From Branchiibius sp. NY16-3462-2 (GTDB lineage Bacteria > Actinomycetota > Actinomycetes > Actinomycetales > Dermatophilaceae), in contig NZ_LVCF01000042.1 of NCBI RefSeq assembly GCF_001594145.1, forward strand, positions 21,836 through 85,835: a DNA stretch of 64,000 nucleotides. The letters run 5' to 3'. Below are positions 1 to 64,000 of the stretch, piece by piece. The notes under the pieces are model-generated. The model was not told the DNA's origin. It ran no database searches and saw nothing but the letters and a program-made list of their open reading frames with translations. The number at the start of each line of letters is the position of its first letter. Positions within the stretch are counted from its first letter, which is position 1. The position numbers and the translations under genes were made by a program.

Positions 1-225
1 GTTCACGAGCTCGCTAAGGAAGCGGCGCGTCGCACTGGCCGCACGCAGACCAGTGCCATTGAAGTCGCGCTGGAAGAGTTCCTCGCCCGAACTGACGCTG
101 AGCAATCGGCCGAAGCCCGTCGGCAGCGGGCCAGTGAACTCATCGCCGAACTTCAGTCAATGTGTGCCGGTAAGGACTTGTCGACAGATTTCTTGTATGA
201 CGACGAGACCGGTCTGCCGGCGTGA
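1..225 (+). CDS. Type II antitoxin (VapB-like), 5' end outside the window
   Basis: Open frame runs from base 1 to TGA at 223-225 (...ALEEFLARTDAE...DETGLPA). It overlaps the GTG start of the downstream PIN-domain gene by 4 nt (GTGA), the classic antitoxin-toxin layout. Confidence 0.6.
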   Translation, partial: VHELAKEAARRTGRTQTSAIEVALEEFLARTDAEQSAEARRQRASELIAELQSMCAGKDLSTDFLYDDETGLPA

Positions 226-617
226 TCATCGATACCTCGGCGCTCGTTGCAGTACTTAAGGCCGAGGCTGGCTGGGAGCGGATCGTTGCAACTGCGGAGG
301 CGGCGCCGAGTCTACTGATCTCCGCAGCTACTTACGTCGAGTTCGGCATCGTCGTTGATCGGCGAGGTGGCCCTGCGGGCACGCGGCGGGCCGATAACCT
401 GCTCCGCTCGTGGCAGGTTGAAGTGACAGATGTGACGGTTCGGCAGGCCAATATCGCCCGCGCTGCCTATCGAGACTTCGGCAAGGGCACGGGACATCCG
501 GCCCAACTCAACTTCGGAGACTGCTTCGCCTACGCGCTGGCCGTCGAGCGTGACGAGCCGCTGCTTTTCGTAGGCGACGACTTCATCCACACCGACGTGC
601 GAACAGTTCCGGCCTGA
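222..617 (+). CDS. vapC: PIN-domain ribonuclease toxin VapC
   Basis: 131-aa ORF of typical VapC size. Conserved acidic PIN positions are visible: N-terminal IIDTSALVA, TYVEFG, FGDCFAYALA, LLFVGDDF. Coupled to the upstream small ORF. Confidence 0.85.
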   Translation: MIIDTSALVAVLKAEAGWERIVATAEAAPSLLISAATYVEFGIVVDRRGGPAGTRRADNLLRSWQVEVTDVTVRQANIARAAYRDFGKGTGHPAQLNFGDCFAYALAVERDEPLLFVGDDFIHTDVRTVPA

Positions 618-1049
618 GTCGCGCAGGAAGCCAACCCGCACGGGCGTACTAGTGGCCGAGGGCTGTCGGAGCTTTAATGCGAGATCCTGCGATTTTCCTG
701 GTGGGCATACCCGTTCGGCCATTGTTGATCAGCGTGCGGCGGAACTCCGAACCGTTGAGGGTGAATGCGGGTAGCTTCGGTCTAACCGAGTTGCTGGTGG
801 GCAGGGGAGCACTCCTGCGCGATCCGATCTCGGTACTCGATCGGAAGGAAGATGACCATGGAGAGTTTTGGTCATACAGGTGGGCACAGCTTGATTCCCG
901 ACGTCATCTTCTGGCCAGTGTTCATATTGATTTTTGTATTTTGCGTTGCATCCTACTTAGTGCGCAAGAAAAGGCAGAAATAGGACTGGCGATTCGGGCT
1001 GAGCGCAGTAACACCACCGTGGGCCGCCCGATGGCGCCTTAGTCGGTTC

Positions 1050-2348
1050 TCAGAGTTTGGGCAGCGGGGGGAGCGGCAACTCGCACAGCCACGGCTCCAC
1101 GATCCGGCCGACCGGGTGACCCGTGAACGTCTGGGCAAACTCCACGAACTCCTGCGTGGTGGCGTTGCTGCCCTTGTGCCGATCGATCCACCCGGCTAGC
1201 AGCGCGAAGAACGACTCATCACCGATCGCCGCCCGGATCGCGTGCACCGTGAGCGCGCCGCGCTTGTAGACCCAGTCATCGAAGACGTGCTCCGCGCCCG
1301 GAGCGGCCAGCAGATGGCGAGGAGTCTTGTCGGACAACTGTTTCCAGTGCACCTCGGCCTCGTCCTGCGTCGACCTGCGCCCGCACTCCTGCGACCACAA
1401 CCACTCGCTGTAGCACGCAAAGCCCTCGTGCAACCAGATGTCCTGCAACCGTGCCAACGTGACCGCGTTGCCGAACCACTGGTGGGCCAACTCGTGAGCG
1501 ATCAACCGCTGGCTGTCCCACCGGCGGTCCAGCAGGTTCGAGCCGAAGATTGACAACGACTGCGCCTCGAGGGGGATTTCCAGCGAATCGTCAGTGACGA
1601 CAATGCGATACGACGGGAAGGGGTAGGGCCCGAAGCAGCGGGTGAACAACTGCATCATCGCGGTCTGGTCCGCGAACGCTCGATCAAAGCGCGTACGCAG
1701 CGAAGGCGGCACCACGGCGTACGTCCGGGTCGGTCCGCCGGTCACCTCATGCTCGACGTACCGGCCGATCTGCACGGTGGCCAGGTAGGGCGCCATCGGC
1801 TCGGTCTGCACGTAACTCCACGTGGTCTTCGAGCCGTGCCGGCGCACGGCGGTGCGGGAGCCGTTGGCGACCACAAAGTACGCCGAGTTGCAGGTGACGC
1901 TGATGCGATACGGGGCCTTGTTGCTGGCCCGGTCGTTGCACGGGAACCAGCTCGGCGCGCCGCCGGGCTGCCCGGCGACCAGGACGCCGTCGTCGAGTTC
2001 CTCCCAGCCGGCCTCACCGACCTTGTCGCGCACCACCTTGGGCACACCGCGGTAGGTGATGGTGACCGTGACCCGGTCATCGATCCGCAGCGGCGAGGCC
2101 AGGCGCAGCCGCAACCGGTTGCCGTCGTGGCGGTGCCGTTCGAGTTTGACCCCGGTGATCTTGACGACCTTCAGCGCGTGCAGATCGAGGGTGAGGTCGC
2201 GCAGGTTGTCCTGCAGCGCGCGGATCGTCAGCGTGGCGCGACCGGAGAGATGGTTGTTCTCGATCGCGTAGTCGAGGTCCAGGTCGTAGCCCGTGACGGC
2301 GTACGTCGTATCTCCGTGACCGGGCAGATAGGGGTCAGCCGAAGGCAT
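1050..2348 (-). CDS. M1-family zinc metallopeptidase (aminopeptidase-N fold), candidate polymer-degrading enzyme
   Basis: Gluzincin signature HELAHQWFGNAVTLARLQDIWLHEG (HEXXH-X18-E). Start chosen at MPSADPYLPGHG (ATG 2348-2346), which overlaps the upstream TGA by 1 nt. The longer ORF up to 2570 is an Arg/Pro-rich artefact lying inside the upstream gene. Confidence 0.85.
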   Translation of the reverse strand: MPSADPYLPGHGDTTYAVTGYDLDLDYAIENNHLSGRATLTIRALQDNLRDLTLDLHALKVVKITGVKLERHRHDGNRLRLRLASPLRIDDRVTVTITYRGVPKVVRDKVGEAGWEELDDGVLVAGQPGGAPSWFPCNDRASNKAPYRISVTCNSAYFVVANGSRTAVRRHGSKTTWSYVQTEPMAPYLATVQIGRYVEHEVTGGPTRTYAVVPPSLRTRFDRAFADQTAMMQLFTRCFGPYPFPSYRIVVTDDSLEIPLEAQSLSIFGSNLLDRRWDSQRLIAHELAHQWFGNAVTLARLQDIWLHEGFACYSEWLWSQECGRRSTQDEAEVHWKQLSDKTPRHLLAAPGAEHVFDDWVYKRGALTVHAIRAAIGDESFFALLAGWIDRHKGSNATTQEFVEFAQTFTGHPVGRIVEPWLCELPLPPLPKL

Positions 2349-5300
2349 CAGTCCTCCGCCCAGGGGCCGATCGGGTTGCCGACCCACCGGGTTTTGTCCG
2401 GGACGGATTCCCCACGCATGACCAATGACACCGGACCGACCGTAGCGTGCCGGCCGAGTCGCGCGGCGGGCAGGATCACCCCGTGGGGCCCGAGCGTGGC
2501 GCCCTCGGCGAGTTCGACAGTGTCCAGTGACAGCACCCGATCGTGGAAGAGATGGGTCTGTACGACGCACCCGCGGCCCACGCTCGCGCCGGCTCCCAGC
2601 CGGATCAGATCCGTCTCCGGCAACCAGTAGGTCTCACACCACACGCCCCGCCCGATCCGCGAACCCATCGCGCGCAACCACAGGTTCAGCACCGGCGTGC
2701 CGGCGACCGAGCGGGCCAGCCAGGGCGCCGCCAACATCTCCACGAACGTGTCGGCTAACTCGTTGCGCCACACGAACGAACTCCACAGCGGGTGCTCGCC
2801 CGCGCGCACCCGACCGATGAGCGCCCATTTGGCCAGTACGGCGAGTGCGGCCGCAACCAGTCCGCCCACCATGAGCAGCGGGCCGAGCAGGATGATCGCC
2901 CACGCCCAGCCGAGGTGCTGCTGGATCGCCCACGCGCCCAGTGCGACTCCAGCGGCGAGGGCGAACGCCAGCAGCCACGGCACGATGCGGCAGACCTCGA
3001 CCAGGGAGCGGGCCACCTTCAGGCGCGTCGCGGGCGCGTAGGTGCGCGAGGAGTCGGCCTCGTCGGCGTGCCGGCGCAGCTGCATGGGCGGACTGCCGAT
3101 CCACGAGGTGCCCGACGAGGCGTGCTCCTTGCGGCCGGGGGCGGCCGAGAGTACGGCGACCAGCCCCTCCTTGGGCACCTTGCGTCCCGGGGCGGTCATC
3201 CCCGAGTTCCCCACGAAGGCCCGCTTGCCGACCCGCGACTTCTCGGTGCGCAACCAGCCGCCGCCGAGTTCATAGGGGCCGATGAGGGTGTCGTCGGCGA
3301 GGAACGCGCGCTCGCGGACGGTCACGAGCTTCGGGATCATCAGCACGGTGGACGCTTCGACCTCGTCACCGATCTTCGCGCCCAGCGACCGCAACCAGGA
3401 GGGGGTGAGCGCGCTGGAGTAGATCGGGAAGAGCCAGCCGCGGGCCTCATCCATCGTGCGCAGCGTGCCCCAGGCCGCGAGGGCGTGCCAGGAGTGCACC
3501 GGATGATGACCGGCCGCGACGCCGGTGCCCAGGAAGCGGACCAGCAACCAGATGAGCAGCGCAAGCACGACGATGCCGGTGAGGCCGCCGGCCACCAATG
3601 CCGGGACCGCCATCGCGGCTAGCGAGCGATCACCGACCACAGCCACTGCGACGGCAAGACCTGCCACAGTGGCTACGACGGGCAGGAGGCTGATCGCGAT
3701 GGCCAGGACGCCGTACGCGACGGACCACCAGGGGCGGTGCGGCGGGTGCTCATCGGACCACGAGCCGCGGGCTTTGCCGACGCGGCGGGCGGGTGCACCG
3801 CTCCACGCCTGATCGGCGGGCACGGTTCCGAAAACGCCTGAGCCCGGAGCGATCTCGCTGCGTCGGCCGATGTCACAACCGGGCACGAGCATCGAGCGGG
3901 TCCCGATCCGAGCGTCGCGGCGGACGGTGACCTGGCCGATGTGGATGCGGTCGCCGTCCATCCAATGACCGGACAGGTCGACCTCCGGCTCGATCGACGC
4001 GCCACGACCGACGTGCAGCATCCCGGTCACCGGCGGGATCGAGTGCAGGTCGGCGTCGCGGCCAATGCGAGCGCCCAAAGCCCTTGCGTACCAGAGCATC
4101 CACGGCGCACCCGAGAGTTTCGTGGCGCCGGTCTCGTCGGCGATCCGCTCGGCCAGCCACAACCGCATGTGGACCTTGCCGCCGCGCGGGTAGTTGCCGG
4201 GCTTCACGCCGAACAGCACGATCCGGATCAGTCCGACCGCGATCGCCATGCGGCCGATCGGAGTGAGGAAGAGTGCCCACATCACCAGGACGAGCCACCC
4301 GGAGGGTTTGGGTACGTCGATCGGCACGTGACCGGCGGCCAGCCAGCAGCCGAGGAGCAGCCAGGCGGCCCAGCGCAGACCGGCCAGCCAGCGGGTTCCG
4401 AAGAGGGCGAGTTGCTGTCCGATCTGTGACTTCAGCGGGGTCGGTCGCACCGGTTTGCTGCGCAACTGGGCGCTGGCGGTCATCGAATCCAGCCGGGTGG
4501 CAAGGGATTCGACAGTGGGGTAGTCATAGACGTCGGCGACCGTGATCTCCGGGTAGGTCTCTCGCAGTCGGGACACGATCTGTGCTGCCGACAGCGATCC
4601 GCCGCCGAGATCGAAGAAGTCGTCGCTGGCGGAGCCGACCACGGCGCCGAGGACTTCGAGCCACTGGTCGGCGACCTGCTGCTGCGAAGGAGTGAGTTCA
4701 GCGGTGCCGTCGGACTCCGCGCGCAGGGTTGCGACCGGCCAGGGCAACGCGTCCCGGTCGATCTTGCCGGAGGTGCGTGTGGGCAATGTGTCGACCTGCG
4801 CGAGGCGCGGCACCATGGTCGCGGGCAGTTCGGCGCGCAACCGGGACATCGCGGCCGATAGGTCGAAATCGCTGGCCAGCGTGATGTATCCGACGAGGAT
4901 CTTTGCGCCGGCGTCGGTCTGTCGAACGGCAGCGGCGCCGCCGGCCACCCCCGGCAGTGCGGTGAGGGCGGCGTCGACCTCGCCGAGTTCAATCCGACGA
5001 CCGCCGAGTTTGATCTGGTCGTCAGCGCGACCAGCGAAGAGCAGCCCGGCCTCGTCCTTGATGACGACGTCGCCCGAGCGGTAGGCGCGGTCCCACCCCA
5101 GAGTCGGCATCGCGGCGTACTTCTCGGCGTCCTTGGCCGGATCCAGATAGCGGGCCAGGCCGACGCCACCGATGATCAGCTCACCCGATTCGCCGTCAGC
5201 GACCGGATTGCCCTCACCATCAACGACTTCCAGGTCCCAACCGTCGAGGGGCAGGCCGATGCGGACCGGTCCTTCGGCGGTCAGCTGCGCGGCGCAGGCG

Positions 5301-6181
5301 ACGACGGTGGCCTCGGTCGGGCCGTAGGTGTTCCAGATCTCCCGGGTCGCGGTGGCGTAGCGGGCGCCGAGTTCGGGTGGGCACGCCTCGCCACCGAGGA
5401 TCAGCAGCCGGACCTTGTCGAGGGCCCGCGCGGGCCACAAGGCCAGCAGCGTCGGGACCGTGGACACGATGGTGATGTCATTGGCGACCAGCCAGGGGCC
5501 GAGATCCATGCCGCTACGGACCAAGGAGCGGGGCGCTGGGACCAGGCAGGCGCCGTACCGCCAGGCCAGCCACATCTCCTCGCAACTCGCGTCGAACGCG
5601 ACCGACAACCCGGCCATCACCCGGTCGTCGGTGCCGATCGGGTGACCCTGCAGGAAGAGGCGGGACTCGGCGTCGACGAAGGCGGCGGCGTTGCGGTGCG
5701 AGACGGCGACACCCTTGGGCAGACCCGTCGAGCCCGAGGTGAAGATGACCCAGGCGTCGTCCTCGACGGCGGGGGCGAGCACCTCGGGTCGGGGTGCGGC
5801 GGTGCGCAGGACGGTGAGGGCGAGGTCCTCGGTCAGCGTGGCCGCGACTCCTGCTTCGCCGAAGACGGTGACGGCCCGCTCGTCCGGATCGTCGGCGTCG
5901 ACCGGGACGTACGCCGCGCCAGCCAGCAGAGTGCCGATGATCGCGATGTAGAGATCGGTGGTGCCGGAGTTGATCCGGATGCCGATCCGGTCGCCGGGTC
6001 CGATGCCGGCCTGCGCGAGCTGTTCGGCCAGCGCGGAGGCGGTCTCGAGGAGTTCGGCGTAGGTGAGGACCGTGTTGCCGCTGTCGATCGCGGGGGAGTC
6101 GGGGCACTCGGCGGCGGTCTCGGTGAAGATGTCGACCAGCGTCCGCGGCGGTGGGGCCAGATCCCCCCGGCGAAGGGTCAC
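2348..6181 (-). CDS. Pls/PosA-family single-module non-ribosomal peptide synthetase (A-T-[2TM+C1]-[2TM+C2]-[2TM+C3])
   Basis: 1277 aa. Adenylation core motifs: LTYAEL, FTSGSTGLPKGV, NTYGPTE, GELIIGGVGLARYL, YRSGD, GRADDQIKLGGRRIELGEV. Carrier motif FFDLGGGSLSAAQI. No condensation or thioesterase domain. The C-terminal ~650 aa is three repeats of two hydrophobic helices followed by a soluble hexapeptide-repeat-like domain. AGGAGG lies 5 nt upstream of the GTG start at 6181. Confidence 0.9.
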   Translation of the reverse strand: MTLRRGDLAPPPRTLVDIFTETAAECPDSPAIDSGNTVLTYAELLETASALAEQLAQAGIGPGDRIGIRINSGTTDLYIAIIGTLLAGAAYVPVDADDPDERAVTVFGEAGVAATLTEDLALTVLRTAAPRPEVLAPAVEDDAWVIFTSGSTGLPKGVAVSHRNAAAFVDAESRLFLQGHPIGTDDRVMAGLSVAFDASCEEMWLAWRYGACLVPAPRSLVRSGMDLGPWLVANDITIVSTVPTLLALWPARALDKVRLLILGGEACPPELGARYATATREIWNTYGPTEATVVACAAQLTAEGPVRIGLPLDGWDLEVVDGEGNPVADGESGELIIGGVGLARYLDPAKDAEKYAAMPTLGWDRAYRSGDVVIKDEAGLLFAGRADDQIKLGGRRIELGEVDAALTALPGVAGGAAAVRQTDAGAKILVGYITLASDFDLSAAMSRLRAELPATMVPRLAQVDTLPTRTSGKIDRDALPWPVATLRAESDGTAELTPSQQQVADQWLEVLGAVVGSASDDFFDLGGGSLSAAQIVSRLRETYPEITVADVYDYPTVESLATRLDSMTASAQLRSKPVRPTPLKSQIGQQLALFGTRWLAGLRWAAWLLLGCWLAAGHVPIDVPKPSGWLVLVMWALFLTPIGRMAIAVGLIRIVLFGVKPGNYPRGGKVHMRLWLAERIADETGATKLSGAPWMLWYARALGARIGRDADLHSIPPVTGMLHVGRGASIEPEVDLSGHWMDGDRIHIGQVTVRRDARIGTRSMLVPGCDIGRRSEIAPGSGVFGTVPADQAWSGAPARRVGKARGSWSDEHPPHRPWWSVAYGVLAIAISLLPVVATVAGLAVAVAVVGDRSLAAMAVPALVAGGLTGIVVLALLIWLLVRFLGTGVAAGHHPVHSWHALAAWGTLRTMDEARGWLFPIYSSALTPSWLRSLGAKIGDEVEASTVLMIPKLVTVRERAFLADDTLIGPYELGGGWLRTEKSRVGKRAFVGNSGMTAPGRKVPKEGLVAVLSAAPGRKEHASSGTSWIGSPPMQLRRHADEADSSRTYAPATRLKVARSLVEVCRIVPWLLAFALAAGVALGAWAIQQHLGWAWAIILLGPLLMVGGLVAAALAVLAKWALIGRVRAGEHPLWSSFVWRNELADTFVEMLAAPWLARSVAGTPVLNLWLRAMGSRIGRGVWCETYWLPETDLIRLGAGASVGRGCVVQTHLFHDRVLSLDTVELAEGATLGPHGVILPAARLGRHATVGPVSLVMRGESVPDKTRWVGNPIGPWAED

Positions 6182-6286
6182 GCGATCCTCCTGGCGTCGT
6201 ACGGCGGCAGCGGGCTCAGTCTTTCACCGCTAGCGCCGCCGACGCGGCAGGGTCCGCAAAGCGGGCAGTCTTGGCGGGTTTCACCG

Positions 6287-6351
6287 CGACGATTCTGGAG
6301 CGATCAACGTTCTGCAGGGAGTTTCCGCAGCAAACGGCTCCAGAATCGTCG
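6287..6351. repeat. Perfect 15-bp inverted repeat (CGACGATTCTGGAGC / GCTCCAGAATCGTCG) with a 35-nt spacer, in the spacer upstream of the NRPS gene
   Basis: Read directly: arms at 6287-6301 and 6337-6351. It lies between the stop of the orphan gene (6377) and the NRPS start (6181). Either a terminator for the upstream gene or a regulatory stem/operator for the NRPS. Confidence 0.55.
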
Positions 6352-6376
6352 ATCGCTCCAAAATCAGTGGGACAAG

Positions 6377-7567
6377 TCAGCCGTCAAGAGGAAGTCGCGG
6401 CGGTTGGTCGAGCCCAGCCCGCTCGCGCACGCGGGCTAGGAGCTCAGTGACATCGCGGTGCGCCTGGTCGACACCCTCCGCACCGTCGAGCATTGACGCG
6501 GTGGAGCGCTGAATGATCGCGGTGATGTGATGTGCGTAGCGCCGGACTGTGTAGGACTGCCGCAACGGCGGGCCGAAGCCGCCGTCCCACGTGCCGGTGA
6601 TCTCCAGCAACCGGACCGGCGAGTTGCGCCACCAGTCCGCCCAGGCCGGGTCAACCTGGACATGACAAAGCAACTGGTCCAGGGTCTGCTCGTACTCCCG
6701 CGGCATGCCATTGGTTAAGCCGTGACCGCAGAAGCGGATCTCGTGCGGCTGCTCCGGCGCTGAGCGACCGACGCCCATGACGGATAAACCCAGACCGGAG
6801 CTAACGACAGGCTTTGCTGGAGCGGTGGGTTCCGGTGGCCACACGACGTCGGGCTCGGTCGCTGTCAGCTGCGATAGAGACCAGCGCGACGTCGCAGCTT
6901 GTGTGCCGAACAGGCCTACCCACGGCACCGCCTCGACGCTCTCGGCACCTGCCCATCGCAACGTCCGAGCTGAGCGTTGGAAGCCTTCGATCGTGCTGAA
7001 GCTGGGGACTGCCTCCGAACGGAGGACCTGGGCTGTCTTGACGTCGGTCACCTCGAGGATGGCGATGCCGAAACCGTTGTCCTGCAGGCTGAACCGAAGG
7101 CGCGCCTTGTGCTTCCGGGTCCGCGATGTCTTCCAGGGACTATCCCAAGAGAACTCGAAGCGGTGAGCGATCACTGCGGCGTGCGCCTCGTTCAGCCGCT
7201 CGGGATCCCAACCTCGCGCCTGGCCGAGGCGCATCATGCCGCCGTGCACAGTTTCCAGGACTAGTGCTGCGCGATAGCCCGCGTCCAACGTGGTCGCTGC
7301 CGGTGGCAGCGTCACCCTGCCGGACTCGCTGTCGCTCGGATCGACCGACATGGCCACCTCGACATCGCCGGGTTCGCCCTGCCCGACGAAGAACCGCACA
7401 CTGCTCGACCGGTTCGACAACTCGGCCTTTCGCAGAGCGTCGCTATAGCGCTCGCACACCCGTCGCGAGGTTCGTACGAAAGCGTCGCAGTTCGGTTCAT
7501 CAGGATCCCAGGGCTCCGCCTCTGGTCCGGCCAGCGGCCAGAAGTGCACATCTCGCAGGAGCCCCAT
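6377..7567 (-). CDS. Hypothetical protein (no recognisable motifs)
   Basis: Long ORF with GC-rich third codon positions. Start chosen at MGLLRDVHFWPL (ATG 7567-7565), 14 nt downstream of the permease stop. The upstream extension to 7714 is Arg-rich and overlaps the permease gene. No TM segments or known motifs seen. Confidence 0.6.
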   Translation of the reverse strand: MGLLRDVHFWPLAGPEAEPWDPDEPNCDAFVRTSRRVCERYSDALRKAELSNRSSSVRFFVGQGEPGDVEVAMSVDPSDSESGRVTLPPAATTLDAGYRAALVLETVHGGMMRLGQARGWDPERLNEAHAAVIAHRFEFSWDSPWKTSRTRKHKARLRFSLQDNGFGIAILEVTDVKTAQVLRSEAVPSFSTIEGFQRSARTLRWAGAESVEAVPWVGLFGTQAATSRWSLSQLTATEPDVVWPPEPTAPAKPVVSSGLGLSVMGVGRSAPEQPHEIRFCGHGLTNGMPREYEQTLDQLLCHVQVDPAWADWWRNSPVRLLEITGTWDGGFGPPLRQSYTVRRYAHHITAIIQRSTASMLDGAEGVDQAHRDVTELLARVRERAGLDQPPRLPLDG

Positions 7568-7581
7568 GGACGCCAAGATAG

Positions 7582-8973
7582 TCAGCCGTCGATGCGGAGG
7601 GCTGCGACGACGGGAACGCTCGTTGCGCGGCGGGCTGGGGGCAGTGCGGACACCAGGACCAGCGCGACACCGACCGCGGCAACGGTGCCGAGGAATGCCC
7701 AGGGCGTGCCCCACACGAAGCCGTTGGTCTGGAAGCCGATGACCGACTGTGCTCCGATCGAGCCGAAGATCACCCCCAGGATCAGTCCGAAGAGGACCGC
7801 GGTCCCGGCGAGGGCCGCTGATTCGCGGGTGATCATCGAGCGGATCTGGGTGCCGGTGAAACCGACGGCTCGCAGCAGACCGATCTCCCGGCGCCTCTGG
7901 ATCACCGTGAGGGACATCGTCGAGATGAATCCGATCACCGAGATGACGCAGGACACCACCACGATGCCCGTCATCACGGCACCGATCGCACTGAGCAACT
8001 GATGGGCTAGCTCCCGGTCGGCGGGTGTGAGTTGGGTCCAGCCGTCGACGGCCTGCTGCAGAGCGCCCATCCCGGACGCGATGGTGGTGACGATTGCCAC
8101 ACCGATGACCAGACCCATCGTGGAGCGGGTGGTGCGCTGCGGGTCGAGGACCGCGTTACGACGGGCGATGCGGCTGGCGGGAGTTTCGCCCAGCGCTCGT
8201 CCGGCGGCGCTGACCAGCCCGGGCACGACGTACCGCGCACCGATCAGCAAGCCGGTCGCGAAGGTGGCGGCGCCGAGGAAGGCGAGCAGGAAGCCGTAGC
8301 CCGCGTAGTGCTCGCCGGTCCAGGCGGCGCCGAGCAGGAAGACAACGCCGGCGGCCATCGTGAGTACGGCGAAGGCCTTGCGCAGCCGGGACTCGCGGCG
8401 GGTCGCCGCCGAAGGGGCGGATACTCCGGTCATCGCTTCAGCCGGTGTCACGGTCAGGACGCGGCGGGACCCGAGCCAGCCACACACCAGCGCCACGATC
8501 GCGATGATGAGGACCGGGACGATCAGGAAGCTGCTGGTCAGCGGATAGTCGTGCGACGGGAGCGTGCCGCGTGCCACCAACACGACCCGCGCGACGGCGG
8601 TGATGGCGACCCCGAGGGCCGCTCCCCCGAGGGCAGCCAGCAGGCCGATCAGGCCGGTGGATCGCATCACCACCTTGCGCAGGTCGGCTGAGCGGGCGCC
8701 GAGCAATCGCAGCAGCGCCAACTGCCGCAACCGTCCGGCCAGGACCGTGTCGACCGCGTTGGTGATGACGACCGCTGCCACGTAGATCGCGACGAGGTTG
8801 AACACCAACGAGGCGATCTGCAGGGTGAAGCCGAGCCTGCCCGGGTCGTTGCCGAGGGTCGCCAATACCGCACTGGCAGAGACCAATACACCGGCGTACA
8901 GGCCGCAGAGGGCAGCGACCAATCCGATCGTGCCGAGGTCGCGACCGGAGCCAAGGACGAGTTCCCTATTCAC
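7582..8973 (-). CDS. ABC transporter permease with duplicated FtsX domains
   Basis: About 10 hydrophobic segments. Two FtsX-type loops: LLRLLGARSADLRKVVM and IGLLRAVGFTGTQIRSMI. GTG start at 8973-8971 overlaps the ATPase stop by 4 nt (GTGA). Confidence 0.85.
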   Translation of the reverse strand: MNRELVLGSGRDLGTIGLVAALCGLYAGVLVSASAVLATLGNDPGRLGFTLQIASLVFNLVAIYVAAVVITNAVDTVLAGRLRQLALLRLLGARSADLRKVVMRSTGLIGLLAALGGAALGVAITAVARVVLVARGTLPSHDYPLTSSFLIVPVLIIAIVALVCGWLGSRRVLTVTPAEAMTGVSAPSAATRRESRLRKAFAVLTMAAGVVFLLGAAWTGEHYAGYGFLLAFLGAATFATGLLIGARYVVPGLVSAAGRALGETPASRIARRNAVLDPQRTTRSTMGLVIGVAIVTTIASGMGALQQAVDGWTQLTPADRELAHQLLSAIGAVMTGIVVVSCVISVIGFISTMSLTVIQRRREIGLLRAVGFTGTQIRSMITRESAALAGTAVLFGLILGVIFGSIGAQSVIGFQTNGFVWGTPWAFLGTVAAVGVALVLVSALPPARRATSVPVVAALRIDG

Positions 8974-9725
8974 GCTGCACCAACCTCCAGGTTCACCATC
9001 AGCCGGGCGATCTCCGTTGCGGGCATCGCCGGGTAGTCGCCCGCGATCCGCCCGTCGGCGACGACAAGGATGCGATCGGCGTACGACGCGGCGACCGGAT
9101 CGTGGGTGACCATCAGGATCGTCTGGTGATGCTCCTGGGCGGCAGCACGCAACAGCGCCAATACTTCTCGGGAGGTGCGGGTGTCCAGGTTGCCGGTGGG
9201 TTCGTCGGCGATGACCAGGTGGGGGCGTACGGCGAGTGCCCGGGCGATCGCGACGCGCTGCTGCTGACCGCCGGACAACTCCGCGGGACGGTGGGTGATG
9301 CGCTCCTTGAGACCCAGCGTCTGCGTCAGGTAGTCGATGCGCTCGCGGTCCTGCTCGCTTGGCGTGCGCCCAGCCAGGTCGAAGGGCAGCAGGATGTTCT
9401 CGCGGACGGTCAGCGTCGGGACCAGGTTGAACGCCTGGAAGACGAAGCCGATGTGGTCGCGGCGCAGTTGGGTGCGCCGGTCGTCGGACAGTTCGTGGAA
9501 GGGCTGACCGGCCAGCCACACCTGGCCCTTGCTCGGATTGTCCAGTCCTGCAGCGATGTTCAGCAGCGTGGACTTGCCGGAGCCGGACGGACCCATGATG
9601 GCGGTGAACTGGCTGGGCGCGATGTCGAGGCTGATGTCGGTGAGGGCGGGGACGGCACTGGGTCCATCGCCGTACCAGCGATCGACGTTGCGCATCCACA
9701 GGACAGGGGGTAGTTGTTCGGTCAT
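8970..9725 (-). CDS. ABC transporter ATP-binding protein (MacB/LolD-like)
   Basis: Walker [11 protein letters not shown]-loop FVFQAFNL, signature [15 protein letters not shown], Walker [14 protein letters not shown]-loop MVTHD. Start at MTEQLPP (ATG 9725-9723). Confidence 0.9.
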
Positions 9726-9831
9726 ACCCACGACGTTAGGAAGCGGCGGCCTCATCGCGCGTCGGCCTGTGGGAGGGTTCTGCCTACATCGCAGGATGTA
9801 CATCAGCAGCTGATCGACGAAAGGGCGGTCC

Positions 9832-10206
9832 ATGGATGGGTTAGTTGATGACGATGACCCATACTTCTCTGGCGGCCCCCGCGGCGACGGTCAGCGGATG
9901 GGGCCGCTGCCCGACGGCAACTGGTACGTCGTTGCCGCTGTTCCACAACGTTTTCCCGGCTGGCTTATCGAGGCGGGTGAGGGACTGGCGGGAGTCCCAG
10001 CGGGGATCGTTGCAGGGATCACCTATGGAGTGGCAAATGAACCCCCGTACGAAGCAAGGGTCTACAGCTACCAACGCAAGCGGCAGATGCGAAAGAAGCT
10101 CGTGTTCGCAGAGCCCTTCCCGACGATGGCCGAGGCGCGGGCCAGAGCACTAGAAATGCGTGATTCGCTGAAGTCGGGACATGTTCCCGATCGCTCAACG
10201 AAGTAG
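9832..10206 (+). CDS. Hypothetical small protein (orphan)
   Basis: 124-aa ORF in a patch that looks less GC-rich than its surroundings, divergent from the ABC operon. No motifs recognised. A competing out-of-frame ORF exists, so coding status is uncertain. Confidence 0.35.
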   Translation: MDGLVDDDDPYFSGGPRGDGQRMGPLPDGNWYVVAAVPQRFPGWLIEAGEGLAGVPAGIVAGITYGVANEPPYEARVYSYQRKRQMRKKLVFAEPFPTMAEARARALEMRDSLKSGHVPDRSTK

Positions 10207-10216
10207 CTCGCCTCGC

Positions 10217-10864
10217 TCAAGTAGCCAATCCGTGCTCATACGCATAGACGACCAGTTGCACGCGATCGCGCGCACCCAGCTTGGTCAGGATGCGCGAGAT
10301 GTGCGTCTTCACCGTTGCCTCCGAAAGGAATTCGGCGGCGGCGATCTCCGCGTTCGACAGGCCCTTCGCGGCCTGCAGCAGGATCTCGCGCTCCCGGGCG
10401 GTGAGTGAGTCGTACTCCGGACCAGGGTGGGCGCTGCGCCCCCGGAAGCGGGCGAACAACGCGCGGGTGGCACCGGCAGCGACCACCTGATTGCCCGCCG
10501 CGACTGAGCGGATCGAGGCCAGCAACATCTCGGGTTCCGCTGATTTCAGGACGAACCCGCTGGCGCCGGCTTCGATCGCCGCCACCGCCGACTCGTCCTC
10601 GTCGAAGGTCGTCAGCACCAGAACCTTCGGGGCATCCGCACCCATCGACTCCTGCAGGGTCCGGGTCGCGGTCACCCCATCCACGCGCGGCATCCGCACG
10701 TCCATCACGATCACATCCGGTTGCGCACTGCGCACGAGCGATGGCACCTCGCTGCCGTCGCCCGCTTCGCCGACAACCGACAAGTCGTCCTGCGAGGAAA
10801 TCACCATGGCGATGCCGGCCCGAAAGAGCGCCTGATCGTCCACCAGGGCAACGCGGATCGTCAC
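10217..10864 (-). CDS. Two-component response regulator, NarL/FixJ (LuxR) family
   Basis: Receiver motifs ALVDDQ, DVIVMDVRMP, KVLVLTTF. C-terminal LuxR HTH: LTAREREIL...GLSNAEIA...TVKTHISRIL. GTG start overlaps the kinase stop (GTGA). Confidence 0.9.
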   Translation of the reverse strand: MTIRVALVDDQALFRAGIAMVISSQDDLSVVGEAGDGSEVPSLVRSAQPDVIVMDVRMPRVDGVTATRTLQESMGADAPKVLVLTTFDEDESAVAAIEAGASGFVLKSAEPEMLLASIRSVAAGNQVVAAGATRALFARFRGRSAHPGPEYDSLTAREREILLQAAKGLSNAEIAAAEFLSEATVKTHISRILTKLGARDRVQLVVYAYEHGLAT

Positions 10865-12036
10865 CACTTGTCCTCCGGGATGAAAACGTCCACCTGCCAA
10901 CGGGTTCCGGCGTCGGCAGGTTCCGCACGCATCATGCCGCCCGCAGCAATCACCCGCTCCTGCATCCCCCGCAGGCCATGCCCACCGGTACCGACCGGCC
11001 GGGCCCCCGCAGCATTGGTCACGCTCAACCGGTACCCGTCGCTCCAGTCTTCGCGCACCCGCACCGGAGTGCGCAGATCGCCGTGTTTGAGCGCGTTGGT
11101 CAACGACTCGGTCAGGACCCGGCTGGCAGTGGCCGTGAGCTGGGGGTCCGCACTCGGCGTACCTTCCTGGGTCACCTCCAGGCTCACTCCCGCGTCGCGC
11201 AGGCGCTGGATCAGCGCGGCCGGCTGGTCCAGCGTCAGCGGCGCATCGGAGTCATCGTCCCGCAACCGGCTGAGCAGGCCACGGATGTCGGTCATGGCGG
11301 AGCGGGCGGTCTCCCCGATCACCGACAGCGCTTCCTCCGCGCGGTCCGGATCGGTGCGCAACAGATAGCGGGCGCCATCGGCCTGAGCGGCCACGACGGC
11401 CCACGAGTGGGCAACGACGTCGTGCATGTCCGAGGCGATCGCGATGCGCTGCTGCTGCTGGGTGACCAGGTCGCGCAGCCGGCGTTCCTCCGCACTCTGC
11501 AACTCCAGGCCCACCCGCTCGCGGATCACCTCGCGGCGCTGGTAGCGCAGGTAGCCGGTCACCCACCCGCCGAAGACGACCAGCGCGGTCAGGCCACCCA
11601 TGATCGCGCCCGCGATCAACCGGTGGGTCAGGTCGGTGGCGACCGCCGGCTCAGCGCCGCCCTGGATGGTGATCCACCCGGCCGCCACCAGGACCGCGAT
11701 AGTGCAGGCGATCAGGCCGAATCGACGTACGGCGCGATCCCGGTGCGCGCCCAGGCGAAAGGCGATCAGGGCGTAGCCCAGGTCGGCGACGTAGTTGATG
11801 TCGCCGTCGACCACCTGCCAGATGGCGGCGACGATCGCCAGGGCCACGCTGGCCGCAAGCCAGCGGCGACGGATCGCGAGGGCGACACCGAGCAGGATCG
11901 CCGCGGGCCAGGAGTGCAGTTCGTTGAGCGCGGTGATCGCGATCGGGACCAGGCCGATGAGGATGTCGATGATCCAGCCGCGCCGGGTGAGCGGCTGGTC
12001 CTCTCCCCACGGATCGAGCTGGGCGGTCCCGGTCAT
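10861..12036 (-). CDS. Sensor histidine kinase, HisKA_3 type
   Basis: N-terminal hydrophobic helices, phospho-acceptor box DMHDVVAHSW, N-box LTESLTNALKH, G-box GHGLRGMQERV. Start at MTGTAQLDPW (ATG 12036-12034), 4 nt after the CDF gene stop. Confidence 0.85.
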   Translation of the reverse strand: MTGTAQLDPWGEDQPLTRRGWIIDILIGLVPIAITALNELHSWPAAILLGVALAIRRRWLAASVALAIVAAIWQVVDGDINYVADLGYALIAFRLGAHRDRAVRRFGLIACTIAVLVAAGWITIQGGAEPAVATDLTHRLIAGAIMGGLTALVVFGGWVTGYLRYQRREVIRERVGLELQSAEERRLRDLVTQQQQRIAIASDMHDVVAHSWAVVAAQADGARYLLRTDPDRAEEALSVIGETARSAMTDIRGLLSRLRDDDSDAPLTLDQPAALIQRLRDAGVSLEVTQEGTPSADPQLTATASRVLTESLTNALKHGDLRTPVRVREDWSDGYRLSVTNAAGARPVGTGGHGLRGMQERVIAAGGMMRAEPADAGTRWQVDVFIPEDKW

Positions 12037-12040
12037 CTCG

Positions 12041-13012
12041 CTAGTGCGCGTGGGCGGACGACTCGTGGGAGGCGTGGCTGACCGGTTCGAGTTGGAAGGT
12101 GGAGTGCTCGACGTCAAAGTGGCCAGCGATGCAGGCCTGCAATTCATCCAGCAGCCGTGCGGAGTGCCCATCGGTGAAGCACTCGTCCTCCACGACGACA
12201 TGCGCGGAGAGGGCCGGCAGGCTCGAGGTAACCGTCCAGACGTGCAGGTCGTGGACGCTGACCACGTGCTCCGGCTCCAGCAGATGAGCGGTGACGTCGC
12301 GCAGGTCGACCTCGCTGGGCGCGGCCTCCATCAGCACCCGGCCGCTATCGCGGGTGAGCGCCCAACCGGCGCGCAACATCAGGGCGACGACCACCAGGGA
12401 GGCGACGGCGTCGGCCCGCATCCACCCGGTGAGCAGGATGATCAGGGCTGCGATCGCCGTACCGATGAAGCCATAAAGATCAGTCAGGACGTGCTGGTAG
12501 GCGCCTTCGACGTTCAGGCTGCTGCGATTGGCGCGGGCCATGGCGGCGGCGGCCGCGATGTTGACGACCATGCCGATCAGCGCCACCACCAACACCAGCC
12601 CACCGGTCACTTCCGGCGGGTCGATCAGCCGGCGGATCGCCTCGATCCCGAGGACCGCGGCAAGCACGAGCAGCGTGATGCCGTTGCCAGCGGCTGACAG
12701 GATCTCGGCGCGTTTCCAGCCGAACGTCCACTTGCCGCGGGCCGGTTGGGCGGCCAGGTGCATCGCCCACAGCGCCGCCCCGATGGCAGCCACGTCGGAG
12801 AGCATGTGAGCCGCGTCCGAAAGCAGGGCGAGCGATCCGGAAATGAACGCCGTGATGACCTCGCCGACCATAAAGGTGGCCAGAAGGCCGAGGGCGATCC
12901 ACAGGTAGCGGCGGTCGGCGTCGGCGGAGATGGCGTGCGAGTGTCCGTCGTGGCTGTGCGCGTCAGCGGTTTCGGCCGCGCCGTGGGGGTCGGCGCCGGA
13001 GCACAGGCTCAT
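12041..13012 (-). CDS. Cation diffusion facilitator family metal efflux transporter (CzcD/ZitB-like)
   Basis: His-rich N-terminus (AHSHDGHSH) and C-terminus (HASHESSAHAH). TM2 site LLSDAAHMLSD and TM5 site HVLTDLYGF (HxxxD pairs). Start at MSLCSG (ATG 13012-13010). Confidence 0.85.
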   Translation of the reverse strand: MSLCSGADPHGAAETADAHSHDGHSHAISADADRRYLWIALGLLATFMVGEVITAFISGSLALLSDAAHMLSDVAAIGAALWAMHLAAQPARGKWTFGWKRAEILSAAGNGITLLVLAAVLGIEAIRRLIDPPEVTGGLVLVVALIGMVVNIAAAAAMARANRSSLNVEGAYQHVLTDLYGFIGTAIAALIILLTGWMRADAVASLVVVALMLRAGWALTRDSGRVLMEAAPSEVDLRDVTAHLLEPEHVVSVHDLHVWTVTSSLPALSAHVVVEDECFTDGHSARLLDELQACIAGHFDVEHSTFQLEPVSHASHESSAHAH

Positions 13013-13163
13013 GGCTCGAGTGTAGGTGGCTGGGCGTGATGTCCACGTCCTCCGTAGGGAACGGTGAGCCATGCGCGACGGCAGCGATCCCGCCGATCAG
13101 GACGAAGTCAACATCGTGGGTCCGTAGCACCGCCAGGAGAGCGGCCAGATCGAGTTCACGCAT
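12963..13163 (-). pseudogene. Truncated nucleotidyltransferase-like ORF (N-terminal ~45 codons only)
   Basis: MRELDLAALLAVLRTHDVDFVLIGGIAAVAHGSPFPTEDVDITP resembles the N-terminus of small nucleotidyltransferase-fold proteins paired with HTH genes. After this the frame becomes Arg/Pro-rich and runs into the CDF gene start. Overlaps the upstream XRE gene stop by 8 nt. Confidence 0.35.
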
Positions 13164-13467
13164 CGCGCACCGCCCGCAGCTGCGAACTCACCCGCTGATG
13201 TCGTTCCAGCCGTTCCTGCGGGCTGAGGTTGCGCAGGCGTTCGGCCTGGGCAAGGTCGCTGCCGTCGTAGGGAACGAGGGAGACCTCGAGGTCCAGACCG
13301 CACAACCGGACCAGTCGCCGTACGTCGCTCAGGCTCGGGTGGGTGCGCCCGGATTCCCAACGGGCGACACCGGATTGGGTGGTCCCGGCGAGGTCCGCGA
13401 GTTCCCGTTGGGTGAGGCCTGCGCGGCGGCGCGCCTCACGGATCAGGGCACCTTCGAGAGCCATCAC
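13156..13467 (-). CDS. XRE-family helix-turn-helix transcriptional regulator
   Basis: LIREARRRAGLTQRELADLAGTTQSGVARWESGRTHPSL is a canonical Cro/C1-type HTH. 103 aa. Confidence 0.75.
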   Translation of the reverse strand: MMALEGALIREARRRAGLTQRELADLAGTTQSGVARWESGRTHPSLSDVRRLVRLCGLDLEVSLVPYDGSDLAQAERLRNLSPQERLERHQRVSSQLRAVRDA

Positions 13468-13485
13468 AACAGCATAACCGATCTG

Positions 13486-14454
13486 TTATGTCGCTGACCC
13501 ATCCTCGTCGTCTGCTGGCGGCTCAGCGCCCGCCGCCTCGTCCCGCTGCGCCCAGTCCAGCAACGTCTCCAGCCCGTACGCCGTGTCGTCGATTCCCGCG
13601 GTCAGGTCACCGACCGCTGCATAGCGTGAGGGCATTGTGGCGATGGTGAAATCGTCCGGTTCGGCCTCGTCGACCTCTGCCCACAGCAGCGGTGCCGACA
13701 CCGTGCCCCGCGGATTGCCGCGCACCGAATAGGCCGCAGCCATCGTGTGATCGCGGGCGTTCTGGTTGTAGTCGATGAAGACGACATCCGAGGGCCGGTC
13801 CTTCCGCCACCACGTCGTGGTCGTCTCGGAAGGGGCCCGACGCTCGACCTCCCGACCGAAGGCCAGGGCGGCGCGGCGTACGTCAGCAAATCCCCAGTCC
13901 GGGCGGATCCGCACGTAGATGTGCAGTCCGTTGCCCCCGGAGGTCTTGGGATAGCCCTCGATGCCCAACTCGGACAGCACTTCGTGCGCCACGGCGGCCA
14001 CGCGGCGTACGCGGGAGAACGGGCAGTCCGGCATCGGGTCCAGGTCGATGCGCCACTCGTCGGGCGCTTCGACGTCGAAGCGGCGACTGTTCCACGGATG
14101 GAACTCCACGGTCGACATCTGAACGGCCCAGATCACGTCGGCGATCGAGGTGACACACAACTCGTCGGCGGTGCGGTTCCAACGTGGGAAGTGGATCTGC
14201 ACCGTCTCCACCCACGGCGGCGCGCCCCGGGGCAGCCGCTTCTGGTGCACCTTCTCGCCACTCACTCCGGTCGGGAAGCGGTGCAGCATGCACGGCCGGT
14301 CGCGCAATGCGCGCACGATGCCGTCGGAGACCGACAGGTAGTACTTCGCGAGATCCAGTTTCGTCTCGCCGCGCAACGGGAAGTAGACGCGATCAGGGTT
14401 GGAGATGCGGATCTCGTGCTCGCCCGCGGTGACCTCGGTGGACGGACTGGCCAT
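13486..14454 (-). CDS. Stand-alone LigD polymerase/primase domain protein (NHEJ PolDom)
   Basis: ISNPDRVYFP...TKLDLAKYY, HRFPTG...FHQK-like (EKVHQKRLP), EFHPWNSR, DLDP, TSGGNGLHIYVRI, VFIDYNQNARDHTMAAAYSVR. Start at MASPSTEV (ATG 14454-14452). No ligase or nuclease domain in the ORF. Confidence 0.85.
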   Translation of the reverse strand: MASPSTEVTAGEHEIRISNPDRVYFPLRGETKLDLAKYYLSVSDGIVRALRDRPCMLHRFPTGVSGEKVHQKRLPRGAPPWVETVQIHFPRWNRTADELCVTSIADVIWAVQMSTVEFHPWNSRRFDVEAPDEWRIDLDPMPDCPFSRVRRVAAVAHEVLSELGIEGYPKTSGGNGLHIYVRIRPDWGFADVRRAALAFGREVERRAPSETTTTWWRKDRPSDVVFIDYNQNARDHTMAAAYSVRGNPRGTVSAPLLWAEVDEAEPDDFTIATMPSRYAAVGDLTAGIDDTAYGLETLLDWAQRDEAAGAEPPADDEDGSAT

Positions 14455-14485
14455 GGCTCGACGGTAGACCTGCGACGATGGCGAC

Positions 14486-14758
14486 GTGGCAGCTAAACCA
14501 CCCCGGACGCTGTTCTCGGTCGACGCGGTCTTCCCCAAGTTGATGCTGATGTGCACCGGCGCGTTCGGCGGGTTGCTCCTGGCGATGGGGTTGCTCCTCG
14601 CGCTGCTCGTCGCGACCGGGCGCACCTCGGGTCCGACGACCATCTTGATGTGGTGCTGCATCGCCGTCGGGATCACGCTGATGGTGGTCTCTCGCGTCCT
14701 CTTCGGCCGGTTCATCCGGGGCTATCTGCACCCGACCGACGACACCTCTGTGGACTAG
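14486..14758 (+). CDS. Small membrane protein (hypothetical)
   Basis: 90-aa ORF with two clear hydrophobic helices (LMLMCTGAFGGLLLAMGLLLALLVA; ILMWCCIAVGITLMVVSRVLF). No homology recognisable. Confidence 0.4.
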   Translation: MAAKPPRTLFSVDAVFPKLMLMCTGAFGGLLLAMGLLLALLVATGRTSGPTTILMWCCIAVGITLMVVSRVLFGRFIRGYLHPTDDTSVD

Positions 14759-14825
14759 TTACCCATCGGTAGTGTGACCGAGGTAACCTTTGGGCCAGAT
14801 TTCCCGTGCATGAGAGGAAGCCGCA

Positions 14826-16610
14826 ATGGCTGCAGCCACCAACGTCCGCCAGAAGATCCACGTGACCGACGTTGCGAAGGGTCTGATCGGGATGGCTCCC
14901 GACCTCGGAACCCTCACCCGGGAAGGGCCGGGGCTGCTGCTGCGCAAGCCCACCGACAAGATGTCCGTCGGGCGGATGTTCGAGAAGACTGCGGCCAAAC
15001 ACCCGGACCGGACCTTCCTCAAAGGCGAGGACCACGTCACCTTCACCTACGACGCCGCGAACAAGCGGGTCAACCAGTACGCCCACGTCTTGAAGGAGGA
15101 CTACGGCGTCCGGCGCGGCGATGTCGTCGGGATCATGGCGCACAGCCAGGTCGAGTACATCCTCATGCTGCTGGCCGCGGTGAAGCTGGGTGCCATCGCC
15201 GGTCTGCTCAACTACAACCAGCGCGGTGACGTGCTCGCACACAGCCTGGGTCTGCTGGACTCCAAGGTGCTGCTGCTGGAGGACGGCATGCAGGAGGACC
15301 TGGCGACCGCCGGCGACGTGGGTGCGGCCCAGACGGTGCTGACCATGCCCGACCTGGCCAAGCTGGCCCGGGAGAAGGGCGTGACCAACCCGCCCGACTG
15401 CGCCGCGACGGTGGCCAAGGAGCAGGCGTACTACATCTTCACCTCGGGCACGACCGGTATGCCCAAGGCCTCGGTCATGAGCCACTTCCGCTGGCTGAAG
15501 TCCTACTCAGGTCTGGGCGCGCTCGGTGTCCGGCTGAAGTCCAGCGACACCATCTACTGCCCGCTGCCGCTCTACCACAACAACGCGGTCACCGTCGCGC
15601 TCAGCTCCGCGCTGGTCAACGGCTCCGCGTTCGCCGTGGCCAAGAAGTTCTCGGCCAGCAAGTTCTGGGACGAGTGCATCAAGTACGACGCCACCGCCTT
15701 CGTCTACATCGGCGAGTTGTGCCGGTACCTGCTCGCGCAGCCGGCCAAGCCGGTCGACACCCAGCACAAGGTCCGCGTCATCGTCGGCAACGGCTTGCGT
15801 CCGGACATCTGGCACGAGTTCCAGGACCGCTTCAAGATCAAGCGGATCGCGGAGTTCTACGGCGCCTCCGAGTGCAACATCGCCTTCATCAACGCCTTCA
15901 ACATCGACCAGACCGCCGGCACCTGCCCGTTGCCGTTCACGGTCGTCGAGTACGACCCGGAGACCGGTGAGGCCAAGCGCAACGACAAGGGCCGGTTGAT
16001 CAAGGTCAAGCACGGCGGCACTGGCCTGCTGCTGGCCAAGGTCAGTTCGCGCGCCCCGTTCGACGGTTACACCGACCCGGCCGCGACGGAGAAGAAGCTC
16101 TACCGCAACGCGTTCAAGGACGGCGACACCTGGTTCAACTCCGGCGACCTGGTGCACAAGCAGGGCCACCTGCATGTGTCCTTCGTCGACCGCCTGGGCG
16201 ACACCTTCCGCTGGAAGGGTGAGAACGTTGCCACCACCGAGGTCGAGGCCGTGCTCGGCAAGGCGCCCGGCATCGAGGAGTGCACGGTGTACGGCGTGGC
16301 CGTGCCCGGGACCGACGGCAAGGCCGGGATGGGCGCAATCGTGTTGCAGGAGGGCGCCGACTTCGACGGCGATCAGGTGGGCAAGGCGCTCACGACCGGA
16401 CTGCCGGCGTACGCCGTGCCGCTCTTCCTGCGCGTCGTGGACTCCCTGGAGCACACCTCGACCTTCAAGAGCCGCAAGGTCGAGCTGCGCGACGCCGGGT
16501 ACAGCGACATGGAGCACGAGGTCGTCTTTGTGCTGACCGACGGGAAGTACGTGCCGTACTACCCGGAGTACACGCAGGACGTCGCGGCCGCGAAGTACCC
16601 GCGCATCTGA
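14826..16610 (+). CDS. Very-long-chain acyl-CoA synthetase / fatty-acid transport protein family (FadD6-like)
   Basis: AMP-binding motif YYIFTSGTTGMPKASV, FYGASECN, WFNSGDLV, FVDRLGDTFRWKGENVATTEVE (FATP-type signature). GAGAGGAAG RBS upstream of the ATG. Confidence 0.9.
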   Translation: MAAATNVRQKIHVTDVAKGLIGMAPDLGTLTREGPGLLLRKPTDKMSVGRMFEKTAAKHPDRTFLKGEDHVTFTYDAANKRVNQYAHVLKEDYGVRRGDVVGIMAHSQVEYILMLLAAVKLGAIAGLLNYNQRGDVLAHSLGLLDSKVLLLEDGMQEDLATAGDVGAAQTVLTMPDLAKLAREKGVTNPPDCAATVAKEQAYYIFTSGTTGMPKASVMSHFRWLKSYSGLGALGVRLKSSDTIYCPLPLYHNNAVTVALSSALVNGSAFAVAKKFSASKFWDECIKYDATAFVYIGELCRYLLAQPAKPVDTQHKVRVIVGNGLRPDIWHEFQDRFKIKRIAEFYGASECNIAFINAFNIDQTAGTCPLPFTVVEYDPETGEAKRNDKGRLIKVKHGGTGLLLAKVSSRAPFDGYTDPAATEKKLYRNAFKDGDTWFNSGDLVHKQGHLHVSFVDRLGDTFRWKGENVATTEVEAVLGKAPGIEECTVYGVAVPGTDGKAGMGAIVLQEGADFDGDQVGKALTTGLPAYAVPLFLRVVDSLEHTSTFKSRKVELRDAGYSDMEHEVVFVLTDGKYVPYYPEYTQDVAAAKYPRI

Positions 16611-16619
16611 GGTCGTCGG

Positions 16620-16901
16620 TCAGATACGGCGCAGCCGGCCGTCGGAGTCGGCGGCCAAGGTGATCGCGGCGTCGCCGACCACGGGAATCGCCGTCGGCGA
16701 CGTGCCCGCGACGTAATGCAGTGCGGGGGGTCGTACGCCGGCTGCTTCCGCCTCCGCGGCGGGCAGTGCTGCCGTGCCGATCAACGCGACCGCCGCGGTG
16801 GCGCAGACCGCGCGGGCGGTCCGTGCGCCGCGTCGTCGCCCGGCCACCGGGGCCGGCGTCTTCGCAGAAGGGGTGTGGCCGAGGGCTGGGTAACTGGTCA
16901 T
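16620..16901 (-). CDS. Small putative secreted protein (hypothetical)
   Basis: Start at MTSYPALG. Arg-rich n-region (GRRRGART), hydrophobic core and AEAEAAG cleavage-like site. Short and without homology, so weakly supported. Confidence 0.35.
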   Translation of the reverse strand: MTSYPALGHTPSAKTPAPVAGRRRGARTARAVCATAAVALIGTAALPAAEAEAAGVRPPALHYVAGTSPTAIPVVGDAAITLAADSDGRLRRI

Positions 16902-16970
16902 GGGACCAGCGTGGTGAGGGTCTCTGTCACCCGTCTGTGTGGTCGTTGTGGTGACTGGAAGACTGAACAC

Positions 16971-17597
16971 ATGCGGCTGTTCCTCATCCGGCACGGTCAG
17001 ACGACCGCGAACGTGGCCCACGAACTCGACACCGCTCTACCGGGTGCACCGTTGACCGATATGGGTCGCCACCAGGCAGCCAGTCTCCCAGTCCGGCTGG
17101 CGCAGGAGCGGTTCGATGGGATCTGGTGCTCCCGTGCGCAACGGGCAAAGGACACGGCTGCGGCACTGGCCGAGGGCACCGGCCACTTGCCGCAGGTGAT
17201 GCCGGGCTTGCACGAGATCCAGGCCGGCGACCTGGAAATGTCTGCCGACCGCTCGGCCTGGCAGGCCTACCTCCAGCTGCTCGAACAGTGGATCCGGGGT
17301 GACCTCACCGGATCCGTGCCCGGTGGGGAGAGCGGTGCGCAGGCGATCGCCCGGTTCGACGCCGATGTCGCCGCGATCGAGCAGCAGGCGCCCCGACAGG
17401 CCGCGATCGTCGCCCACGGCGCCATCATCCGGCTCTGGTCGGCGACCAGAGCCGTGGATGCCGACCGGGAGTTCGTGATCCATCACCCCCTGAAGAACAC
17501 CGGGTATGTGGTGCTGAACGGCACTCTTGCGCAGGGCTGGTCACTGGAGGCATGGCACGGTGATCTGCCTCTCGTATCGCGTAACCTGCAACCGTGA
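16971..17597 (+). CDS. Histidine phosphatase family protein (phosphoglycerate-mutase-like)
   Basis: N-terminal catalytic RHG motif (MRLFLIRHGQTTAN) and a second His in IVAHGAIIR. Start at ATG 16971; the upstream part of the ORF is an artefact. Confidence 0.85.
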   Translation: MRLFLIRHGQTTANVAHELDTALPGAPLTDMGRHQAASLPVRLAQERFDGIWCSRAQRAKDTAAALAEGTGHLPQVMPGLHEIQAGDLEMSADRSAWQAYLQLLEQWIRGDLTGSVPGGESGAQAIARFDADVAAIEQQAPRQAAIVAHGAIIRLWSATRAVDADREFVIHHPLKNTGYVVLNGTLAQGWSLEAWHGDLPLVSRNLQP

Positions 17598-18505
17598 CGG
17601 TTACATGGGAGGCAGCCGATCAGTACGTCGAGCTGTTGGGTCTGCGCGTGCGATACCGCACGTGGGGCAACCCGGACGCCGGCACGACGTACGTGCTGGT
17701 GCACGGTCTGGGCGGTTCGCTGGAGAACTGGGGGCTGGTCGCGCCGTACCTGGCCGACGCTGACGGGTATGTCTATGCGCTCGATCTCGCCGGGTTCGGC
17801 CAGACCGTCCCGCAGCACTACCGACAGGCCCGGGTGGGTCGCAACGTCGAACTCGTCGAGGAGTTCCTGCGATCGGTGGTCGGCCGCCCGGCCGTGATTG
17901 TCGGTAATTCGATGGGTGGCCTGATCAGCCTGCGCGTCGCAGGCCGGGCACGGGTACCGATCAAGGGTGCGGTCCTGGTGGACCCGCTGATCCCGCTCAG
18001 TCCCCGCCATCGGCCGCATCCGCTGGTAGCAGTGGCGTTCACGATCTACACCGTTCCGGGGCTCAACAAGGCCTTCCTGCGGTTGCGGTCCGGTGAGGAG
18101 CATCTCGAGGACAGCGTCGAGGAAGCCCTCAAACTGGTGACTACCGACGTGGACAAGATCGACCCCGAGGTGCGGGCGGCGCACCTCGACCTGGCCCGGT
18201 CCCGGCTGAGTCAGACCGGGACGGCCGAGTCATTCCTCGCGGCGGCCCACACGACGTTGCTGCACGGGGTGCGCCGGCGCGACTACACCAAACACGGCCG
18301 CTCGATCGCGGCGCCGGTGCTGTTGTTGCACGGCGATCGGGACCGGCTGATCAACGTCGGGACCGCTCGCGGGCTGGCCCGACGTCACCCGGAGTGGACC
18401 TATGTCGAGGGCCCGGGAATCGGTCATACGCCGATGCTGGACGAGCCGGAATGGGTCGCGGACAACATCCGGGAGTGGGTCGAGAAGGTAGCCGCTGCAA
18501 GCTGA
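17594..18505 (+). CDS. Alpha/beta-fold hydrolase
   Basis: HGLGGS oxyanion region, nucleophile elbow GNSMGG, C-terminal GIGHTPMLDEP (catalytic His). GTG start overlaps the upstream stop. Confidence 0.85.
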   Translation: MTVTWEAADQYVELLGLRVRYRTWGNPDAGTTYVLVHGLGGSLENWGLVAPYLADADGYVYALDLAGFGQTVPQHYRQARVGRNVELVEEFLRSVVGRPAVIVGNSMGGLISLRVAGRARVPIKGAVLVDPLIPLSPRHRPHPLVAVAFTIYTVPGLNKAFLRLRSGEEHLEDSVEEALKLVTTDVDKIDPEVRAAHLDLARSRLSQTGTAESFLAAAHTTLLHGVRRRDYTKHGRSIAAPVLLLHGDRDRLINVGTARGLARRHPEWTYVEGPGIGHTPMLDEPEWVADNIREWVEKVAAAS

Positions 18506-18536
18506 GCCGATTTGGTCGCGCACTGGTCGTAATTGC

Positions 18537-19142
18537 ATGGTGGTAGCCATGAGTAGTTCCTTACAGACCGTCCGACTGCCGGTTTTCCTCTCGGCGGCCA
18601 CAGTTTCCGCACTGGCTCTGGCGGGCTGTTCCGGCGGCTCCGACAGCGCAGCGACGTCCACGCCCCCGGCGACGTCGACCACCTCGTCCGCCACGTCGAC
18701 GGCGACGCCCACAACCACCTCGACGGCGCCTTCGACGACCACGAGCAAGCCGCCGTCAACGACCGTGTCGCCCTCCACCACTCCGAAGCCCACGGCGACG
18801 ACGTCGACCACGCCGCCCCCCTCGGCCAAGTTCATCAGCGCCTGCGTGACGGCGAACTCCAAGCTGAACACGGCGGTCTCGCAGTGGAACGCTGCGGTCT
18901 CCAGCGGGAACAACAGCAAGTTGGATGCGGCCGCGAAGAACTTCACGACCACTGCCAAGGCGTTGTTGGATCTACGGACCGACGCTGCTGACGGTCAGTT
19001 CAGCACCAAGGTCCAGGCCATCGCCAGCGAGTTGAACGATATGGCCAGCGCTCGCAAGAACGACCAGACGGTGACCACCGCCGACTTCAACAACAAGGTG
19101 ACCGACCTTCGCACCTACTGCCAGTCGCGGCTGAAGTCCTGA
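18537..19142 (+). CDS. Lipoprotein with Ser/Thr/Pro-rich linker
   Basis: Signal peptide ending in lipobox LAGC(S). A ~70-aa low-complexity T/S/P tract is followed by a helical C-terminal domain. Confidence 0.7.
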   Translation: MVVAMSSSLQTVRLPVFLSAATVSALALAGCSGGSDSAATSTPPATSTTSSATSTATPTTTSTAPSTTTSKPPSTTVSPSTTPKPTATTSTTPPPSAKFISACVTANSKLNTAVSQWNAAVSSGNNSKLDAAAKNFTTTAKALLDLRTDAADGQFSTKVQAIASELNDMASARKNDQTVTTADFNNKVTDLRTYCQSRLKS

Positions 19143-19143
19143 G

Positions 19144-19914
19144 TCAGCCGCCGGCTTCATTGAGTTGTCGCCGGGCCTCTGCCAACGCTTGCTCAGCGGC
19201 CGCGTGACGCTGCTGCGCTGCCGACAACGTCTCGTCGGCCGTCCGTAGCTCGTCCTCCGCGGCGGATACGGCCTGCTGCAATCGCGCTCGGCGTGCGGCG
19301 GCGTGATGATCCGGCTTCTGCTTCGACTTCTGCGTCGCAGTGGTCTTCGGAGGGCTCTTCTTGTCGCTCGTCTTGTTGGTGCTGGTCTTCTTGTCGCTGG
19401 TTTTCTTGGCGGCCGGGGCCGCCCCGGTGGTCTCGCTCCACCGGGCGACGGCGTCACTGAGATCGACCTCGCCAAAACCGCTGTAGCTCAGGGCTTTCGT
19501 CAGGCGGCCGCTGCGTAATGCCGCACCGGCGGCGGGATCGGCCAGCGCGGCGGTGGCGGTGGCCATCACCTGGTCACGGAGGGTGCCTGTGGGTTGTCCC
19601 AATGCCTCCAGGAGCTGGTCGATCGCGGCGGTGCGCTCGTTCGACAGCGCGCGCATCGCGGGGGCGTCAACGCGCTGCTGGGCATCGCGCAGGCGATCGC
19701 CGAGATCGCACAGCTGCGCGACGACCGGGTCCTGGGCCAGCCGGTTCAGTGCGGTGGCAGCAGCGGTTGGTCGACGCAGGGCCTTGACCTCATCAGCGGC
19801 GTCAGCCTCACCTGCGGTGCGCAGACTTTTGACCAAAGCATCACGTGCCGTGACGAAGTGCTCGACCGGGCCCGCGTAAAGAGCGGCGATGGATGAGCGC
19901 AGGTCGGTCATCAT
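19144..19914 (-). CDS. Hypothetical protein with Lys/Thr/Ser-rich internal repeats and a coiled-coil tail
   Basis: 256-aa ORF with good codon bias. Internal KKTSDKKTSTNKTSDKKS repeat; the C-terminal Ala/Glu/Arg-rich helix looks coiled-coil-like. Confidence 0.65.
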   Translation of the reverse strand: MMTDLRSSIAALYAGPVEHFVTARDALVKSLRTAGEADAADEVKALRRPTAAATALNRLAQDPVVAQLCDLGDRLRDAQQRVDAPAMRALSNERTAAIDQLLEALGQPTGTLRDQVMATATAALADPAAGAALRSGRLTKALSYSGFGEVDLSDAVARWSETTGAAPAAKKTSDKKTSTNKTSDKKSPPKTTATQKSKQKPDHHAAARRARLQQAVSAAEDELRTADETLSAAQQRHAAAEQALAEARRQLNEAGG

Positions 19915-19974
19915 CGGCTCCCGTCGCGGATTAGGTTGATCACATCACACGTTGCGCGCCAAGGGAGTCCCGCG

Positions 19975-21642
19975 ATGGCTACACAAGAGTTCGATGTCGT
20001 TGTCGTTGGTGCCGGGCTGGCCGGGCTGGTTGCCGCAGCCGAGGCTGTCGCTGCTGGCCGGAGCGTCGCTGTGCTTGACCAGGAGAACGCGAGCAACCTT
20101 GGCGGACAGGCGTTCTGGAGTTTCGGTGGACTCTTCCTGGTGGACTCACCCGAGCAGCGCCGGATGGGGATCAAGGACTCGTTCGACCTGGCCTGGCAGG
20201 ACTGGCAGGGCAGCGCCGCGTTCGACCGCCTGGGCGATGAGGACTCGTGGGCGGTCAAGTGGGCGAGGGCGTACGTCGAGTTCGCCGCCGGTGAGAAGCG
20301 CGCCTGGCTCAAAGAGCGGGACATCTCCTTCGTCCCACTGGTCGGCTGGGCCGAACGCGGCGACGGCCGGGCCGATGGTCACGGCAACTCGGTGCCCCGC
20401 TTCCACATCGCATGGGGCACGGGCACGGGAGTCGTGAAACCGTTCGTCGAGCGCACCCTCAAAGCGGCCGACGAGGGCCGGTTGACCTTCCTGCATCGGT
20501 ATCGCGCGGACGAGCTCATCGTGGAGGCGGGGCGCGCCCTCGGGGTGCGGGGCGTCGTACTCGCACCGGATGATCACCCGCGCGGTGAGCCCAGCAACCG
20601 CGACGTGGTGGGCGACTTCGAGGTGCGCGGCGGCGCGGTCGTGCTCACCACCGGCGGGATCGGCGGTAACCACGAGCTGGTGCGGCATTGGTGGCCGGAG
20701 CGGCTCGGCACTCCGCCGAGCTCGATGATCACGGGAGTCCCGGCGTACGTCGATGGTCGGATGCTCCAGATCGCCGAAGAGGCGGGGGCACGCACCGTCA
20801 ACCGGGACCGGATGTGGCACTACACGGAGGGCATCCAGAACTGGGACCCGATCTGGCCGCAGCACGCGATCCGGATCCTGCCCGGGCCGTCCTCGATGTG
20901 GTTCGACGCCCTCGGTCGGCGGCTGCCCTTCCCCTGCCTGCCCGGGTTCGACACCCTCTCGACGCTGCGGTACCTACGCACGACACCGGACATCGCGGCG
21001 CATGACCACTCGTGGTTCGTCCTCACCCAGAAGATCCTCGAGAAGGAGTTCGGGCTGTCGGGCTCGGAGCAGAACCCGGACATCACGAACAAGGACTTCA
21101 AACTGCTGCTATCACGGGTGAAGAGCGGTGCGCCCGGTCCGGTGGAGGCGTTCAAGACCAAGGGCGCGGACTTCGTGGTGGCCGACTCGCTCGAGGAACT
21201 GGTCGCGGGCATGAACAAACTCACCGATGAGCCGCTGCTCGATCCGGTGGACATCCGGCGGCAGGTCGAGGCGCGCGACCGGGAGATGGTCAACGGCTAC
21301 AGCAAGGACGCACAGGTCACGGCGATCCACGGCGCGCGCAACTATCGCGGCGACAAGCTGGCCCGGGTGGCCTCGCCCCATGCGCTGCTGGATCCCAAGG
21401 CCGGTCCGTTGATCGGCGTGAAGCTGCACATCCTGACCCGCAAGTCGCTCGGCGGGCTGCAGACCGATCTGCAGTCGCGGGTACTGCGCCCGGACGGCTC
21501 GGTCTTCGAGGGTCTGTTCGCGGCCGGTGAAGCGGCCGGCTTCGGCGGCGGTGGAGTGCACGGGTACAACTCCCTGGAGGGCACCTTCCTGGGCGGTTGC
21601 ATCTTCTCCGGTCGCGCTGCTGGTCGGGCCGCCTCTGGGTGA
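19975..21642 (+). CDS. FAD-binding dehydrogenase (fumarate-reductase/KsdD-like flavoprotein fold)
   Basis: Dinucleotide-binding motif DVVVVGAGLAGLVAA near the N-terminus and C-terminal FAAGEAAGFGGGGVHGYNSLEG. Start at MATQEF (ATG 19975). Confidence 0.85.
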   Translation: MATQEFDVVVVGAGLAGLVAAAEAVAAGRSVAVLDQENASNLGGQAFWSFGGLFLVDSPEQRRMGIKDSFDLAWQDWQGSAAFDRLGDEDSWAVKWARAYVEFAAGEKRAWLKERDISFVPLVGWAERGDGRADGHGNSVPRFHIAWGTGTGVVKPFVERTLKAADEGRLTFLHRYRADELIVEAGRALGVRGVVLAPDDHPRGEPSNRDVVGDFEVRGGAVVLTTGGIGGNHELVRHWWPERLGTPPSSMITGVPAYVDGRMLQIAEEAGARTVNRDRMWHYTEGIQNWDPIWPQHAIRILPGPSSMWFDALGRRLPFPCLPGFDTLSTLRYLRTTPDIAAHDHSWFVLTQKILEKEFGLSGSEQNPDITNKDFKLLLSRVKSGAPGPVEAFKTKGADFVVADSLEELVAGMNKLTDEPLLDPVDIRRQVEARDREMVNGYSKDAQVTAIHGARNYRGDKLARVASPHALLDPKAGPLIGVKLHILTRKSLGGLQTDLQSRVLRPDGSVFEGLFAAGEAAGFGGGGVHGYNSLEGTFLGGCIFSGRAAGRAASG

Positions 21643-21666
21643 CGCACGCGTGGCAGGATCGGGGGT

Positions 21667-22839
21667 ATGAATCAGCGGCCCCGTCGGGCATCGGACGATG
21701 TGTCCTTCGGTATCAAGGTCGCCGCGCTCTGGTCGGTGTGCCTGCTAGCGATCATCGCCTTCCTGGCCGCCCTGGTGTGGCTGCTCAATTCGATCTCGTT
21801 GGTCACGATCACGGTTGCGGTCGCGATCATGATCACCGCGCTGTTGCAGCCGGCCGTTGCGTGGCTGGATCGCCGGGGAATGCCCCATGCTCTGGCCGCG
21901 ATCCTGGTCTACATCGTGGGGATCGCTCTGCTGGGCCTGGCGCTGTGGTTCGTGATCTCGCAGATCGCTCAGTCCCAGACCAACATCGGCCAGCAGTTGA
22001 CCGCGTCCCTGACCACCATTCGTGACTGGTTGGTCAACGGGCCGATCCACATGTCGTCCAACGAGGCCGACAAGTACACGATCCACCTGGGTCAGACGAT
22101 CGGGCAATACAAGAACCAGATCGCCTCCGGCGCCTGGGAGAGTGCGAACACGGCGATCGGGATCGTCTCCGGTGGGGTGTTCACGCTCTTCGCGGTGCTG
22201 TTCGTGCTGCTGGACAACGGCAAGATGTTCGGCTGGTTCGTGAAGTTCTTCCCGGATGACATCGAGGGTCACGTGTGGGCCGGTGGCGCCGCCGCCTGGC
22301 GCACGCTGACCGCCTACATGCGCAGTCTGGTCCTGTTGGCCGCCGTCAACGCGGTCGCGATGGTGCCGGTCATGATGATCGCCGGCCTGCCCTTGGTGGT
22401 GCCGCTGGCGGTGCTGCTCTTCATCGGTTCGTTGGTGCCGATGGTCGGTGTCCTGGTGGCGGGCGCCGTGGTGGTCCTGATCGCCCTGGTCACCAAAGGC
22501 ATCACCACGGCCATTGTCGTGGCCATCATGCTGGTGCTGATCGTGCAGTTGTTCGGCAACCTGCTCAACCCGGTGATCCTGGGCAAAGCCGTCGATATCC
22601 ACCCGTTCGCGATCCTGGTCGGCGTCACCGGAGGCACGTTGCTCGCCGGCGTCTTCGGTGCCTTCGTTGCTGTGCCGTTCATTGCCGTGGTCAATAACGC
22701 GATGCGCGCGATCCGGGAGTACAACGAGGGCGAGATCGATCCACTGATCGCCGGCCACCTGCCCCAGGAGATCGCCGATCATCCGCCGGCCGTGCCGCAC
22801 GGCCAGGAGCATCGCCTACCCGATCCGGACACCGCGTGA
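21667..22839 (+). CDS. AI-2E family transporter (PerM/UPF0118)
   Basis: About 8 hydrophobic helices and the characteristic C-terminal region IGSLVPMVG...LLNPVILGKAVDIHP. Confidence 0.85.
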   Translation: MNQRPRRASDDVSFGIKVAALWSVCLLAIIAFLAALVWLLNSISLVTITVAVAIMITALLQPAVAWLDRRGMPHALAAILVYIVGIALLGLALWFVISQIAQSQTNIGQQLTASLTTIRDWLVNGPIHMSSNEADKYTIHLGQTIGQYKNQIASGAWESANTAIGIVSGGVFTLFAVLFVLLDNGKMFGWFVKFFPDDIEGHVWAGGAAAWRTLTAYMRSLVLLAAVNAVAMVPVMMIAGLPLVVPLAVLLFIGSLVPMVGVLVAGAVVVLIALVTKGITTAIVVAIMLVLIVQLFGNLLNPVILGKAVDIHPFAILVGVTGGTLLAGVFGAFVAVPFIAVVNNAMRAIREYNEGEIDPLIAGHLPQEIADHPPAVPHGQEHRLPDPDTA

Positions 22840-23339
22840 CCCAGCCGTCGCAGGCGCGGGTCGCCGGGTTGCGGATCTACCGTCTGCTCCCGTCGGTGAT
22901 TACGGCGCCGGTGGTGCACCTGGTCACCCCGTCGTTCACGATGGGTGCCATCGCTGTCATCGAGTACGGCGATCGGATCCTTGCGCTGCGACAACTGCAC
23001 CGCCGCGGCTTGTCCCTGCCTGGTGGTCTGGTCGATCGCGGTGAGACCCCGCAGCAGGCCGTGGTGCGCGAAGTCCTGGAGGAGACCGGGCTGCGGGTGA
23101 CCAGTGGCGCGGTGTACGCCGTGTCCGTGGCCACCCGCCGACGCCAGGTCGACGTGATCTTCCGGATCGTCTGCGATACGCAACCGCAGATCCATCCGGC
23201 CAGCGAGGCCACGTCGTACGAGTGGGTGGATCCCTCGTCGTGGGATCCCGCACTGGCCGACAAGTCGACCCGGCGGATCCTCAAAGCCCTGCACGCGGCG
23301 TACGGCGATCCAGGCCCTGGGCGGGTCCTGACCGACTGA
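22836..23339 (+). CDS. NUDIX hydrolase
   Basis: Nudix box GGLVDRGETPQQAVVREVLEETGL (GX5EX7REUXEEXGU). GTG start overlaps the upstream TGA. Confidence 0.85.
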   Translation: MTQPSQARVAGLRIYRLLPSVITAPVVHLVTPSFTMGAIAVIEYGDRILALRQLHRRGLSLPGGLVDRGETPQQAVVREVLEETGLRVTSGAVYAVSVATRRRQVDVIFRIVCDTQPQIHPASEATSYEWVDPSSWDPALADKSTRRILKALHAAYGDPGPGRVLTD

Positions 23340-23343
23340 GGGG

Positions 23344-23895
23344 CTAGAGGTACTGGCCTGTGGAGTGACCCGGCTCGGGCCCGGGTGACGGCGGGGTCGA
23401 GCCGGGCGGCAGCCCACGGCGCATCGCCTGCAGCTGCGCCTGCGCGGCCATCTGCTGGGCGACGATCGCGGTCTGGATCCCGTGGAAGAGACCTTCGAGC
23501 CAGCCGACCAGCTGGGCCTGGGCGATCCGCAACTCGGCATCGCTGGGAGATTCCTCGCTGAACGGCTGGGAGATCCGGTCCAACTCCTCGACGAGTTCGG
23601 GCGCCAGCCCGTCCTTGAGTTCGTTGATCGACTGCTCGTGGATCTGCGCGAGGCGCTTGCGGCCGGCTTCGTCCAGCGGAGCGCTACGAACCTCCTCCAG
23701 CAGTTGCTTGATCATCGAGCCGATCCGCATGACTTTCGCGGGTTGCTCGACCAGGTCGGCGGGGCTGGTGGGTTCGTCGGCTCCGGTGGGCTCCTCGTTG
23801 GGGGCGACGCCCATCCCGGTCTCGGTGACGACGACCACCTTGTCGTCGTCCTGGTGCACGACGCCGGAAACGGCCTGCTGCTCGTTGTCGGTCAT
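23344..23895 (-). CDS. bpa: Bacterial proteasome activator (Bpa/PafE)
   Basis: 183-aa helical protein ending in ...GHSTGQYL-stop. The C-terminal GQYL motif is the hallmark 20S-proteasome docking motif of Bpa. The central region IGSMIKQLLEEVR...LVGWLEGLFHGIQ fits the family. Confidence 0.8.
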   Translation of the reverse strand: MTDNEQQAVSGVVHQDDDKVVVVTETGMGVAPNEEPTGADEPTSPADLVEQPAKVMRIGSMIKQLLEEVRSAPLDEAGRKRLAQIHEQSINELKDGLAPELVEELDRISQPFSEESPSDAELRIAQAQLVGWLEGLFHGIQTAIVAQQMAAQAQLQAMRRGLPPGSTPPSPGPEPGHSTGQYL

Positions 23896-23912
23896 GAGTC
23901 CATCCTGCCTGG

Positions 23913-24881
23913 TCAGAACGTCAGCAAGATCTTGCCGATGTGCTGGGACTGCGCCATCGCGCGGTGGGCGTCGGCTGCTTGCTCGATGGGGAACGTCTCG
24001 CTCACGATCGGGCGGATGCTGCCGTTGGCGATCAGCGGCCAGACGTGCTCGCGGACCTGGTGGACGATGGCGGCCTTCTGTTCAAGGGGTCGGCTGCGCA
24101 GGTTGGTGGCGGCGACCGTGCCCCGCTTGACCAGGAGCTGGTTGATGTCCAGCTCGGCCTTGGTGCCGCCCTGCAGGCCGATGATTACCAGGCGGCCACC
24201 GTCCGCGAGTGCAGTGACGTTGCGAGACAGGTACTTTGCGCCGATGACGTCGAGGATCACGTCGGCACCGCCGGCCTCCTGGATGACCTCGACGAAGTCC
24301 TGCTCGCGGTAGTTGATCAGGATGTCCGCACCCAGCGCGGCGCACGCGTCGAGCTTCTCCTGGGACCCGGCCGTCACCGCGATCCGGGCGCCGAGATGCT
24401 TGGCGATCTGGATGGCCATCGTGCCGATGCCGCTGGAGCCGCCGTGCTGCAGGAAGAGGTCACCGGTCTTCAGGTGGGCGGTCATCACGATGTTGGACCA
24501 CACCGTGCAGACCACCTCTGGGAGTGCGGCCGCGTCCTGCAGGCTCACCCCTTGGGGGACGGGTAGGACCTGCCCGGCGGGTACGACGACCTGCTCCGCG
24601 TAGCCACCCCCGGCTAGTAGCGCGCACACCTCGTCGCCGATCGCCCAGCCCATCGCTGCGCTTCCGAGCTGGGTGATCGTGCCGCTGACCTCCAGGCCGG
24701 GGACCTCGGAGATCCCTGGGGGCGGTGGGTAGAAGCCCTGCCGCTGCATCAGATCCGCGCGGTTCACCCCTGCTGCGGCCACCTCGATCAGGACCTCGCC
24801 GGGGCCGGGGCTCAGATCCGGCACCTCGCTGAGGGTGAGGACGTCCTCGTCGCCGAATTCCGGGATGGTGATCGCACGCAT
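23913..24881 (-). CDS. NAD(P)H:quinone oxidoreductase (zeta-crystallin/MDR family)
   Basis: MRAITIPEFGDEDVL..., GVNRADL, nucleotide-binding LQHGGSSGIGTMAIQIAK, C-terminal HIGKILL. Confidence 0.85.
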   Translation of the reverse strand: MRAITIPEFGDEDVLTLSEVPDLSPGPGEVLIEVAAAGVNRADLMQRQGFYPPPPGISEVPGLEVSGTITQLGSAAMGWAIGDEVCALLAGGGYAEQVVVPAGQVLPVPQGVSLQDAAALPEVVCTVWSNIVMTAHLKTGDLFLQHGGSSGIGTMAIQIAKHLGARIAVTAGSQEKLDACAALGADILINYREQDFVEVIQEAGGADVILDVIGAKYLSRNVTALADGGRLVIIGLQGGTKAELDINQLLVKRGTVAATNLRSRPLEQKAAIVHQVREHVWPLIANGSIRPIVSETFPIEQAADAHRAMAQSQHIGKILLTF

Positions 24882-24891
24882 GCGTTTCAGC

Positions 24892-25665
24892 CTACGTCTG
24901 CGCGCGACGCCCGAGTCTGCGGGACAGCTCTGCTGCCGATCGGCGTACGTCGATCGCGGCCTTTTCGGGGTCGCTCACCTGATCGACCGGGTAGGTGAGC
25001 GCGATCCCGGCCACGGGGAAGTCGTTGTGGTCGAGGACGGCGGCCGCTACGGAGGCGAATCCGGCTGTGACAGAGTCACTTTCGGTGGCAATCCCGCGCT
25101 GTCGGACGGTCGCCAGTGCGCTACGCAGTTGCGTCAGGGAGGTCGGTCCGAGGCCGTTGCGCTGGGCGAACGAGTCACGGTCGGGGTAGAGGGCACGCAC
25201 CTGCGCCGACGGTAGGGCGGCCAGCATCGCCAGCCCGGAGGCGGTGACGGTCGCGGGCAGTCGGACGCCGACGTCGGTGACCAGGGAGGGACGGCGCGGC
25301 GCACGTTCCTCGATCACGTAGAGCACGTCGCGGCCGTGCAGCACCGCGAGGTGCGCATTGTGCGTGGTGGCATCGACCAGCCGGGTCAGGATGGGCCGGG
25401 CGATGCGTTGTAGCGGGGCCTGTCGGCTGTACGCGGAGCCGAGTTCGAAGGCGGCAACACCCAGGCCCCAGCGTCGGTCCTCGTCCAGGTGGACCACGAA
25501 GCCGGTCTCCTTGAGGACCGTGAGCACGCGATAGGTGGACGAGCGGGGCAGGTCGAGGGCCCGGGCGATGGCGGCAGCGGGGAGGGGTTCGGCGCGCCGG
25601 GCAAGCAGTTGAAGCACGGCGATCGCGTGTGCGGCAGCGGGAGCGGCCATATCTGACTGTCTCAT
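24892..25665 (-). CDS. IclR-family transcriptional regulator (likely hut regulator)
   Basis: N-terminal wHTH (LPAAAIARALDLPRSSTYRVLTVL) plus an IclR effector domain. Divergent from hutH. An alternative start at ATG 25650 (MAAPAAAH) would leave the palindrome at 25658-25675 intergenic. Confidence 0.85.
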   Translation of the reverse strand: MRQSDMAAPAAAHAIAVLQLLARRAEPLPAAAIARALDLPRSSTYRVLTVLKETGFVVHLDEDRRWGLGVAAFELGSAYSRQAPLQRIARPILTRLVDATTHNAHLAVLHGRDVLYVIEERAPRRPSLVTDVGVRLPATVTASGLAMLAALPSAQVRALYPDRDSFAQRNGLGPTSLTQLRSALATVRQRGIATESDSVTAGFASVAAAVLDHNDFPVAGIALTYPVDQVSDPEKAAIDVRRSAAELSRRLGRRAQT

Positions 25666-25675
25666 ATGTGAGACA
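25658..25675. promoter_or_regulatory. Operator-like palindrome TGTCTCA-TATG-TGAGACA between iclR and hutH
   Basis: Perfect 7-bp arms read directly from the sequence. Located in the divergent promoter region. Confidence 0.5.
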
Positions 25676-25720
25676 AGACTGCCCCGTCAAGGGTGGGTTT
25701 CTCGTCGTTGGGGCGGTGCA

Positions 25721-27277
25721 ATGGAAGGCATGAGCCTCGTGGACACCCAGACCGTGACTGTCGGCGTCGGACCTGTGAGCCGGGACGACGTCGTGGCGGT
25801 GGCGCGGTATGACGCACGGGTGGAGCTGGGTGCTGACGCCCTGTCGGCGATGTCGGACAGTCGCGCGGTCATCGAACGACTCGCGGACGACACGGTGGCG
25901 CACTACGGCGTCTCGACCGGGTTCGGAGCACTGGCCACTCGACACATTCCGTTGGACGACCGGAAACAGTTGCAGCGCAGCCTGATCCGCTCGCACGCCG
26001 CCGGCAACGGCCCCGAGGTGGAGCGCGAGGTCGTGCGCGCGACGATGCTGCTCCGCCTGTCCACCCTGGCAACCGGCCGCACTGGAGTCCGCCCGGTGGT
26101 TGCGCAGACGTACGCCGCGCTGCTGAATGCCGGCATCACGCCGGTCGTGCATGAGTACGGCTCGCTCGGCTGCTCCGGCGACCTCGCGCCGCTCGCGCAT
26201 TGTGCGCTCGCAGTGATGGGGGAAGGTGTGGTGCGCGACGCCTCGGGCGACGTGCGGCAGACCGGTGATGCGCTGCGCGAGGCCGCCATCGAGCCGGTCG
26301 AACTGGCCGAGAAGGAGGGCCTTGCGCTGATCAACGGCACCGACGGCATGCTCGGGCAGCTCAGCCTCGCGTTGCACGACCTGGCTCGGTTGGTGACGAC
26401 CGCCGACATCACGGCTGCGATGTCGGTCGAGGGTCTGATGGGCACCGATGACGTCTTCGCCGCGGACCTGCAGGCGTTGCGTCCGCAGCTCGGCCAGGGT
26501 GCGAGTGCGGAGAACATGCGGAAGGTGTTGAGCGACAGCCAGATCCGTGAGTCACACCGCCTCGCGGACGAATGCCCGCGGGTGCAGGATGCGTATTCGC
26601 TGCGGTGTGCGCCCCAAGTGGCCGGTGCCGTGCGCGACACCATCGCCCACGCGGCTCTGATTGCGGACCGCGAACTCGCCTCTGCTGTCGACAATCCCGT
26701 CGTCACGCTGGACGGCCGGGTCGAGTCCAACGGCAACTTCCACGGAGCCCCGGTGGCGTATGTCCTGGACTTTCTGGCCATCGCGGCTGCCGACCTGGCG
26801 TCGATGAGTGAGCGGCGGACCGACCGGTTCCTCGACGTCGCCCGCAACCACGGACTACCGGCCTTCCTGGCCCACGACCCCGGTGTCGACTCCGGGCTGA
26901 TGATCGCCCAATACACCCAGGCAGCAATCGTTTCCGAGCTCAAACGACTCGCGAACCCGGCCAGCGTCGACTCGATCCCGAGCAGCGCCATGCAAGAGGA
27001 CCACGTGTCGATGGGCTGGTCGGCCGCTCGCAAACTGCGCCGGGCCGTCGACGGCCTGACCCGCGTCCTGGCGATCGAGTGCCTCACCGCGTCCCGCGGG
27101 CAGCAGTTGCGCGCACCTCTCACCCCTGCCCCGGCGACGGGCGCGGTCAGCCAGGCACTCGGCGTACCTGCAGGTCCCGATCGTTTCCTGGCACCCGATA
27201 TCGAAACCGCTGTTGAACTCGTGCAATCCGGGGGCGTCGTCGATGCCGCTGAAGCCCACACCGGACCGCTGAACTAA
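25721..27277 (+). CDS. hutH: Histidine ammonia-lyase
   Basis: MIO-forming segment [38 protein letters not shown]. Adjacent to hutU. Confidence 0.9.
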
Positions 27278-27303
27278 CTGTCAACGAACGCAAGGAGATC
27301 ACC

Positions 27304-28956
27304 ATGGAAGGCGCTCGCCCCGTCCGCGCACCGCGCGGCACCACCCTCACCGCGCAGTCGTGGCAGACCGAAGCCCCGATGCGGATGCTCATGAACAACC
27401 TCGATCCGGAGGTGGCCGAGCGGCCGGACGATCTGGTCGTCTACGGCGGCACCGGTCGTGCGGCCCGCGATTGGCGCTCGTTCGACGCGATCGTCCGCAC
27501 CCTCCAGGGCCTGAAGCAGGACGAGACGCTGCTGGTGCAGTCCGGGCGTCCGGTCGGTGTGATGCAGACGCACGAGTGGGCGCCACGGGTTTTGATCGCG
27601 AACTCGAATCTCGTTCCGGACTGGGCAAATTGGCCCGAGTTTCGCCGGCTGGAGCACCTCGGCCTGACGATGTACGGGCAGATGACTGCGGGGTCGTGGA
27701 TCTACATCGGCACTCAGGGCATCGTGCAGGGCACCTACGAGACGTTCGCCGCCGTCGCCGAGAAGCGTTTCGGCGGAACCCTCGCCGGCACGCTCACGCT
27801 GACGGGTGGCTGCGGCGGGATGGGCGGCGCGCAACCGCTGGCCGTCACCCTCAACGACGGTGCCTGCCTGATTGTGGACGTCGACGAGTCGCGGTTGCGG
27901 CGTCGTGTGAAGGACCGCTACCTCGATGAGGTTGCGGAGAACCTGGACGACGCGATCGAGAAGGCGGTTGCCGCGCGCACTCAGCGTCGGGCGTGGTCGG
28001 TGGGTGTGGTCGGTAATGCCGCGGAGATCTTCCCCGAGCTGCTGCGCCGCGGTGTGCCGATCGACATCGTGACCGACCAGACCAGCGCGCATGACCCGCT
28101 GTCCTACCTGCCCGAGGGCATCGACCTGGACGACTGGAGCGAGTACGCCGAGAAGAAGCCGGCCGAGTTCACCGACCGGGCGCGGGCGTCGATGGCCAAG
28201 CACGTGCAGGCGATGGTGGAGTTCCAGGACGGCGGTGCCGAGGTGTTCGACTACGGCAACTCGATCCGCGACGAAGCCCGACAGGGCGGATATGAGCGGG
28301 CGTTCGAGTTCCCGGGGTTCGTCCCGGCGTATATCCGGCCGCTGTTCTGCGAGGGCAAGGGCCCGTTTCGGTGGGCGGCGCTGTCGGGTGACCCGAAGGA
28401 CATCTACGCGACCGACAAGGCCGTCATGGACCTCTTCCCGGACAACGACCGCTTGCAGAAGTGGATGCGTGGGGCGAAGGAGAAGATCGCGTTCCAGGGT
28501 CTGCCGGCCCGGATCTGCTGGCTTGGTTACGGCGAGCGGGACAAGGCGGGTCTCGCGATCAACGATCTGGTTGCCCGCGGCGAGGTCAGCGCGCCCATCG
28601 TGATCGGCCGCGACCACCTGGACTGCGGTTCGGTCGCCTCGCCCTACCGGGAGACTGAGTCCATGCTCGACGGGTCGGACGCGATCTCCGACTGGCCGCT
28701 GCTGAACGCCATGGTTAACACCGCCTCCGGTGCGACCTGGGTGTCCATCCACCACGGCGGCGGCGTCGGCATCGGCCGGTCCCAGCACGCCGGTCAGGTG
28801 TCGGTCGCTGACGGCACCCCGCTGGCCGCGCAGAAGCTGGCGCGCGTGCTCACCAACGATCCCGGCATGGGTGTCATCCGGCACGTCGACGCCGGTTACG
28901 ACATCGCCGAGAACGTCGCTGCGGCCCAGGGCGTGCGCGTCCCGATGCGCGAATGA
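27304..28956 (+). CDS. hutU: Urocanate hydratase
   Basis: Highly conserved HutU blocks: [72 protein letters not shown]. Confidence 0.95.
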
Positions 28957-30128
28957 GCTTCTCCTCGTTGTGGTCTGACCTCGAACCGATCGGTCGTACG
29001 GCGACCGGCGGCTACCGCCGGTTCGCCTGGACCCGCGAGGACCACACCTTGCGTGAGTGGTTCGCGGGGGAGGCCGCCGAGCGTGGCTTGTCACTGGTGG
29101 AAGACCGCGCCGGCAACCAATGGGCCTGGTGGGGGACACCCGGTCAGAGCAACGGTGTCGTGCTCGGCTCACACCTGGACTCCGTGCCGGCCGGTGGCGC
29201 GTACGACGGGCCGCTGGGTGTCGTGTCCGCGTTCGCGGCCGTGGACCAGGCCCGGGCCGACGGCTTCTCGCCGAGTAAACCTGTGGCCATCGTCAACTTC
29301 GGTGATGAGGAAGGTGCCCGGTTCGGGGTGGCCTGTGCCGGTTCGCGGCTGATCACCGGAGCGCTCGCTGCCGACACCGCACGGGCGCTGAAGGACTCCT
29401 CCGGGGTGACGATGGCTGCCGCCCGTCGGAAGGCGGGTGCGTTGGGTGATCTCGGTCCGGATCCCGAAACCCTCTCCCGCATCGGCTGTTTCGTCGAACT
29501 GCACGTCGAGCAGGGTCGTGCGCTGGTCTTCGAGGACGCCGTGGTGGGCGTGGGTACGTCGATCTGGCCACACGGCCGCTGGCGCATCTCGGTGCCGGGC
29601 CGGGCCAACCACGCCGGGACCACGGCGCTCGTGGATCGCGACGACGCCCTGTTGAAGGCGGCCGCTCTGGTCCAGGCGGCGCGGGCCGCTGCTGAGGAGA
29701 ACGGCTGTGTCGCGACGGTCGGGCGGTTGGACGTCCAACCGGGCGGGGTCAACGCGATCGCCGAACATGTCGAGGTATGGCTGGACGCGCGAGGCGCTTC
29801 GGCTGCATCCGTGACGGCGTGTGTCGCGCAGATCGAGGGCGATGCTCAAGCGTTGGGCGCGAAGCTGCAGCAACTGTCCTGGACTGCCGACACGCCGTTC
29901 GATCCGGCGCTGGCGAAGCGGTTGTCGCAGTTGCTCGGCGCACCGATGTTGTCGACGGGGGCAGGTCATGACGCTGGCATCCTGGCCAACGCCGGGATCC
30001 CAACCGCGATGATCTTCGTGCGCAATCCGACCGGCGTCTCGCATGCCCCCGATGAATTCGCCACTCCCGAGGACTGTTTGGCGGGGGTTGACGCGCTGAC
30101 GCGCGTGCTGAAGGAGTTGGCTGCGTGA
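28953..30128 (+). CDS. M20-family amidohydrolase (allantoate amidohydrolase / N-carbamoyl-amino-acid hydrolase type)
   Basis: [48 protein letters not shown] motifs of the Zn-dependent hydantoinase/allantoate amidohydrolase branch. Start overlaps the hutU stop. Confidence 0.85.
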
Positions 30129-31456
30129 CCAGCTACTGGGCGGCGAAGGCGTGGCTGCCGGCCGGCGTACGGGAGCGAGTGCGGTTCGAGGTGTCAGACG
30201 GCGTGTTCACGTCGATCACGCCCGACGCTTCGGCCGACGGTGCGCACCGGCTGCCCGGCCTCGTCCTACCCGGCTTCGCCAACGACCACAGTCACGCGTT
30301 CCACCGCGCGCTGCGCGGGCGGACCCACGCGGATGGTGGCACTTTCTGGACCTGGCGCAAGGCCATGTATTCCGTTGCTGCGCAGCTCGATCCGGACTCG
30401 TACTACCAACTGGCACGGGCGACGTACGCCGAGATGGTTCTGGCCGGGTACACCTCGGTGAGTGAGTTCCACTATCTGCACCACGGGCCGGGTGGCACGC
30501 CGTACACCGATCCGAACGCCATGGGGCACGCGCTGATCCAGGCTGCCAAGGACGCAGGCATCAGCATCACACTGCTCGACACGTGTTACCTGCACGGTGG
30601 ACTCGGCCCGGACGGCTACCTTGAACTGGATGAGGTGCAACAGCGATTCGCTGATGCCGATGTGTCGGCCTGGGCAGGTCGGGTCAGCGAGTTGGAGCCG
30701 GCCGATGACGTGTCGATCGGATCCGCGGTCCATTCGGTCCGCGCTGTGACGCCTGCGGAGTTGGAGCAGGTGTGGCAGCACGCTGCGCACGTCCATCACG
30801 GGACGAACGCGCACCACATCCATCTGTCGGAACAGCCTGCGGAGAACGAAGCAACGCTGGCCCACTTCGGCCGAACGCCCACTCAGCTGCTCGCCGACGC
30901 GGGGTTGATCGATCGGGACCTGACGGCGGTTCATGCCACCCATCTGACGGGTGCCGATATCCAGGCACTGGGCGAAGCGGGAGCGACTGCGTGCTTCTGC
31001 CCGACCACCGAACGTGATCTGGCGGACGGGATTGGCCCTGCACCGGAGTTGGTGAGCGCTGGTGCCCGCCTCAGCCTGGGTTCGGACCAGCACGCCGTGA
31101 TCGATCCGTTCGAGGAACTGCGCGGGCTGGAGATGAACGAACGCCTCCGCAGCCTGCGTCGCGGGACGTTCACTCCGGGGGAGCTGCTCGAGATAGGAGT
31201 AAGCGGTGCCAGCCTCCCCGGCCGGCCGCACAGTGGGCTGTTGCAGATCGGTGCGCTAACGAACCTGGTTGCCATTCGGACTGATTCGCCCCGCACCGCT
31301 GGTTGTTCGGGTGAGCAGATCATTTTCGGAGCTTCTGCGGCAGACGTGGATACGGTGGTGGTCCGCGGTGAGGTGATGGTCGAAGGCGGTCAGCACGTGC
31401 TCGGAGATGTGGGCCGGATGTTGAAGGAGGCAATCGAACCACTATGGCAACTCTGA
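30125..31456 (+). CDS. hutF: Formimidoylglutamate deiminase
   Basis: Amidohydrolase-superfamily metal site [27 protein letters not shown]. Sits between the M20 gene and hutI with overlapping stops and starts. Confidence 0.8.
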
Positions 31457-32583
31457 TCACCAATATCGGCGAATTAAACACGTGCGACGACGAATTCAGC
31501 ATCCAGCGTGACGCCGCGGTTGTCGTCGAGGACGAGCGGATCGCGTGGGTGGGCGCCGCAACGGAAGCGCCGCCCGCGGACACGGAGGTCGACGTCGAGG
31601 GCCGTGCCGTTATCCCGGCCTTCGTCGACAGCCACACGCACCTGATCTTTGCCGGCGACCGGTCAGCCGAGTTCGCGGCGCGGATGACCGGGACGGCGTA
31701 CGACGGGGGTGGGATCGCCGTGACCCGGGCAGCCACCGTCGCGGCCAGTGACGAAGAATTGCGGGCACTGCTGGCGGCACGTATCGACGAGTCGCGAGCC
31801 CAGGGGACCGGCACGATCGAGATCAAGTCCGGCTACGGACTGTCCGTCGAGGAAGAAGCGCGGCTCCTACGGATCGCATGTGAATTCACCGACGAGACAA
31901 CGTATCTCGGAGCGCACGTCGTGCCGCCGGAAGTGGACCGTAACGACTACGTGCGGTTGGTGACGGGTCAGATGCTCGCCGCTTGCGCGCCGTACGCCAA
32001 GTGGATCGATGTGTTCTGTGAGCCGCACAGTGCGCACGCCTTCGACGGTGACGAAGCACGGGCGGTTCTCACCGCCGGCCGCGATGCAGGCTTGGGCCTA
32101 CGGGTGCACGGTGGGCAACTCGGTTACGGCCCGGGGGTGCAACTGGCGGTCGAACTTGGTGCGGCGAGCGTGGATCACTGCACCTACCTGACCGACGCGG
32201 ACGTCGATGCGCTGGCGAGTAGCGACACCGTCGCGACGCTGCTACCAGGTGTGGAGTTCTCGACCCGCTCGCCGTATCCGGATGCCCGACGGTTGATCGG
32301 GGCTGGCGTCCAGGTTGCGTTGGCGACCGATTGCAATCCGGGCACGTGCTACTCCAATTCGATGCCGTTCATGATCGCGCTGGCTGTGCGCGAGATGGGC
32401 ATGACACCCGCTGAAGCGTTGTCGGCAGCGACCCGTGGTGCGGCAAAGAGTTTGCGGCGCGACGATATCGGAACGCTTGCTGTCGGTCAGCGGGCAGATC
32501 TCACGGTCCTGGACGCACCGACGTACCTGCATCTGGCCTATCGCCCCGGCGTACCGATTGCCCGGTGTCTCGATCTGGACTAG
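31444..32583 (+). CDS. hutI: Imidazolonepropionase
   Basis: [45 protein letters not shown]. Overlaps the hutF end by 13 nt. Confidence 0.9.
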
Positions 32584-32733
32584 CGGATCTGCCGGACTGG
32601 AAGTGTTGTGCCGTGACCGATGGGGTCGACCCGGACACGGCTGGCGCCATGGTGGCGCCACCTGTGCACCCCCGAGGTGGGATCTGTCGCGGGGTGTTGC
32701 GCAGCGAAGCCACGTCGGCTTAACGTGTGGATA

Positions 32734-32752
32734 GAACGAAACGGTTTCGTTC
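32734..32752. promoter_or_regulatory. Perfect 19-bp palindrome GAACGAAAC-G-GTTTCGTTC upstream of the TetR gene (probable TetR operator)
   Basis: Read directly. Lies 42 bp upstream of the GTG start at 32794. Confidence 0.5.
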
Positions 32753-32793
32753 CATCAGATCCGGCCAATGGAGAAGACCGGGAAAGGACAGTC

Positions 32794-33408
32794 GTGAACA
32801 GCGAGCAGGCGCCGGTTGTCGCGAATCGCCCTCGGGTTGAAGGGGATCGCGAAGCAGAGATCCTCCAGGGAGTCCTGGAGGTCTTGATCGAACTGGGCTA
32901 CGACCGGCTCACGTTCGATGCCGTCGCCAACCACGTGCGGGCCAGCAAGGCGACGCTCTACCGCAAGTGGCCGACGAAGGCCGAGTTGACGCTCGCTGCC
33001 GTCGAGCACTTGAAATCCTCATCGCACGAGAACGGAGAAATTCCGGACACCGGCAGTCTCGAAGGCGACTTCACCGTCGAGTTCTGCGAGGCCCCGGACT
33101 ACAACGAATACAGTTCCCAGGTCTTCCGGGCGATCGTGCCCGCGTTGCACCGGGATCCCGAACTGACCCGCCTGTTCAACGAGCGGTTCATCGCACCGCG
33201 CCGCGCGTTGATCCGGGACGCAATGGAGCGTGCCCAAGCGCGAGGTGAGATCGGAGCATCGGCGGATCTCGACGTACTCGCTGCGATCGTGCCGGCTGCC
33301 ATCACGCTGGAAGTGATGACGTCCGGAGAAGCCCCTAGCCCCCAATTCATTCAGACCGTTATCCGTGAGGTTCTGCTGCCCGCGTGTCGGGCGTCCATCG
33401 ACTCCTGA
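32794..33408 (+). CDS. TetR/AcrR-family transcriptional regulator
   Basis: HTH LTFDAVANHVRASKATLYRKWPTKAEL. GTG start at 32794 preceded by GGAAAGGA. The longer ORF from 32620 is an upstream extension with no TetR homology. Confidence 0.85.
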   Translation: MNSEQAPVVANRPRVEGDREAEILQGVLEVLIELGYDRLTFDAVANHVRASKATLYRKWPTKAELTLAAVEHLKSSSHENGEIPDTGSLEGDFTVEFCEAPDYNEYSSQVFRAIVPALHRDPELTRLFNERFIAPRRALIRDAMERAQARGEIGASADLDVLAAIVPAAITLEVMTSGEAPSPQFIQTVIREVLLPACRASIDS

Positions 33409-33424
33409 GTCGCCCCACACCCGT

Positions 33425-33459
33425 CCCGGCAACGTTGCCGGGTGACCGCTGAGGTCACC
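33425..33459. promoter_or_regulatory. Two overlapping palindromes/hairpins (CCCGGCAACGTTGCCGGG and GGTGACC-GCTGA-GGTCACC, sharing GG at 33441-33442) between the TetR and MFS genes
   Basis: Read directly. Could be a terminator/attenuator after tetR or a second operator in front of the pump gene. Confidence 0.35.
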
Positions 33460-33551
33460 ACTAACCCACATATCCCTGCCTGTTGGCTGCCCACTCGGGT
33501 GCGCCGACTGATCGTTGCTGCCCAATTCCGGGTCGCTGAGAGAGGAAAGCT

Positions 33552-35108
33552 ATGTCCACTTCGGTCACCGAAGAAAAGGACGAAGAGTGCGAGGCTCCTC
33601 GTCATACCAACCTGACGGTGGCGCTCATCGTCATCGCGATGGCCCAGCTGATGATCGTGCTGGACGCGACCATCGTGAACATCGCCACCCCGCACATCCT
33701 GACCGCCCTGGACTTCACCCAGTCCAGCGTCCAGTGGGTCGTCACCGCTTACGCACTGTCGTTCGGCAGCCTGCTGCTGCTTGGTGGTCGCCTCGGTGAT
33801 CTCTTCGGCCGGCGGCGGATGTTTGTCATCGGTGTGATCATCTTCGCGGTGGCCTCGTTGATCGGCGGTCTTGCTCCGAACGGCGCGATCCTTCTCGCCG
33901 CTCGTGCGCTGCAGGGAGCAGGCGCCGCTCTGGCGTCGCCGGCGGCCCTTGCGTTGATCAACACGACCTTCCCGGCGGGCAGGGAGCGCAACCGGGCGAT
34001 GGCGGTGTACGCCGCGATGTCCGGTGCCGGTGCCGCGGTCGGACTCATTCTCGGTGGAATTCTGACCGAATGGGACTGGCGCCTAACGTTTTTCATCAAC
34101 GTGCCGCTCGGCCTGATCGTCGCGCTGTTGGCGCCACGGGTGCTCGTGGAGTCCGAAGGCAACGACGGATCGCTGGACATCTGGGGGGCCATCGCGGCCA
34201 CCGTTGGTCTCTTCGGCATCGTCTACGGCCTGTCCCACGCGGGTCAGCAGGGTGCCTCCTGGGGCGACTTCGAGACGCTCTTCCCGTTGATCGGCGGCCT
34301 GGTCGTCCTGGCGATCTTCGTAGCTATCGAGAACCGCGTGCGGCATCCGCTGTTGCCGATGCGCATCGTTGCTGACCGCACCCGCGGCGTCTCACTCTTC
34401 GTGATGCTCATCGTCGGCGCGGCCATGTTCTCGATGTTCTTCTTCCTCGGTCTGTACATCCAGCAGGTGCTTGGCTACTCGCCGATCAAGTCGGGCTTCG
34501 CCTTCCTACCGTTCAGCGTGGGGATCGTGGCCGCCGCCGGTCTGGCGTCCAACCTGGCCGGACGAGTGGACCCGCGGTGGCTCGCCGGCGCCGGCGGGAT
34601 CCTCACCACCGTGTCGCTGTGGGGCTTGACCCATCTGTCCGTGGACAGCACGTACGCCGCGCACCTGCTTCCGTGGATCACGATCATGGGCTTCGGGATG
34701 GGATTCATCTTCATCCCGCTGACGCTGACCGCCACGGCAGGTGTGGACCAGAACGACTCCGGTGCGGCCGCGTCAAGCCTGAACACTGCGCAGCAGATCG
34801 GTGGTGCTGTCGGAATTGCCGCTCTGACAACGGTATTCACCCACTTCGCGACGCAGCGAGGCAACGAGTTGGCGGCGGCGGGCAAGGCGGCGATGGCGAA
34901 GGCCGCTGCTGCCGGGCAGACGCCGACCCAGGAGCAGATCGCTGCTGCTACCCACCAGGCCCAGATCGACGCGCAGACCTACGGATCGACGCATGCCTTC
35001 TGGGCCTCGGCCATCATGGTGCTCGTCGGAACGCTGGTCGTGATGGCCTTCCTGACCATCAAGCACACCGAACTGGCCGAAGAGGAAGCTGCCATGGCCA
35101 TCGTCTGA
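33552..35108 (+). CDS. MFS transporter, DHA2 (EmrB/QacA, 14-TMS) drug-efflux family
   Basis: Motif A GGRLGDLFGRRRMF, motif C-like LIGGLAP..., about 14 hydrophobic helices. Downstream of the TetR regulator. Confidence 0.9.
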   Translation: MSTSVTEEKDEECEAPRHTNLTVALIVIAMAQLMIVLDATIVNIATPHILTALDFTQSSVQWVVTAYALSFGSLLLLGGRLGDLFGRRRMFVIGVIIFAVASLIGGLAPNGAILLAARALQGAGAALASPAALALINTTFPAGRERNRAMAVYAAMSGAGAAVGLILGGILTEWDWRLTFFINVPLGLIVALLAPRVLVESEGNDGSLDIWGAIAATVGLFGIVYGLSHAGQQGASWGDFETLFPLIGGLVVLAIFVAIENRVRHPLLPMRIVADRTRGVSLFVMLIVGAAMFSMFFFLGLYIQQVLGYSPIKSGFAFLPFSVGIVAAAGLASNLAGRVDPRWLAGAGGILTTVSLWGLTHLSVDSTYAAHLLPWITIMGFGMGFIFIPLTLTATAGVDQNDSGAAASSLNTAQQIGGAVGIAALTTVFTHFATQRGNELAAAGKAAMAKAAAAGQTPTQEQIAAATHQAQIDAQTYGSTHAFWASAIMVLVGTLVVMAFLTIKHTELAEEEAAMAIV

Positions 35109-35163
35109 TGACGCCGCCCTGAAGGAACAGCTGATCAGGGAACACCCGATCGTGCGAATGCCT

Positions 35164-35208
35164 GCCACCGCGATGACATGGACTATGTCGTCGCGGTGGC
35201 TCGCTTTT
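35164..35208. terminator. Hairpin (14-bp stem with one mismatch, 9-nt loop) followed by TCGCTTTT; bidirectional terminator between convergent genes
   Basis: GCCACCGCGATGAC...GTCGTCGCGGTGGC read directly. A T-run follows on the + strand. Located between the MFS stop (35108) and the HNH gene stop (35207). Confidence 0.55.
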
Positions 35209-36589
35209 AGACGCGGAGCCGAATCCGTTTGGTGTGGATGCGGATTGAGCAGGCGCTTGTCGGGCGGCCGGGTGGGTCGGGGGCTCGGCTGGTGGCTTGG
35301 ATGCCGCGGGCGCGCACGGTGTATTCCTCGGCGTTGCCGGTGACCTGTAGGTCGGGGTGTTCTTTGGCGTAGTTGCAGCGTTCGCAGTCACCGGCGGCGT
35401 TGTGTACGCAGGTTTGACCGCCGTCGGCGACGGGTTGGATGTGGTCGATGTGTTTGATCGTGGCTCCGCAGAACGGGGTGCGGCAGACCTGGTCGCGCAA
35501 TCGCACGAACGCGGCCAGCAGGCCGGGGAAGGCGCGGGCGCGGGAGTCCATCGCCACCAGTTCGCCCGTCTTCGGGATGGTGAAGACGCGTCGGATCAAC
35601 CCGCCGACGGCCTCGTGGTCGGCCAGGAATTCGCGCACCACTTCGGCCGGGATAGGTCCGAACCCCTCCAGGTGACCCTCGCCCTCCCCGGTTAAGGACT
35701 CCATCGGCACTAACAGGTTTACGGCCACCGGCGACGCCCCAGGGCTAGTACCCGGGCCAGGGCTAGTGCCAGCGCGAGTTCCGGTGTCAGTCGCCGTGCT
35801 GTCGCGGTCGTCGGGGTCGGGCTGCGCATCCGGGTCGGTGACAGCTGCAACCTTGGGTGCGAGCCTGGCCGGTCGGCCGGTGATCCGCTCCACCAGGGCA
35901 TCGGCCATCCGTTGACCTTTGCCGCGTCCATCCTCCGGCCCGGTGGGGCCGACACCGGTCAGTGCTGCCTGGCAGGCCACCCCGTCCGCGACGGGCAGTA
36001 AAGCGGTCAGCAGGGTCATGCAATCGGGTGCCGGTCGCAAGGACACCCGCCGTTCCCGTTCGGCTGTGGCGCGTCGGGCTACGAACGCTTCGGGGTCAGC
36101 CCGATAGGCCGCGGCCCGTGCGGCACCGGCCAGTTTGCGGTCGGAGGTTGTGCCCAGCAGGTGCCGCACCGCCTCATCGACGACTTGCCGGTCAGCCAGG
36201 GACAAGAACGCGGTCTCGGCGACTAGTTGGGTGGCTTGCCATTCCCCGATCACCCCGGCCCGCAAGGCCCCGGCGGTGTGCGGCATTTCGGTCATCGCAC
36301 GGGCCACGCCCAGGAACCGGGTACCCAGTCGGGGGCTGATCCGCCGGGCCAGACCCAGCTGGTTACCCACGACCCGTGCGGTCTCGCCTGCGTTGATGCC
36401 GCGAGCCCGGTCGGCAGCGGTCTGAGCATCGTGCAGCGTCACGGTCAGCTGCGCCTGCGCGGACGTGGCGGCGTTCTTGCATTCCTCCAACGCCCGGATC
36501 AACTGCAAAGCAACATCAGGGTCCGACGTGAGGGGCTCGCACGTGAGGGCGGCACGGAACGCATCGATATCCGTCACACTCACCGACAT
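35207..36589 (-). CDS. DUF222 / HNH endonuclease-domain protein (REP13E12-like family)
   Basis: N-terminal DUF222-type region (LIRALEECKNAATSAQAQLTV...). C-terminal HNH motif: CRTPFCGATIKHIDHIQPVADGGQT...NAAGDCERCNYAKEH. Confidence 0.85.
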   Translation of the reverse strand: MSVSVTDIDAFRAALTCEPLTSDPDVALQLIRALEECKNAATSAQAQLTVTLHDAQTAADRARGINAGETARVVGNQLGLARRISPRLGTRFLGVARAMTEMPHTAGALRAGVIGEWQATQLVAETAFLSLADRQVVDEAVRHLLGTTSDRKLAGAARAAAYRADPEAFVARRATAERERRVSLRPAPDCMTLLTALLPVADGVACQAALTGVGPTGPEDGRGKGQRMADALVERITGRPARLAPKVAAVTDPDAQPDPDDRDSTATDTGTRAGTSPGPGTSPGASPVAVNLLVPMESLTGEGEGHLEGFGPIPAEVVREFLADHEAVGGLIRRVFTIPKTGELVAMDSRARAFPGLLAAFVRLRDQVCRTPFCGATIKHIDHIQPVADGGQTCVHNAAGDCERCNYAKEHPDLQVTGNAEEYTVRARGIQATSRAPDPPGRPTSACSIRIHTKRIRLRV

Positions 36590-36655
36590 TGAAAACCCCC
36601 TCAGCTCTGATGCGAGTCCCCACCCGCATCACCCACTACCTAACCCCCACCATAC

Positions 36656-36668
36656 CGAACATATGTCC
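36656..36668. promoter_or_regulatory. Possible LexA/SOS box (CGAAC-ATAT-GTCC; one mismatch to GAAC-N4-GTTC) upstream of the HNH gene
   Basis: Read directly, 67 bp upstream of the start codon at 36589. Only a near-match, so tentative. Confidence 0.3.
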
Positions 36669-36757
36669 AGAATGGGAAGGCCTGTGCACAACCAAAAATA
36701 CATGAAAAACACTGCAGCACAAGGAAATACGCGGACAGCTCACTAACCAGGGAAAGC

Positions 36758-37990
36758 CTATCGCGAGCCACTGACAGCCACTTCGTCACGACGGCGGGAG
36801 AGGTAGGCGCGTTCGGCCGGGTTCGGCGCCAAAGCAATCGCGCGCTCGTATGCTGCAACCGCCTCCGACGAACGCCCGAGTCGGCGCAGCAGGTCAGCTC
36901 GCGTCGCGTGGAACGCGTGATACCCGTCCAACCGAAGCTCGTCCACCAGCGCCAATCCCACTGCAGGACCGTCGAGTTCGGCCACGGCAACCGCTCTGTT
37001 CAACGCCACGATGGGCGACGGCTCCAGCCGCAGCAGCCGGTCGTAGAGCGTCACGATCTGCGACCAATCGGTCGAAGACGACGACGGCGCGTTCGCGTGC
37101 ACCGCGGCCATCGCCGCCATCAGTTGGTACCGGCCGGGTGGAGGGCCGCCGGCCGCTACCGCAGCAAGAAGAGAGCGCACCAGTGAAGTGCCTTCGTCGA
37201 TCATGGGTCGAGACCAGAGCGACCGATCCTGCTCCGACAACGTCACCAATGATGCGGCCGAAACTCTCGCTGCCCGACGGGAATCCGTGAGCAGCATCAG
37301 CGCCAGAAGCCCCGTGACCTCCCCGGACGCGGGTAGCAGCGCGTGCAGCAACCGCCCGAGTCGGATGGCCTCATCACTGAGGTCCGACCGCAACGCGGCC
37401 TCGCCCCCGGAGGATAGGTAGCCCTCGTTGAAGATCAGATAGACCACCGCGAGCACGCCGTCCAGCCGTTCGGACAAATTGGTGGGAACGACGTACGGAA
37501 TGTGGGCTTTCTTGATCTTCGCCTTCGCACGGGTAATCCGTTGCGCCATGGTCGTTTCCGGCACCAAGAACGCTGCTGCGATCTCACCCACCGTCAATCC
37601 ACCCAGCAGGCGCAAGGTGAGCGCGACCTGAGCCGGCATGGCCAGCGCCGGGTGACAGCAGGTGAAGATGAGCCTCAGCCGATCGTCAACAACGGGTCCG
37701 GTCGGCTGGGGCGGTGAGTCGTCGTACGTCATGACCGCCTCCTGCTCCTTGGGGCCGCGCTGGGACTCCCTACGCACTTGGTCCAGCGCGAAACGGGTTG
37801 CCGTTGTGGTCAGCCACCCGCCCGGGTTGGGCGGGACACCGGAAACTGGCCACCGCGAGGCCGCCCGCGCAAACGCCTCCGCGGCGGCGTCCTCGGCAAT
37901 GTCCAGCGAACTGAAGCGCCGAGCGAGCGCCGCGACCACCCGCGCCCACTCCTCGTGGTAGGCGCGGGTGAGCGCGTCGGTGACCGTCAC
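36758..37990 (-). CDS. ECF-type RNA polymerase sigma factor with long C-terminal TPR-like extension (ECF42-type)
   Basis: Sigma-2 region (AEDAAAEAFARA...GWLTTTATRFALDQVRRE), sigma-4 region (LRLLGGLTVGEIAAAFLVPETTMAQRITRAKAKI), then a ~200-aa helical repeat extension. Start overlaps the stop of the upstream YciI/DGPF gene. Confidence 0.85.
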   Translation of the reverse strand: MTVTDALTRAYHEEWARVVAALARRFSSLDIAEDAAAEAFARAASRWPVSGVPPNPGGWLTTTATRFALDQVRRESQRGPKEQEAVMTYDDSPPQPTGPVVDDRLRLIFTCCHPALAMPAQVALTLRLLGGLTVGEIAAAFLVPETTMAQRITRAKAKIKKAHIPYVVPTNLSERLDGVLAVVYLIFNEGYLSSGGEAALRSDLSDEAIRLGRLLHALLPASGEVTGLLALMLLTDSRRAARVSAASLVTLSEQDRSLWSRPMIDEGTSLVRSLLAAVAAGGPPPGRYQLMAAMAAVHANAPSSSSTDWSQIVTLYDRLLRLEPSPIVALNRAVAVAELDGPAVGLALVDELRLDGYHAFHATRADLLRRLGRSSEAVAAYERAIALAPNPAERAYLSRRRDEVAVSGSR

Positions 37991-38373
37991 GCGTCGAGCA
38001 TGGCCTTGATCGACTCCTCGGTGTGGAAGGGTCGCACCTCGACCTTCCCGCGGCAGGCCTTCGAGCCCTGCGCCGCCAGGTCGAGAGCGACGTCCAGATC
38101 GGGTACGTCGATCACCCAGAAGCCGCCGAGGTGCTCCTTGGCCTCGAGGTAGGGACCGTCCTGCAACACCGGTGTTGCGCCCTGGCCGTCGACGGTCGTG
38201 GCGGTCGCCACCGGCTCAAGGCCGTCGGCGAAGACGAAATAGCCCTTCTCCACCAGCATGTCGTTGAAGACGCCGGTGTCGGCGAATGACTGCAGCATGT
38301 CCTCCTTGGAGGGGTAGTCACCGAACTGGTTGCGCTCGGCCGGACCGTAGACGGACATCAAATACCTGGGCAT
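37987..38373 (-). CDS. YciI/DGPF-domain protein
   Basis: MPRYLMSVYGP..., LQDGPYLEAKEHLGGFWVIDVPDLD (DGP-F/Y signature), EVRPF. ATG 38373 preceded by GGGAG. A GTG three codons upstream is the alternative start. Confidence 0.85.
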   Translation of the reverse strand: MPRYLMSVYGPAERNQFGDYPSKEDMLQSFADTGVFNDMLVEKGYFVFADGLEPVATATTVDGQGATPVLQDGPYLEAKEHLGGFWVIDVPDLDVALDLAAQGSKACRGKVEVRPFHTEESIKAMLDA

Positions 38374-38515
38374 TGCGATCACTCCCTGTCGTGGTTGGTT
38401 ACATCCTGTCCACGAACGGCCGCCCCCGGATACGACACGTCACCCCCGGGTGGGACGAGTCATTCCCGGATACGACAACTCGCCATCGGTGGCCTCCGCA
38501 GTTAGGCTTACCTTC

Positions 38516-38905
38516 GTGACTGACGCCGCGCGTATCGAGCCAGCCCCGGAGCTGGTCGAGATCGCGCACGCCTGCATGGACTTCGCGCGCGAAGGAGACG
38601 TCACCCGGCTCTCGGCGTACGTCGATAACGGAGTTCCGGTCGATCTCACCGATGCGGCGGGTAACACCCTGCTCATGCTGGCGGCCTACCACGGGCATGT
38701 AGCGGCCGTCTCGGCCCTGATCGAGCGTGGCGCTGACGTCAACCGGCTCAACGACCGCGGTCAGACGCCCTTGGCGGGAGCGGTTTTCAAGGGCGAGGAC
38801 ACCGTGGTGTGGCGGCTGCTCGAAGCGGGCGCCGACATCCACGCCGGCTCACCATCTGCTGCCCAGACGGCCGAGTTGTTCGGCCGCGGCGATTTATTGC
38901 GCTAG
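38516..38905 (+). CDS. Ankyrin-repeat protein
   Basis: Three ANK consensus units (GNTLLMLAAYHGHVAAVSALIERGADVN; GQTPLAGAVFKGEDTVVWRLLEAGADI). Start uncertain: GTG 38516 or upstream ATG 38450. Confidence 0.75.
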   Translation: MTDAARIEPAPELVEIAHACMDFAREGDVTRLSAYVDNGVPVDLTDAAGNTLLMLAAYHGHVAAVSALIERGADVNRLNDRGQTPLAGAVFKGEDTVVWRLLEAGADIHAGSPSAAQTAELFGRGDLLR

Positions 38906-39192
38906 CTCTTCTCGCGCAGGTGCTCGACCGGCGGCGGTGCGTGACCGGTCGACTTCTCGTAGAAGTCGGCCGCCTTCCGGTCCACGAACGTGCGGGTGAC
39001 CGCCATGACGGCGGCCGAGACACCAGCGAAAACCAGTGCCTCGACCGCCGACGACGACGGGTCCTTCGAAGCAAGCGGCATCGGCTTGCCGGTGACGGCC
39101 TTCCAGCCGCCCTTGGTCACGGCGCGGGAAATCCGTGACGCCACGACGCCACTCGCGAGCGCGATCAACTTCCAGCCGATGTTGCCCTTCAT
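38902..39192 (-). CDS. Small membrane-associated protein (DUF4235-like)
   Basis: 96-aa ORF MKGNIGWKLIALASGVVASRISRAVTKGGWKAVTG... matches my memory of the DUF4235 N-terminus. Two hydrophobic stretches. Confidence 0.55.
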   Translation of the reverse strand: MKGNIGWKLIALASGVVASRISRAVTKGGWKAVTGKPMPLASKDPSSSAVEALVFAGVSAAVMAVTRTFVDRKAADFYEKSTGHAPPPVEHLREKS

Positions 39193-39261
39193 GCTGTCTC
39201 CTCATCACGGGGGTGGGACTGATCCCGACCCTAGTCGGGCTGACCGCACCCCCACGAGGGT

Positions 39262-39711
39262 TCAGCGCAGTCTCTGGTGGATGTCTTCCGACATCCGGAC
39301 CACCGAGTAGTAGAACTCCAGCGTCATCCGCGCCAGCGCAAGATAAACCAGCGCGACCAGGGTGCCGAAGATGAGGACGACGAAGAAACCGCCCCACTCG
39401 CCGTTGGCGAGCATCGAGATCAATGCCCCGAGCCAGGCCAGGGCGATGACGACGGCGATCACGATGTAGACGATCCGCACGATCTTGGGGGTCGCGAACG
39501 TCTTGAACGAGAAGTCGAACAGCGAGCGCAGACCACCGCTGAGATCGTCCTGCGGCGTCGACAAGGCGCCACCGTACTGCGGTGCGGTCGGATCGACCGG
39601 CTGCTGGTAGGGCTGTTGGTAGGGCTGCTGCTGACCCGGCTGCTGGTACGGCTGCTGTGGCTGCTGACCCGGCTGCTGGAAGGGATCGTTCGGCGGGGGC
39701 TGCTCGGACAT
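39262..39711 (-). CDS. Membrane protein with Gln/Pro-rich N-terminus (DUF4282-like)
   Basis: N-terminal QQPGQQPQQPYQQPGQQQPYQQPYQQP repeats, then LFDFSFKTFATPKIVRIVY and two TM helices. Confidence 0.65.
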   Translation of the reverse strand: MSEQPPPNDPFQQPGQQPQQPYQQPGQQQPYQQPYQQPVDPTAPQYGGALSTPQDDLSGGLRSLFDFSFKTFATPKIVRIVYIVIAVVIALAWLGALISMLANGEWGGFFVVLIFGTLVALVYLALARMTLEFYYSVVRMSEDIHQRLR

Positions 39712-39805
39712 GGGGGACCTCGATCGGTAGTGGCGGATAGTCCGATCAGCGTGTCAAGAGTTCGGCCCCGCGCGGCCGCGCCACGCCGGGCGCTACCCTG
39801 GATGG

Positions 39806-39895
39806 CACGACAGGGGAGCGCACCAGGCGCTGAGAGTGCGGGACAGCCCGCAGACCCTCGAACCTGATCCGGTTAGTACCGGTGGAGGAAGTCGA
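39806..39895 (+). ncRNA. TPP (THI-box) riboswitch
   Basis: CAGGGGAGCGCACCAGGCGCTGAGAG...GACCCTCGAACCTGATCCGGTTAGTACCGGTGGAGGAAG contains the invariant CUGAGA, ACCC..GAACCUGAUC and GUACCGG..GGA elements. Ends about 30 nt before the transporter start codon. Boundaries approximate. Confidence 0.8.
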
Positions 39896-39925
39896 GCCCC
39901 TTCTCGATGACCGAGGAGGACGTCA

Positions 39926-41008
39926 ATGTCATCTGCCTATGCCCGTACGTCGATCGCTGCCGTGGTCGCGGCCCTCACCCTGGCGGGGTGCTCGCTGAGC
40001 AACTCCGGTGACGGGGGATCCACACCGAGCGGCACCGGTTCCAGCACCGTGAAGAACACCACCGTCACTCTCGTGACTCACGATTCGTGGGTCGCGGACA
40101 AGGCGTTGCTCGCGAAGTTCACCGAGCAGACCGGCTACACCGTGAAAGTGATCGCCAGCGGTGACGCCGGCCAGTTGGCCAACAAACTGGTCCTCACCAA
40201 GGGCAATCCGACCGGTGACGTCACTTTCGGTGTGGACAACACCTTCGCGACCCGCGTCGTGGATTCCGGTGCGCTGGAGGCTTATGAGCCCAAGGACCTG
40301 CCCGCAAGCGCGAAGGAGTTCGCGCTATCCGGTGACGGCGGAAAAGACCTGACCCCCATCGACTTCGGCGACGTCTGCGTCAACGTCGACAACGCGTGGT
40401 TCACCAAGAAGGGTCAGACACCGCCGGCGAACTTCGCGGACCTGCTCAAACCGGAGTACAAGAACCAGTTCGTGACACCGGCCGCCTCGTCGTCCTCCCC
40501 CGGGATGGCCTTCCTGCTGGCAACGATCGCGGAGTACGGCACCGACGGGTGGCAGGACTACTGGAAGAAGCTGATGGCCAACGGCACCAAGCTGACCAGT
40601 GGCTGGAGCGATGCGTGGAGTGTCGACTACACGGCGGGTGGTGGTAACGGATCGCGGCCGATTGTGCTGTCCTACAACACTTCGCCGGCCGACACGATCA
40701 AGGACGGCAAGGCCACGACGTCCGCCCTGTTGGACACCTGCTTCCAGTCGGTCGAGTACGCCGGCGTGCTGTCCGGAGCCAAGAACCCTGATGGGGCAAA
40801 GGCATTCATCGACTTCATGCTCGGCAATGACTTCCAGAAGGCGCTGCCCGAGGCGATGTACGTCTTCCCGGTCAACACGACCATCGCGTTGCCGGCCGCG
40901 TGGCAGCAGGCGGCGAAGGTTCCCGAAAAGCCTTTGACCGTCGACCCCGCCGAGATCACCAAGAACCGCGACACCTGGTTGCGGCAGTGGCAGGACGTGA
41001 CCTCCTAG
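39926..41008 (+). CDS. Thiamine/HMP ABC transporter substrate-binding lipoprotein (ThiB/TbpA-like)
   Basis: Signal peptide with lipobox LAGCS. Fe3+/thiamine-type SBP fold motifs. Function inferred mainly from the upstream TPP riboswitch. Confidence 0.8.
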   Translation: MSSAYARTSIAAVVAALTLAGCSLSNSGDGGSTPSGTGSSTVKNTTVTLVTHDSWVADKALLAKFTEQTGYTVKVIASGDAGQLANKLVLTKGNPTGDVTFGVDNTFATRVVDSGALEAYEPKDLPASAKEFALSGDGGKDLTPIDFGDVCVNVDNAWFTKKGQTPPANFADLLKPEYKNQFVTPAASSSSPGMAFLLATIAEYGTDGWQDYWKKLMANGTKLTSGWSDAWSVDYTAGGGNGSRPIVLSYNTSPADTIKDGKATTSALLDTCFQSVEYAGVLSGAKNPDGAKAFIDFMLGNDFQKALPEAMYVFPVNTTIALPAAWQQAAKVPEKPLTVDPAEITKNRDTWLRQWQDVTS

Positions 41009-41010
41009 CG

Positions 41011-42705
41011 ATGCCGACCACCCCGCGGACTTTTGGAACGGGATCCACGCGTCGCGCGTCGGATCGGGTGAATCCCGTTCCAAAAGTGGGGAAGGCCATC
41101 GGCTGGGGGGTGCTGGCCGCCGTACCCCTGCTGTTCCTCGCCGTCTTCTTCTTCGTCCCGGTCACCGGCATGATCGGTCGCGGGCTGCGCCCGGACGGGG
41201 TGTGGGATCTGGCGGGCGCGTGGGACGTCCTCACGCGCGCCCGCACGGCCAAGGTCATCGGCTTTACGCTGTTCACCGCGGTCGTCGGCACCGCGATCAC
41301 GGTCGCGCTCGGCGTACCCGCGGCGTATTGCCTCTATCGCTTGCGTCTTCCGGGCGCGACGCTGTTGCGCGGGCTGCTGGTGATGCCGTTCGTGTTGCCG
41401 ACCGTGGTCGTCGGTGTCGCCTTCCGGACCCTGCTGGCCGAGAGCGGCCCGCTGGGGTTCCTTGGTCTGGACGGCACCCCCACGGCGATCATCGCCGCTC
41501 TCGTCTTCTTCAACCTCTCCGTCGTGATCCGGGTGGTGGGTACGGCGTGGGCGGGCCTTGATCCCCGACCTGAGCAGGCCGCGGCGTCCCTGGGTGCCTC
41601 GCCGGGGGAGGTGTTCCGAACCATCACGCTGCCCTCCCTGCGGCCGGCGATCATCTCGGCGACGAGCGTGGTCTTCCTCTTCTGTGCCACGGCGTTCGGG
41701 GTGGTCCTGACGTTGGGTGGGGTGCGCTACTCGACGATCGAAACCGAGATCTACCTGTTGACGACGAATTTCCTTGACCTGCAAGGCGCTGCGGTGTTGT
41801 CCATCCTGCAGTTCGTCATGGTCCTGGTGTTGCTCGCGCTGGTCGGCCGGGTCCGGCGGGACGGTGCCGTCAGCGGTCAGCCGCGCCCCGCGCCGATCCG
41901 CCGCAGTGACGCCGGCCCGTTGCTGGCGCTGCTGGTCTGTCTGGTCCTTGTCATCGCACCGCTGGTCACCCTGGTCACGAGATCGCTTCACGTGCAGGGT
42001 GATTGGAGCCTGGGTAACTACCGGAACCTCACCTCGGTCACCGGTGACAACGCATTGCCGGTGACGGTGTGGCAGGCGCTGTCGACGTCGTGGCGGATCG
42101 CGGTGGACGCGACGCTCCTGGCGGTCGTCCTCGGGCTGATCGTCGCTGTTCTGGTGTCCCGTCGCCCGCGGTCCCGACGGGCGCGACGGGCGGTGGGCCT
42201 CCTCGACGGGGTCTTCATGCTCCCCCTGGGCATCTCCGCCGTCACCGTCGGGTTCGGCTTCCTCATCACCCTGGACAAGCCGCCCTTCGACTTTCGCGAC
42301 AGTGTCTGGCTGATTCCCGTCGCCCAGGCCATGGTCGCGTTGCCGTTGGTGGTGCGCACCCTCGCCCCGGCCCTGCGCAGCGTCGATCAACGGCAGCGGG
42401 AAGCGGCGGCGGCGCTCGGTGCCAGCCCGCTGCGCGTCGCGTTGACCGTCGACGTCGTCGCGGCCTGGCGGCCGTTCCTGGCGGCGATCGGATTCGCGCT
42501 CGCGGTATCGCTGGGCGAGTTCGGGGCAACGAGTTTCCTTGCGCGCCCGGATGATCCGACGCTGCCCGTGGCGATCTACCAGTTGATCGGGCATCCGGGA
42601 GCGGCGAACTTCGGGATGGCACTGGCTGCGTCGGTCGTGCTGGCGGCAGTGACAGGCACCATCATGGCGGGTGTGGACCGGCTCGGCGGACGGACGACCC
42701 TATGA
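41011..42705 (+). CDS. ABC transporter permease, two fused BPD-type domains (ThiP-like)
   Basis: About 12 TM helices with two EAA-loop regions (EQAAASLGASPGEVFRTITLP and REAAAALGASPLRVALTV). Start at ATG 41011 (MPTTPRTF), 3 nt after the SBP stop. Confidence 0.85.
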   Translation: MPTTPRTFGTGSTRRASDRVNPVPKVGKAIGWGVLAAVPLLFLAVFFFVPVTGMIGRGLRPDGVWDLAGAWDVLTRARTAKVIGFTLFTAVVGTAITVALGVPAAYCLYRLRLPGATLLRGLLVMPFVLPTVVVGVAFRTLLAESGPLGFLGLDGTPTAIIAALVFFNLSVVIRVVGTAWAGLDPRPEQAAASLGASPGEVFRTITLPSLRPAIISATSVVFLFCATAFGVVLTLGGVRYSTIETEIYLLTTNFLDLQGAAVLSILQFVMVLVLLALVGRVRRDGAVSGQPRPAPIRRSDAGPLLALLVCLVLVIAPLVTLVTRSLHVQGDWSLGNYRNLTSVTGDNALPVTVWQALSTSWRIAVDATLLAVVLGLIVAVLVSRRPRSRRARRAVGLLDGVFMLPLGISAVTVGFGFLITLDKPPFDFRDSVWLIPVAQAMVALPLVVRTLAPALRSVDQRQREAAAALGASPLRVALTVDVVAAWRPFLAAIGFALAVSLGEFGATSFLARPDDPTLPVAIYQLIGHPGAANFGMALAASVVLAAVTGTIMAGVDRLGGRTTL

Positions 42706-43709
42706 GCGGTCTCGAGGTGCGCGACGTCAGTGTCGCTTTCGATACAACGCAGGCGCTCGACGCGGTGAGCCTTGACGTTGAGACCGGCCGCATCCTGGCG
42801 GTGCTCGGTCCGTCCGGCTGCGGGAAGTCGACGCTGCTGCGGGTCATCGCCGGGCTGCAGCAACCGGGCAGCGGTCAGGTCCTCTTCGACGGGCAGGACG
42901 TCACCGGGGTGCCGACGCATCGCCGCGGTTTCGCGTTGATGTTCCAGGACGGCCAACTCTTCGAGCATCTTTCAGTCTCGGCGAATGTCGCGTATCCGCT
43001 ACGGCGGCAGGGTGTTTCGCGGCGTGAGGCGTCTGAGCGCGCCCGCGAACTACTTGATCTGGTCGGCCTCACCGGCTTCGCCGATCGGGCGCCGCGGACC
43101 CTGTCCGGCGGGCAGCAGCAACGCGTCGCCCTGGCCCGGGCCCTCGCCGCACAACCTCGGTTACTCCTGCTCGATGAACCGCTATCAGCCCTCGATCGCG
43201 ACCTGCGCGAACGACTGGCCATCGATCTGCGGCAGATCCTGTTGTCCACCGGGACGACGGCTCTGTTGGTGACGCATGATCACAGCGAGGCGTTCACCCT
43301 GGCCGATGACGCCGTACTGTTGCGCGCCGGCCGCGTGGTGCAACACGGTGAGGTGGCTGACCTCTGGCGCGGACCGGTGGACGAAGAGGCCGCGCGCTTT
43401 CTCGGCTACGGGACGATTCTGACCGGGGAGCCCGCCATCGCCGTACGTCAAGCGCTCCAGGCGCCGGGCGACGGACCCGTCGCGCTGCGGCGGGGTGCGC
43501 TGCGGGTGAGCACCGGGTCCGGTCAGTTCGCCGGGGTGGCCGGCCCATCGGCGTACGCCGCGGACGAGGTGACCGTCGAGGTGGACTTGCCAGCGCTCGG
43601 CCGCGTGCCGGTCACGGCGGAAGTGGCACCCCCGGAAGGGGCTCGTCTCGGAGTGGACCTACTGCCCGCACGGGTCGCTTTTCTGAATGTTCACAGGACG
43701 GCCACTTAG
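42702..43709 (+). CDS. ABC transporter ATP-binding protein (ThiQ/PotA-like)
   Basis: Walker A GPSGCGKST, Q-loop MFQDGQLF, signature [15 protein letters not shown], Walker B LLLLDEPLSALD, H-loop LVTHD. Start overlaps the permease stop. Confidence 0.9.
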   Translation: MSGLEVRDVSVAFDTTQALDAVSLDVETGRILAVLGPSGCGKSTLLRVIAGLQQPGSGQVLFDGQDVTGVPTHRRGFALMFQDGQLFEHLSVSANVAYPLRRQGVSRREASERARELLDLVGLTGFADRAPRTLSGGQQQRVALARALAAQPRLLLLDEPLSALDRDLRERLAIDLRQILLSTGTTALLVTHDHSEAFTLADDAVLLRAGRVVQHGEVADLWRGPVDEEAARFLGYGTILTGEPAIAVRQALQAPGDGPVALRRGALRVSTGSGQFAGVAGPSAYAADEVTVEVDLPALGRVPVTAEVAPPEGARLGVDLLPARVAFLNVHRTAT

Positions 43710-43718
43710 AATCCACCG

Positions 43719-44843
43719 GTGGCGATCTCCGAGCAGCGCGAACTCGGCGACGAGGCTGCCCTGGAACCCGGCACCTTTGCCCGAGTCGACCTCACGTCGC
43801 TACGACGACTGTCCGTCGCCGCCTACTTGGTAGTTCTGGCGGCCTATTGCATGTTCGTCGGCGTGCCCATCGACCGGGTGGGTATGACGTTGTGGATCGT
43901 TGCCGGTCTGTCCGTGCTGTGTATCGGGCGCGGCTGGCGGGCGTGGCGGATGACGCTGTTGGCCTGGCTGCCGTTCGAAGGGGTGCTTCTGGCCTACGAC
44001 TACAGCTACGGGTTCGCCGGCCGGTTCAACGGCGAGCTGGATGTGATGGGTTTCCCGATGCAGGGCGCGACCAACCTGCTCGGAATGCCGCTGCACACGA
44101 CCTTCCCGATCGAGGCTGACCGCTGGTTGTTCGGCGGCACGCTGCCTGGTCAATGGTTGCAGGAGCATCTTCGGGCGGACGGGCCGATCGGTTGGGTCGG
44201 TGTGCCGGTCACCCTCACCTACCTGTCGCACTTCGTCGTCACTCCGATGGTGGCGGTGGCGTTGTGGATCTGGAACCGGGACCGGTTCCTGAAGTGGGTG
44301 CGTGCGGTCGTGAGCCTGGCCGTGGTGGGGCTGAGCATCTACCTGCTCTTCCCGATGGCGCCACCGTGGTTGGCGACCCAGCAGGGCCTGATCCCCGGTT
44401 GGTCGATTGTGCGCGCAAACGGCGACGGCTTCCACTTCATGGGTCTACGGATCGCCCAGGACGTGCTCGCCGACGGTCAGGCGCGTTCCAACCCGGTTGC
44501 GGCCATGCCGTCGCTGCACATGGCCTTCGCGACCTTGGCGGTGCTGTTCTTCTGGTCGTCCGTACGCCGCTCGCTGCGTCCCCTGCTCCTGCTCTATCCG
44601 GCGATGATGGCGTTCACCCTGCTCTACTCCGGCGAGCACTACGCGATCGACGAGATCGCAGGGGTGCTCGCGGCGCTGTTGGTGACGGCGTTCTGGTGGT
44701 GGGTGGATCGCTGGTGGCAGCGGCGCCGGTCAGCGGGGGAAGTGCCGGACAGTCAGCGCCTGCTCGGCGCGCCCGAAGGGACCAGCCTGGTCGCTGAGCG
44801 TGGTCGAGGTGAGGCCGAGACCATTGGTGCCGAAGGAGACTGA
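43719..44843 (+). CDS. PAP2-superfamily membrane protein (Aur1/sphingolipid-synthase-like PAP2_C type)
   Basis: Multiple TM helices. C-terminal motifs AAMPSLHMAF and SGEHYAIDEIAG (the SxH and HxxxD of the PAP2 C2/C3 boxes). Confidence 0.7.
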   Translation: MAISEQRELGDEAALEPGTFARVDLTSLRRLSVAAYLVVLAAYCMFVGVPIDRVGMTLWIVAGLSVLCIGRGWRAWRMTLLAWLPFEGVLLAYDYSYGFAGRFNGELDVMGFPMQGATNLLGMPLHTTFPIEADRWLFGGTLPGQWLQEHLRADGPIGWVGVPVTLTYLSHFVVTPMVAVALWIWNRDRFLKWVRAVVSLAVVGLSIYLLFPMAPPWLATQQGLIPGWSIVRANGDGFHFMGLRIAQDVLADGQARSNPVAAMPSLHMAFATLAVLFFWSSVRRSLRPLLLLYPAMMAFTLLYSGEHYAIDEIAGVLAALLVTAFWWWVDRWWQRRRSAGEVPDSQRLLGAPEGTSLVAERGRGEAETIGAEGD

Positions 44844-45506
44844 GGTATCCAGGCCCACCCAGGGCGGCTGCGGCTGCCGCAGCAGGTGGATCGTCAGGTC
44901 GACGTTCGGGAACATCATCTCCGTGGGACGCACCCGGGTGGCTATCCCGTTGGCCAGATCCACCAGTGAGATCGCGGCCGCGGTGTCACTGATCTGTTCC
45001 TCGGCCACCACGGGGTGCGGGGTGCGGGCCCACACCTGACGCCGACCCGGCCGGCCGCCGGGTAGCGCAACGGTCTCGATGGAGGCCAGGAAACCGCCCT
45101 TCCATTCCTCGAGCGCGTCGTAGGGTTCGCCGCCGTCCGGACCAGCGGCCATCGCGGGCAACTCGACGCCGGCCACCTCGGCCACGTCGTCACTGATCGC
45201 CAGCCGCCACGCGCGAGCACGGATCCGTGGGCGGTCCTCGATGATCGCCGTAGCCTCGATGAGTTCTATGGTCCGGCCCGGGCGGATGGTCTCGACCGTG
45301 ACGGTGGTGTCGGCCAGCGGGATCAGGCCGAGGATCTCGAAACTGATCCGGGACAACTGGACCGCTGGGTTGTGCTCGTGACCGTCGATGGCGTGGGTGA
45401 TCAGGCCGGCCACCGGGGACATGTGTTGCTCATGGTCGTTCCACGCGCCCTGCACGTGCTGCGTGGGCCGGTACGTGTCGGCGCTGACGCGTTCGTAGTA
45501 GCTCAC
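44730..45506 (-). CDS. Thioesterase-like (double hot-dog, acyl-CoA thioesterase II-type) protein
   Basis: GAWNDHEQHMSPVAGLI..., RISFEILGLIP, two hot-dog-like halves, DLTIHLLR. Start uncertain: GTG 45506 or GTG 45536. Confidence 0.7.
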   Translation of the reverse strand: MSYYERVSADTYRPTQHVQGAWNDHEQHMSPVAGLITHAIDGHEHNPAVQLSRISFEILGLIPLADTTVTVETIRPGRTIELIEATAIIEDRPRIRARAWRLAISDDVAEVAGVELPAMAAGPDGGEPYDALEEWKGGFLASIETVALPGGRPGRRQVWARTPHPVVAEEQISDTAAAISLVDLANGIATRVRPTEMMFPNVDLTIHLLRQPQPPWVGLDTSVSFGTNGLGLTSTTLSDQAGPFGRAEQALTVRHFPR

Positions 45507-45687
45507 GGTGGCGAGGTTACGCGTGGCTACCTTCACCGTCTCGTGGGGCGCCGGTAAACGGCCGGTAAGCGATTCGGCTCGGTATCCGCCGGAAATCCTG
45601 AGAAAACCCTGGGAGCACTGGCGGGGCAATCATTCCCGCCGACACAGTGAACGCACCCATCCCCTTTCCCCCGAGGAGAGCATCACC

Positions 45688-46896
45688 ATGCGCAACACCC
45701 CCATGGCCGCCACGCTGCTCGCCCTGGCCACCGCCGGAGCACTGAGCGCGGGACTGCCGTCGGCGGACGCCGTCACCACCGCGAAGGCATCCGTCACCCA
45801 GGTCCACTCCTGTTCAACAACTCCCAAGGCCGGCTACGCGTCGTGCTTCGCGATCCACCTCACCAACCCCGCGACCGGCAAGTCGGTCAACGCCCGGGGC
45901 AACGCGATCACGCCGAAGGCGATCTCCGGCAAGACCCCGTCGGATATCCAGAGTGCCTACAAGCTGTCCGGCCTGACCTCCGGTGGGCGCACGGTGGCCA
46001 TCGTCGATGCTTACGGGTACCCCAACGCCGAGCGGGACCTCGGCGTCTACCGCTCGCAGTTCGGTCTGCCTGCATGCACCAAGGCGAACGGTTGCCTCAA
46101 GATCATCAGCCAGACCGGTTCCACCACTTCGCTGCCAGCGACCAACGTGGGCTGGGACCAGGAGCAGGCCCTCGATCTCGATGCCGTCTCGGCAGCCTGC
46201 CCGGACTGCAACATCGTTCTGGTGCAGGCGAAGACGGCCTCCTTCGCCAACCTGGGCACGGCGGTGAACACTGCAGCCAAGCAGACGGGTGTTGTGGCCA
46301 TCTCGAACAGCTACGGCGGTGGCGACGCGAAAGACTCGACCTACGCCAAGTACTACAAGCACTCCGGCATCGCGGTGACGGCCTCGACCGGTGACGACGC
46401 CTACCAGGGCGCCAGCTACCCGGCCTCCTCCCAGTACGTCACCGCGGTCGGCGGCACCTCGCTGACCGCCTCCTCGAACTCACGGGGTTGGACCGAATCT
46501 GCCTGGAGTGACGCGGGATCGGGCTGCTCGTCGTACAACACAGCTCCGGCCGGCCAGAGCTCATCGGTGACGCACTGCTCGGGCCGCGCCATGGCGGACG
46601 TGTCCGCCGTCGCCGACCCGAACACCGGCCTCGCGGTCTACGCACCCACCAGCGCCACCGCGTCCAGCTGGGCCCAGTACGGCGGTACGTCCCTGTCCTC
46701 GCCGATCGTCGCCAGTGTCTATGCGCTGTCCGGCAACACCTCCGGCTACGCCAACACCAAGCCCTACGCGGCGACCTCCGGACTGTTCGATGTGACCTCG
46801 GGCTCCAACGGCACCTGCAGCTACTGGTGCACCGCGAAGAGCGGTTGGGACGGACCGACCGGCCTGGGCACTCCGAACGGGGTCAGCGCCTTCTGA
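45688..46896 (+). CDS. Secreted S53 (sedolisin/kumamolisin-like) serine peptidase
   Basis: Signal peptide MRNTPMAATLLALATAGALSAGLPSADA. VAIVDAYG, GWDQEQALDLDAVSAACP (Glu/Asp of the SED triad), ISNSYGG, GGTSLSSP (nucleophile Ser). Start at ATG 45688. Confidence 0.8.
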   Translation: MRNTPMAATLLALATAGALSAGLPSADAVTTAKASVTQVHSCSTTPKAGYASCFAIHLTNPATGKSVNARGNAITPKAISGKTPSDIQSAYKLSGLTSGGRTVAIVDAYGYPNAERDLGVYRSQFGLPACTKANGCLKIISQTGSTTSLPATNVGWDQEQALDLDAVSAACPDCNIVLVQAKTASFANLGTAVNTAAKQTGVVAISNSYGGGDAKDSTYAKYYKHSGIAVTASTGDDAYQGASYPASSQYVTAVGGTSLTASSNSRGWTESAWSDAGSGCSSYNTAPAGQSSSVTHCSGRAMADVSAVADPNTGLAVYAPTSATASSWAQYGGTSLSSPIVASVYALSGNTSGYANTKPYAATSGLFDVTSGSNGTCSYWCTAKSGWDGPTGLGTPNGVSAF

Positions 46897-46915
46897 CCTG
46901 ACTCCCCACCCACGT

Positions 46916-46949
46916 CGGCCCCGCAGCTCGCGCTCACGCTGCGGGGCCG
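46916..46949 (+). terminator. Perfect 12-bp GC-rich stem-loop after the S53 peptidase gene
   Basis: CGGCCCCGCAGC-(10 nt)-GCTGCGGGGCCG read directly, 20 nt after the stop. No U-tail, which is common in actinobacteria. Confidence 0.55.
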
Positions 46950-46971
46950 ACGTCTGCCCCGTGCCCAAGAG

Positions 46972-46988
46972 ATACCCCCAGGGGGTAT
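46972..46988. promoter_or_regulatory. CsoR-type copper-repressor operator ATACCCCC-A-GGGGGTAT immediately upstream of copA
   Basis: Perfect 17-bp palindrome read directly. Matches the GC-core / AT-flank pattern (ATACCC...GGGTAT) of known CsoR boxes. It overlaps a TATTAT -10-like hexamer (46986-46991). Confidence 0.6.
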
Positions 46989-46997
46989 TATGGTCGT

Positions 46998-49184
46998 ATG
47001 GCCGTTGATCAGGACATCCGCCTGGACATCCAGGGGATGACGTGCGCCTCCTGCGCGATGCGCATCGAGAAGAAACTGAACAAGATCGACGGTGTGCAGG
47101 CCAGCGTCAACTACGCGTTGGGTACGGCGAGCGTGCACGCCCCAGCGACTGTCCCGGTGGATCAACTGGTCCAGACCGTCGAAGCCGCCGGCTACAACGC
47201 CTCGCTTCCGCAACCCGCGGCCGAACCGGTCGACGAGACCGCCGGCCTGCGTCGCCGGCTGATCATCACCTGGATCATGGCGCTGCCGGTCATCGTCCTC
47301 TCGATGGTCCCGGCGCTGCAGTTCCCGGGCTGGCAGTGGGTGGCCCTGGCGCTGACCGTGCCGGTGGTGCTCTGGGGCGGCCTGGGATTCCACCAGGCCG
47401 CCTGGAAGAACCTGCGGCACCGCACCGCCACGATGGACACCCTGGTGTCGGTCGGCACGTTGGCCGCGCTCGCCTGGTCGATCTACGCGATGGTCTTCGG
47501 CCACGCCGGCATGATCGGGATGCACCACCACTTCTCGGTGGTCGTCGAGCCGCAGGAAGCAGCCGATGCGATCTATTTGGAAGCAGCCGCCGGGGTCACG
47601 GCCTTTCTCCTGCTCGGGCGCTACCTGGAGGCGCGATCCAAGCGCGCTGCCGGTGCCGCCGTGCAGGGCCTGCTGCAGCTGAAAGCCGACGACGTCCTCG
47701 TGGAGCGCGCTGGTGTGGCAACGAGTATTCCGTTGTCGGAGTTGGTGATAGGCGATACCTTCCGGGTGCGTCCCGGTGACCGCGTAGCCACTGACGGAGT
47801 CGTGATCGACGGCCACGCCAGCATCGACGCGTCCGCAGTGACCGGCGAGAGCGTCCCGATCGAGGTCGGGTCGGGCGACCACGTCGTGGGTGGCACCCTG
47901 GCGGCCGGCGGCAGTCTGCGCGTCCGCGCCACCGCAGTCGGGGCGGACACCGAGTTGTCCCGGATCGCTGCCCTGGTCGAGCAGGCGCAGACCGGTAAGG
48001 CCTCCGTGCAGCGATTGGCCGACAAAGTGGCCGGTGTCTTCGTGCCGATCATTCTGTTGCTGGCGCTGGCGACCCTGCTGGGCTGGTGGCTGATCGGCGG
48101 GGATCTGACCCGCGGCTTCACCGCCGCCGTCGCCGTGCTGGTGATCGCCTGCCCGTGTGCCCTGGGATTGGCGACGCCCGTGGCGCTCCTGGTGGGAACG
48201 GGTCGGGGCGCGCAACTGGGCATCCTGATCCGTGGCCCGCAGGCATTGGAGCAGGCCGATGCGATCCAGACCGTCGTGCTGGACAAGACCGGAACCCTGA
48301 CTGATGGCCGGATGAGTCTGGTGGACGTCTGGGCTGCCGACGGGGACGAGCAGCAGGTACGCCGCGTCGCCGCCACCCTGGAGCAGGGTTCGGCCCATCC
48401 GATCGCGACCGCCATCTGCCGTGACCGCACCGACCTGTTGCCGGTCCGCGACTTCCACAGTTACGACGGGGCTGGCGTCGGTGGTGTGGTCGAGGGACGG
48501 TCGGCTCTCCTCGGCCGGGTGAGCTGGCTGCGGGACCAGGGGATCGACGTACCTGCACTCGTCTCGGACCGGGTGGATGCGCAAGCCGGCCTCGGCCGCA
48601 CCGCCGTGGTGCTCGTCGTCGACGGTCAGGTGAGCGGGGTGCTCAGCGTGGCGGATCGGATCCGAGCCACGTCAGGCCAGGCAGTGCGCGGGTTCGAGGC
48701 CCTGGGGCTGCACCCGGTCATGATGACCGGCGATCACCAGGGGGTCGCCGACGCGGTCGCGCGGCAACTGGGGATCAACGAGGTGTACGCCGAGGTGCGA
48801 CCACAGGACAAGGCGGCGCACATCTCCACCCTGCAACAGCAGGGCCAGAAGGTGGCCATGGTCGGCGACGGCGTCAATGATGCTGCTGCCTTGGCTACCG
48901 CAGACCTGGGCATCGCCATGGGTTCGGGCGCGGACGTCGCCTCCGACGCAGCTGATCTGACGCTGCTGCGCACCGATCCGGTGGTCGCGGTGGATGCGGT
49001 GCGGTTGTCGCGGGCCACGTTGCGCGTCATCCGCCAGAACATCGGCTGGGCGTTCGCCTACAACCTTGCTGCGGTGCCGCTGGCGATGTCCGGTCGGTTG
49101 GGGCCGATGGTGGCGGGCTTTGCGATGGCGGCCTCGTCAGTCCTGGTGGTGCTCAACTCGCTGCGGCTACGTCGTTTTCGCTGA
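46998..49184 (+). CDS. copA: Copper-translocating P1B-type ATPase
   Basis: N-terminal HMA domain GMTCASCAMRIEKKL, TGES, transmembrane CPC motif (ACPCALGLATP), phosphorylation site DKTGTLT, HP dipeptide (SAHPIA), MVGDGVNDAAAL. Confidence 0.9.
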   Translation: MAVDQDIRLDIQGMTCASCAMRIEKKLNKIDGVQASVNYALGTASVHAPATVPVDQLVQTVEAAGYNASLPQPAAEPVDETAGLRRRLIITWIMALPVIVLSMVPALQFPGWQWVALALTVPVVLWGGLGFHQAAWKNLRHRTATMDTLVSVGTLAALAWSIYAMVFGHAGMIGMHHHFSVVVEPQEAADAIYLEAAAGVTAFLLLGRYLEARSKRAAGAAVQGLLQLKADDVLVERAGVATSIPLSELVIGDTFRVRPGDRVATDGVVIDGHASIDASAVTGESVPIEVGSGDHVVGGTLAAGGSLRVRATAVGADTELSRIAALVEQAQTGKASVQRLADKVAGVFVPIILLLALATLLGWWLIGGDLTRGFTAAVAVLVIACPCALGLATPVALLVGTGRGAQLGILIRGPQALEQADAIQTVVLDKTGTLTDGRMSLVDVWAADGDEQQVRRVAATLEQGSAHPIATAICRDRTDLLPVRDFHSYDGAGVGGVVEGRSALLGRVSWLRDQGIDVPALVSDRVDAQAGLGRTAVVLVVDGQVSGVLSVADRIRATSGQAVRGFEALGLHPVMMTGDHQGVADAVARQLGINEVYAEVRPQDKAAHISTLQQQGQKVAMVGDGVNDAAALATADLGIAMGSGADVASDAADLTLLRTDPVVAVDAVRLSRATLRVIRQNIGWAFAYNLAAVPLAMSGRLGPMVAGFAMAASSVLVVLNSLRLRRFR

Positions 49185-49322
49185 TGAGAGCCCTGCTGGG
49201 AGACTGTGGGCAGCCTGTGTAGGAATGGTCACATCGGTGGACAGCACCCCTTGTTTATGCGACTCTCGGCCCGGCGGACCCGAGATGGCCGCATGGACTG
49301 AGGCATCAAGGAAAGCAGCGCA

Positions 49323-52300
49323 ATGGCGGCGATCAAACGGTTCGGGCAGGCAACGGCAACGCGGGTGATCGCCGCTATGGCGCTGGTCGTGGCCCTCATC
49401 GCGACGATGAGCCTGGCGACCGCGCCGCAGGTTGCCGCAGCCGACCCGACGGCCACCATGCAGATGGCCAAGACCGCCGACGTTGGTGGTGACCTCACTC
49501 CCGGGACCGAGTTCCTCTACACGATCACCGTGACGTGCTCGTCGGTTGCCGTCGGCGGTTGTGAGAACTACGTCCTCACCGACCCGCTACCGCAGTACAT
49601 CGAACCCGTCGGCGATCCCACCGTCGACAACCAACCCTCCACGGTCACCATCAGTCCGGACAACGTCGTGACGGTGGATGTCAACCAGGCGCTCGGCGGC
49701 GGCAAGACCGGTCTGAAATCGGGCGACACACTCACCGTCACGATCCCGGTCAAACTCGCCGACGACGCGCCGGCAACGATCAACGGCAAGACCATCACCA
49801 ACACCGCCACCTCGACGGCGGACAACGCCACTCAGCAAACCGCTTCGGCTGACGTGACTCCCGTGGTGACCAGCGAACTGGGCGCGACCACCACCAAGAC
49901 CATCGAGCCGTCTGGTGCCGCCGCGAAGCCGGGGACCACCGCTGATGTGACCTTGACGGGTAGGAACACGTCCAATACGCCGGTTCATGAACTGGTGGTG
50001 CAGGACCCGGTCGACCCGGCTGCCTCCCCGAACCCGTTCACCTACCTCGGCGTGACGACGCCGCTCGGCGACGTCACCATGCCCAAGGGCGCCGACCAGG
50101 TCGTGGTGTGGGCGTACGTCAACGGGCAGTGGGTCGAGGGCGAGCCCGGGCCGCCGGCCACGCTGCCTGCCGGTGTTGACCCCAGTGCTGTGCAGGGACT
50201 GCGGTACGTCTTCACCGACACCACGGGGGACGGCATTGCCGCCGGCGCCACCGCCACCATTCCCTTCACCGTCCAGCAACGTGCCAATGTCACGGAACTG
50301 ACCGGCCCGGTGACCGTCAAGAACGACGCCCAGACCACAGTCACCACCACCGACGGGCAGAGCAAGACGTCCGATCCCGCAGACGACACCTATGTGATCA
50401 CTCCACCGGAGTTGGATGCTGCGGTCACCAAGAAGTTCGACCCGGCAACGGTGCACGCCGGTGACCCGAGCACCGTGACGATCGGTGCCACCAACTCCTC
50501 CAACGTCCCGGTCGACTCGCTGACCATCAAGGAACCGTCCGGAGCCACGAACCCGTTCGAGGGTGACAACCCGTTGACCTTCGCTGGATTCACCGGCGGC
50601 GTGGTCTGGCCCAGCGGCGCTACCGCGGCCGCCATCACCTACACCGGGCCGGGTTGTTCTGATCAGGCGCTGACCACGACCACTGCGAACACCCTGCCGG
50701 AGCCGCCCACCGGGTGCCAGCCCACTGGTTTCACCGTCACCTTCACCGGAACGATCGAGGCAGGGGCCGAGGCCACCCTTCCGTTCACGGTCGAGACTGA
50801 CGCCGACCAGAGCGTCGACTCCCTGACGCACAACAACCAGGTCAGTGCCCAGACCGGTCTGGACGGAGCCACCAGCGATCCGGCCACCGCCGACTCCTCC
50901 CTGGTGACCCTGGCCGATCGCATCGCGACCTCGACGACCAAACGGATCACGCCGAACGACATCCCGGCGGTGCCGGGTCAGGACGTCACGACCAGCCTCA
51001 CCGGAACGATCAAGGCCTTCCCGGATTCAACGGTCGATGCGCAACGCATGGTCGTCCAGGACCCCGAAGACCCCAGTGTCAGCCCTAACTTCTTCGACAC
51101 CTTCCGGCCCACGTCGGTGGACAGCACGGAGATCAACGAGTGCAGTCAGCTGACGGTCAATTACTGGAACGGCACCGCGTGGGTGCCCGTGCCGGGGATG
51201 ACCGACCTGCAGGGTCCGCAGCGTTTCTCGGGCAAAATTCCGGCGAGCGTGGACGCGCACGGCCTGCAGTTCGTCTACACCCCCGGTCCCGGGTGCACCG
51301 GTTTCCCGCCCGGCACCTCCTTCTCGCCGAACTTCACGTCCAACGTGCGCCCCGGCGTACCGAATGAGGACGCCACCGTCAGTAACTGCGCCGGCACCGA
51401 CGGCAGCGCCCCGACCGTCAGCCAGCCCGCCCACTCCCAGGGCTGCGCCGACGTCGACCTGAACCACGTCACCCCGGGCGAGGGCGACCTGATCGACAAG
51501 TCGTGGGACGACCCGGCCAACGTCGCGGAGCGTTCCGGTGACGAGCGCGGCGCGACACTGCGCTGGTCGACGGGCGGATTCTCGAACTTCGAGAAGGTCG
51601 TGATCAGCGATGTGCCCAACCCCCAGGAGCCGATCCAGAACTCCGTCTTCGATTCCTTCGACCTGGTGCGGATCGACCCGATCTCAGCGGCTGACGATCC
51701 GCTGCTGAAGTACGACCGGGTCGCCAGCGTCGAGCTCTACATCAACGGCCAGTGGGTCGAAGCCTCCGGTGACCCCTGCCCGGCCGCGTGCGATGGCACT
51801 TTCCCCGGGTACACGCTGACCGCCTCCGAGCGCGCTGATGCCACTGCCTTCCGGCTGACCTACGAAGAGTCCGACACCAACCGCACCGGCGCGGTGGGCA
51901 CGCCGGTCGTCGGTTCCGGTGTCGCCCGCTCCAGCGGCGACAACCGCACCATCCACCCGGTCTTCGCGCTTCGCGACGTCACCCGCCACACCCCGGCGGC
52001 TCCGGTGCTTTCCACCAGCGCCCTGAACACCGACCAGGCCGGCCTTGTCAGCAACACCGCCGGCGCCGACGCCTACTTCCCGGGCGACACCACCCCGTCG
52101 TACTCCGATCAGGCCAGTGACCGGATCACCATCGTGCCGGCCAACCTGCAGGTCGACCTGGCCAAGACCTGGGAAGGCGGTCCGCTGGGGGTCCCGGCAC
52201 CGGGAACGGCAGCCGAGAAGTACCCCACGAGTGAGGTGACCCTGGCGGCCACCAACAAGTCGCTGTCCCGGCTGGACACGCTGACCATCACCGAGCCGAC

Positions 52301-55300
52301 GGGCACGTCCAATCCGTTCGACACGTTCGATCTGATCGGCTTCACCACCATCACTGCGCCCGCCGAGATCGGCGCCACGGACGTGACGATCACCGTGCAC
52401 TACGCCGGTGGCGCGCCCGATCGCACCTTCACCCGACAGGAGGCGCTGGACGCCCCGGCCACCGACTTCGAGGGTGCGGTCGGCTTCGACACCGTCTACA
52501 CCGGCCGCATCAACTCCGCGACGGACCAGCAGCGTGGTGCCCACAACACCGCAACCGTGGGATTCGACACCCGGCTGCGGCCGACGCACCGCGCCGACGG
52601 CACGCCGGTCACCGCACCGGCCACCATTGCCAATGAGGCGACCACGACAGGTAAGGATCTGGTCGACTATCCGAGCGACACCAAGACCGCTACCGACAAG
52701 GACACCGCGAGCATCGATCTGGTCCCCGGCGCCCTGACGGTCCAGGCCGGCAAGTCGATCAAGCCGGCCAGTCAGGTCGAAGGTGACAACTCGCCGGTCA
52801 CCGTGACCCTCAGCGGTCAGCCGAAGGGTCCGGCCCGCACGGTGCAGATGATCGTCCAGGACGACGCACCGACCTTCTGGAACCAGTACGACTTCACCGG
52901 CTTCTCCGCCTTTTCCTTCACCAACCCGATCAACCAGGTGCAGGTGGATGCACTCACCGGTGGCACCTGGAGCGTCGTAGGCGGCGAACCGGTCCTCACC
53001 GGGGCCACCTGGAAGACCGGCACCCCGGGCACCGCTCTGGCCCTGCCAGCGGGAGTCACGGCGCCGCAGGTGCAGGGACTGCGCTTCACCTTCACCCGGG
53101 CCGACGGCAAGAACTGGGAAAACCCGTCAACGCCGAAGCAGAACGTCTCGTTCAAGGTGACCCGTCGCGCCACTCTCAACACCGGCGGCCCGGTCCTCAC
53201 CGATCAGAAGGGCAACGCCCCCGCCCCGGGTGAGACCCAGGCGGGGCGGGCCAGCGATGTCGTCGACGTCGATGCGACCAGTTCCGCGCTCGACGGTGAC
53301 GGCAACCCGATCGTGGCGGACGACACCGCCAACGCGCATATCGACTACGTACACCTGAACAACGCGGTGCAGATCACCAAGAACCCGAAGGGGAACACCT
53401 ACCAACCCGGCGTTCCGTTCACCTACGTCGTCACAGTCAAGAACACCGGTAAGGCGCCCATCGAGAACCCGGTCATCGTCGACGCCATGCCGACCGATGC
53501 CGACGGCGCCCAACTGGTCTTCAACCCCGACGTTTCGGCGAGTAACCGGTACACCTACACCCTTACTCCGCCGTCGGAGGCCGACACGGCGCTGCCGACG
53601 ACAGCAGACGACGTCACGGTGGCCCAGGAATCCGACGCCCAGGACTCGCCGACGTCGCTGACCTTCACCTTCCCGGACGGATCCATCCTGCAACCCGGCG
53701 AGACCTACTCCATCGCCTTCTCCGTCCTCACGCGTCCCGGGCTGAAAGCCAAAACAACCTTCACGAACAAGGTCGGCATCACCGCCGACCGTCCGTGGGA
53801 CAGCTGCTCCGGGACCTTGGACCCCAGCACGGGCGCCTGCACCACGACGGCCGCCAACACCATCGGTGAGGGTGCTGCGATCGGCGTCTCCAAGCGGGTC
53901 AAGGCCGAGGACTCCGACACCCTCGGGGTCATCACCGACCCCGCGCTGACCAAAGCGGTCGACTGCCACCCCGACGCTGCCGGGTTCTACGGCAAGCCCT
54001 GTATCCCCGTGACCAAGCCCGGTGGTGACATCACCTGGCGCACGACGTACGTCAACACCGGCAACGAGTCGCAGACCCGCATCGTCGCCATCGATCGGCT
54101 GCCCAAGCCGGGTGACACCGGCTCGACCAACAGCCTGGCCCGCGGGTCCCAGTGGCGCCCGATCCCGTCCGGTCGACCCACGCTGGTGAGCGGTAACTCC
54201 ATCGATCTGTCGGTGTACTACACGACCTCGGACAACGTGTGTCAGGACGACCTGGTGCAAGCCAACCCGGGGGCCTGCCCGACCGGGGCATGGACCCTGT
54301 GGGCGGAGGGCACGACGCTGCCGGAGAACGTCCTGCAGTCGATCACGGCGTTCCAGTTCGTGTACGCGCCGAACAAAGCGCTGATTCCGCCACTGGGGGG
54401 CTTCAGCGTCGACATCCCGCAGACGGCACCGGCTTTGTCGCCGACCGCCGGTGCGGACACCGTCGCCTTCAACACTACGGGCGCTCGCGCTGAGGCGGTG
54501 CGCGCCAACGGCACCGTGCACACGACCCTGACCACGGAACCGCCGCGGGTCGGCGTATCGCTGGCCACCGGTCCGTTGCAGGTCGAGAAGGTCGTCACGG
54601 GTCCGGCCGCGGAGAATGCACCGGACACGTTCTCGGCGACGTTGCACTGCACGTCGGTGGGTGTAGAGGTCGACCTGGGTGACAAGGCGAATCTCACGTT
54701 GACGCCGAACACCCCGGTGACCGTCAAGGACCTGCCGTACAACGCCGACTGCTGGGTCACCGAGTCCGGGGACGGCGGTCAGACCAGCTCGAGTTCGACC
54801 CATGTGACGGTCACCCGGGATGAGCAGAACGTCCCGTTGATCACGCTGACCAACGTCTACGAGAACGCGTCGCTGGTCGTCAGCAAGACGGTTGACACGA
54901 CGGCCACGGACCAGAACGGCGCGCCGCTGACGTACGGCCCGTTCCAGATCGCGGTCGAGTGCACCTTCCTGGACAAGCCGGTCTACGCCACGGGCTACTC
55001 GGCGGACAAGCCGATGCAGGTCACCCTGAAGGACGGCGAGTCGCACACCTTCACCGGTCTGTCGGCCCGCTCGATCTGCACCGTGACCGAGTCGGATTAC
55101 ACCGGGGCCAGTGTCAGCTACGAGACCACGACCGGCGAGGACTCGTCGGCGACAGGTACCGGCACCCTGGTGCCCGATGGATCGGACGGAAGCGCCCAGA
55201 ACACGACCAAGGTCACCAACACCTTCGACAGTGGGTCGCTGCTGCTCACCAAGAAGGTGGAGGGTGACGCCGCGTCGACGTACGGCGCCGGCCCGTTCAC

Positions 55301-56807
55301 CTTCCACCTGGTCTGCACGCTGGACGACCACGCTGAGGGGGCTGAGCAGCCGCGCACGGTGTACGAGGCCGACCTGACCCTTGGTGGAGACGAACCACTG
55401 CAGCGCTCGGTCGACCACATCGCCACCGGCGCACAGTGCACCGTCAGCGAGACGGATAACGCCGGCGCGACCAGCTCGTCGCTGGATCCGGCGGACGGCA
55501 CGGTCACGATCGGCTCCTCGACCGCCGAGATCGCCACGGTGACCGCGACCAACACCTTCGACGCGGGCACCTTGGCCGTCACCAAGAAGGTGTCGGGAGC
55601 AGCCGCGGATTACGCCCCAGCCTCGTTCCCGGCGGAGGTGACGTGCACGGCGGACGGCAAGACACTGCCCGGCTTCCCGCGGCAGATCACGATCACGCCG
55701 GGCGAGACGACCACTGTGGACGCCCTGGTCGGAGCCTCGTGTGTCGTGCGGGAAACAGGCCAGCATGGCGCCACCGGTGTCACCTACGACCCCGCCGACC
55801 CGGACAACCCCGACCAGAGCAAGCCGGTGGTGATCGGACCGGCTGAGCAGGACCCGGTCCAGGTGGGCATCACCAACGAGTACCGGGCCGGCGGTCTGCA
55901 GATCTTCAAGCAGGTCGACGGACCGGGCGCCCCGGAGGCATCCGTCGGACCGTTCGTCTTCTCGGTGGTGTGCACCTTCGACGGCAAGCAGGTCTATGAC
56001 CACGAGGTCACCCTCACCGGCGATGGCACCAGCACGGTGTTGAAGTCCGAGATCCTGTCGCCGTTGCCCGTCGGGGCGCAGTGCGTCGTGCGTGAGACCG
56101 GTAACGGAGGCGCGGACAGCACCCCTGCACCGGTCACCGTGACCATTCCCAATGTGGACGACTCGGGTACGGCCCAGGTTGTGGTCGCGGGCTTCACCAA
56201 CGAGTTCTCGGCCGGAACCATCGCCCTGGCCAAGGACCTGGCCGGTGATAACGCCGAGAGCGCCCGGGACAAGGTCTTCACGATCCAACTCACCTGCCAG
56301 CTGGAAACACCGGATGGTGAGCGGGTGACGCTCTTCTCCGACCCGGTGCAGATCAAGGGCGGAGAAGTGCTGACGCCGACGGACGCGGACGGCAACGAGT
56401 TGAAGCTGCCCCGCGGTACCCACTGCTTCGCAGAGGAAACCGACTCCGGGGGAGCGACCTCCGTCGAGGTCAGCAATGGTTCGTACGACGACGCGGTCGT
56501 GGTGGGTACCTCCGGGGAACTGCAGAAGCTGACGATCACCGTGACGAACACGTTCACGAAGCCGACGCCGCCTCCGACGACCCCGCCGCCGACGACGCCG
56601 CCTCCGACGACGTCACCGTCGCCGACCGGGACGCCGACCGGCACCACGTCACCGGCTCCGTCGGGCACGACCCCGCCGTCGGTCTCCACGGGTGGTCACA
56701 TCGGATCGGGTGACAACTCCTGGGCACTAGGAGTGGCCGGTATCGCGTTCCTGATCGCGGCAGGAGCCGCTGGGCTCCTGGTGTCGCGCCGACGCAAGGG
56801 GCAGTGA
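49323..56807 (+). CDS. Giant (2494 aa) sortase-anchored cell-surface protein / adhesin with multiple Ig-like repeat families
   Basis: N-terminal signal peptide (..LVVALIATMSLATAPQVAAADP). About six degenerate N-terminal modules share a (V/I)x(D/E)P...NPF...F core. There are DUF11-like segments (ITKNPKGNTYQPGVPFTYVVTVKNTGKAPIENPVIVDAMP), six tandem ~110-aa repeats and a Pro/Thr stalk. The C-terminus has a sorting-signal-like end (SVSTGG, hydrophobic helix, RRRKGQ). AAGGAAAG RBS. Confidence 0.9.
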   Translation: MAAIKRFGQATATRVIAAMALVVALIATMSLATAPQVAAADPTATMQMAKTADVGGDLTPGTEFLYTITVTCSSVAVGGCENYVLTDPLPQYIEPVGDPTVDNQPSTVTISPDNVVTVDVNQALGGGKTGLKSGDTLTVTIPVKLADDAPATINGKTITNTATSTADNATQQTASADVTPVVTSELGATTTKTIEPSGAAAKPGTTADVTLTGRNTSNTPVHELVVQDPVDPAASPNPFTYLGVTTPLGDVTMPKGADQVVVWAYVNGQWVEGEPGPPATLPAGVDPSAVQGLRYVFTDTTGDGIAAGATATIPFTVQQRANVTELTGPVTVKNDAQTTVTTTDGQSKTSDPADDTYVITPPELDAAVTKKFDPATVHAGDPSTVTIGATNSSNVPVDSLTIKEPSGATNPFEGDNPLTFAGFTGGVVWPSGATAAAITYTGPGCSDQALTTTTANTLPEPPTGCQPTGFTVTFTGTIEAGAEATLPFTVETDADQSVDSLTHNNQVSAQTGLDGATSDPATADSSLVTLADRIATSTTKRITPNDIPAVPGQDVTTSLTGTIKAFPDSTVDAQRMVVQDPEDPSVSPNFFDTFRPTSVDSTEINECSQLTVNYWNGTAWVPVPGMTDLQGPQRFSGKIPASVDAHGLQFVYTPGPGCTGFPPGTSFSPNFTSNVRPGVPNEDATVSNCAGTDGSAPTVSQPAHSQGCADVDLNHVTPGEGDLIDKSWDDPANVAERSGDERGATLRWSTGGFSNFEKVVISDVPNPQEPIQNSVFDSFDLVRIDPISAADDPLLKYDRVASVELYINGQWVEASGDPCPAACDGTFPGYTLTASERADATAFRLTYEESDTNRTGAVGTPVVGSGVARSSGDNRTIHPVFALRDVTRHTPAAPVLSTSALNTDQAGLVSNTAGADAYFPGDTTPSYSDQASDRITIVPANLQVDLAKTWEGGPLGVPAPGTAAEKYPTSEVTLAATNKSLSRLDTLTITEPTGTSNPFDTFDLIGFTTITAPAEIGATDVTITVHYAGGAPDRTFTRQEALDAPATDFEGAVGFDTVYTGRINSATDQQRGAHNTATVGFDTRLRPTHRADGTPVTAPATIANEATTTGKDLVDYPSDTKTATDKDTASIDLVPGALTVQAGKSIKPASQVEGDNSPVTVTLSGQPKGPARTVQMIVQDDAPTFWNQYDFTGFSAFSFTNPINQVQVDALTGGTWSVVGGEPVLTGATWKTGTPGTALALPAGVTAPQVQGLRFTFTRADGKNWENPSTPKQNVSFKVTRRATLNTGGPVLTDQKGNAPAPGETQAGRASDVVDVDATSSALDGDGNPIVADDTANAHIDYVHLNNAVQITKNPKGNTYQPGVPFTYVVTVKNTGKAPIENPVIVDAMPTDADGAQLVFNPDVSASNRYTYTLTPPSEADTALPTTADDVTVAQESDAQDSPTSLTFTFPDGSILQPGETYSIAFSVLTRPGLKAKTTFTNKVGITADRPWDSCSGTLDPSTGACTTTAANTIGEGAAIGVSKRVKAEDSDTLGVITDPALTKAVDCHPDAAGFYGKPCIPVTKPGGDITWRTTYVNTGNESQTRIVAIDRLPKPGDTGSTNSLARGSQWRPIPSGRPTLVSGNSIDLSVYYTTSDNVCQDDLVQANPGACPTGAWTLWAEGTTLPENVLQSITAFQFVYAPNKALIPPLGGFSVDIPQTAPALSPTAGADTVAFNTTGARAEAVRANGTVHTTLTTEPPRVGVSLATGPLQVEKVVTGPAAENAPDTFSATLHCTSVGVEVDLGDKANLTLTPNTPVTVKDLPYNADCWVTESGDGGQTSSSSTHVTVTRDEQNVPLITLTNVYENASLVVSKTVDTTATDQNGAPLTYGPFQIAVECTFLDKPVYATGYSADKPMQVTLKDGESHTFTGLSARSICTVTESDYTGASVSYETTTGEDSSATGTGTLVPDGSDGSAQNTTKVTNTFDSGSLLLTKKVEGDAASTYGAGPFTFHLVCTLDDHAEGAEQPRTVYEADLTLGGDEPLQRSVDHIATGAQCTVSETDNAGATSSSLDPADGTVTIGSSTAEIATVTATNTFDAGTLAVTKKVSGAAADYAPASFPAEVTCTADGKTLPGFPRQITITPGETTTVDALVGASCVVRETGQHGATGVTYDPADPDNPDQSKPVVIGPAEQDPVQVGITNEYRAGGLQIFKQVDGPGAPEASVGPFVFSVVCTFDGKQVYDHEVTLTGDGTSTVLKSEILSPLPVGAQCVVRETGNGGADSTPAPVTVTIPNVDDSGTAQVVVAGFTNEFSAGTIALAKDLAGDNAESARDKVFTIQLTCQLETPDGERVTLFSDPVQIKGGEVLTPTDADGNELKLPRGTHCFAEETDSGGATSVEVSNGSYDDAVVVGTSGELQKLTITVTNTFTKPTPPPTTPPPTTPPPTTSPSPTGTPTGTTSPAPSGTTPPSVSTGGHIGSGDNSWALGVAGIAFLIAAGAAGLLVSRRRKGQ
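54580..56557 (+). repeat. Six tandem ~110-aa domain repeats (DUF5979/CnaB-like) inside the adhesin gene
   Basis: Each unit starts with xxK(x)V (VEKVV, VSKTV, LTKKV, VTKKV, IFKQV, LAKDL). Each contains a Cys...Cys pair with C(x)V(x)E(T/S) (CWVTES, CTVTES, CTVSET, CVVRET, CVVRET, CFAEET). Each ends with TNx(F/Y) (TNVY, TNTF, TNTF, TNEY, TNEF, TNTF). Confidence 0.8.
56558..56678 (+). repeat. Pro/Thr-rich low-complexity stalk (PTPPPTTPPPTTPPPTTSPSPTGTPTGTTSP...) with short direct nucleotide repeats
   Basis: ccgacgccgcctccgacgac-type units repeated, read directly. Typical cell-wall-spanning linker. Confidence 0.8.
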
Positions 56808-57496
56808 GCCCGCGGCAGGGCGCCGCACGACGGCACCGCGGGGCAGTCACCCTCGCGCTGCTCGCTGTCGTGGTCGGCGCCCTCGCCGTCGCTGGCTTCA
56901 GCCTGCGGCAGTACGTCGCGGCCCCCGAGCCGACGCACAGCGGACTGACCGACATGAACGGTGCGATCGTCGTACCGGACGATCCGCCAGACGTGCAGGG
57001 GGCGCAGGTGCGCTCCACCGGGAAACGATTTGTCGCGCCGGACCAGGGCCTCGACGTACCCCTGGACTCGATGGATGTCACCGGGGGCGTGATCAACCCA
57101 CCGTCTTTCGCCACGGCGTTCCTGATCCGGCAGTACGGGCAGCCCGACGATCCGGCGTCGGGTCTGAGTGTGGTGACCATGCACGCGGTCTACGGCGGAC
57201 GCAGCCCGGGCAACTACCTGTTCTCCATGGCCCCCGATGATTCACACGCGGTGATCCGGGCTGGGGACCCGGTGCTGGTCGCAGGGGTGGGCTACACCGT
57301 CACGTCGACCATGGTCATCGACAAGGTCGCGGCCACCGACTCGCAGCGGATGTGGGGCCGGTGGAAGGAGCGGGGCAACGAACTGATGATCATCACGTGC
57401 CTGCAGCGCGCGGGCCAGGGCAGCGTGCACGCCGCGGACAACTTGGTGGTGTTCGCCCGCCGCGATCACGCCGCGGCAGGAGCGAGCGCGGGTTAG
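56804..57496 (+). CDS. Sortase (actinobacterial class E/F-like transpeptidase)
   Basis: N-terminal membrane anchor (VTLALLAVVVGALAVAGF), catalytic His (VVTMHAVYGG), TLxTC-type Cys motif (LMIITCLQ), conserved Arg (LVVFARRD). GTG start overlaps the adhesin stop (GTGA at 56804-56807). Confidence 0.85.
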   Translation: MSPRQGAARRHRGAVTLALLAVVVGALAVAGFSLRQYVAAPEPTHSGLTDMNGAIVVPDDPPDVQGAQVRSTGKRFVAPDQGLDVPLDSMDVTGGVINPPSFATAFLIRQYGQPDDPASGLSVVTMHAVYGGRSPGNYLFSMAPDDSHAVIRAGDPVLVAGVGYTVTSTMVIDKVAATDSQRMWGRWKERGNELMIITCLQRAGQGSVHAADNLVVFARRDHAAAGASAG

Positions 57497-57795
57497 AAGT
57501 GCCGACCGTGACGCGCCGCGCGACCCAGGCTCAACAGGGCGACGCCGGCGGCGAAACAGCAGGCGTACACCGCGAGGCCACCCACCAGGAGGGGGCGCAT
57601 ACGGTCAGCGACGTCGGGCGAGATTCCGGGGGTGATCGCCACGATGAGCAGCACCACTCCGGCCGGTACCAGCACCATCAGCAGGGAGAGACAGGCGGCG
57701 GTGATCGTTGCACCGATCTCCAGCGCGGCGTTCGAGGAACGCGCCGGATGGGGCATATGCGCGGTACGCGCCGATTCGCTCATCACCCGAGTCAT
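57493..57795 (-). CDS. Small membrane protein (hypothetical)
   Basis: 100-aa ORF with three hydrophobic helices. Convergent with the sortase gene, with overlapping stop codons. No homology recognised. Confidence 0.4.
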   Translation of the reverse strand: MTRVMSESARTAHMPHPARSSNAALEIGATITAACLSLLMVLVPAGVVLLIVAITPGISPDVADRMRPLLVGGLAVYACCFAAGVALLSLGRAARHGRHF

Positions 57796-57938
57796 ACCGG
57801 CAGTTTGACAGCCGCAAGGACGACCAACCCAGGGCTCACCTAGACCAAAAGGTGTAGATATGTACCCTCTTTACCAACTATTTGCCGCTAGTCCACCCGC
57901 GGTGGCGTAGAGGACCAGATACGTAGACTGTCGATCTT

Positions 57939-59213
57939 GTGAACATGCGTGGCGCCCTGGCTGACACCCGGCCTCTCGCCGTACCCGCCTACCGGCGGTT
58001 GTGGACGGCGAACATCGTCACGGTGATCGGTGCCCAGCTGACGGTGGTCGCCGTGCCCGCCCAGATCTACGCCATCACCGGGAGTTCCTTCTACGTCGGA
58101 CTCACTGGCCTGTTCGGCCTGGTGCCGCTGATCATCTTCGGGCTGTACGGCGGGGCGCTCGCGGATGTCATGGACCGACGGCAGTTGCTGATGATCACCA
58201 CGGTCGGCCTGATCGCGATGAGCGCACTGTTCTGGGTGCAGGCGGAGTTCGGCTGGTCGAACGTGTGGGTGATCCTGCTGATCTTCGCCGCGCAGCAGGC
58301 CTTTTTCGCCGTCAACCAGCCCACCCGAAGTGCCCTGCTCCCGCGGATCATCCCGCTCGACCTGCTCCCCGCCGCCAACTCCCTGAACATGACTGTGATG
58401 CAGGCCGGCGCGATCGCCGGGCCACTGGTCGGTGGGGCGCTGATCCCCGTGCTCGGCTACTCGGCGCTCTACCTGATCGACACGCTGTGCCTGTTCGCCA
58501 CGCTCTGGGCGGTCATCAAACTGCCGCCGCTGCCGCCGCTGGAGAAGGTCGGCCGGGCCGGACTGCGTTCGGTGCTGGAGGGATTCGCCTATCTACGCGG
58601 GCACACCGTGCTGTTGATGTCGTTCGTCGTCGACATCATCGCGATGGTCTTCGGGATGCCCCGGGCGCTCTTCCCGCAGATCGCGCACGAGAGTTTCGGC
58701 GGGCCGATCGACGGGGGACTGGCTTTCGCCCTGCTGTTCGCCGCCATTCCCCTGGGTGCTGTGGTCGGCGGGGTCTTCTCGGGGTGGGTGTCCCGGATCT
58801 CGCGTCAGGGGGTGGCCGTCGTGGCAGCGATCATCGTGTGGGGTGTGGCGATGACCGTGTTCGGACTGGCGGTGTGGCGGGCATCGGGCAGCATCGGTGT
58901 CGCGTTCTGGATCGCCTTCGTCGCGCTGGCGATCGGTGGCGCCGCCGACATGGCCTCCGCCGCGTTCCGCTCCACGATGCTGCAGCAGGCGGCGGCCGAT
59001 GACGTGCGCGGTCGCCTGCAGGGTGTGTTCATCGTGGTGGTCGCTGGTGGACCGCGCATCGCGGACGTGGTGCACGGCGGTGCGGCCGCCGTCGTCGGCA
59101 CAGCCGCGGCCGCAACTGGGGGTGGGGTGCTGGTGGTCGTGCTGGTTGTGGCGGTGACTCTGGCCGTGCCGGCATTCGTGCGCTATCGGGTGGCTCCCGC
59201 ACCCGCGCTCTGA
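57939..59213 (+). CDS. MFS transporter (12-TMS, EntS/MFS_3-like)
   Basis: AYRRLWTANIVTVIGAQLTVVAVPAQIY, GGALADVMDRRQLL (motif A-like), 12 hydrophobic helices. Start is GTG 57939 or ATG 57945. Confidence 0.85.
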   Translation: MNMRGALADTRPLAVPAYRRLWTANIVTVIGAQLTVVAVPAQIYAITGSSFYVGLTGLFGLVPLIIFGLYGGALADVMDRRQLLMITTVGLIAMSALFWVQAEFGWSNVWVILLIFAAQQAFFAVNQPTRSALLPRIIPLDLLPAANSLNMTVMQAGAIAGPLVGGALIPVLGYSALYLIDTLCLFATLWAVIKLPPLPPLEKVGRAGLRSVLEGFAYLRGHTVLLMSFVVDIIAMVFGMPRALFPQIAHESFGGPIDGGLAFALLFAAIPLGAVVGGVFSGWVSRISRQGVAVVAAIIVWGVAMTVFGLAVWRASGSIGVAFWIAFVALAIGGAADMASAAFRSTMLQQAAADDVRGRLQGVFIVVVAGGPRIADVVHGGAAAVVGTAAAATGGGVLVVVLVVAVTLAVPAFVRYRVAPAPAL

Positions 59214-59803
59214 GCTTCGGCGCCCACCGTCTTGACCATGACGCAGTTCTTCAGCCCCTTGGGCCGGTCGTAGGTGAACCCGAGCCGTTCGTACATCCGC
59301 CGGGTCCCGTTGTAGAGGAACGACGACGACATTTTCTTCGTCTGGTCGGTCAGGTCGTGCGGGTAGCTCTCCACCCGGCCACCGCCCGCCTGGGCGATCA
59401 GGTCGAGGGCTCCGGTGATCGCCAGCTCGCTGACGCCGTGTCGCCGATACCGTTTGTCCACGAACACACAGGTGATCCGGTAGTCCGGATCCTGCGTCTT
59501 GGTCGCGTCGTACTGCTTCTTGTGGTGCAGGGTGGGCAACTCCACCGGTGTGCCGTACTCGGCCCAGGCGATGGCCTCGTCACCGACCATGACCAACGCA
59601 GCGTGCGCAGCCCCTTGGTCGACGTAGGACTTCTTCAGCGCCCGGTTCGCCTCCGCGCCCTGACCGCGCTCGGGCCCGTCGGGGTGGAACCAGATGCACC
59701 AGCAGCCGCCGAAGATGCCGTTGTGCCGTTGGACCAGGGCGTCGAAAGCCGGCCAGGTCTGCGGGCTGAGGGCGGCGATGGTGTACGGCGCGTCAAGGGC
59801 CAT
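59183..59803 (-). CDS. GNAT-family N-acetyltransferase
   Basis: Acetyl-CoA binding segment VFVDKRYRRHGVSELAITGAL (R/Q-x-x-G-x-G/A-like) and C-terminal YERLGF. The 3' end overlaps the convergent MFS gene by 31 nt. Confidence 0.8.
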   Translation of the reverse strand: MALDAPYTIAALSPQTWPAFDALVQRHNGIFGGCWCIWFHPDGPERGQGAEANRALKKSYVDQGAAHAALVMVGDEAIAWAEYGTPVELPTLHHKKQYDATKTQDPDYRITCVFVDKRYRRHGVSELAITGALDLIAQAGGGRVESYPHDLTDQTKKMSSSFLYNGTRRMYERLGFTYDRPKGLKNCVMVKTVGAEAQSAGAGATR

Positions 59804-59845
59804 AGTCCACCGTAGCCAGGCACCGTGCCCCGCAACAGGGCGTAC

Positions 59846-60640
59846 TCAGCAGCCGTCGCCGCCGGCTTGGACGACGTTGTCACCGGTGTGGTGCAGGACT
59901 GCGCGGGCGAAGAGGAACATCACGCCGAGCCGGAACGGTGAGGAGTAGGACACGTAGTCCACACAGCCACCCTGGTGCAGACCACCGATGACCCCGGTGA
60001 TGCGAGCCGATTGCCCCGTGCCCGTGACGAAGGCCGACCCGCTGCTCCCGCCGACGTATCCGCCGCATTCGAACATGGGGTACCCGTCCTGGCGCAGTTG
60101 CCGCTGGGTACAGGTGATCGGGCGATCGCCGCTTCCCGCGTTGTAGGACGTCACGGTGGTGACGGTGCCGGGAGCGGCTTCCGCAGCGAGGCGAATACCG
60201 CCGGTGACCTGCTGGATGCCCACGTTGTGCCCGGCCCGTTTCTGCTTGGCGAGGCGAAGGATGGCGATGTCGGCCAGGGAACTCTGCTGGCTCTGCCACA
60301 GCGGCCGGACGTAGGCGGCGGTTACGTTCCACACGCCGTACGGTGCGTTGCCCTTGTCGTAACCCGGCACGAACGTCCATCCCGCCCCGGTTCCGTTCAG
60401 GCAGTGTGCGGCCGTGATGATCAGGTCCTGACTAGGACTGGCCAATACCGTTGCGGTGCAAGTGTGTTGGCCGCCTGAGTTGGGCGGGAAGAGGGCGCCG
60501 ACGGTTTCGATCGGTGCGGTCGTGTGCGATTGCGGGATGGTCGACGGCATGGCTTCGGCGCGCACCTGCGCCCCCGGGGCGGCCAGCATGAGGCTGGACA
60601 GCGCTGCACAGGCGAGCAGGGCTCGGACTCCGCGATTCAT
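59846..60640 (-). CDS. Secreted trypsin-like (S1 family) serine protease
   Basis: Signal peptide (LLACAALSSLMLAAPGAQVRAEA). Catalytic triad contexts ITAAHC (His), DIAILRL (Asp), GGSSGSAF (Ser). Start at MNRGVR (ATG 60640). Confidence 0.85.
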   Translation of the reverse strand: MNRGVRALLACAALSSLMLAAPGAQVRAEAMPSTIPQSHTTAPIETVGALFPPNSGGQHTCTATVLASPSQDLIITAAHCLNGTGAGWTFVPGYDKGNAPYGVWNVTAAYVRPLWQSQQSSLADIAILRLAKQKRAGHNVGIQQVTGGIRLAAEAAPGTVTTVTSYNAGSGDRPITCTQRQLRQDGYPMFECGGYVGGSSGSAFVTGTGQSARITGVIGGLHQGGCVDYVSYSSPFRLGVMFLFARAVLHHTGDNVVQAGGDGC

Positions 60641-60784
60641 AACAGAAGTGTATCGGGCGCGAAAGTCATTGTGGTGCAACGGCATTCACGTGTCAGTGGG
60701 CTGGGAGTGCGCTGGACGCCGTCCGGATGCGTTCTGTGTGGCGCCGTCGGGAGGTTTGCCACGTGGTGACGTGCGGGGGTTTAA

Positions 60785-60814
60785 TAGTCCGCGCGGAATA
60801 TTTGATGCGGACTA
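60785..60814. promoter_or_regulatory. Inverted repeat TAGTCCGC-N14-GCGGACTA directly upstream of the PadR gene (probable autoregulatory operator)
   Basis: Perfect 8-bp arms read directly, with an AT-rich spacer (GGAATATTTGAT). Ends 6 nt before the ATG at 60821. Confidence 0.45.
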
Positions 60815-60820
60815 ACCAGG

Positions 60821-61399
60821 ATGATCGGAGAGCTCGTGGCGGCGCTGACACCGTTGGCCATCGTGATGCTTGCGCTGCTGCGTGAGCGCCCGATGCATCC
60901 CTACGAGATGCATCAGACCTTGCTGGAGCGGCACCAGGACCGGGTGCTCAAGATCCGGCCGGGCTCGCTCTACCACACGGTCGAGCGACTGCACTCGGAC
61001 GGACTCGTCGAGGTCAAATCCGTTGAGCGCGAAGGAAATCGGCCCGAACGCACGACCTACCGCATCCTGCCGGCAGGGGAGCGCGCGCTTATCAATCGAG
61101 TGGCCGAGCTGGTGCGGGAGTGGGGACGGGACTATCCGTCCTTCCCGGTGGCAATCGGCGAAGCGCACTTCCTGCCCAAGGAAGTCGCCATCACCAGCCT
61201 GAAGGAACGACGGACCCTCATCGAACGGGACCTGGTCGTCATCGGCGATGGCCAGGTCGAAGCACTCGCCCGGAACATCGACCCGGTCGTCCTGCTCTCC
61301 GGCAACTACCTGCAGCACATGCTCAGCGCCGAGCACGAGTGGCTCACGCGCACCATCGAACTCATTGAGACTGAGGAGTACTCATGGCCGAACAACTGA
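60821..61399 (+). CDS. PadR-family transcriptional regulator
   Basis: wHTH LAIVMLALLRERPMHPYEMHQTL...RPGSLYHTVERLHSDGLVE...ERTTYRILPAGE, plus a C-terminal dimerisation domain. Confidence 0.85.
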   Translation: MIGELVAALTPLAIVMLALLRERPMHPYEMHQTLLERHQDRVLKIRPGSLYHTVERLHSDGLVEVKSVEREGNRPERTTYRILPAGERALINRVAELVREWGRDYPSFPVAIGEAHFLPKEVAITSLKERRTLIERDLVVIGDGQVEALARNIDPVVLLSGNYLQHMLSAEHEWLTRTIELIETEEYSWPNN

Positions 61400-62937
61400 C
61401 CGGTCGGCGGGGCGTCGAGCCCACCGCGCCGGCGAATCCGTGGCCGGCCCTGTGGGCCATGGTCATCGGGTTCTTCATGATCCTGGTCGACTCGACCATC
61501 GTCACCATCGCGACTCCCGTCATCCGGGAGAAGCTGAACACCGACTACAACAACGTCATCTGGGTCACCAGTGCCTACCTGTTGGCGTACGCCGTGCCGC
61601 TGCTGATCACCGGACGCCTGGGTGACCGCGTCGGGCCGAAGAAGATCTACCTCATCGGACTGGCGATCTTCACGCTGTCGTCGCTGTGGTGTGGCCTGAC
61701 CGATTCCATCTCCATGCTGATCACGGCGCGGGTGGTGCAGGGTCTGGGTGCGTCGTTGATGACGCCGCAGACCATGGCGGTCATCACCCGCACGTTCCCG
61801 CCGACCGCTCGCGGCAAGGCCATGGCGCTGTGGGGTGCGACCGCCGGCGTCGCGACCCTGGTCGGCCCGATCCTGGGTGGCGTCCTGGTCGACGGCCCCG
61901 GTTGGGAGTGGATCTTCTTCATCAACGTGCCGGTCGGCATCATCGGCTTCGTGCTGGCGATGCGCCTGGTCCCGGAGTTGGAGACCCACTCGCACAAGTT
62001 CGACTGGCTGGGCGTCTTCCTCTCCGCCGCCGCGATGTTCCTGATCGTCTTCGGCATCCAGGAGGGCCCGACGTACGACTGGGGCACCATCAAGGGCTGG
62101 ATCTCGGTGCCGCTGCTGATCATCGCCGGTCTGGTGCTGTTCGCGGTTTTCCTGTTCTGGCAGGCCAAGAACAAGAACGAGCCGCTGATCCCGCTCAGCC
62201 TGTTCAAGGACCGCAACTTCTCGCTGTCCAACCTGGCCATCGCCTGCGTGTCGTTCTGCATCACCTCCTTCGCCTTCCCGTTCACCCTGTGGGCGCAGAC
62301 GGCGCGTGGTTGGACACCGACCCAGTCGGCTCTGTTGATGGCGCCGATGGCGCTCATGACCGGTTTCCTCGCGCCCGTGGTCGGTCGGTTGACCGACAAG
62401 GTGCATCCGCGGATCCTGGCCTCCACCGGCTTCGCGGCGTCGGCGGTCGCGCTGATCTGGTTGACCTTCGTGGTGAACACGACCTCCGCCGTGTGGGAGA
62501 TCCTGGCGGCCATGGCGCTGTTCGGTCTGGGTAACGCATTCTTGTGGGCCCCGTTGGCGGCGACCGCGACGCGCAACCTGCCGATGAAAGCGGCGGGTGC
62601 GGGTTCGGGTGTCTACAACGCGACCCGCCAGGTGGGCGCGGTGCTGGGTAGTGCCGCGATCGCCGCGGTGATTTCGGCGCGGTTGACGGCCAACCTCGGT
62701 CCGATGGCCTCGGCCGCGAACGCCGGACAGGAGGCACCGGGCACCAAACTGCCGCCGCAGGTGGGTGTGCCGTTCTCCACCGCGATGTCCCAGTCGCTGT
62801 GGCTGCCGGTGATCGCGCTGCTGGTCGGCCTGTTCATCTCGCTGTTCTTCGCGGCACCGTCGCACCGTGAGGTGCGCACCCGGGGCAAGCACGCTGCCCG
62901 TACGCCGAGCGCGGACCCCGCGCCCGAACCGGCCTGA
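61384..62937 (+). CDS. MFS transporter, DHA2 (EmrB/QacA, 14-TMS) efflux family
   Basis: LVDSTIVTIATP, motif A GRLGDRVGPKKIY, VQGLGASLMTPQ, about 14 TM helices. Overlaps the padR end by 16 nt (operon). Confidence 0.9.
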   Translation: MAEQLTGRRGVEPTAPANPWPALWAMVIGFFMILVDSTIVTIATPVIREKLNTDYNNVIWVTSAYLLAYAVPLLITGRLGDRVGPKKIYLIGLAIFTLSSLWCGLTDSISMLITARVVQGLGASLMTPQTMAVITRTFPPTARGKAMALWGATAGVATLVGPILGGVLVDGPGWEWIFFINVPVGIIGFVLAMRLVPELETHSHKFDWLGVFLSAAAMFLIVFGIQEGPTYDWGTIKGWISVPLLIIAGLVLFAVFLFWQAKNKNEPLIPLSLFKDRNFSLSNLAIACVSFCITSFAFPFTLWAQTARGWTPTQSALLMAPMALMTGFLAPVVGRLTDKVHPRILASTGFAASAVALIWLTFVVNTTSAVWEILAAMALFGLGNAFLWAPLAATATRNLPMKAAGAGSGVYNATRQVGAVLGSAAIAAVISARLTANLGPMASAANAGQEAPGTKLPPQVGVPFSTAMSQSLWLPVIALLVGLFISLFFAAPSHREVRTRGKHAARTPSADPAPEPA

Positions 62938-62947
62938 GCGCGCGTTT

Positions 62948-64000
62948 TTATGCGGCAGCTTCCGCAAGTTCCTCCGACGGGTGCTCCTCGACGCTGCGGG
63001 AGTTGGTGAGCGTTAGCGCACCCGCCGCAGCGATCACTCCGACGATGATCGCCAGCATCGTGAACAGGATCCGCTCACCGCGGAAGAACGAGGTCACCAA
63101 CTCGTTGCTCCAGACGCCTTCCGGGAGCACCTGCGTCACCAGCACCGCGATCACGGTGCCGACGATCGCCGTACCCACACTGGTGCCGACCTCCTGGGCG
63201 GTGTCGTTGAGGGCGGCACCGATCGACGTACGATTCGCCGGCATCGCATCGACCAGGGCGACCGCGCAGATCGTCATGACCGTCCGCAGACCGATCGTCA
63301 TCACGACCATCGACACCGCGATGGCCCAGTAGTTGTGCTCGACACCCCAGGCCAGACCGGCCAGGCCGGCGGCGAGGAAGCCGGCGCCGACGAGGCAGGC
63401 CACGCGGTGGCCGTACTTCTTGGCCAGGCCTTCGGAGATCGGGGTCGCCAGGATCATGGTGAGGATCATCGGCAGGTTGGCCAGGCCCGCACGCATGGGG
63501 CTCCAGCCCCAGGCGTACTGGAAGTGCAGGATCAGCGCGAACATCACGCCGGCCATCGCGATGGAGGTGCCGACCTGGGCAATTGCGGCGCCGCGCACGG
63601 GCCCGCGGGAGAAGTAGTTCAGGTCGAGCATGGGCTCGGCGGCCGTGCGCTCGCGCACGATGAACCCGACGAGCGCGGCGACCGCGGCGACGAAGCAGCC
63701 AAGGGTCAGGGGCGCGGTCCAGCCGTGCTCGACGCCGCTGGTCAGGCCGTAGCAGGCCAGTCCGATGGTGGCGATGGACAGTACGGCGCCCGGCAGGTCG
63801 AGCGCGTCATCGGTCAGCCCGTCCGGGTGATCGGCAGGGACGCCGGCCCGGACTCCCAGCCAGGCGATCAGGGCGATCGGGGCGTTGACCAGCAGGAGCC
63901 AGTGCCAGGAGAAGTGCGCCAGAACGGTGCCGCCCAGGACGGGTCCGAGGACGAATCCGGACATGCCGACGACCATCATCACGGTGATCGCGCGCATCCG
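62948..64000 (-). CDS. MFS transporter (DHA2-like), N-terminus beyond the window end
   Basis: The ORF stays open to the window edge. Continuous hydrophobic helices (GPVLGGTVLAHFSWHWLLLVNAPIA...). The Met reported in the ORF track is internal. Confidence 0.8.
   Translation of the reverse strand, partial: RMRAITVMMVVGMSGFVLGPVLGGTVLAHFSWHWLLLVNAPIALIAWLGVRAGVPADHPDGLTDDALDLPGAVLSIATIGLACYGLTSGVEHGWTAPLTLGCFVAAVAALVGFIVRERTAAEPMLDLNYFSRGPVRGAAIAQVGTSIAMAGVMFALILHFQYAWGWSPMRAGLANLPMILTMILATPISEGLAKKYGHRVACLVGAGFLAAGLAGLAWGVEHNYWAIAVSMVVMTIGLRTVMTICAVALVDAMPANRTSIGAALNDTAQEVGTSVGTAIVGTVIAVLVTQVLPEGVWSNELVTSFFRGERILFTMLAIIVGVIAAAGALTLTNSRSVEEHPSEELAEAAA

Follow-up and report, generated by a model that had tools for sequence, protein, structure and literature searches.

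Organization and conservation of the gene pair

Two adjoining genes were identified on the minus strand of the window, that is, the whole stretch of 64,000 nucleotides that was analysed. The pls-like gene (2348..6181, minus strand) starts with GTG, stops with TGA at 2348-2350 and encodes a 1277-aa single-module membrane NRPS with the layout A-T-[TM-TM-C]x3. The pldII-like gene (1050..2348, minus strand) encodes a 432-aa two-domain M1 zinc metallopeptidase, as assigned by the Pfam models Peptidase_M1_N and Peptidase_M1. An AGGAGG ribosome-binding site was read from the sequence 5 nt 5' of the pls-like GTG (6187..6192, minus strand), and this start was supported by the homologues, which begin at the equivalent residue. 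At the junction of the two genes, the pls stop codon and the peptidase ATG share one base in the sequence TGATG (2346..2350, minus strand, read from the sequence), and GGAGGA sits just 5' of this overlap.

The arrangement was compared among actinobacterial pls loci from 80 sampled species. The peptidase gene lay directly downstream of pls in 77 of the 80 loci, and two of the three others were contig ends, so that the genes were adjacent in 77 of 78 informative loci. Stop and start codons overlapped in 59 to 64 of the 77 loci (about 80%), by 4 nt in 45 and by 1 nt in 14. In Streptomyces, an M1 gene encoding 467 aa overlaps the end of pls (GTGA), and the pls-peptidase operon was near-universal across Nocardioides, Rhodococcus, Nocardia, Mycobacterium and others. 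The translational coupling of synthetase and M1 peptidase proposed in the preliminary description was thus borne out by the TGATG overlap and its conservation among the 77 loci. [quoted passage not shown]

Domain architecture of the synthetase

The adenylation domain of the synthetase covered residues 19-484 (4730..6127, minus strand), based on the Pfam AMP-binding match (residues 19-344, E 3e-61) and the match to PDB 7WEW. It was followed by a thiolation (carrier) domain at residues 501-564 (4490..4681, minus strand; Pfam PP-binding, E 1.7e-13), in which the phosphopantetheine serine is S529 within DLGGGS; G526, G527 and S529 were invariant in the homologue alignment. Further weak Pfam matches were obtained for AMP-binding_C and GMPPB_C, and the Condensation and Thioesterase models of Pfam had no match anywhere in the synthetase.

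The remainder of the protein was made up of three repeats, each with two hydrophobic segments and one soluble domain, which were delimited by TIGR02353, hydropathy and self-BLAST. Repeat 1 (residues 590-815; 3737..4414, minus strand) contained TM1, TM2 and the soluble C1 domain, which resembles a hexapeptide or left-handed beta-helix fold and carried a Pfam Hexapep match at residues 751-784. Repeat 2 (residues 816-1055; 3017..3736, minus strand) contained TM3, TM4 and C2, and repeat 3 (residues 1056-1277; 2351..3016, minus strand) contained TM5, TM6 and C3. The three repeats were mutually homologous (E 5e-16, 6e-10 and 9e-8 in self-BLAST), and a second alignment additionally matched the repeat 3 region to the C1 region of Streptomyces Pls. 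The NCBIfam model of the Pls/PosA terminal domain, TIGR02353, reached 699.6 bits (cutoff 423.1) over residues 589-1271, and the alignment spanned profile positions 3-695 of 695. Six hydrophobic segments were located at about residues 599-621, 629-652, 822-846, 860-884, 1063-1085 and 1092-1117, assigned as TM helices by hydropathy rather than by a dedicated topology predictor; TM1, at 1.4, was weaker than the other five. A Pls/PosA-type architecture with one adenylation and one carrier domain, neither condensation nor thioesterase domain and six helices had been expected for this protein, and each of these features was recovered.

Substrate specificity of the synthetase

The adenylation domain matched PDB 7WEW, the A domain of epsilon-poly-L-lysine synthase, with an E value of 1.2e-183 and 63% global identity, and its landmarks were FDASCEEMW, IVSTVPT, LILGGEA and WNTYGPTEATVVAC. 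From the alignment with 7WEW, the specificity code DAESIGTVVK was taken as D197, A198, E201, S240, I261, G263, T285, V293, V294 and K473, and these ten residues were invariant among 13 homologues. The code had been proposed earlier and the alignment returned the same ten letters, of lysine type. The accompanying statement that it lies one change from the textbook Lys code was right about the type and understated the match, since all experimentally confirmed Pls enzymes carry exactly this code. In the NRPSpredictor2 table of PMC8117764, DAESIGTVVK is given for BAG68864, CCE28893, BBU42014 and WP_110952033. The class calls that NRPSpredictor2 makes for this code conflict: one classifier gives 'hydrophobic-aliphatic', and the nearest code gives 'lys'.

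Over the full length, the synthetase was 52% identical to the Streptomyces epsilon-poly-L-lysine synthase Pls P0241 (1285 aligned positions, residues 10-1271), so that the anticipated alignment to the C-terminal region of Pls also held. P0241, whose A domain is nearly identical to 7WEW, served as the Streptomyces reference and was retrieved by a chimeric full-length query of the protein database; a query with the 480-aa S. albulus A domain recovered only partial proteins, all below 840 aa, and missed Pls. These values lie above the homology limits published for Pls, which are 40% for identity and 80% for coverage. For comparison, the experimentally confirmed Pls of C. variabile is 51% identical to Streptomyces Pls, and synthetases for other polymers are only 31-33% identical to C. 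variabile Pls (PMC8117764).

The M1 peptidase and its predicted location

The M1 catalytic domain of the peptidase was assigned by Pfam to residues 229-420, and the protein ends directly after it, at 432. The helical C-terminal domain with which enzymes of the aminopeptidase N/LTA4H type close their active site was absent from the Pfam matches, and the NCBIfam aminopeptidase N models stayed far under their cutoff (98 vs 591). The best match among solved structures was PDB 6A8Z (E 5e-42, residues 5-431), a 474-aa protein deposited as 'putative zinc metalloprotease'. 6A8Z/6IFF, a two-domain M1 aminopeptidase of Deinococcus radiodurans that is not known to be linked to a polymer synthetase, is of the same short M1 type and likewise has no C-terminal helical domain. 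The peptidase was 41% identical (55% positives, 434 aa, E 3e-107) to the Streptomyces PldII orthologue, the comparison being with the protein encoded behind pls in one Streptomyces genome rather than with the deposited PldII entry of S. albulus NBRC 14147. The suggested analogy with pldII agreed with this identity and with the overlapping M1 gene behind Streptomyces pls.

The zinc site, H285-E-L-A-H289 followed after 18 residues by E308 (1425..1496, minus strand), was placed by the orthologue alignment, in which H285, E286, H289 and E308 were invariant in all 77 orthologues, in line with the M1 gluzincin with HELAH-X18-E that had been described. The catalytic Tyr equivalent, Y361 (1266-1268, minus strand), was also invariant (77/77). 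At the GXMEN-equivalent site, the orthologue profile gave the degenerate motif I258-P-L-E261-A262 (1563..1577, minus strand), which keeps the Glu and loses the Gly and Asn; P259 and E261 were invariant in 77/77. This register came from an alignment of the 77-orthologue profile with fragments of PepN and LTA4H (iPlea vs GAMEN) and rests partly on the PepN fragment; the PDB alignments gave no reliable register around this region. By this register, the reading P-L-E-A-Q in the preliminary description was off by one. Its further suggestion that the degenerate motif hints at endo-type cleavage was not sustained: the Glu that binds the substrate N-terminus is retained and invariant, and the Streptomyces PldII orthologue itself reads A-P-V-E-N at this site, so the motif offers no argument for endo-cleavage.

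As for the location of the peptidase, no hydrophobic N-terminus and no TM segment were found (maximum 19-aa hydropathy 1.14), and the in-frame extension upstream of its start was likewise hydrophilic. A hydrophobic N-terminus was absent from the peptidase here and from 77/77 non-Streptomyces orthologues, while the Tat-like N-terminal signal TRCSRRALIRGAALLP was present in all three Streptomyces PldII orthologues. Lacking a signal peptide, the peptidase is predicted to be cytoplasmic, and judging from its sequence it most likely acts there, unlike Streptomyces PldII.

Discussion

Taken on sequence evidence, the two genes are very probably an orthologue of the pls-pldII operon, which would make and cut epsilon-poly-L-lysine. 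By analogy with the family, the adenylation domain would activate L-lysine using ATP and load it as a thioester on the phosphopantetheine of the carrier domain (S529). The three tandem acetyltransferase-like domains, anchored in the membrane by six helices, may then allow repeated attack on the lysyl thioester by an epsilon-amino group, either that of free lysine or that of the growing chain, so that epsilon-poly-L-lysine would result without a condensation or thioesterase domain and its chain length would be determined by the synthetase itself. Polymer formation in vitro by Pls with ATP and lysine is on record in the literature. The two-domain M1 zinc peptidase, presumably produced from the same mRNA through translational coupling, would hydrolyse the polymer for self-protection or turnover.

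Among the closest known systems, S. albulus Pls (BAG68864; 7WEW), to which P0241 is near-identical, shares with the synthetase the A-T-(TM-TM-C)x3 layout, the code DAESIGTVVK and a downstream overlapping M1 gene; it differs in the host, which is a Dermacoccaceae-like actinobacterium here, in the flanking genes and in length (1319 aa for Streptomyces Pls vs 1277 aa), and the product of the present enzyme is a predicted one. S. albulus PldII shares with the peptidase its place downstream of pls, the coupling, the M1_N and M1 domains only, the HEXXH-X18-E site and 41% identity, whereas the Streptomyces orthologues are 467 aa with the Tat-like signal and read APVEN, against 432 aa without the signal and IPLEA here. 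S. albulus PldII is reported as endo-type, and PMC9223678 gives conflicting statements on whether cleavage is endo or exo. The non-Streptomyces operon of C. variabile (Jiang et al. 2021, PMC8117764) also has a coupled peptidase, and its Pls shares the code of the synthetase here. The C. variabile enzyme was shown to make 26-35-mer epsilon-PL heterologously (PMC8117764); for the synthetase here, epsilon-PL is the predicted product.

Three observations weigh against the pls-pldII assignment. The missing Tat-like signal means that the site of action differs from that of the characterised PldII. In C. variabile, which has the same operon, epsilon-PL was undetectable natively and was obtained only when Pls was expressed from an S. 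albulus promoter in S. coelicolor (PMC8117764). [quoted passage not shown]

The first two of these observations lend some weight to a different role for the operon outside Streptomyces, namely a short or cell-associated polylysine whose level is controlled by the cytoplasmic M1 peptidase, instead of a secreted antibiotic. Such a polymer may serve as lysine or nitrogen storage, in envelope charge or in the stress response, or the peptidase may shield the cytoplasm from nascent polycation. The near-universal presence of the operon in the genera named above, unusual for a specialised antibiotic, points the same way. However, the C. variabile enzyme gives epsilon-PL of ordinary length in S. coelicolor (PMC8117764), and the lack of a signal peptide speaks to a predicted location; this role is regarded as possible but unlikely. 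If true, the widespread operon would represent an intracellular or cell-associated polylysine cycle and not a secreted antibiotic with an extracellular self-protection enzyme.

It is quite improbable that the synthetase makes another cationic homopolymer, such as poly-diaminopropionate, poly-diaminobutyrate, poly-ornithine, poly-beta-lysine or poly-arginine. In favour of such a product, TIGR02353 names the family 'Pls/PosA' only, specificity codes are predictions, and the class calls for this code are inconsistent. The other Pls/PosA synthetases (beta-PDAP, gamma-PLDAB, gamma-PDDAB and others) share the NRPS architecture and TIGR02353 with the synthetase here. Nevertheless, they have different specificity pockets, and a coupled peptidase gene, specific to pls, is missing from the other three (PMC8117764). 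The ten-residue code equals that of all confirmed Pls and is far from the codes of the other synthetases, and the 52% identity to Pls stands well above their 31-33% identity to C. variabile Pls. A general housekeeping role for the peptidase, as an aminopeptidase adjoining pls by chance, is very unlikely. The retained E261, zinc ligands and catalytic Tyr and the resemblance to 6A8Z would suit it, but the adjacency is kept phylum-wide, mostly with overlapping codons, and the Streptomyces orthologue is the characterised epsilon-PL-degrading enzyme.

With assignment to pls-pldII as the preferred reading, the locus is an ordinary copy of a well-known two-gene operon, and what is new is this predicted member. 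The operon has been published, as has its wide actinobacterial spread including Dermacoccus, of which a homologue was listed by Jiang et al. 2021 (PMC8117764). For the nearest genus, antiSMASH calls of "NAPAA / epsilon-PL" are likewise in print. The locus adds one predicted epsilon-poly-L-lysine producer, of modest value for the mining of food-grade or skin-associated producers, and the synthetase may offer a different polymer chain length. More useful is the comparative by-product, that in the sample of 80 species coupling of the pair held with few exceptions throughout the phylum and that the export signal occurs only in the Streptomyces peptidases. This raises the testable question of what purpose the polymer serves in the numerous actinobacteria for which no secretion of epsilon-PL is known.

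The genes upstream of the pair, an ABC transporter, an FtsX permease, a two-component system and a 396-aa protein, were considered as partners of pls and rejected as part of the system, because this module is absent from the other pls loci and from Flexivirga. Promoter and terminator consensus scans of 500-6700 and an Rfam search of 1-12500 returned nothing. The 195-nt leader between the stop of the upstream gene and the pls start had a folding energy of -97.8 kcal/mol (z = -7.2), and inverted repeats and folding located in it a long hairpin (6287..6365, minus strand) with repeats of 15 nt (100% complementary) and 19 nt (89%), which is probably the terminator of the upstream operon or a regulatory element.

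Two overlapping genes and a Pls-type synthetase

The two overlapping minus-strand genes were confirmed. The synthetase ORF (2348..6181, -) encoded 1277 aa from a GTG start, with AGGAGG lying five bases upstream, and its TGA stop overlapped the ATG of the 432-aa peptidase ORF, which ran down to 1050 (-), in the sequence TGATG (2346-2350). A public contig of identical sequence had been annotated independently with the same two genes. A longer in-frame peptidase form back to 2570 was rejected: the extension lies inside the synthetase gene and is arginine-rich and non-hydrophobic, which leaves the ATG as the credible start site.

The synthetase has the Pls/PosA-type architecture. Pfam detected AMP-binding (19-344, E 3e-61), PP-binding (501-564) and hexapeptide-repeat (751-784) matches, and neither a condensation nor a thioesterase domain. 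The NCBIfam equivalog-domain model TIGR02353, "Pls/PosA family non-ribosomal peptide synthetase", matched residues 589-1271 over approximately its whole profile with 699.6 bits (cutoff 423.1). Residues 590-815, 816-1055 and 1056-1277 were mutually homologous (E 5e-16, 6e-10 and 9e-8), and each repeat opened with two hydrophobic segments, giving peaks near 605, 631, 828, 863, 1063 and 1095. By hydropathy alone, these would be the six helices expected in the preliminary description, and the first was the weakest.

[quoted passage not shown] All ten Stachelhaus positions were equal in both (D197 A198 E201 S240 I261 G263 T285 V293 V294 K473), and the resulting code, DAESIGTVVK, was invariant among 13 homologues. 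The lysine-type code previously read from the sequence was thereby borne out: in the NRPSpredictor2 table supplied by Jiang et al. 2021 (PMC8117764), the identical code, with "lys" as its nearest code, is given for several Pls enzymes that have been confirmed by experiment, S. albulus Pls BAG68864 and the two fungal enzymes among them. Orthology to Pls extended from end to end, the C-terminal region included, with 52% identity over 1285 aligned positions to P0241 (NCBI "epsilon-poly-L-lysine synthase Pls [Streptomyces]", 1319 aa), which was retrieved by a chimeric query and whose A domain is nearly identical to 7WEW. [quoted passage not shown]

Conservation of the coupled gene pair

The pls locus scan, with one genome per species, yielded 80 loci from Nocardioides, Kribbella, Rhodococcus, Nocardia, Mycobacterium, Gordonia, Tsukamurella, Amycolatopsis, Kocuria, Brachybacterium, Microbacterium and other genera. 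In 77 loci, pls was followed by the M1 peptidase in the same orientation. Of the other three, two were contigs stopping at the synthetase gene, and Gordonia sp. B21 was the only complete locus where 6 kb around the pls orthologue contained no M1 peptidase. The peptidase start and synthetase stop overlapped by four bases in 45 of the 77 pairs, by one base in 14 and possibly by more in five further ones; the gap exceeded 400 bases in only five. In Streptomyces, the 1319-aa pls was followed through a GTGA overlap by a 467-aa M1 gene, whose product shared 41% identity with the window peptidase over 434 residues (E 3e-107). According to PMC8117764 and secondary sources, pldII adjoins pls, is translationally coupled to it and degrades epsilon-PL, the cleavage being variously given as endo-type. 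The coupling and the pldII analogy drawn in the preliminary description were thus well founded. One actinobacterial-type orthologue (64% identity) lay on a contig labelled as a MAG of the alphaproteobacterium Sphingomonas paucimobilis, which is probably a binning error.

Active site and predicted location of the peptidase

Only the M1 N-terminal and catalytic domains were found by Pfam, and the C-terminus lies right behind the latter. The nearest solved relative was 6A8Z/6IFF (474 aa, E 5e-42), deposited as a zinc metalloprotease, which we take to be the two-domain Deinococcus radiodurans M1 enzyme. The zinc and catalytic residues H285-E-L-A-H289, E308 and Y361 were present and invariant in the 77 orthologues.

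In canonical M1 enzymes, the glutamate of GXMEN binds the free N-terminus of the substrate. This motif had been placed on P-L-E-A-Q, but the profile of the 77 orthologues, aligned with a PepN fragment, paired I-P-L-E-A with G-A-M-E-N. E261 precedes the HEXXH histidine by 24 residues without a gap, the spacing found in LTA4 hydrolase, and P259, E261 and Q263 were invariant in the subfamily. The profile, the spacing and the invariance of E261 indicated that the N-terminus-binding glutamate is retained, while glycine and asparagine are lost. Streptomyces PldII itself reads A-P-V-E-N at this place, in contrast to I-P-L-E-A here. Because the glutamate is kept and PldII is itself divergent, the degenerate motif cannot be used as an argument for endo-cleavage, as had been suggested.

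All three Streptomyces PldII orthologues examined (L081 9957-11360; L086 6951-8354; L087 6948-8351) started with (M/V)TRCSRRAL(I/L)RGAALLP(F/L)AAT, a Tat-like signal (TRCSRRALIRGAALLP). By its sequence this N-terminus is of twin-arginine type, which fits the reported location of PldII outside the membrane. In contrast, the window peptidase began with MPSADPYLPGHG, straight at the conserved core, and was free of hydrophobic stretches along its whole length (maximum 19-residue hydropathy 1.14). A hydrophobic N-terminus was likewise absent from all 77 non-Streptomyces orthologues, so these enzymes and the window peptidase are predicted to be cytoplasmic. The contrast is a real difference, and it was the only aspect of the locus for which no discussion was found in the literature searched.

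Proposed working and relation to known systems

Architecture, orthology, specificity code and coupling are established by the comparisons above. By analogy with Pls, whose mechanism is established and was reportedly described by Yamanaka et al. 2008, we infer the product, its length, and the substrate and mode of action of the peptidase. The A domain would adenylate L-lysine and load the carrier domain; the three membrane-anchored tandem domains would catalyse successive rounds of attack, with free lysine or the untethered growing chain contributing the epsilon-amine, and chain length would be determined by the synthetase itself. The polymer would then be hydrolysed by the coupled peptidase.

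The nearest named relatives of the synthetase (Luteipulveratus, Flexivirga, Rudaeicoccus and Yimella; 72-75% identity) are mostly annotated "Pls/PosA family" already. In Flexivirga meconopsidis, antiSMASH has been reported to call a NAPAA cluster that is 100% similar to the epsilon-poly-L-lysine one, and NAPAA clusters were called in three Dermacoccus species; a Dermacoccus homologue is also listed in PMC8117764. Given these annotations and calls and the published pls operons, the pair is an uncharacterised addition to the known pls-pldII-type operons. The overall interpretation as a Pls-type synthetase with a coupled peptidase was right.

Flanking genes and other features

Upstream in pls orientation lay a HisKA_3 kinase, a GerE-type response regulator, an ABC ATPase (8970-9755, -) and an FtsX permease (7582-8973, -), together spanning 7582-12201 (-) and resembling an antimicrobial-peptide sensing and efflux module. 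Between the permease and pls, a 396-aa soluble protein (6377-7567, -) had no Pfam family match, and its only homologue in the fetched loci was on the identical public contig. The upstream genes were rejected as part of the pls system, as none accompanies pls in other loci or Flexivirga. The 195-nt pls leader (6182-6376, -) folded at -97.8 kcal/mol (z = -7.2) and had no Rfam match. Its long near-perfect hairpin (arms 6287-6309 / 6337-6365, -), directly after the stop of the upstream gene, probably serves as an operator or as a terminator that lacks a U-tail. It is most simply read as the terminator of the upstream operon, in which case pls would have its own promoter. Downstream and convergent to the peptidase gene was a VapBC-type toxin-antitoxin pair (1-617, +), consisting of a PIN toxin (222-617, +) and a PSK_trans_fac antitoxin (+) that runs past the window's start.

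Elsewhere in the window, a 98-nt "tRNA-Val(TAC)" called by ARAGORN (27405-27502, +) matched no Rfam tRNA and reads as coding sequence, presumably urocanase-like; the tRNA call is almost certainly spurious. A TPP riboswitch (RF00059; 39802-39907, +) was detected with 59 bits, above the gathering score of 54.3.

Follow-up and report, generated by a model that had tools for sequence, protein, structure and literature searches.

A giant surface protein of Branchiibius with putative isopeptide domains, paired with a divergent class F-like sortase and a proposed non-canonical sorting motif

The locus considered here raises the question of how an exceptionally long surface protein is sorted and whether the small protein encoded directly behind it is the enzyme that does so. 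The window (64,000 nucleotides of contig NZ_LVCF01000042.1 of Branchiibius sp. NY16-3462-2; the two genes and their features described below lie on its + strand) contains two overlapping open reading frames, as had been claimed in a sequence-only reading made before this analysis. According to the ORF list and its translation, the giant gene (49323..56807, stop codon included) starts with ATG and encodes a putative sortase substrate of 2494 amino acids. It is followed by the gene for a divergent class F-like sortase of 230 amino acids (56804..57496), whose GTG start codon is superimposed on the TGA of the substrate gene in the tetranucleotide GTGA (56804..56807), as verified in the sequence. 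An AAGGGG Shine-Dalgarno-like run lies 2 nt 5' of this overlap; the next in-frame start, at 56870, would deprive the sortase of its basic N-terminus and half of its membrane helix. Upstream, the locus borders on a gene for a heavy-metal P-type ATPase and, downstream, on one for an MFS transporter; neither pilin genes nor a second sortase gene were found there, in agreement with the earlier statement that pilin partners are lacking. In B. hedensis, the same gene pair is present and the ortholog of the giant protein lies in conserved synteny. The pairing of substrate and enzyme is also kept in Aeromicrobium and Nocardioides, and many Actinomycetota encode full-length homologs (~2000-2270 aa) of the giant protein. 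The proposal of a single-substrate sortase system holds with respect to the substrate-enzyme unit, the overlapping start and stop codons and the lack of pilins; however, the enzyme departs from ordinary sortases and the tail of its substrate lacks LPXTG.

Because standard models barely detect the 230-aa protein, its identity as a sortase was taken from structure prediction and family analysis. Pfam Sortase (PF04203) reaches only an E-value of 0.087 (13 bits vs the gathering threshold of 26.6), and the NCBIfam class_F_sortase model NF033748 scores 19.6 bits vs a cutoff of 166. Among 21 relatives, each of these models is matched by 11 at E<0.01 (best E 2.6e-11 for Pfam Sortase and 3.2e-7 for NF033748), and NCBI labels three relatives (P0071, P0078 and P0083) 'class F sortase'. 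In the protein, an N-terminal membrane helix (approx. residues 3-38) precedes the catalytic domain, a beta-barrel. Its AF2 model has a pLDDT of 87.5, and the best 50 listed Foldseek matches in the PDB are all sortases of classes A and C (probability 1.00, E 3e-7 to 2e-5), with target-normalised TM values of 0.46-0.69; as judged from this model, the protein has the eight-stranded beta-barrel fold of sortases. In a profile alignment, the segment LvliTC coincides with the catalytic TC of the class C sortase 8T28. In particular, the catalytic His127 (57182-57184) and Cys199, located in the ITC motif (57398-57400), are conserved in 169 and 167 of 170 family members, respectively, and Asn213 (57440-57442), which occupies the position of the catalytic Arg, in 166; Arg is found at this position in only two of the 170. 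Thr198 is invariant (170/170), and a nearly invariant arginine, Arg109 (57128-57130; 131/170), is located elsewhere in the protein. The replacement of Arg by Asn has been described as typical of actinobacterial class F sortases (PMC6998099, PMC8703055; citing Malik & Kim 2019). With 247 clusters at E<=1e-30 and 1066 at E<=1e-3 among 1.84 billion representatives, this is a small family; it is marked by the signatures L-D-V-P-L, I-N-P-P, P-G-N and T-C-L-Q. On the evidence of family alignments and the predicted structure, the enzyme belongs to a small family that is class F-like but divergent and has His-Cys-Asn instead of His-Cys-Arg. The earlier assignment of the downstream gene as a sortase gene is borne out by the predicted fold (AF2, Foldseek) and the conserved residues, but has to be qualified, as the sequence models stay below their thresholds and the protein is a divergent, class F-like one.

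The C-terminus of the giant protein had been described as a membrane-anchor and sorting tail. It does contain a transmembrane helix (residues 2468-2487) and a basic tail, SRRRKGQ (together 56724..56804), but its translation reads …TTPPSVSTGGHIGSGDNSW-TM and includes neither an LPXTG nor an LAXTG pentapeptide. In their place stands P-S-V-S-T-G-G (residues 2452-2458; 56676..56696), recognised as a non-canonical sorting motif by its conservation and its fit to related tails. The whole region has a tripartite organisation at the extreme C-terminus: PSVSTGG, nine amino acids, a 20-aa helix and SRRRKGQ. The LPXTG_anchor model TIGR01167 scores 17.8 bits on this tail vs a cutoff of 15.9; the match covers the transmembrane and basic part only (profile positions 7-33) and leaves the motif outside, and Pfam PF00746 gives no match in the giant protein. 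A canonical LPXTG anchor was ruled out by the PSVSTGG tail and by the confinement of the TIGR01167 match to its membrane and basic part.

The sequence PSVSTGG is preserved in B. hedensis and B. cervicis amid an otherwise divergent stalk. From 19 representative tails that adjoin the same enzyme family, the consensus G-[PLA]-x-[SAV]-x-T-G-[GVA] was derived; the Branchiibius motif lies at its edge, with Pro rather than Gly at position -5 and Val at -2, and one tail next to an enzyme gene (L017) has Leu where Thr is expected. The scissile bond is predicted to be T2456-G2457. The non-canonical tails repeatedly match NF058571, the 'GVDTG sorting domain', though with only 9-15 bits vs a cutoff of 29, and no paper on this domain was found in the literature search. 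Judging from the compared tails, G-[PLA]-x-[SAV]-x-T-G-[GVA] appears to be an undescribed sorting motif.

The link between motif and enzyme extends well beyond Branchiibius. Of 32 genome loci that carry relatives of the enzyme (about 34 evaluable loci in a second count), approximately 27, spanning about 10 genera, adjoin a gene for a signal-peptide protein with a motif-bearing tail; in these tails, P/L/A at -4 and S/A/V at -2 precede T-G, and a transmembrane helix and an Arg cluster come after it. Signal peptides were verified in the target proteins of eight loci (L009, L011, L012, L018, L020, L028, L032 and L037) and in the window protein. No adjacent gene with such a tail was found at L001/L010, L002, L016, L019 and L026. 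Among 25 pairs compared from different lineages, 21 show an overlap of 4 to 19 nt between the stop of the substrate gene and the start of the enzyme gene. The substrates belong to unrelated families: DUF5979 giants, a giant with VWA, FctA and DUF7927 domains, 400-aa Geodermatophilaceae proteins that match no Pfam family, and proteins of 322 and 990 amino acids. Within the family of the giant protein itself, the enzyme gene lies directly downstream in all eight members with this tail, whereas it is absent from the vicinity of all four members examined that carry LPxTG or LAxTG (Fisher p = 0.002, calculated without correction for phylogeny); since the eight positives may share one acquisition, they do not count as eight independent events. 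Most homologs of the giant protein are of the LPxTG/LAxTG kind, ending in LPNTGG, LPQTGT, LPPTGG, LASTGG, LAKTGS and similar sequences. Criteria for dedicated C-terminal sorting systems have been published by Haft (bioRxiv 10.1101/2023.06.07.544157), and four of the corresponding features were found here: a tripartite tail, a signal peptide, pairing with a neighbouring gene and a different signal in homologs.

The architecture of the giant protein largely agrees with the domain order that had been proposed for it. The translation starts with a Sec-type signal peptide (residues 1-40, …APQVAAA|DP; 49323..49442), as anticipated, whose n-region is rich in K/R and is followed by a hydrophobic core and an AAA|D junction; signal peptides also stand at the start of its homologs and of other cognate substrates. 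The N-terminal repeats noted earlier are real: a self-BLAST of 120-aa fragments gave module-to-module matches with E 1e-4 to 2e-9 and a period of ~175-225 aa. There are six large modules, M1-M6 (residues 187-1342; 49881..53348), and three shorter DUF11-like modules, M0, M7 and M8, complete the set. M1 (49881-50411), M2 (50412-50927), M3 (50928-51491), M4 (51492-52166), M5 (52167-52730) and M6 (52731-53348) are the modules with the core (V/I)x(D/E)P…NPF, and the example peptides of the sequence-only reading sit in M1, M2, M3 and M5. M0 (residues 44-186; 49452..49880) is a short DUF11/CLIPPER-like module of the CnaA type, assigned by triad conservation; Pfam gives nothing above threshold for it. 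M7 (residues 1343-1490) and M8 (residues 1491-1725; together 53349..54497) are of the DUF11/DUF7507 (CLIPPER) type, as indicated by their triads and by sub-threshold matches to DUF11, DUF7507, DUF7619 and DUF7927; moreover, M7 orthologs match DUF7507 in 10 of 11 cases (best 1.1e-7) and DUF11 in 7 of 11 (best 8.1e-7).

All nine modules contain a Lys/acid/Asn-or-Asp triad, in which Lys and the acid are present in 29 of 29 homologs; the third residue is an invariant Asn in six modules and Asn or Asp (29/29) in M3, M5 and M6. In M0, the putative isopeptide triad is K50/D87/N160 (Lys, Asp or Glu, and Asn each in 29/29); the triads of M7 and M8, likewise recognised by conservation in the 29 homologs, are K1353/D1387/N1482 and K1524/D1591/N1717. 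The D/E of the (V/I)x(D/E)P…NPF core is the putative catalytic acid. That M1-M6 are enlarged CnaA/CLIPPER-like Ig domains is indicated by self-similarity, triads, AF2, Foldseek and hhalign. The AF2 model of M1-M3 (pLDDT 96.1) is all-beta with tandem Ig-like domains, and it matches the Ig-like structure of PrgB (8BEG) and the isopeptide-bonded C-domains of Antigen I/II (AgI/II; 3QE5, 2WZA, 3OPU, 4OFQ and 5DZA) at E 1e-9 to 5e-17; the low global TM values (0.2-0.36) reflect the use of three domains in a single search. A profile of M1-M6 aligns with that of M7 over 111 columns with 93.6% probability (E 2e-7). In Pfam, nothing exceeds the threshold for M1-M6 (best sub-threshold scores: DUF11, 19 bits; DUF7933, 18.7; CARDB, 16), and only 1 of 24 modules, taken as M1-M6 from four homologs, has a match at E<0.01. 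That the earlier reading could not name these modules is fair at the family level only, where no Pfam-A family covers them; the triad, the AF2/Foldseek matches and the profile comparison point to remote kinship with named domains and not to a new kind of adhesive repeat. According to the models and alignments, M1-M6 are distantly homologous to CLIPPER and share the Antigen I/II-like fold, so that no novel fold is involved.

Further along, six tandem DUF5979 (CnaB-like) domains (54498..56558) were delimited by Pfam, self-similarity and triads, as many as had been counted earlier; Pfam reports DUF5979 with E 1.8e-60 in six stretches and DUF7601 with E 1.9e-12. DUF5979 has been classed as a CnaB-like isopeptide domain (PMC12617251), and each of the six contains a Lys…Glu…Asn triad, e.g., K1756/E1814/N1844. 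An intramolecular Lys-Asn(Asp) isopeptide bond probably locks each of the 15 Ig-like domains. The predicted Pro/Thr-rich stalk is also present in the translation (residues 2413-2451; 56559..56675). Pfam searches recognised no adhesive head domain distinct from the stalk; the enlarged N-terminal modules themselves could bind ligands, by analogy with the C-domains of AgI/II.

Starting from the observed gene pair and its overlap, sortase fold and triad, tripartite tail, motif-enzyme co-occurrence and isopeptide triads, we propose a dedicated one-enzyme/one-substrate sorting system with a non-canonical motif and assign this reading a probability of roughly 0.68. Sec would export the 2494-aa protein, whose C-terminal helix and basic tail would keep it in the membrane for a time. 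The divergent class F-type sortase (His127-Cys199-Asn213), itself anchored in the membrane and co-translated with its substrate, would then read PSVSTGG, cleave between Thr and Gly via a Cys199 thioacyl intermediate and join the Thr carboxyl group to an amine of the cell wall (lipid II/peptidoglycan). The product would be a wall-bound fibre of several tens of nanometres, composed of nine CnaA/CLIPPER-like and six CnaB/DUF5979 domains, with the Pro/Thr stalk traversing the wall. In this scheme we infer the T|G cleavage, the acceptor, the isopeptide bonds and any adhesive role, and wall anchoring is to be read in the same way because it depends on the acceptor. The sole characterised class F enzyme, that of P. 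acnes, uses LPXTG, and the literature search found no biochemical evidence on class F sortases of the Asn type.

Among other explanations, a housekeeping sortase of the class E/A type might anchor the giant protein through a degenerate x-S-T-G-G, the 230-aa protein having some different role and being linked to it by gene order only. Such a role would fit a tail that passes the TIGR01167 cutoff, if narrowly, and the homologs, the majority, that have LPxTG/LAxTG and manage without an adjacent enzyme; however, the TIGR01167 match omits the motif, loss of the canonical motif coincides exactly with presence of the enzyme (8/8 vs 0/4), and other orders show the same pairing of motif and enzyme with substrates of unrelated families, which makes this explanation quite improbable. 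An unlikely but somewhat stronger candidate is a sortase-fold endopeptidase ('sheddase') that cuts at T-G, or a sortase that transfers its substrate to something other than peptidoglycan, such as another protein, a lipid or a glycopolymer. Asn occupies the third catalytic position, where every characterised sortase has Arg, the sequence itself indicates no acceptor, and a quadruple deletion of class F genes in Actinoplanes missouriensis caused no phenotype, leaving the roles of this class open (PMC13251363). Against these points stand the architecture of the giant protein, typical of wall-sorted proteins (signal peptide, stalk, motif, transmembrane helix and Arg cluster), and its orthologs in other genera with bona fide LPxTG/LAxTG, which suggest the same final destination.

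The enzyme might also polymerise the giant protein head-to-tail like class C sortases and so constitute a minimal pilus-like system. Many of its best Foldseek matches are class C (pilus) sortases and NCBI names one homolog of the substrate an 'isopeptide-forming domain-containing fimbrial protein', but the fold is matched just as closely by class A sortases, the locus offers no other pilin or second sortase, and a 2494-aa subunit of 15 domains is already of fibre length, so polymerisation appears very improbable.

The proposed dedicated system shares features with several known ones. Class F sortases (NF033748, IPR042001; PMC6998099, PMC8703055) have in common with the window enzyme an N-terminal membrane anchor, the beta-barrel, the His…TC…Asn arrangement and an actinobacterial distribution; the window enzyme differs in its low NF033748 score (19.6 bits vs 166), its sub-threshold match to Pfam Sortase and its own signature residues. 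The logic of a specialised sortase with a variant signal in a tripartite tail is the same as in SrtB/IsdC (NPQTN), class D (LPNTA), class E (LAXTG) and NF058571. Unlike in those non-LPXTG pairs, the conserved P/L/A lies one position farther from T-G than does the L of L-P-x-T-G, with S/A/V at -2 and a free position -3. Fibrillar adhesins built from isopeptide domains (CLIPPER/DUF11, DUF7507, DUF5979 and the C-domains of Antigen I/II; PMC12617251) share with the giant protein the tandem of CnaA/CnaB-like Ig domains, the triads and the wall anchor, as well as the disulfides of their actinobacterial members (PMC12617251). The giant protein differs from them in having no recognisable adhesive head other than the stalk and in modules M1-M6 that match no Pfam family; these measure 172-225 aa vs ~105-115 aa for the DUF7507/DUF11 profiles because of insertions after the strand that bears the catalytic acid.

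A close precedent comes from A. missouriensis (mBio 2026): at AMIS_11010/srtF1 and AMIS_36440/srtF4, genes adjoining those for class F sortases code for proteins that combine a signal peptide with a C-terminal transmembrane helix and a basic tail yet have 'no pentapeptide motif', and these were remarked upon as possible SrtF substrates (PMC13251363). That study set the genes aside and offered no motif, cross-species comparison or experiment on them (PMC13251363), whereas both the motif and its co-occurrence with the enzyme are defined here. The literature search found no published cognate signal for class F sortases; the PSVSTGG-type motif offers a testable substrate for these functionally orphan enzymes.

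The gene pair comprises the ORF of the giant protein, a 2494-aa surface protein (49323..56807, forward strand, ATG start), and that of its putative sortase, a 230-aa enzyme (56804..57496, forward strand, GTG start). At 56804-56807 the sequence reads GTGA, so that the enzyme GTG overlaps the TGA of the giant protein gene, and an AAGGGG run is located 5' of this overlap. Both ORFs and the overlap had been proposed in a sequence-only reading of the window and are borne out. The pair is preceded by genes for a PAP2 protein, an acyl-CoA thioesterase, and a heavy-metal P-type ATPase and followed by genes for an MFS transporter, a GNAT protein, a trypsin-like protease, and a PadR regulator, and the G+C content is 63-70% along the whole window. 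In the nearest genome, that of Branchiibius hedensis, both genes are present with an identical 4-nt overlap and the same flanking genes. A promoter scan of 48900-58100 returned no promoters, and a terminator scan of the same interval returned three terminator-like sites, which lie on the wrong strand and are fewer than expected from shuffled sequence. A 100-aa ORF is found on the reverse strand between the enzyme and MFS genes (57493-57795); the counterpart position in B. hedensis (L003, 10714-10989, reverse strand) carries a called 91-aa gene without a Pfam match. As had been claimed, no pilin genes are present among the neighbours, nor is a second sortase, and a pilus locus was therefore rejected. 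The earlier proposal of one fibre served by its own sortase is correct in outline, with cleavage of the fibre presumed.

The translation begins with a Sec-type signal peptide (residues 1-40), and Pfam identifies six DUF5979 stretches (E 1.8e-60), overlapped by DUF7601 matches; the sequence-only reading had anticipated both features. N-terminal of residue ~1340, Pfam returned nothing or sub-threshold matches only. Self-BLAST of the whole protein yielded the identity match alone; when performed fragment-wise, it revealed internal repeats within the N-terminal 1300 residues (E down to 2e-9), in agreement with the repeated modules proposed earlier. Each repeat starts with x-x-K-x, continues ~35-45 residues on with a (V/I)x(D/E)(P) strand, and ends with x-N-x-A. 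Because of this layout, nine consecutive modules, M0-M8, can be delimited, and the "(V/I)x(D/E)P…NPF" signature of modules M1-M6 corresponds to the acid-bearing strand and the next loop. When 28 full-length homologs are aligned with the giant protein, all 29 sequences have both the Lys and an acidic residue (D or E) in every one of the nine modules; the triad Asn is invariant in six modules and is N or D in all 29 sequences in M3, M5, and M6. Moreover, a CnaB-type Lys…Glu…Asn triad is found in each of the six DUF5979 domains. At the sequence level, these conserved triads are the signature of intramolecular isopeptide domains, and isopeptide bonds would accordingly be expected in the giant protein. 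A 2025 survey, the only publication on DUF5979 that was found, classes DUF5979 and DUF7601 as CnaB-like, and DUF11 (renamed CLIPPER), DUF7507 (CLIPPER_2), DUF7619, DUF7927, and DUF7933 as CnaA-like with Lys/Asp/Asn triads (PMC12617251). As a fibre of isopeptide domains, the giant protein is of an ordinary kind. Paired cysteines occur within M0, M2, and M3 (window 49452-51491): the M0 pair (TCSSVAVGGCEN) is almost invariant among homologs, the M2 pair reads GPGCSDQ…TGCQP, and the M3 cysteines lie in NECSQ, GPGCTGF, and SNCAG…SQGCAD. They fit the reported tendency of isopeptide domains from Actinomycetota to bear disulfides as well (PMC12617251).

Modules M1-M6 (residues 187-1342) had been considered a possibly undescribed adhesive repeat. 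No Pfam family fits them (a single match at E<0.01 among 24 M1-M6 modules), and phmmer of the giant protein against PDB sequences gave no match; at the family level, the earlier reading's inability to name them was therefore fair. They are, however, not of an unknown kind. An AlphaFold2 model of M1-M3 (residues 187-723, 37-sequence alignment) is all-beta with a mean pLDDT of 96.1, and its Foldseek matches in the PDB are tandem Ig-like arrays, including the Ig domains of PrgB and, from the Antigen I/II adhesins SpaP, SspB, AspA, and BspA, the isopeptide-bonded C-terminal domains; integrin alpha-chain ectodomains are matched as well. In addition, hhalign aligned the profile of the 24 M1-M6 modules with that of M7 orthologs over 111 columns (probability 93.6%, E 2e-7), and M7 orthologs match DUF7507 (10/11) and DUF11 (7/11). 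Therefore, M1-M6 are enlarged (172-225 aa), divergent CLIPPER-type domains outside current family libraries; their fold is not new, Pfam simply does not cover them, and the suggestion of a new adhesive repeat is not upheld. No separate head domain was found in the giant protein.

The C-terminus of the giant protein runs …TTPPSVSTGGHIGSGDNSW-ALGVAGIAFLIAAGAAGLLV-SRRRKGQ. Of the sorting tail proposed for it, the TM helix and the basic end are present; LPXTG is absent, and the corresponding position reads PSVSTGG. This motif is kept in B. hedensis and B. cervicis despite differences in the Pro/Thr stalk around it. Full-length homologs of ~2000-2270 aa, which share 29-48% identity with the giant protein across its first 1300 residues, are encoded in Nocardioides, Aeromicrobium, Propionicimonas, Auraticoccus, Leifsonia, Curtobacterium, Microbacterium, and Streptomyces, among others. 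Most of them end in LPxTG or LAxTG tails (LPNTGG, LPQTGT, LPPTGG, LASTGG, LAKTGS, and similar), and a subset carries GPESHTGG, GPESHTGA, GPEAHTGG, or GPTSNTGG; both tail classes are about equally distant from the giant protein (43-48% identity). NCBIfam sorting-signal models gave only sub-threshold matches to seven tails, except for TIGR01167, whose match on the window tail is limited to the TM and basic part. One model, NF058571 ("GVDTG sorting domain"), matched five of the six tested variant tails below threshold (9-15 bits, cutoff 29), namely those of the window (56676-56804), L006, L013, L018, and L037, and matched neither the L012 tail nor a canonical LPPTGG tail. NF058571 may describe a sister system; no publication on this domain was found.

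The enzyme had been called simply a sortase, which holds for its fold and its catalytic His and Cys and requires revision as to its kind. Family models recognise it poorly: the Pfam Sortase model matches at E 0.087 and the NCBIfam class_F_sortase model at 19.6 bits (cutoff 166), phmmer against PDB sequences returned nothing relevant, and a word-indexed search recovered only seven relatives. An AlphaFold2 model built from 30 sequences (pLDDT 87.5) consists of an N-terminal helix (residues 3-38) followed by a beta-barrel, and the best 50 listed Foldseek matches in the PDB are all sortases A and C, at probability 1.00. The family profile matched a class C sortase in the PDB at only E 0.033, with LvliTC placed over the catalytic TC. 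When 1.84 billion cluster representatives were searched exhaustively with a profile, the family proved to be small and discrete, with 247 members at E<=1e-30 and 1066 at E<=1e-3. Among 170 members, His127 is conserved in 169, Thr198 in 170, Cys199 in 167, and Asn213 in 166; only two have Arg at position 213. Replacement of the catalytic Arg by Asn has been reported for actinobacterial class F sortases (PMC6998099, PMC8703055), and a few family members are named "class F sortase" by NCBI. On these grounds, the enzyme is best called a putative divergent class F-like sortase, one that lies below the curated NCBIfam threshold.

Relatives of the enzyme were collected from one genome per species, giving 32 loci. 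In most of them, the gene directly upstream ends in a tripartite tail with a non-LPXTG motif resembling that of the window: GPTSETGG and GPESHTGA in Nocardioides, GPDAQTGA in a Propionibacteriaceae locus (L013), GPDSETGA in Tessaracoccus, GASAHTGG in Pseudoclavibacter, GLASQTGG in Xylanimicrobium (where a second enzyme copy is followed by a 2329-aa VWA/FctA/DUF7927 protein with AKAVTGG), GPVAATGG in a divergent neighbour from an Actinomycetes MAG, and, at 16 Geodermatophilaceae loci, GLRS[ND]TGV, which is often shared by two or three paralogs in tandem. The consensus of 19 representative tails is G-[P/L/A]-x-[S/A/V]-x-T-G-[G/V/A]. Numbered relative to Thr (19/19), G at +1, G, V, or A at +2, S, A, or V at -2, and P, L, or A at -4 each occur in 19/19 tails and G at -5 in 15/19, while positions -1 and -3 are free. 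Compared with L-P-x-T-G, the conserved P/L is thus one position further from T-G. The substrates are mutually unrelated across loci and have signal peptides, and in 21 of 25 pairs the enzyme start and the substrate stop overlap by 4-19 nt. Within the giant-protein family, the enzyme gene lies directly downstream at 8/8 loci with the variant tail, whereas an HMM search of all six frames detected it at 0/4 loci with LPxTG/LAxTG (Fisher p = 0.002, uncorrected for shared ancestry). This pattern of enzyme and tail, including a different signal on homologs elsewhere, is that by which dedicated C-terminal sorting systems have been defined in published work. We infer both cleavage of the variant tail and an acceptor for it.

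An adjacent tail-bearing gene is absent in a Xylanimonas MAG (L001/L010), where the enzyme follows thyA-folA, in Blastococcus TF02A-26, and at three loci of termite-gut Propionibacteriaceae/Actinomycetes MAGs (L002, L016, L019). Since no adjacent substrate is present, the branch at the latter three loci may act on something else. L002 (2026-10765) and L019 each have two tandem enzyme paralogs, one with a long Pro/Ala-rich N-terminal extension; the L002 pair comes immediately after four genes for DivIVA-like coiled-coil proteins, and a DivIVA-like gene also precedes the enzyme gene in L016. In Nocardioides sp. AE5 (L017), a divergently transcribed 927-aa neighbour (6052-8835, reverse strand) ends …GALNANLGGH…TM-RRR, with Leu at the position of the otherwise invariant Thr (LNANLGG). 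In Xylanimicrobium pachnodae (L009, 8785-17082), the second enzyme copy follows thyA-folA and precedes the 2329-aa protein (VWA, 4 x FctA, 4 x DUF7927, and DUF7601, ending AKAVTGG, TM, and RRRR), so that the substrate is downstream of the enzyme, not upstream.

Geodermatophilus, Blastococcus, and Modestobacter (L020-L023, L027-L038) encode one to three tandem secreted paralogs of ~400-480 aa without a Pfam match, which end in GLRS[N/D]TGV, TM, and RRRP. The paralog whose gene immediately precedes that of the enzyme has a short extra (A/V)EGGTC(A/E) extension, and the conserved enzyme GTG start overlaps the substrate stop by 10-13 nt. These proteins are a predicted, as yet unannotated substrate family. 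Several loci appear to be disrupted. In Branchiibius cervicis NBRC 106593 (L007, 8899-9680), which is frameshifted and whose ORFs were recovered with a local HMM, the enzyme gene occupies two frames (8899-9276 and 8997-9680) and the giant protein is annotated only from within M2 (P0008, 2109 aa, start MSRVDSLTITEPTG); this state reflects either decay of the system or assembly errors. In a Propionibacteriaceae isolate (L013, 2937-4607) and Tessaracoccus coleopterorum (L015, 7883-8876), the upstream substrate genes appear broken into several frames, and DUF5979-like sequence runs on upstream in another frame, which suggests that these giant genes are frameshifted or decaying.

Class F is the one sortase class whose physiological roles and substrates are still stated to be unknown in recent publications (mBio 2026, PMC13251363; BMC Genomics 2020, PMC6998099), and in Actinoplanes missouriensis a quadruple deletion of class F genes has no phenotype (PMC13251363). 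Among class F enzymes, only that of P. acnes has been studied, and it uses LPXTG; no characterised Asn-type enzyme was found in the literature, nor was any recognition signal assigned to class F sortases in the papers examined that mention them. The nearest published statement is the Actinoplanes study, in which neighbours of srtF1 and srtF4 have a signal peptide, TM helix, and basic tail and "may encode substrates" but were set aside because "no pentapeptide motif" was found (PMC13251363); unlike the present comparison, it defines no motif. It is possible, at a probability of roughly 0.3, that the variant motif is the missing signal recognised by Asn-type class F sortases as a whole, including those beside the "motif-less" srtF1/srtF4 neighbours of Actinoplanes and the class F sortases of Streptomyces. 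Such enzymes would be private, co-translated anchoring enzymes for single neighbours rather than redundant housekeeping sortases, and the Arg-to-Asn change would be an adaptation that moves the signal out of register by one residue. Sortase-mediated protein ligation would also profit from an enzyme that reads a new, orthogonal sequence. The locus and its ~27 relatives offer a candidate motif and a defined enzyme subfamily, together with a natural experiment in which orthologs switch signals: those with LPxTG lack the enzyme, and those with the variant motif have it. Judged from these comparisons, the enzyme and motif are a candidate sorting system with an undescribed signal, which would make the function of class F sortases directly testable.
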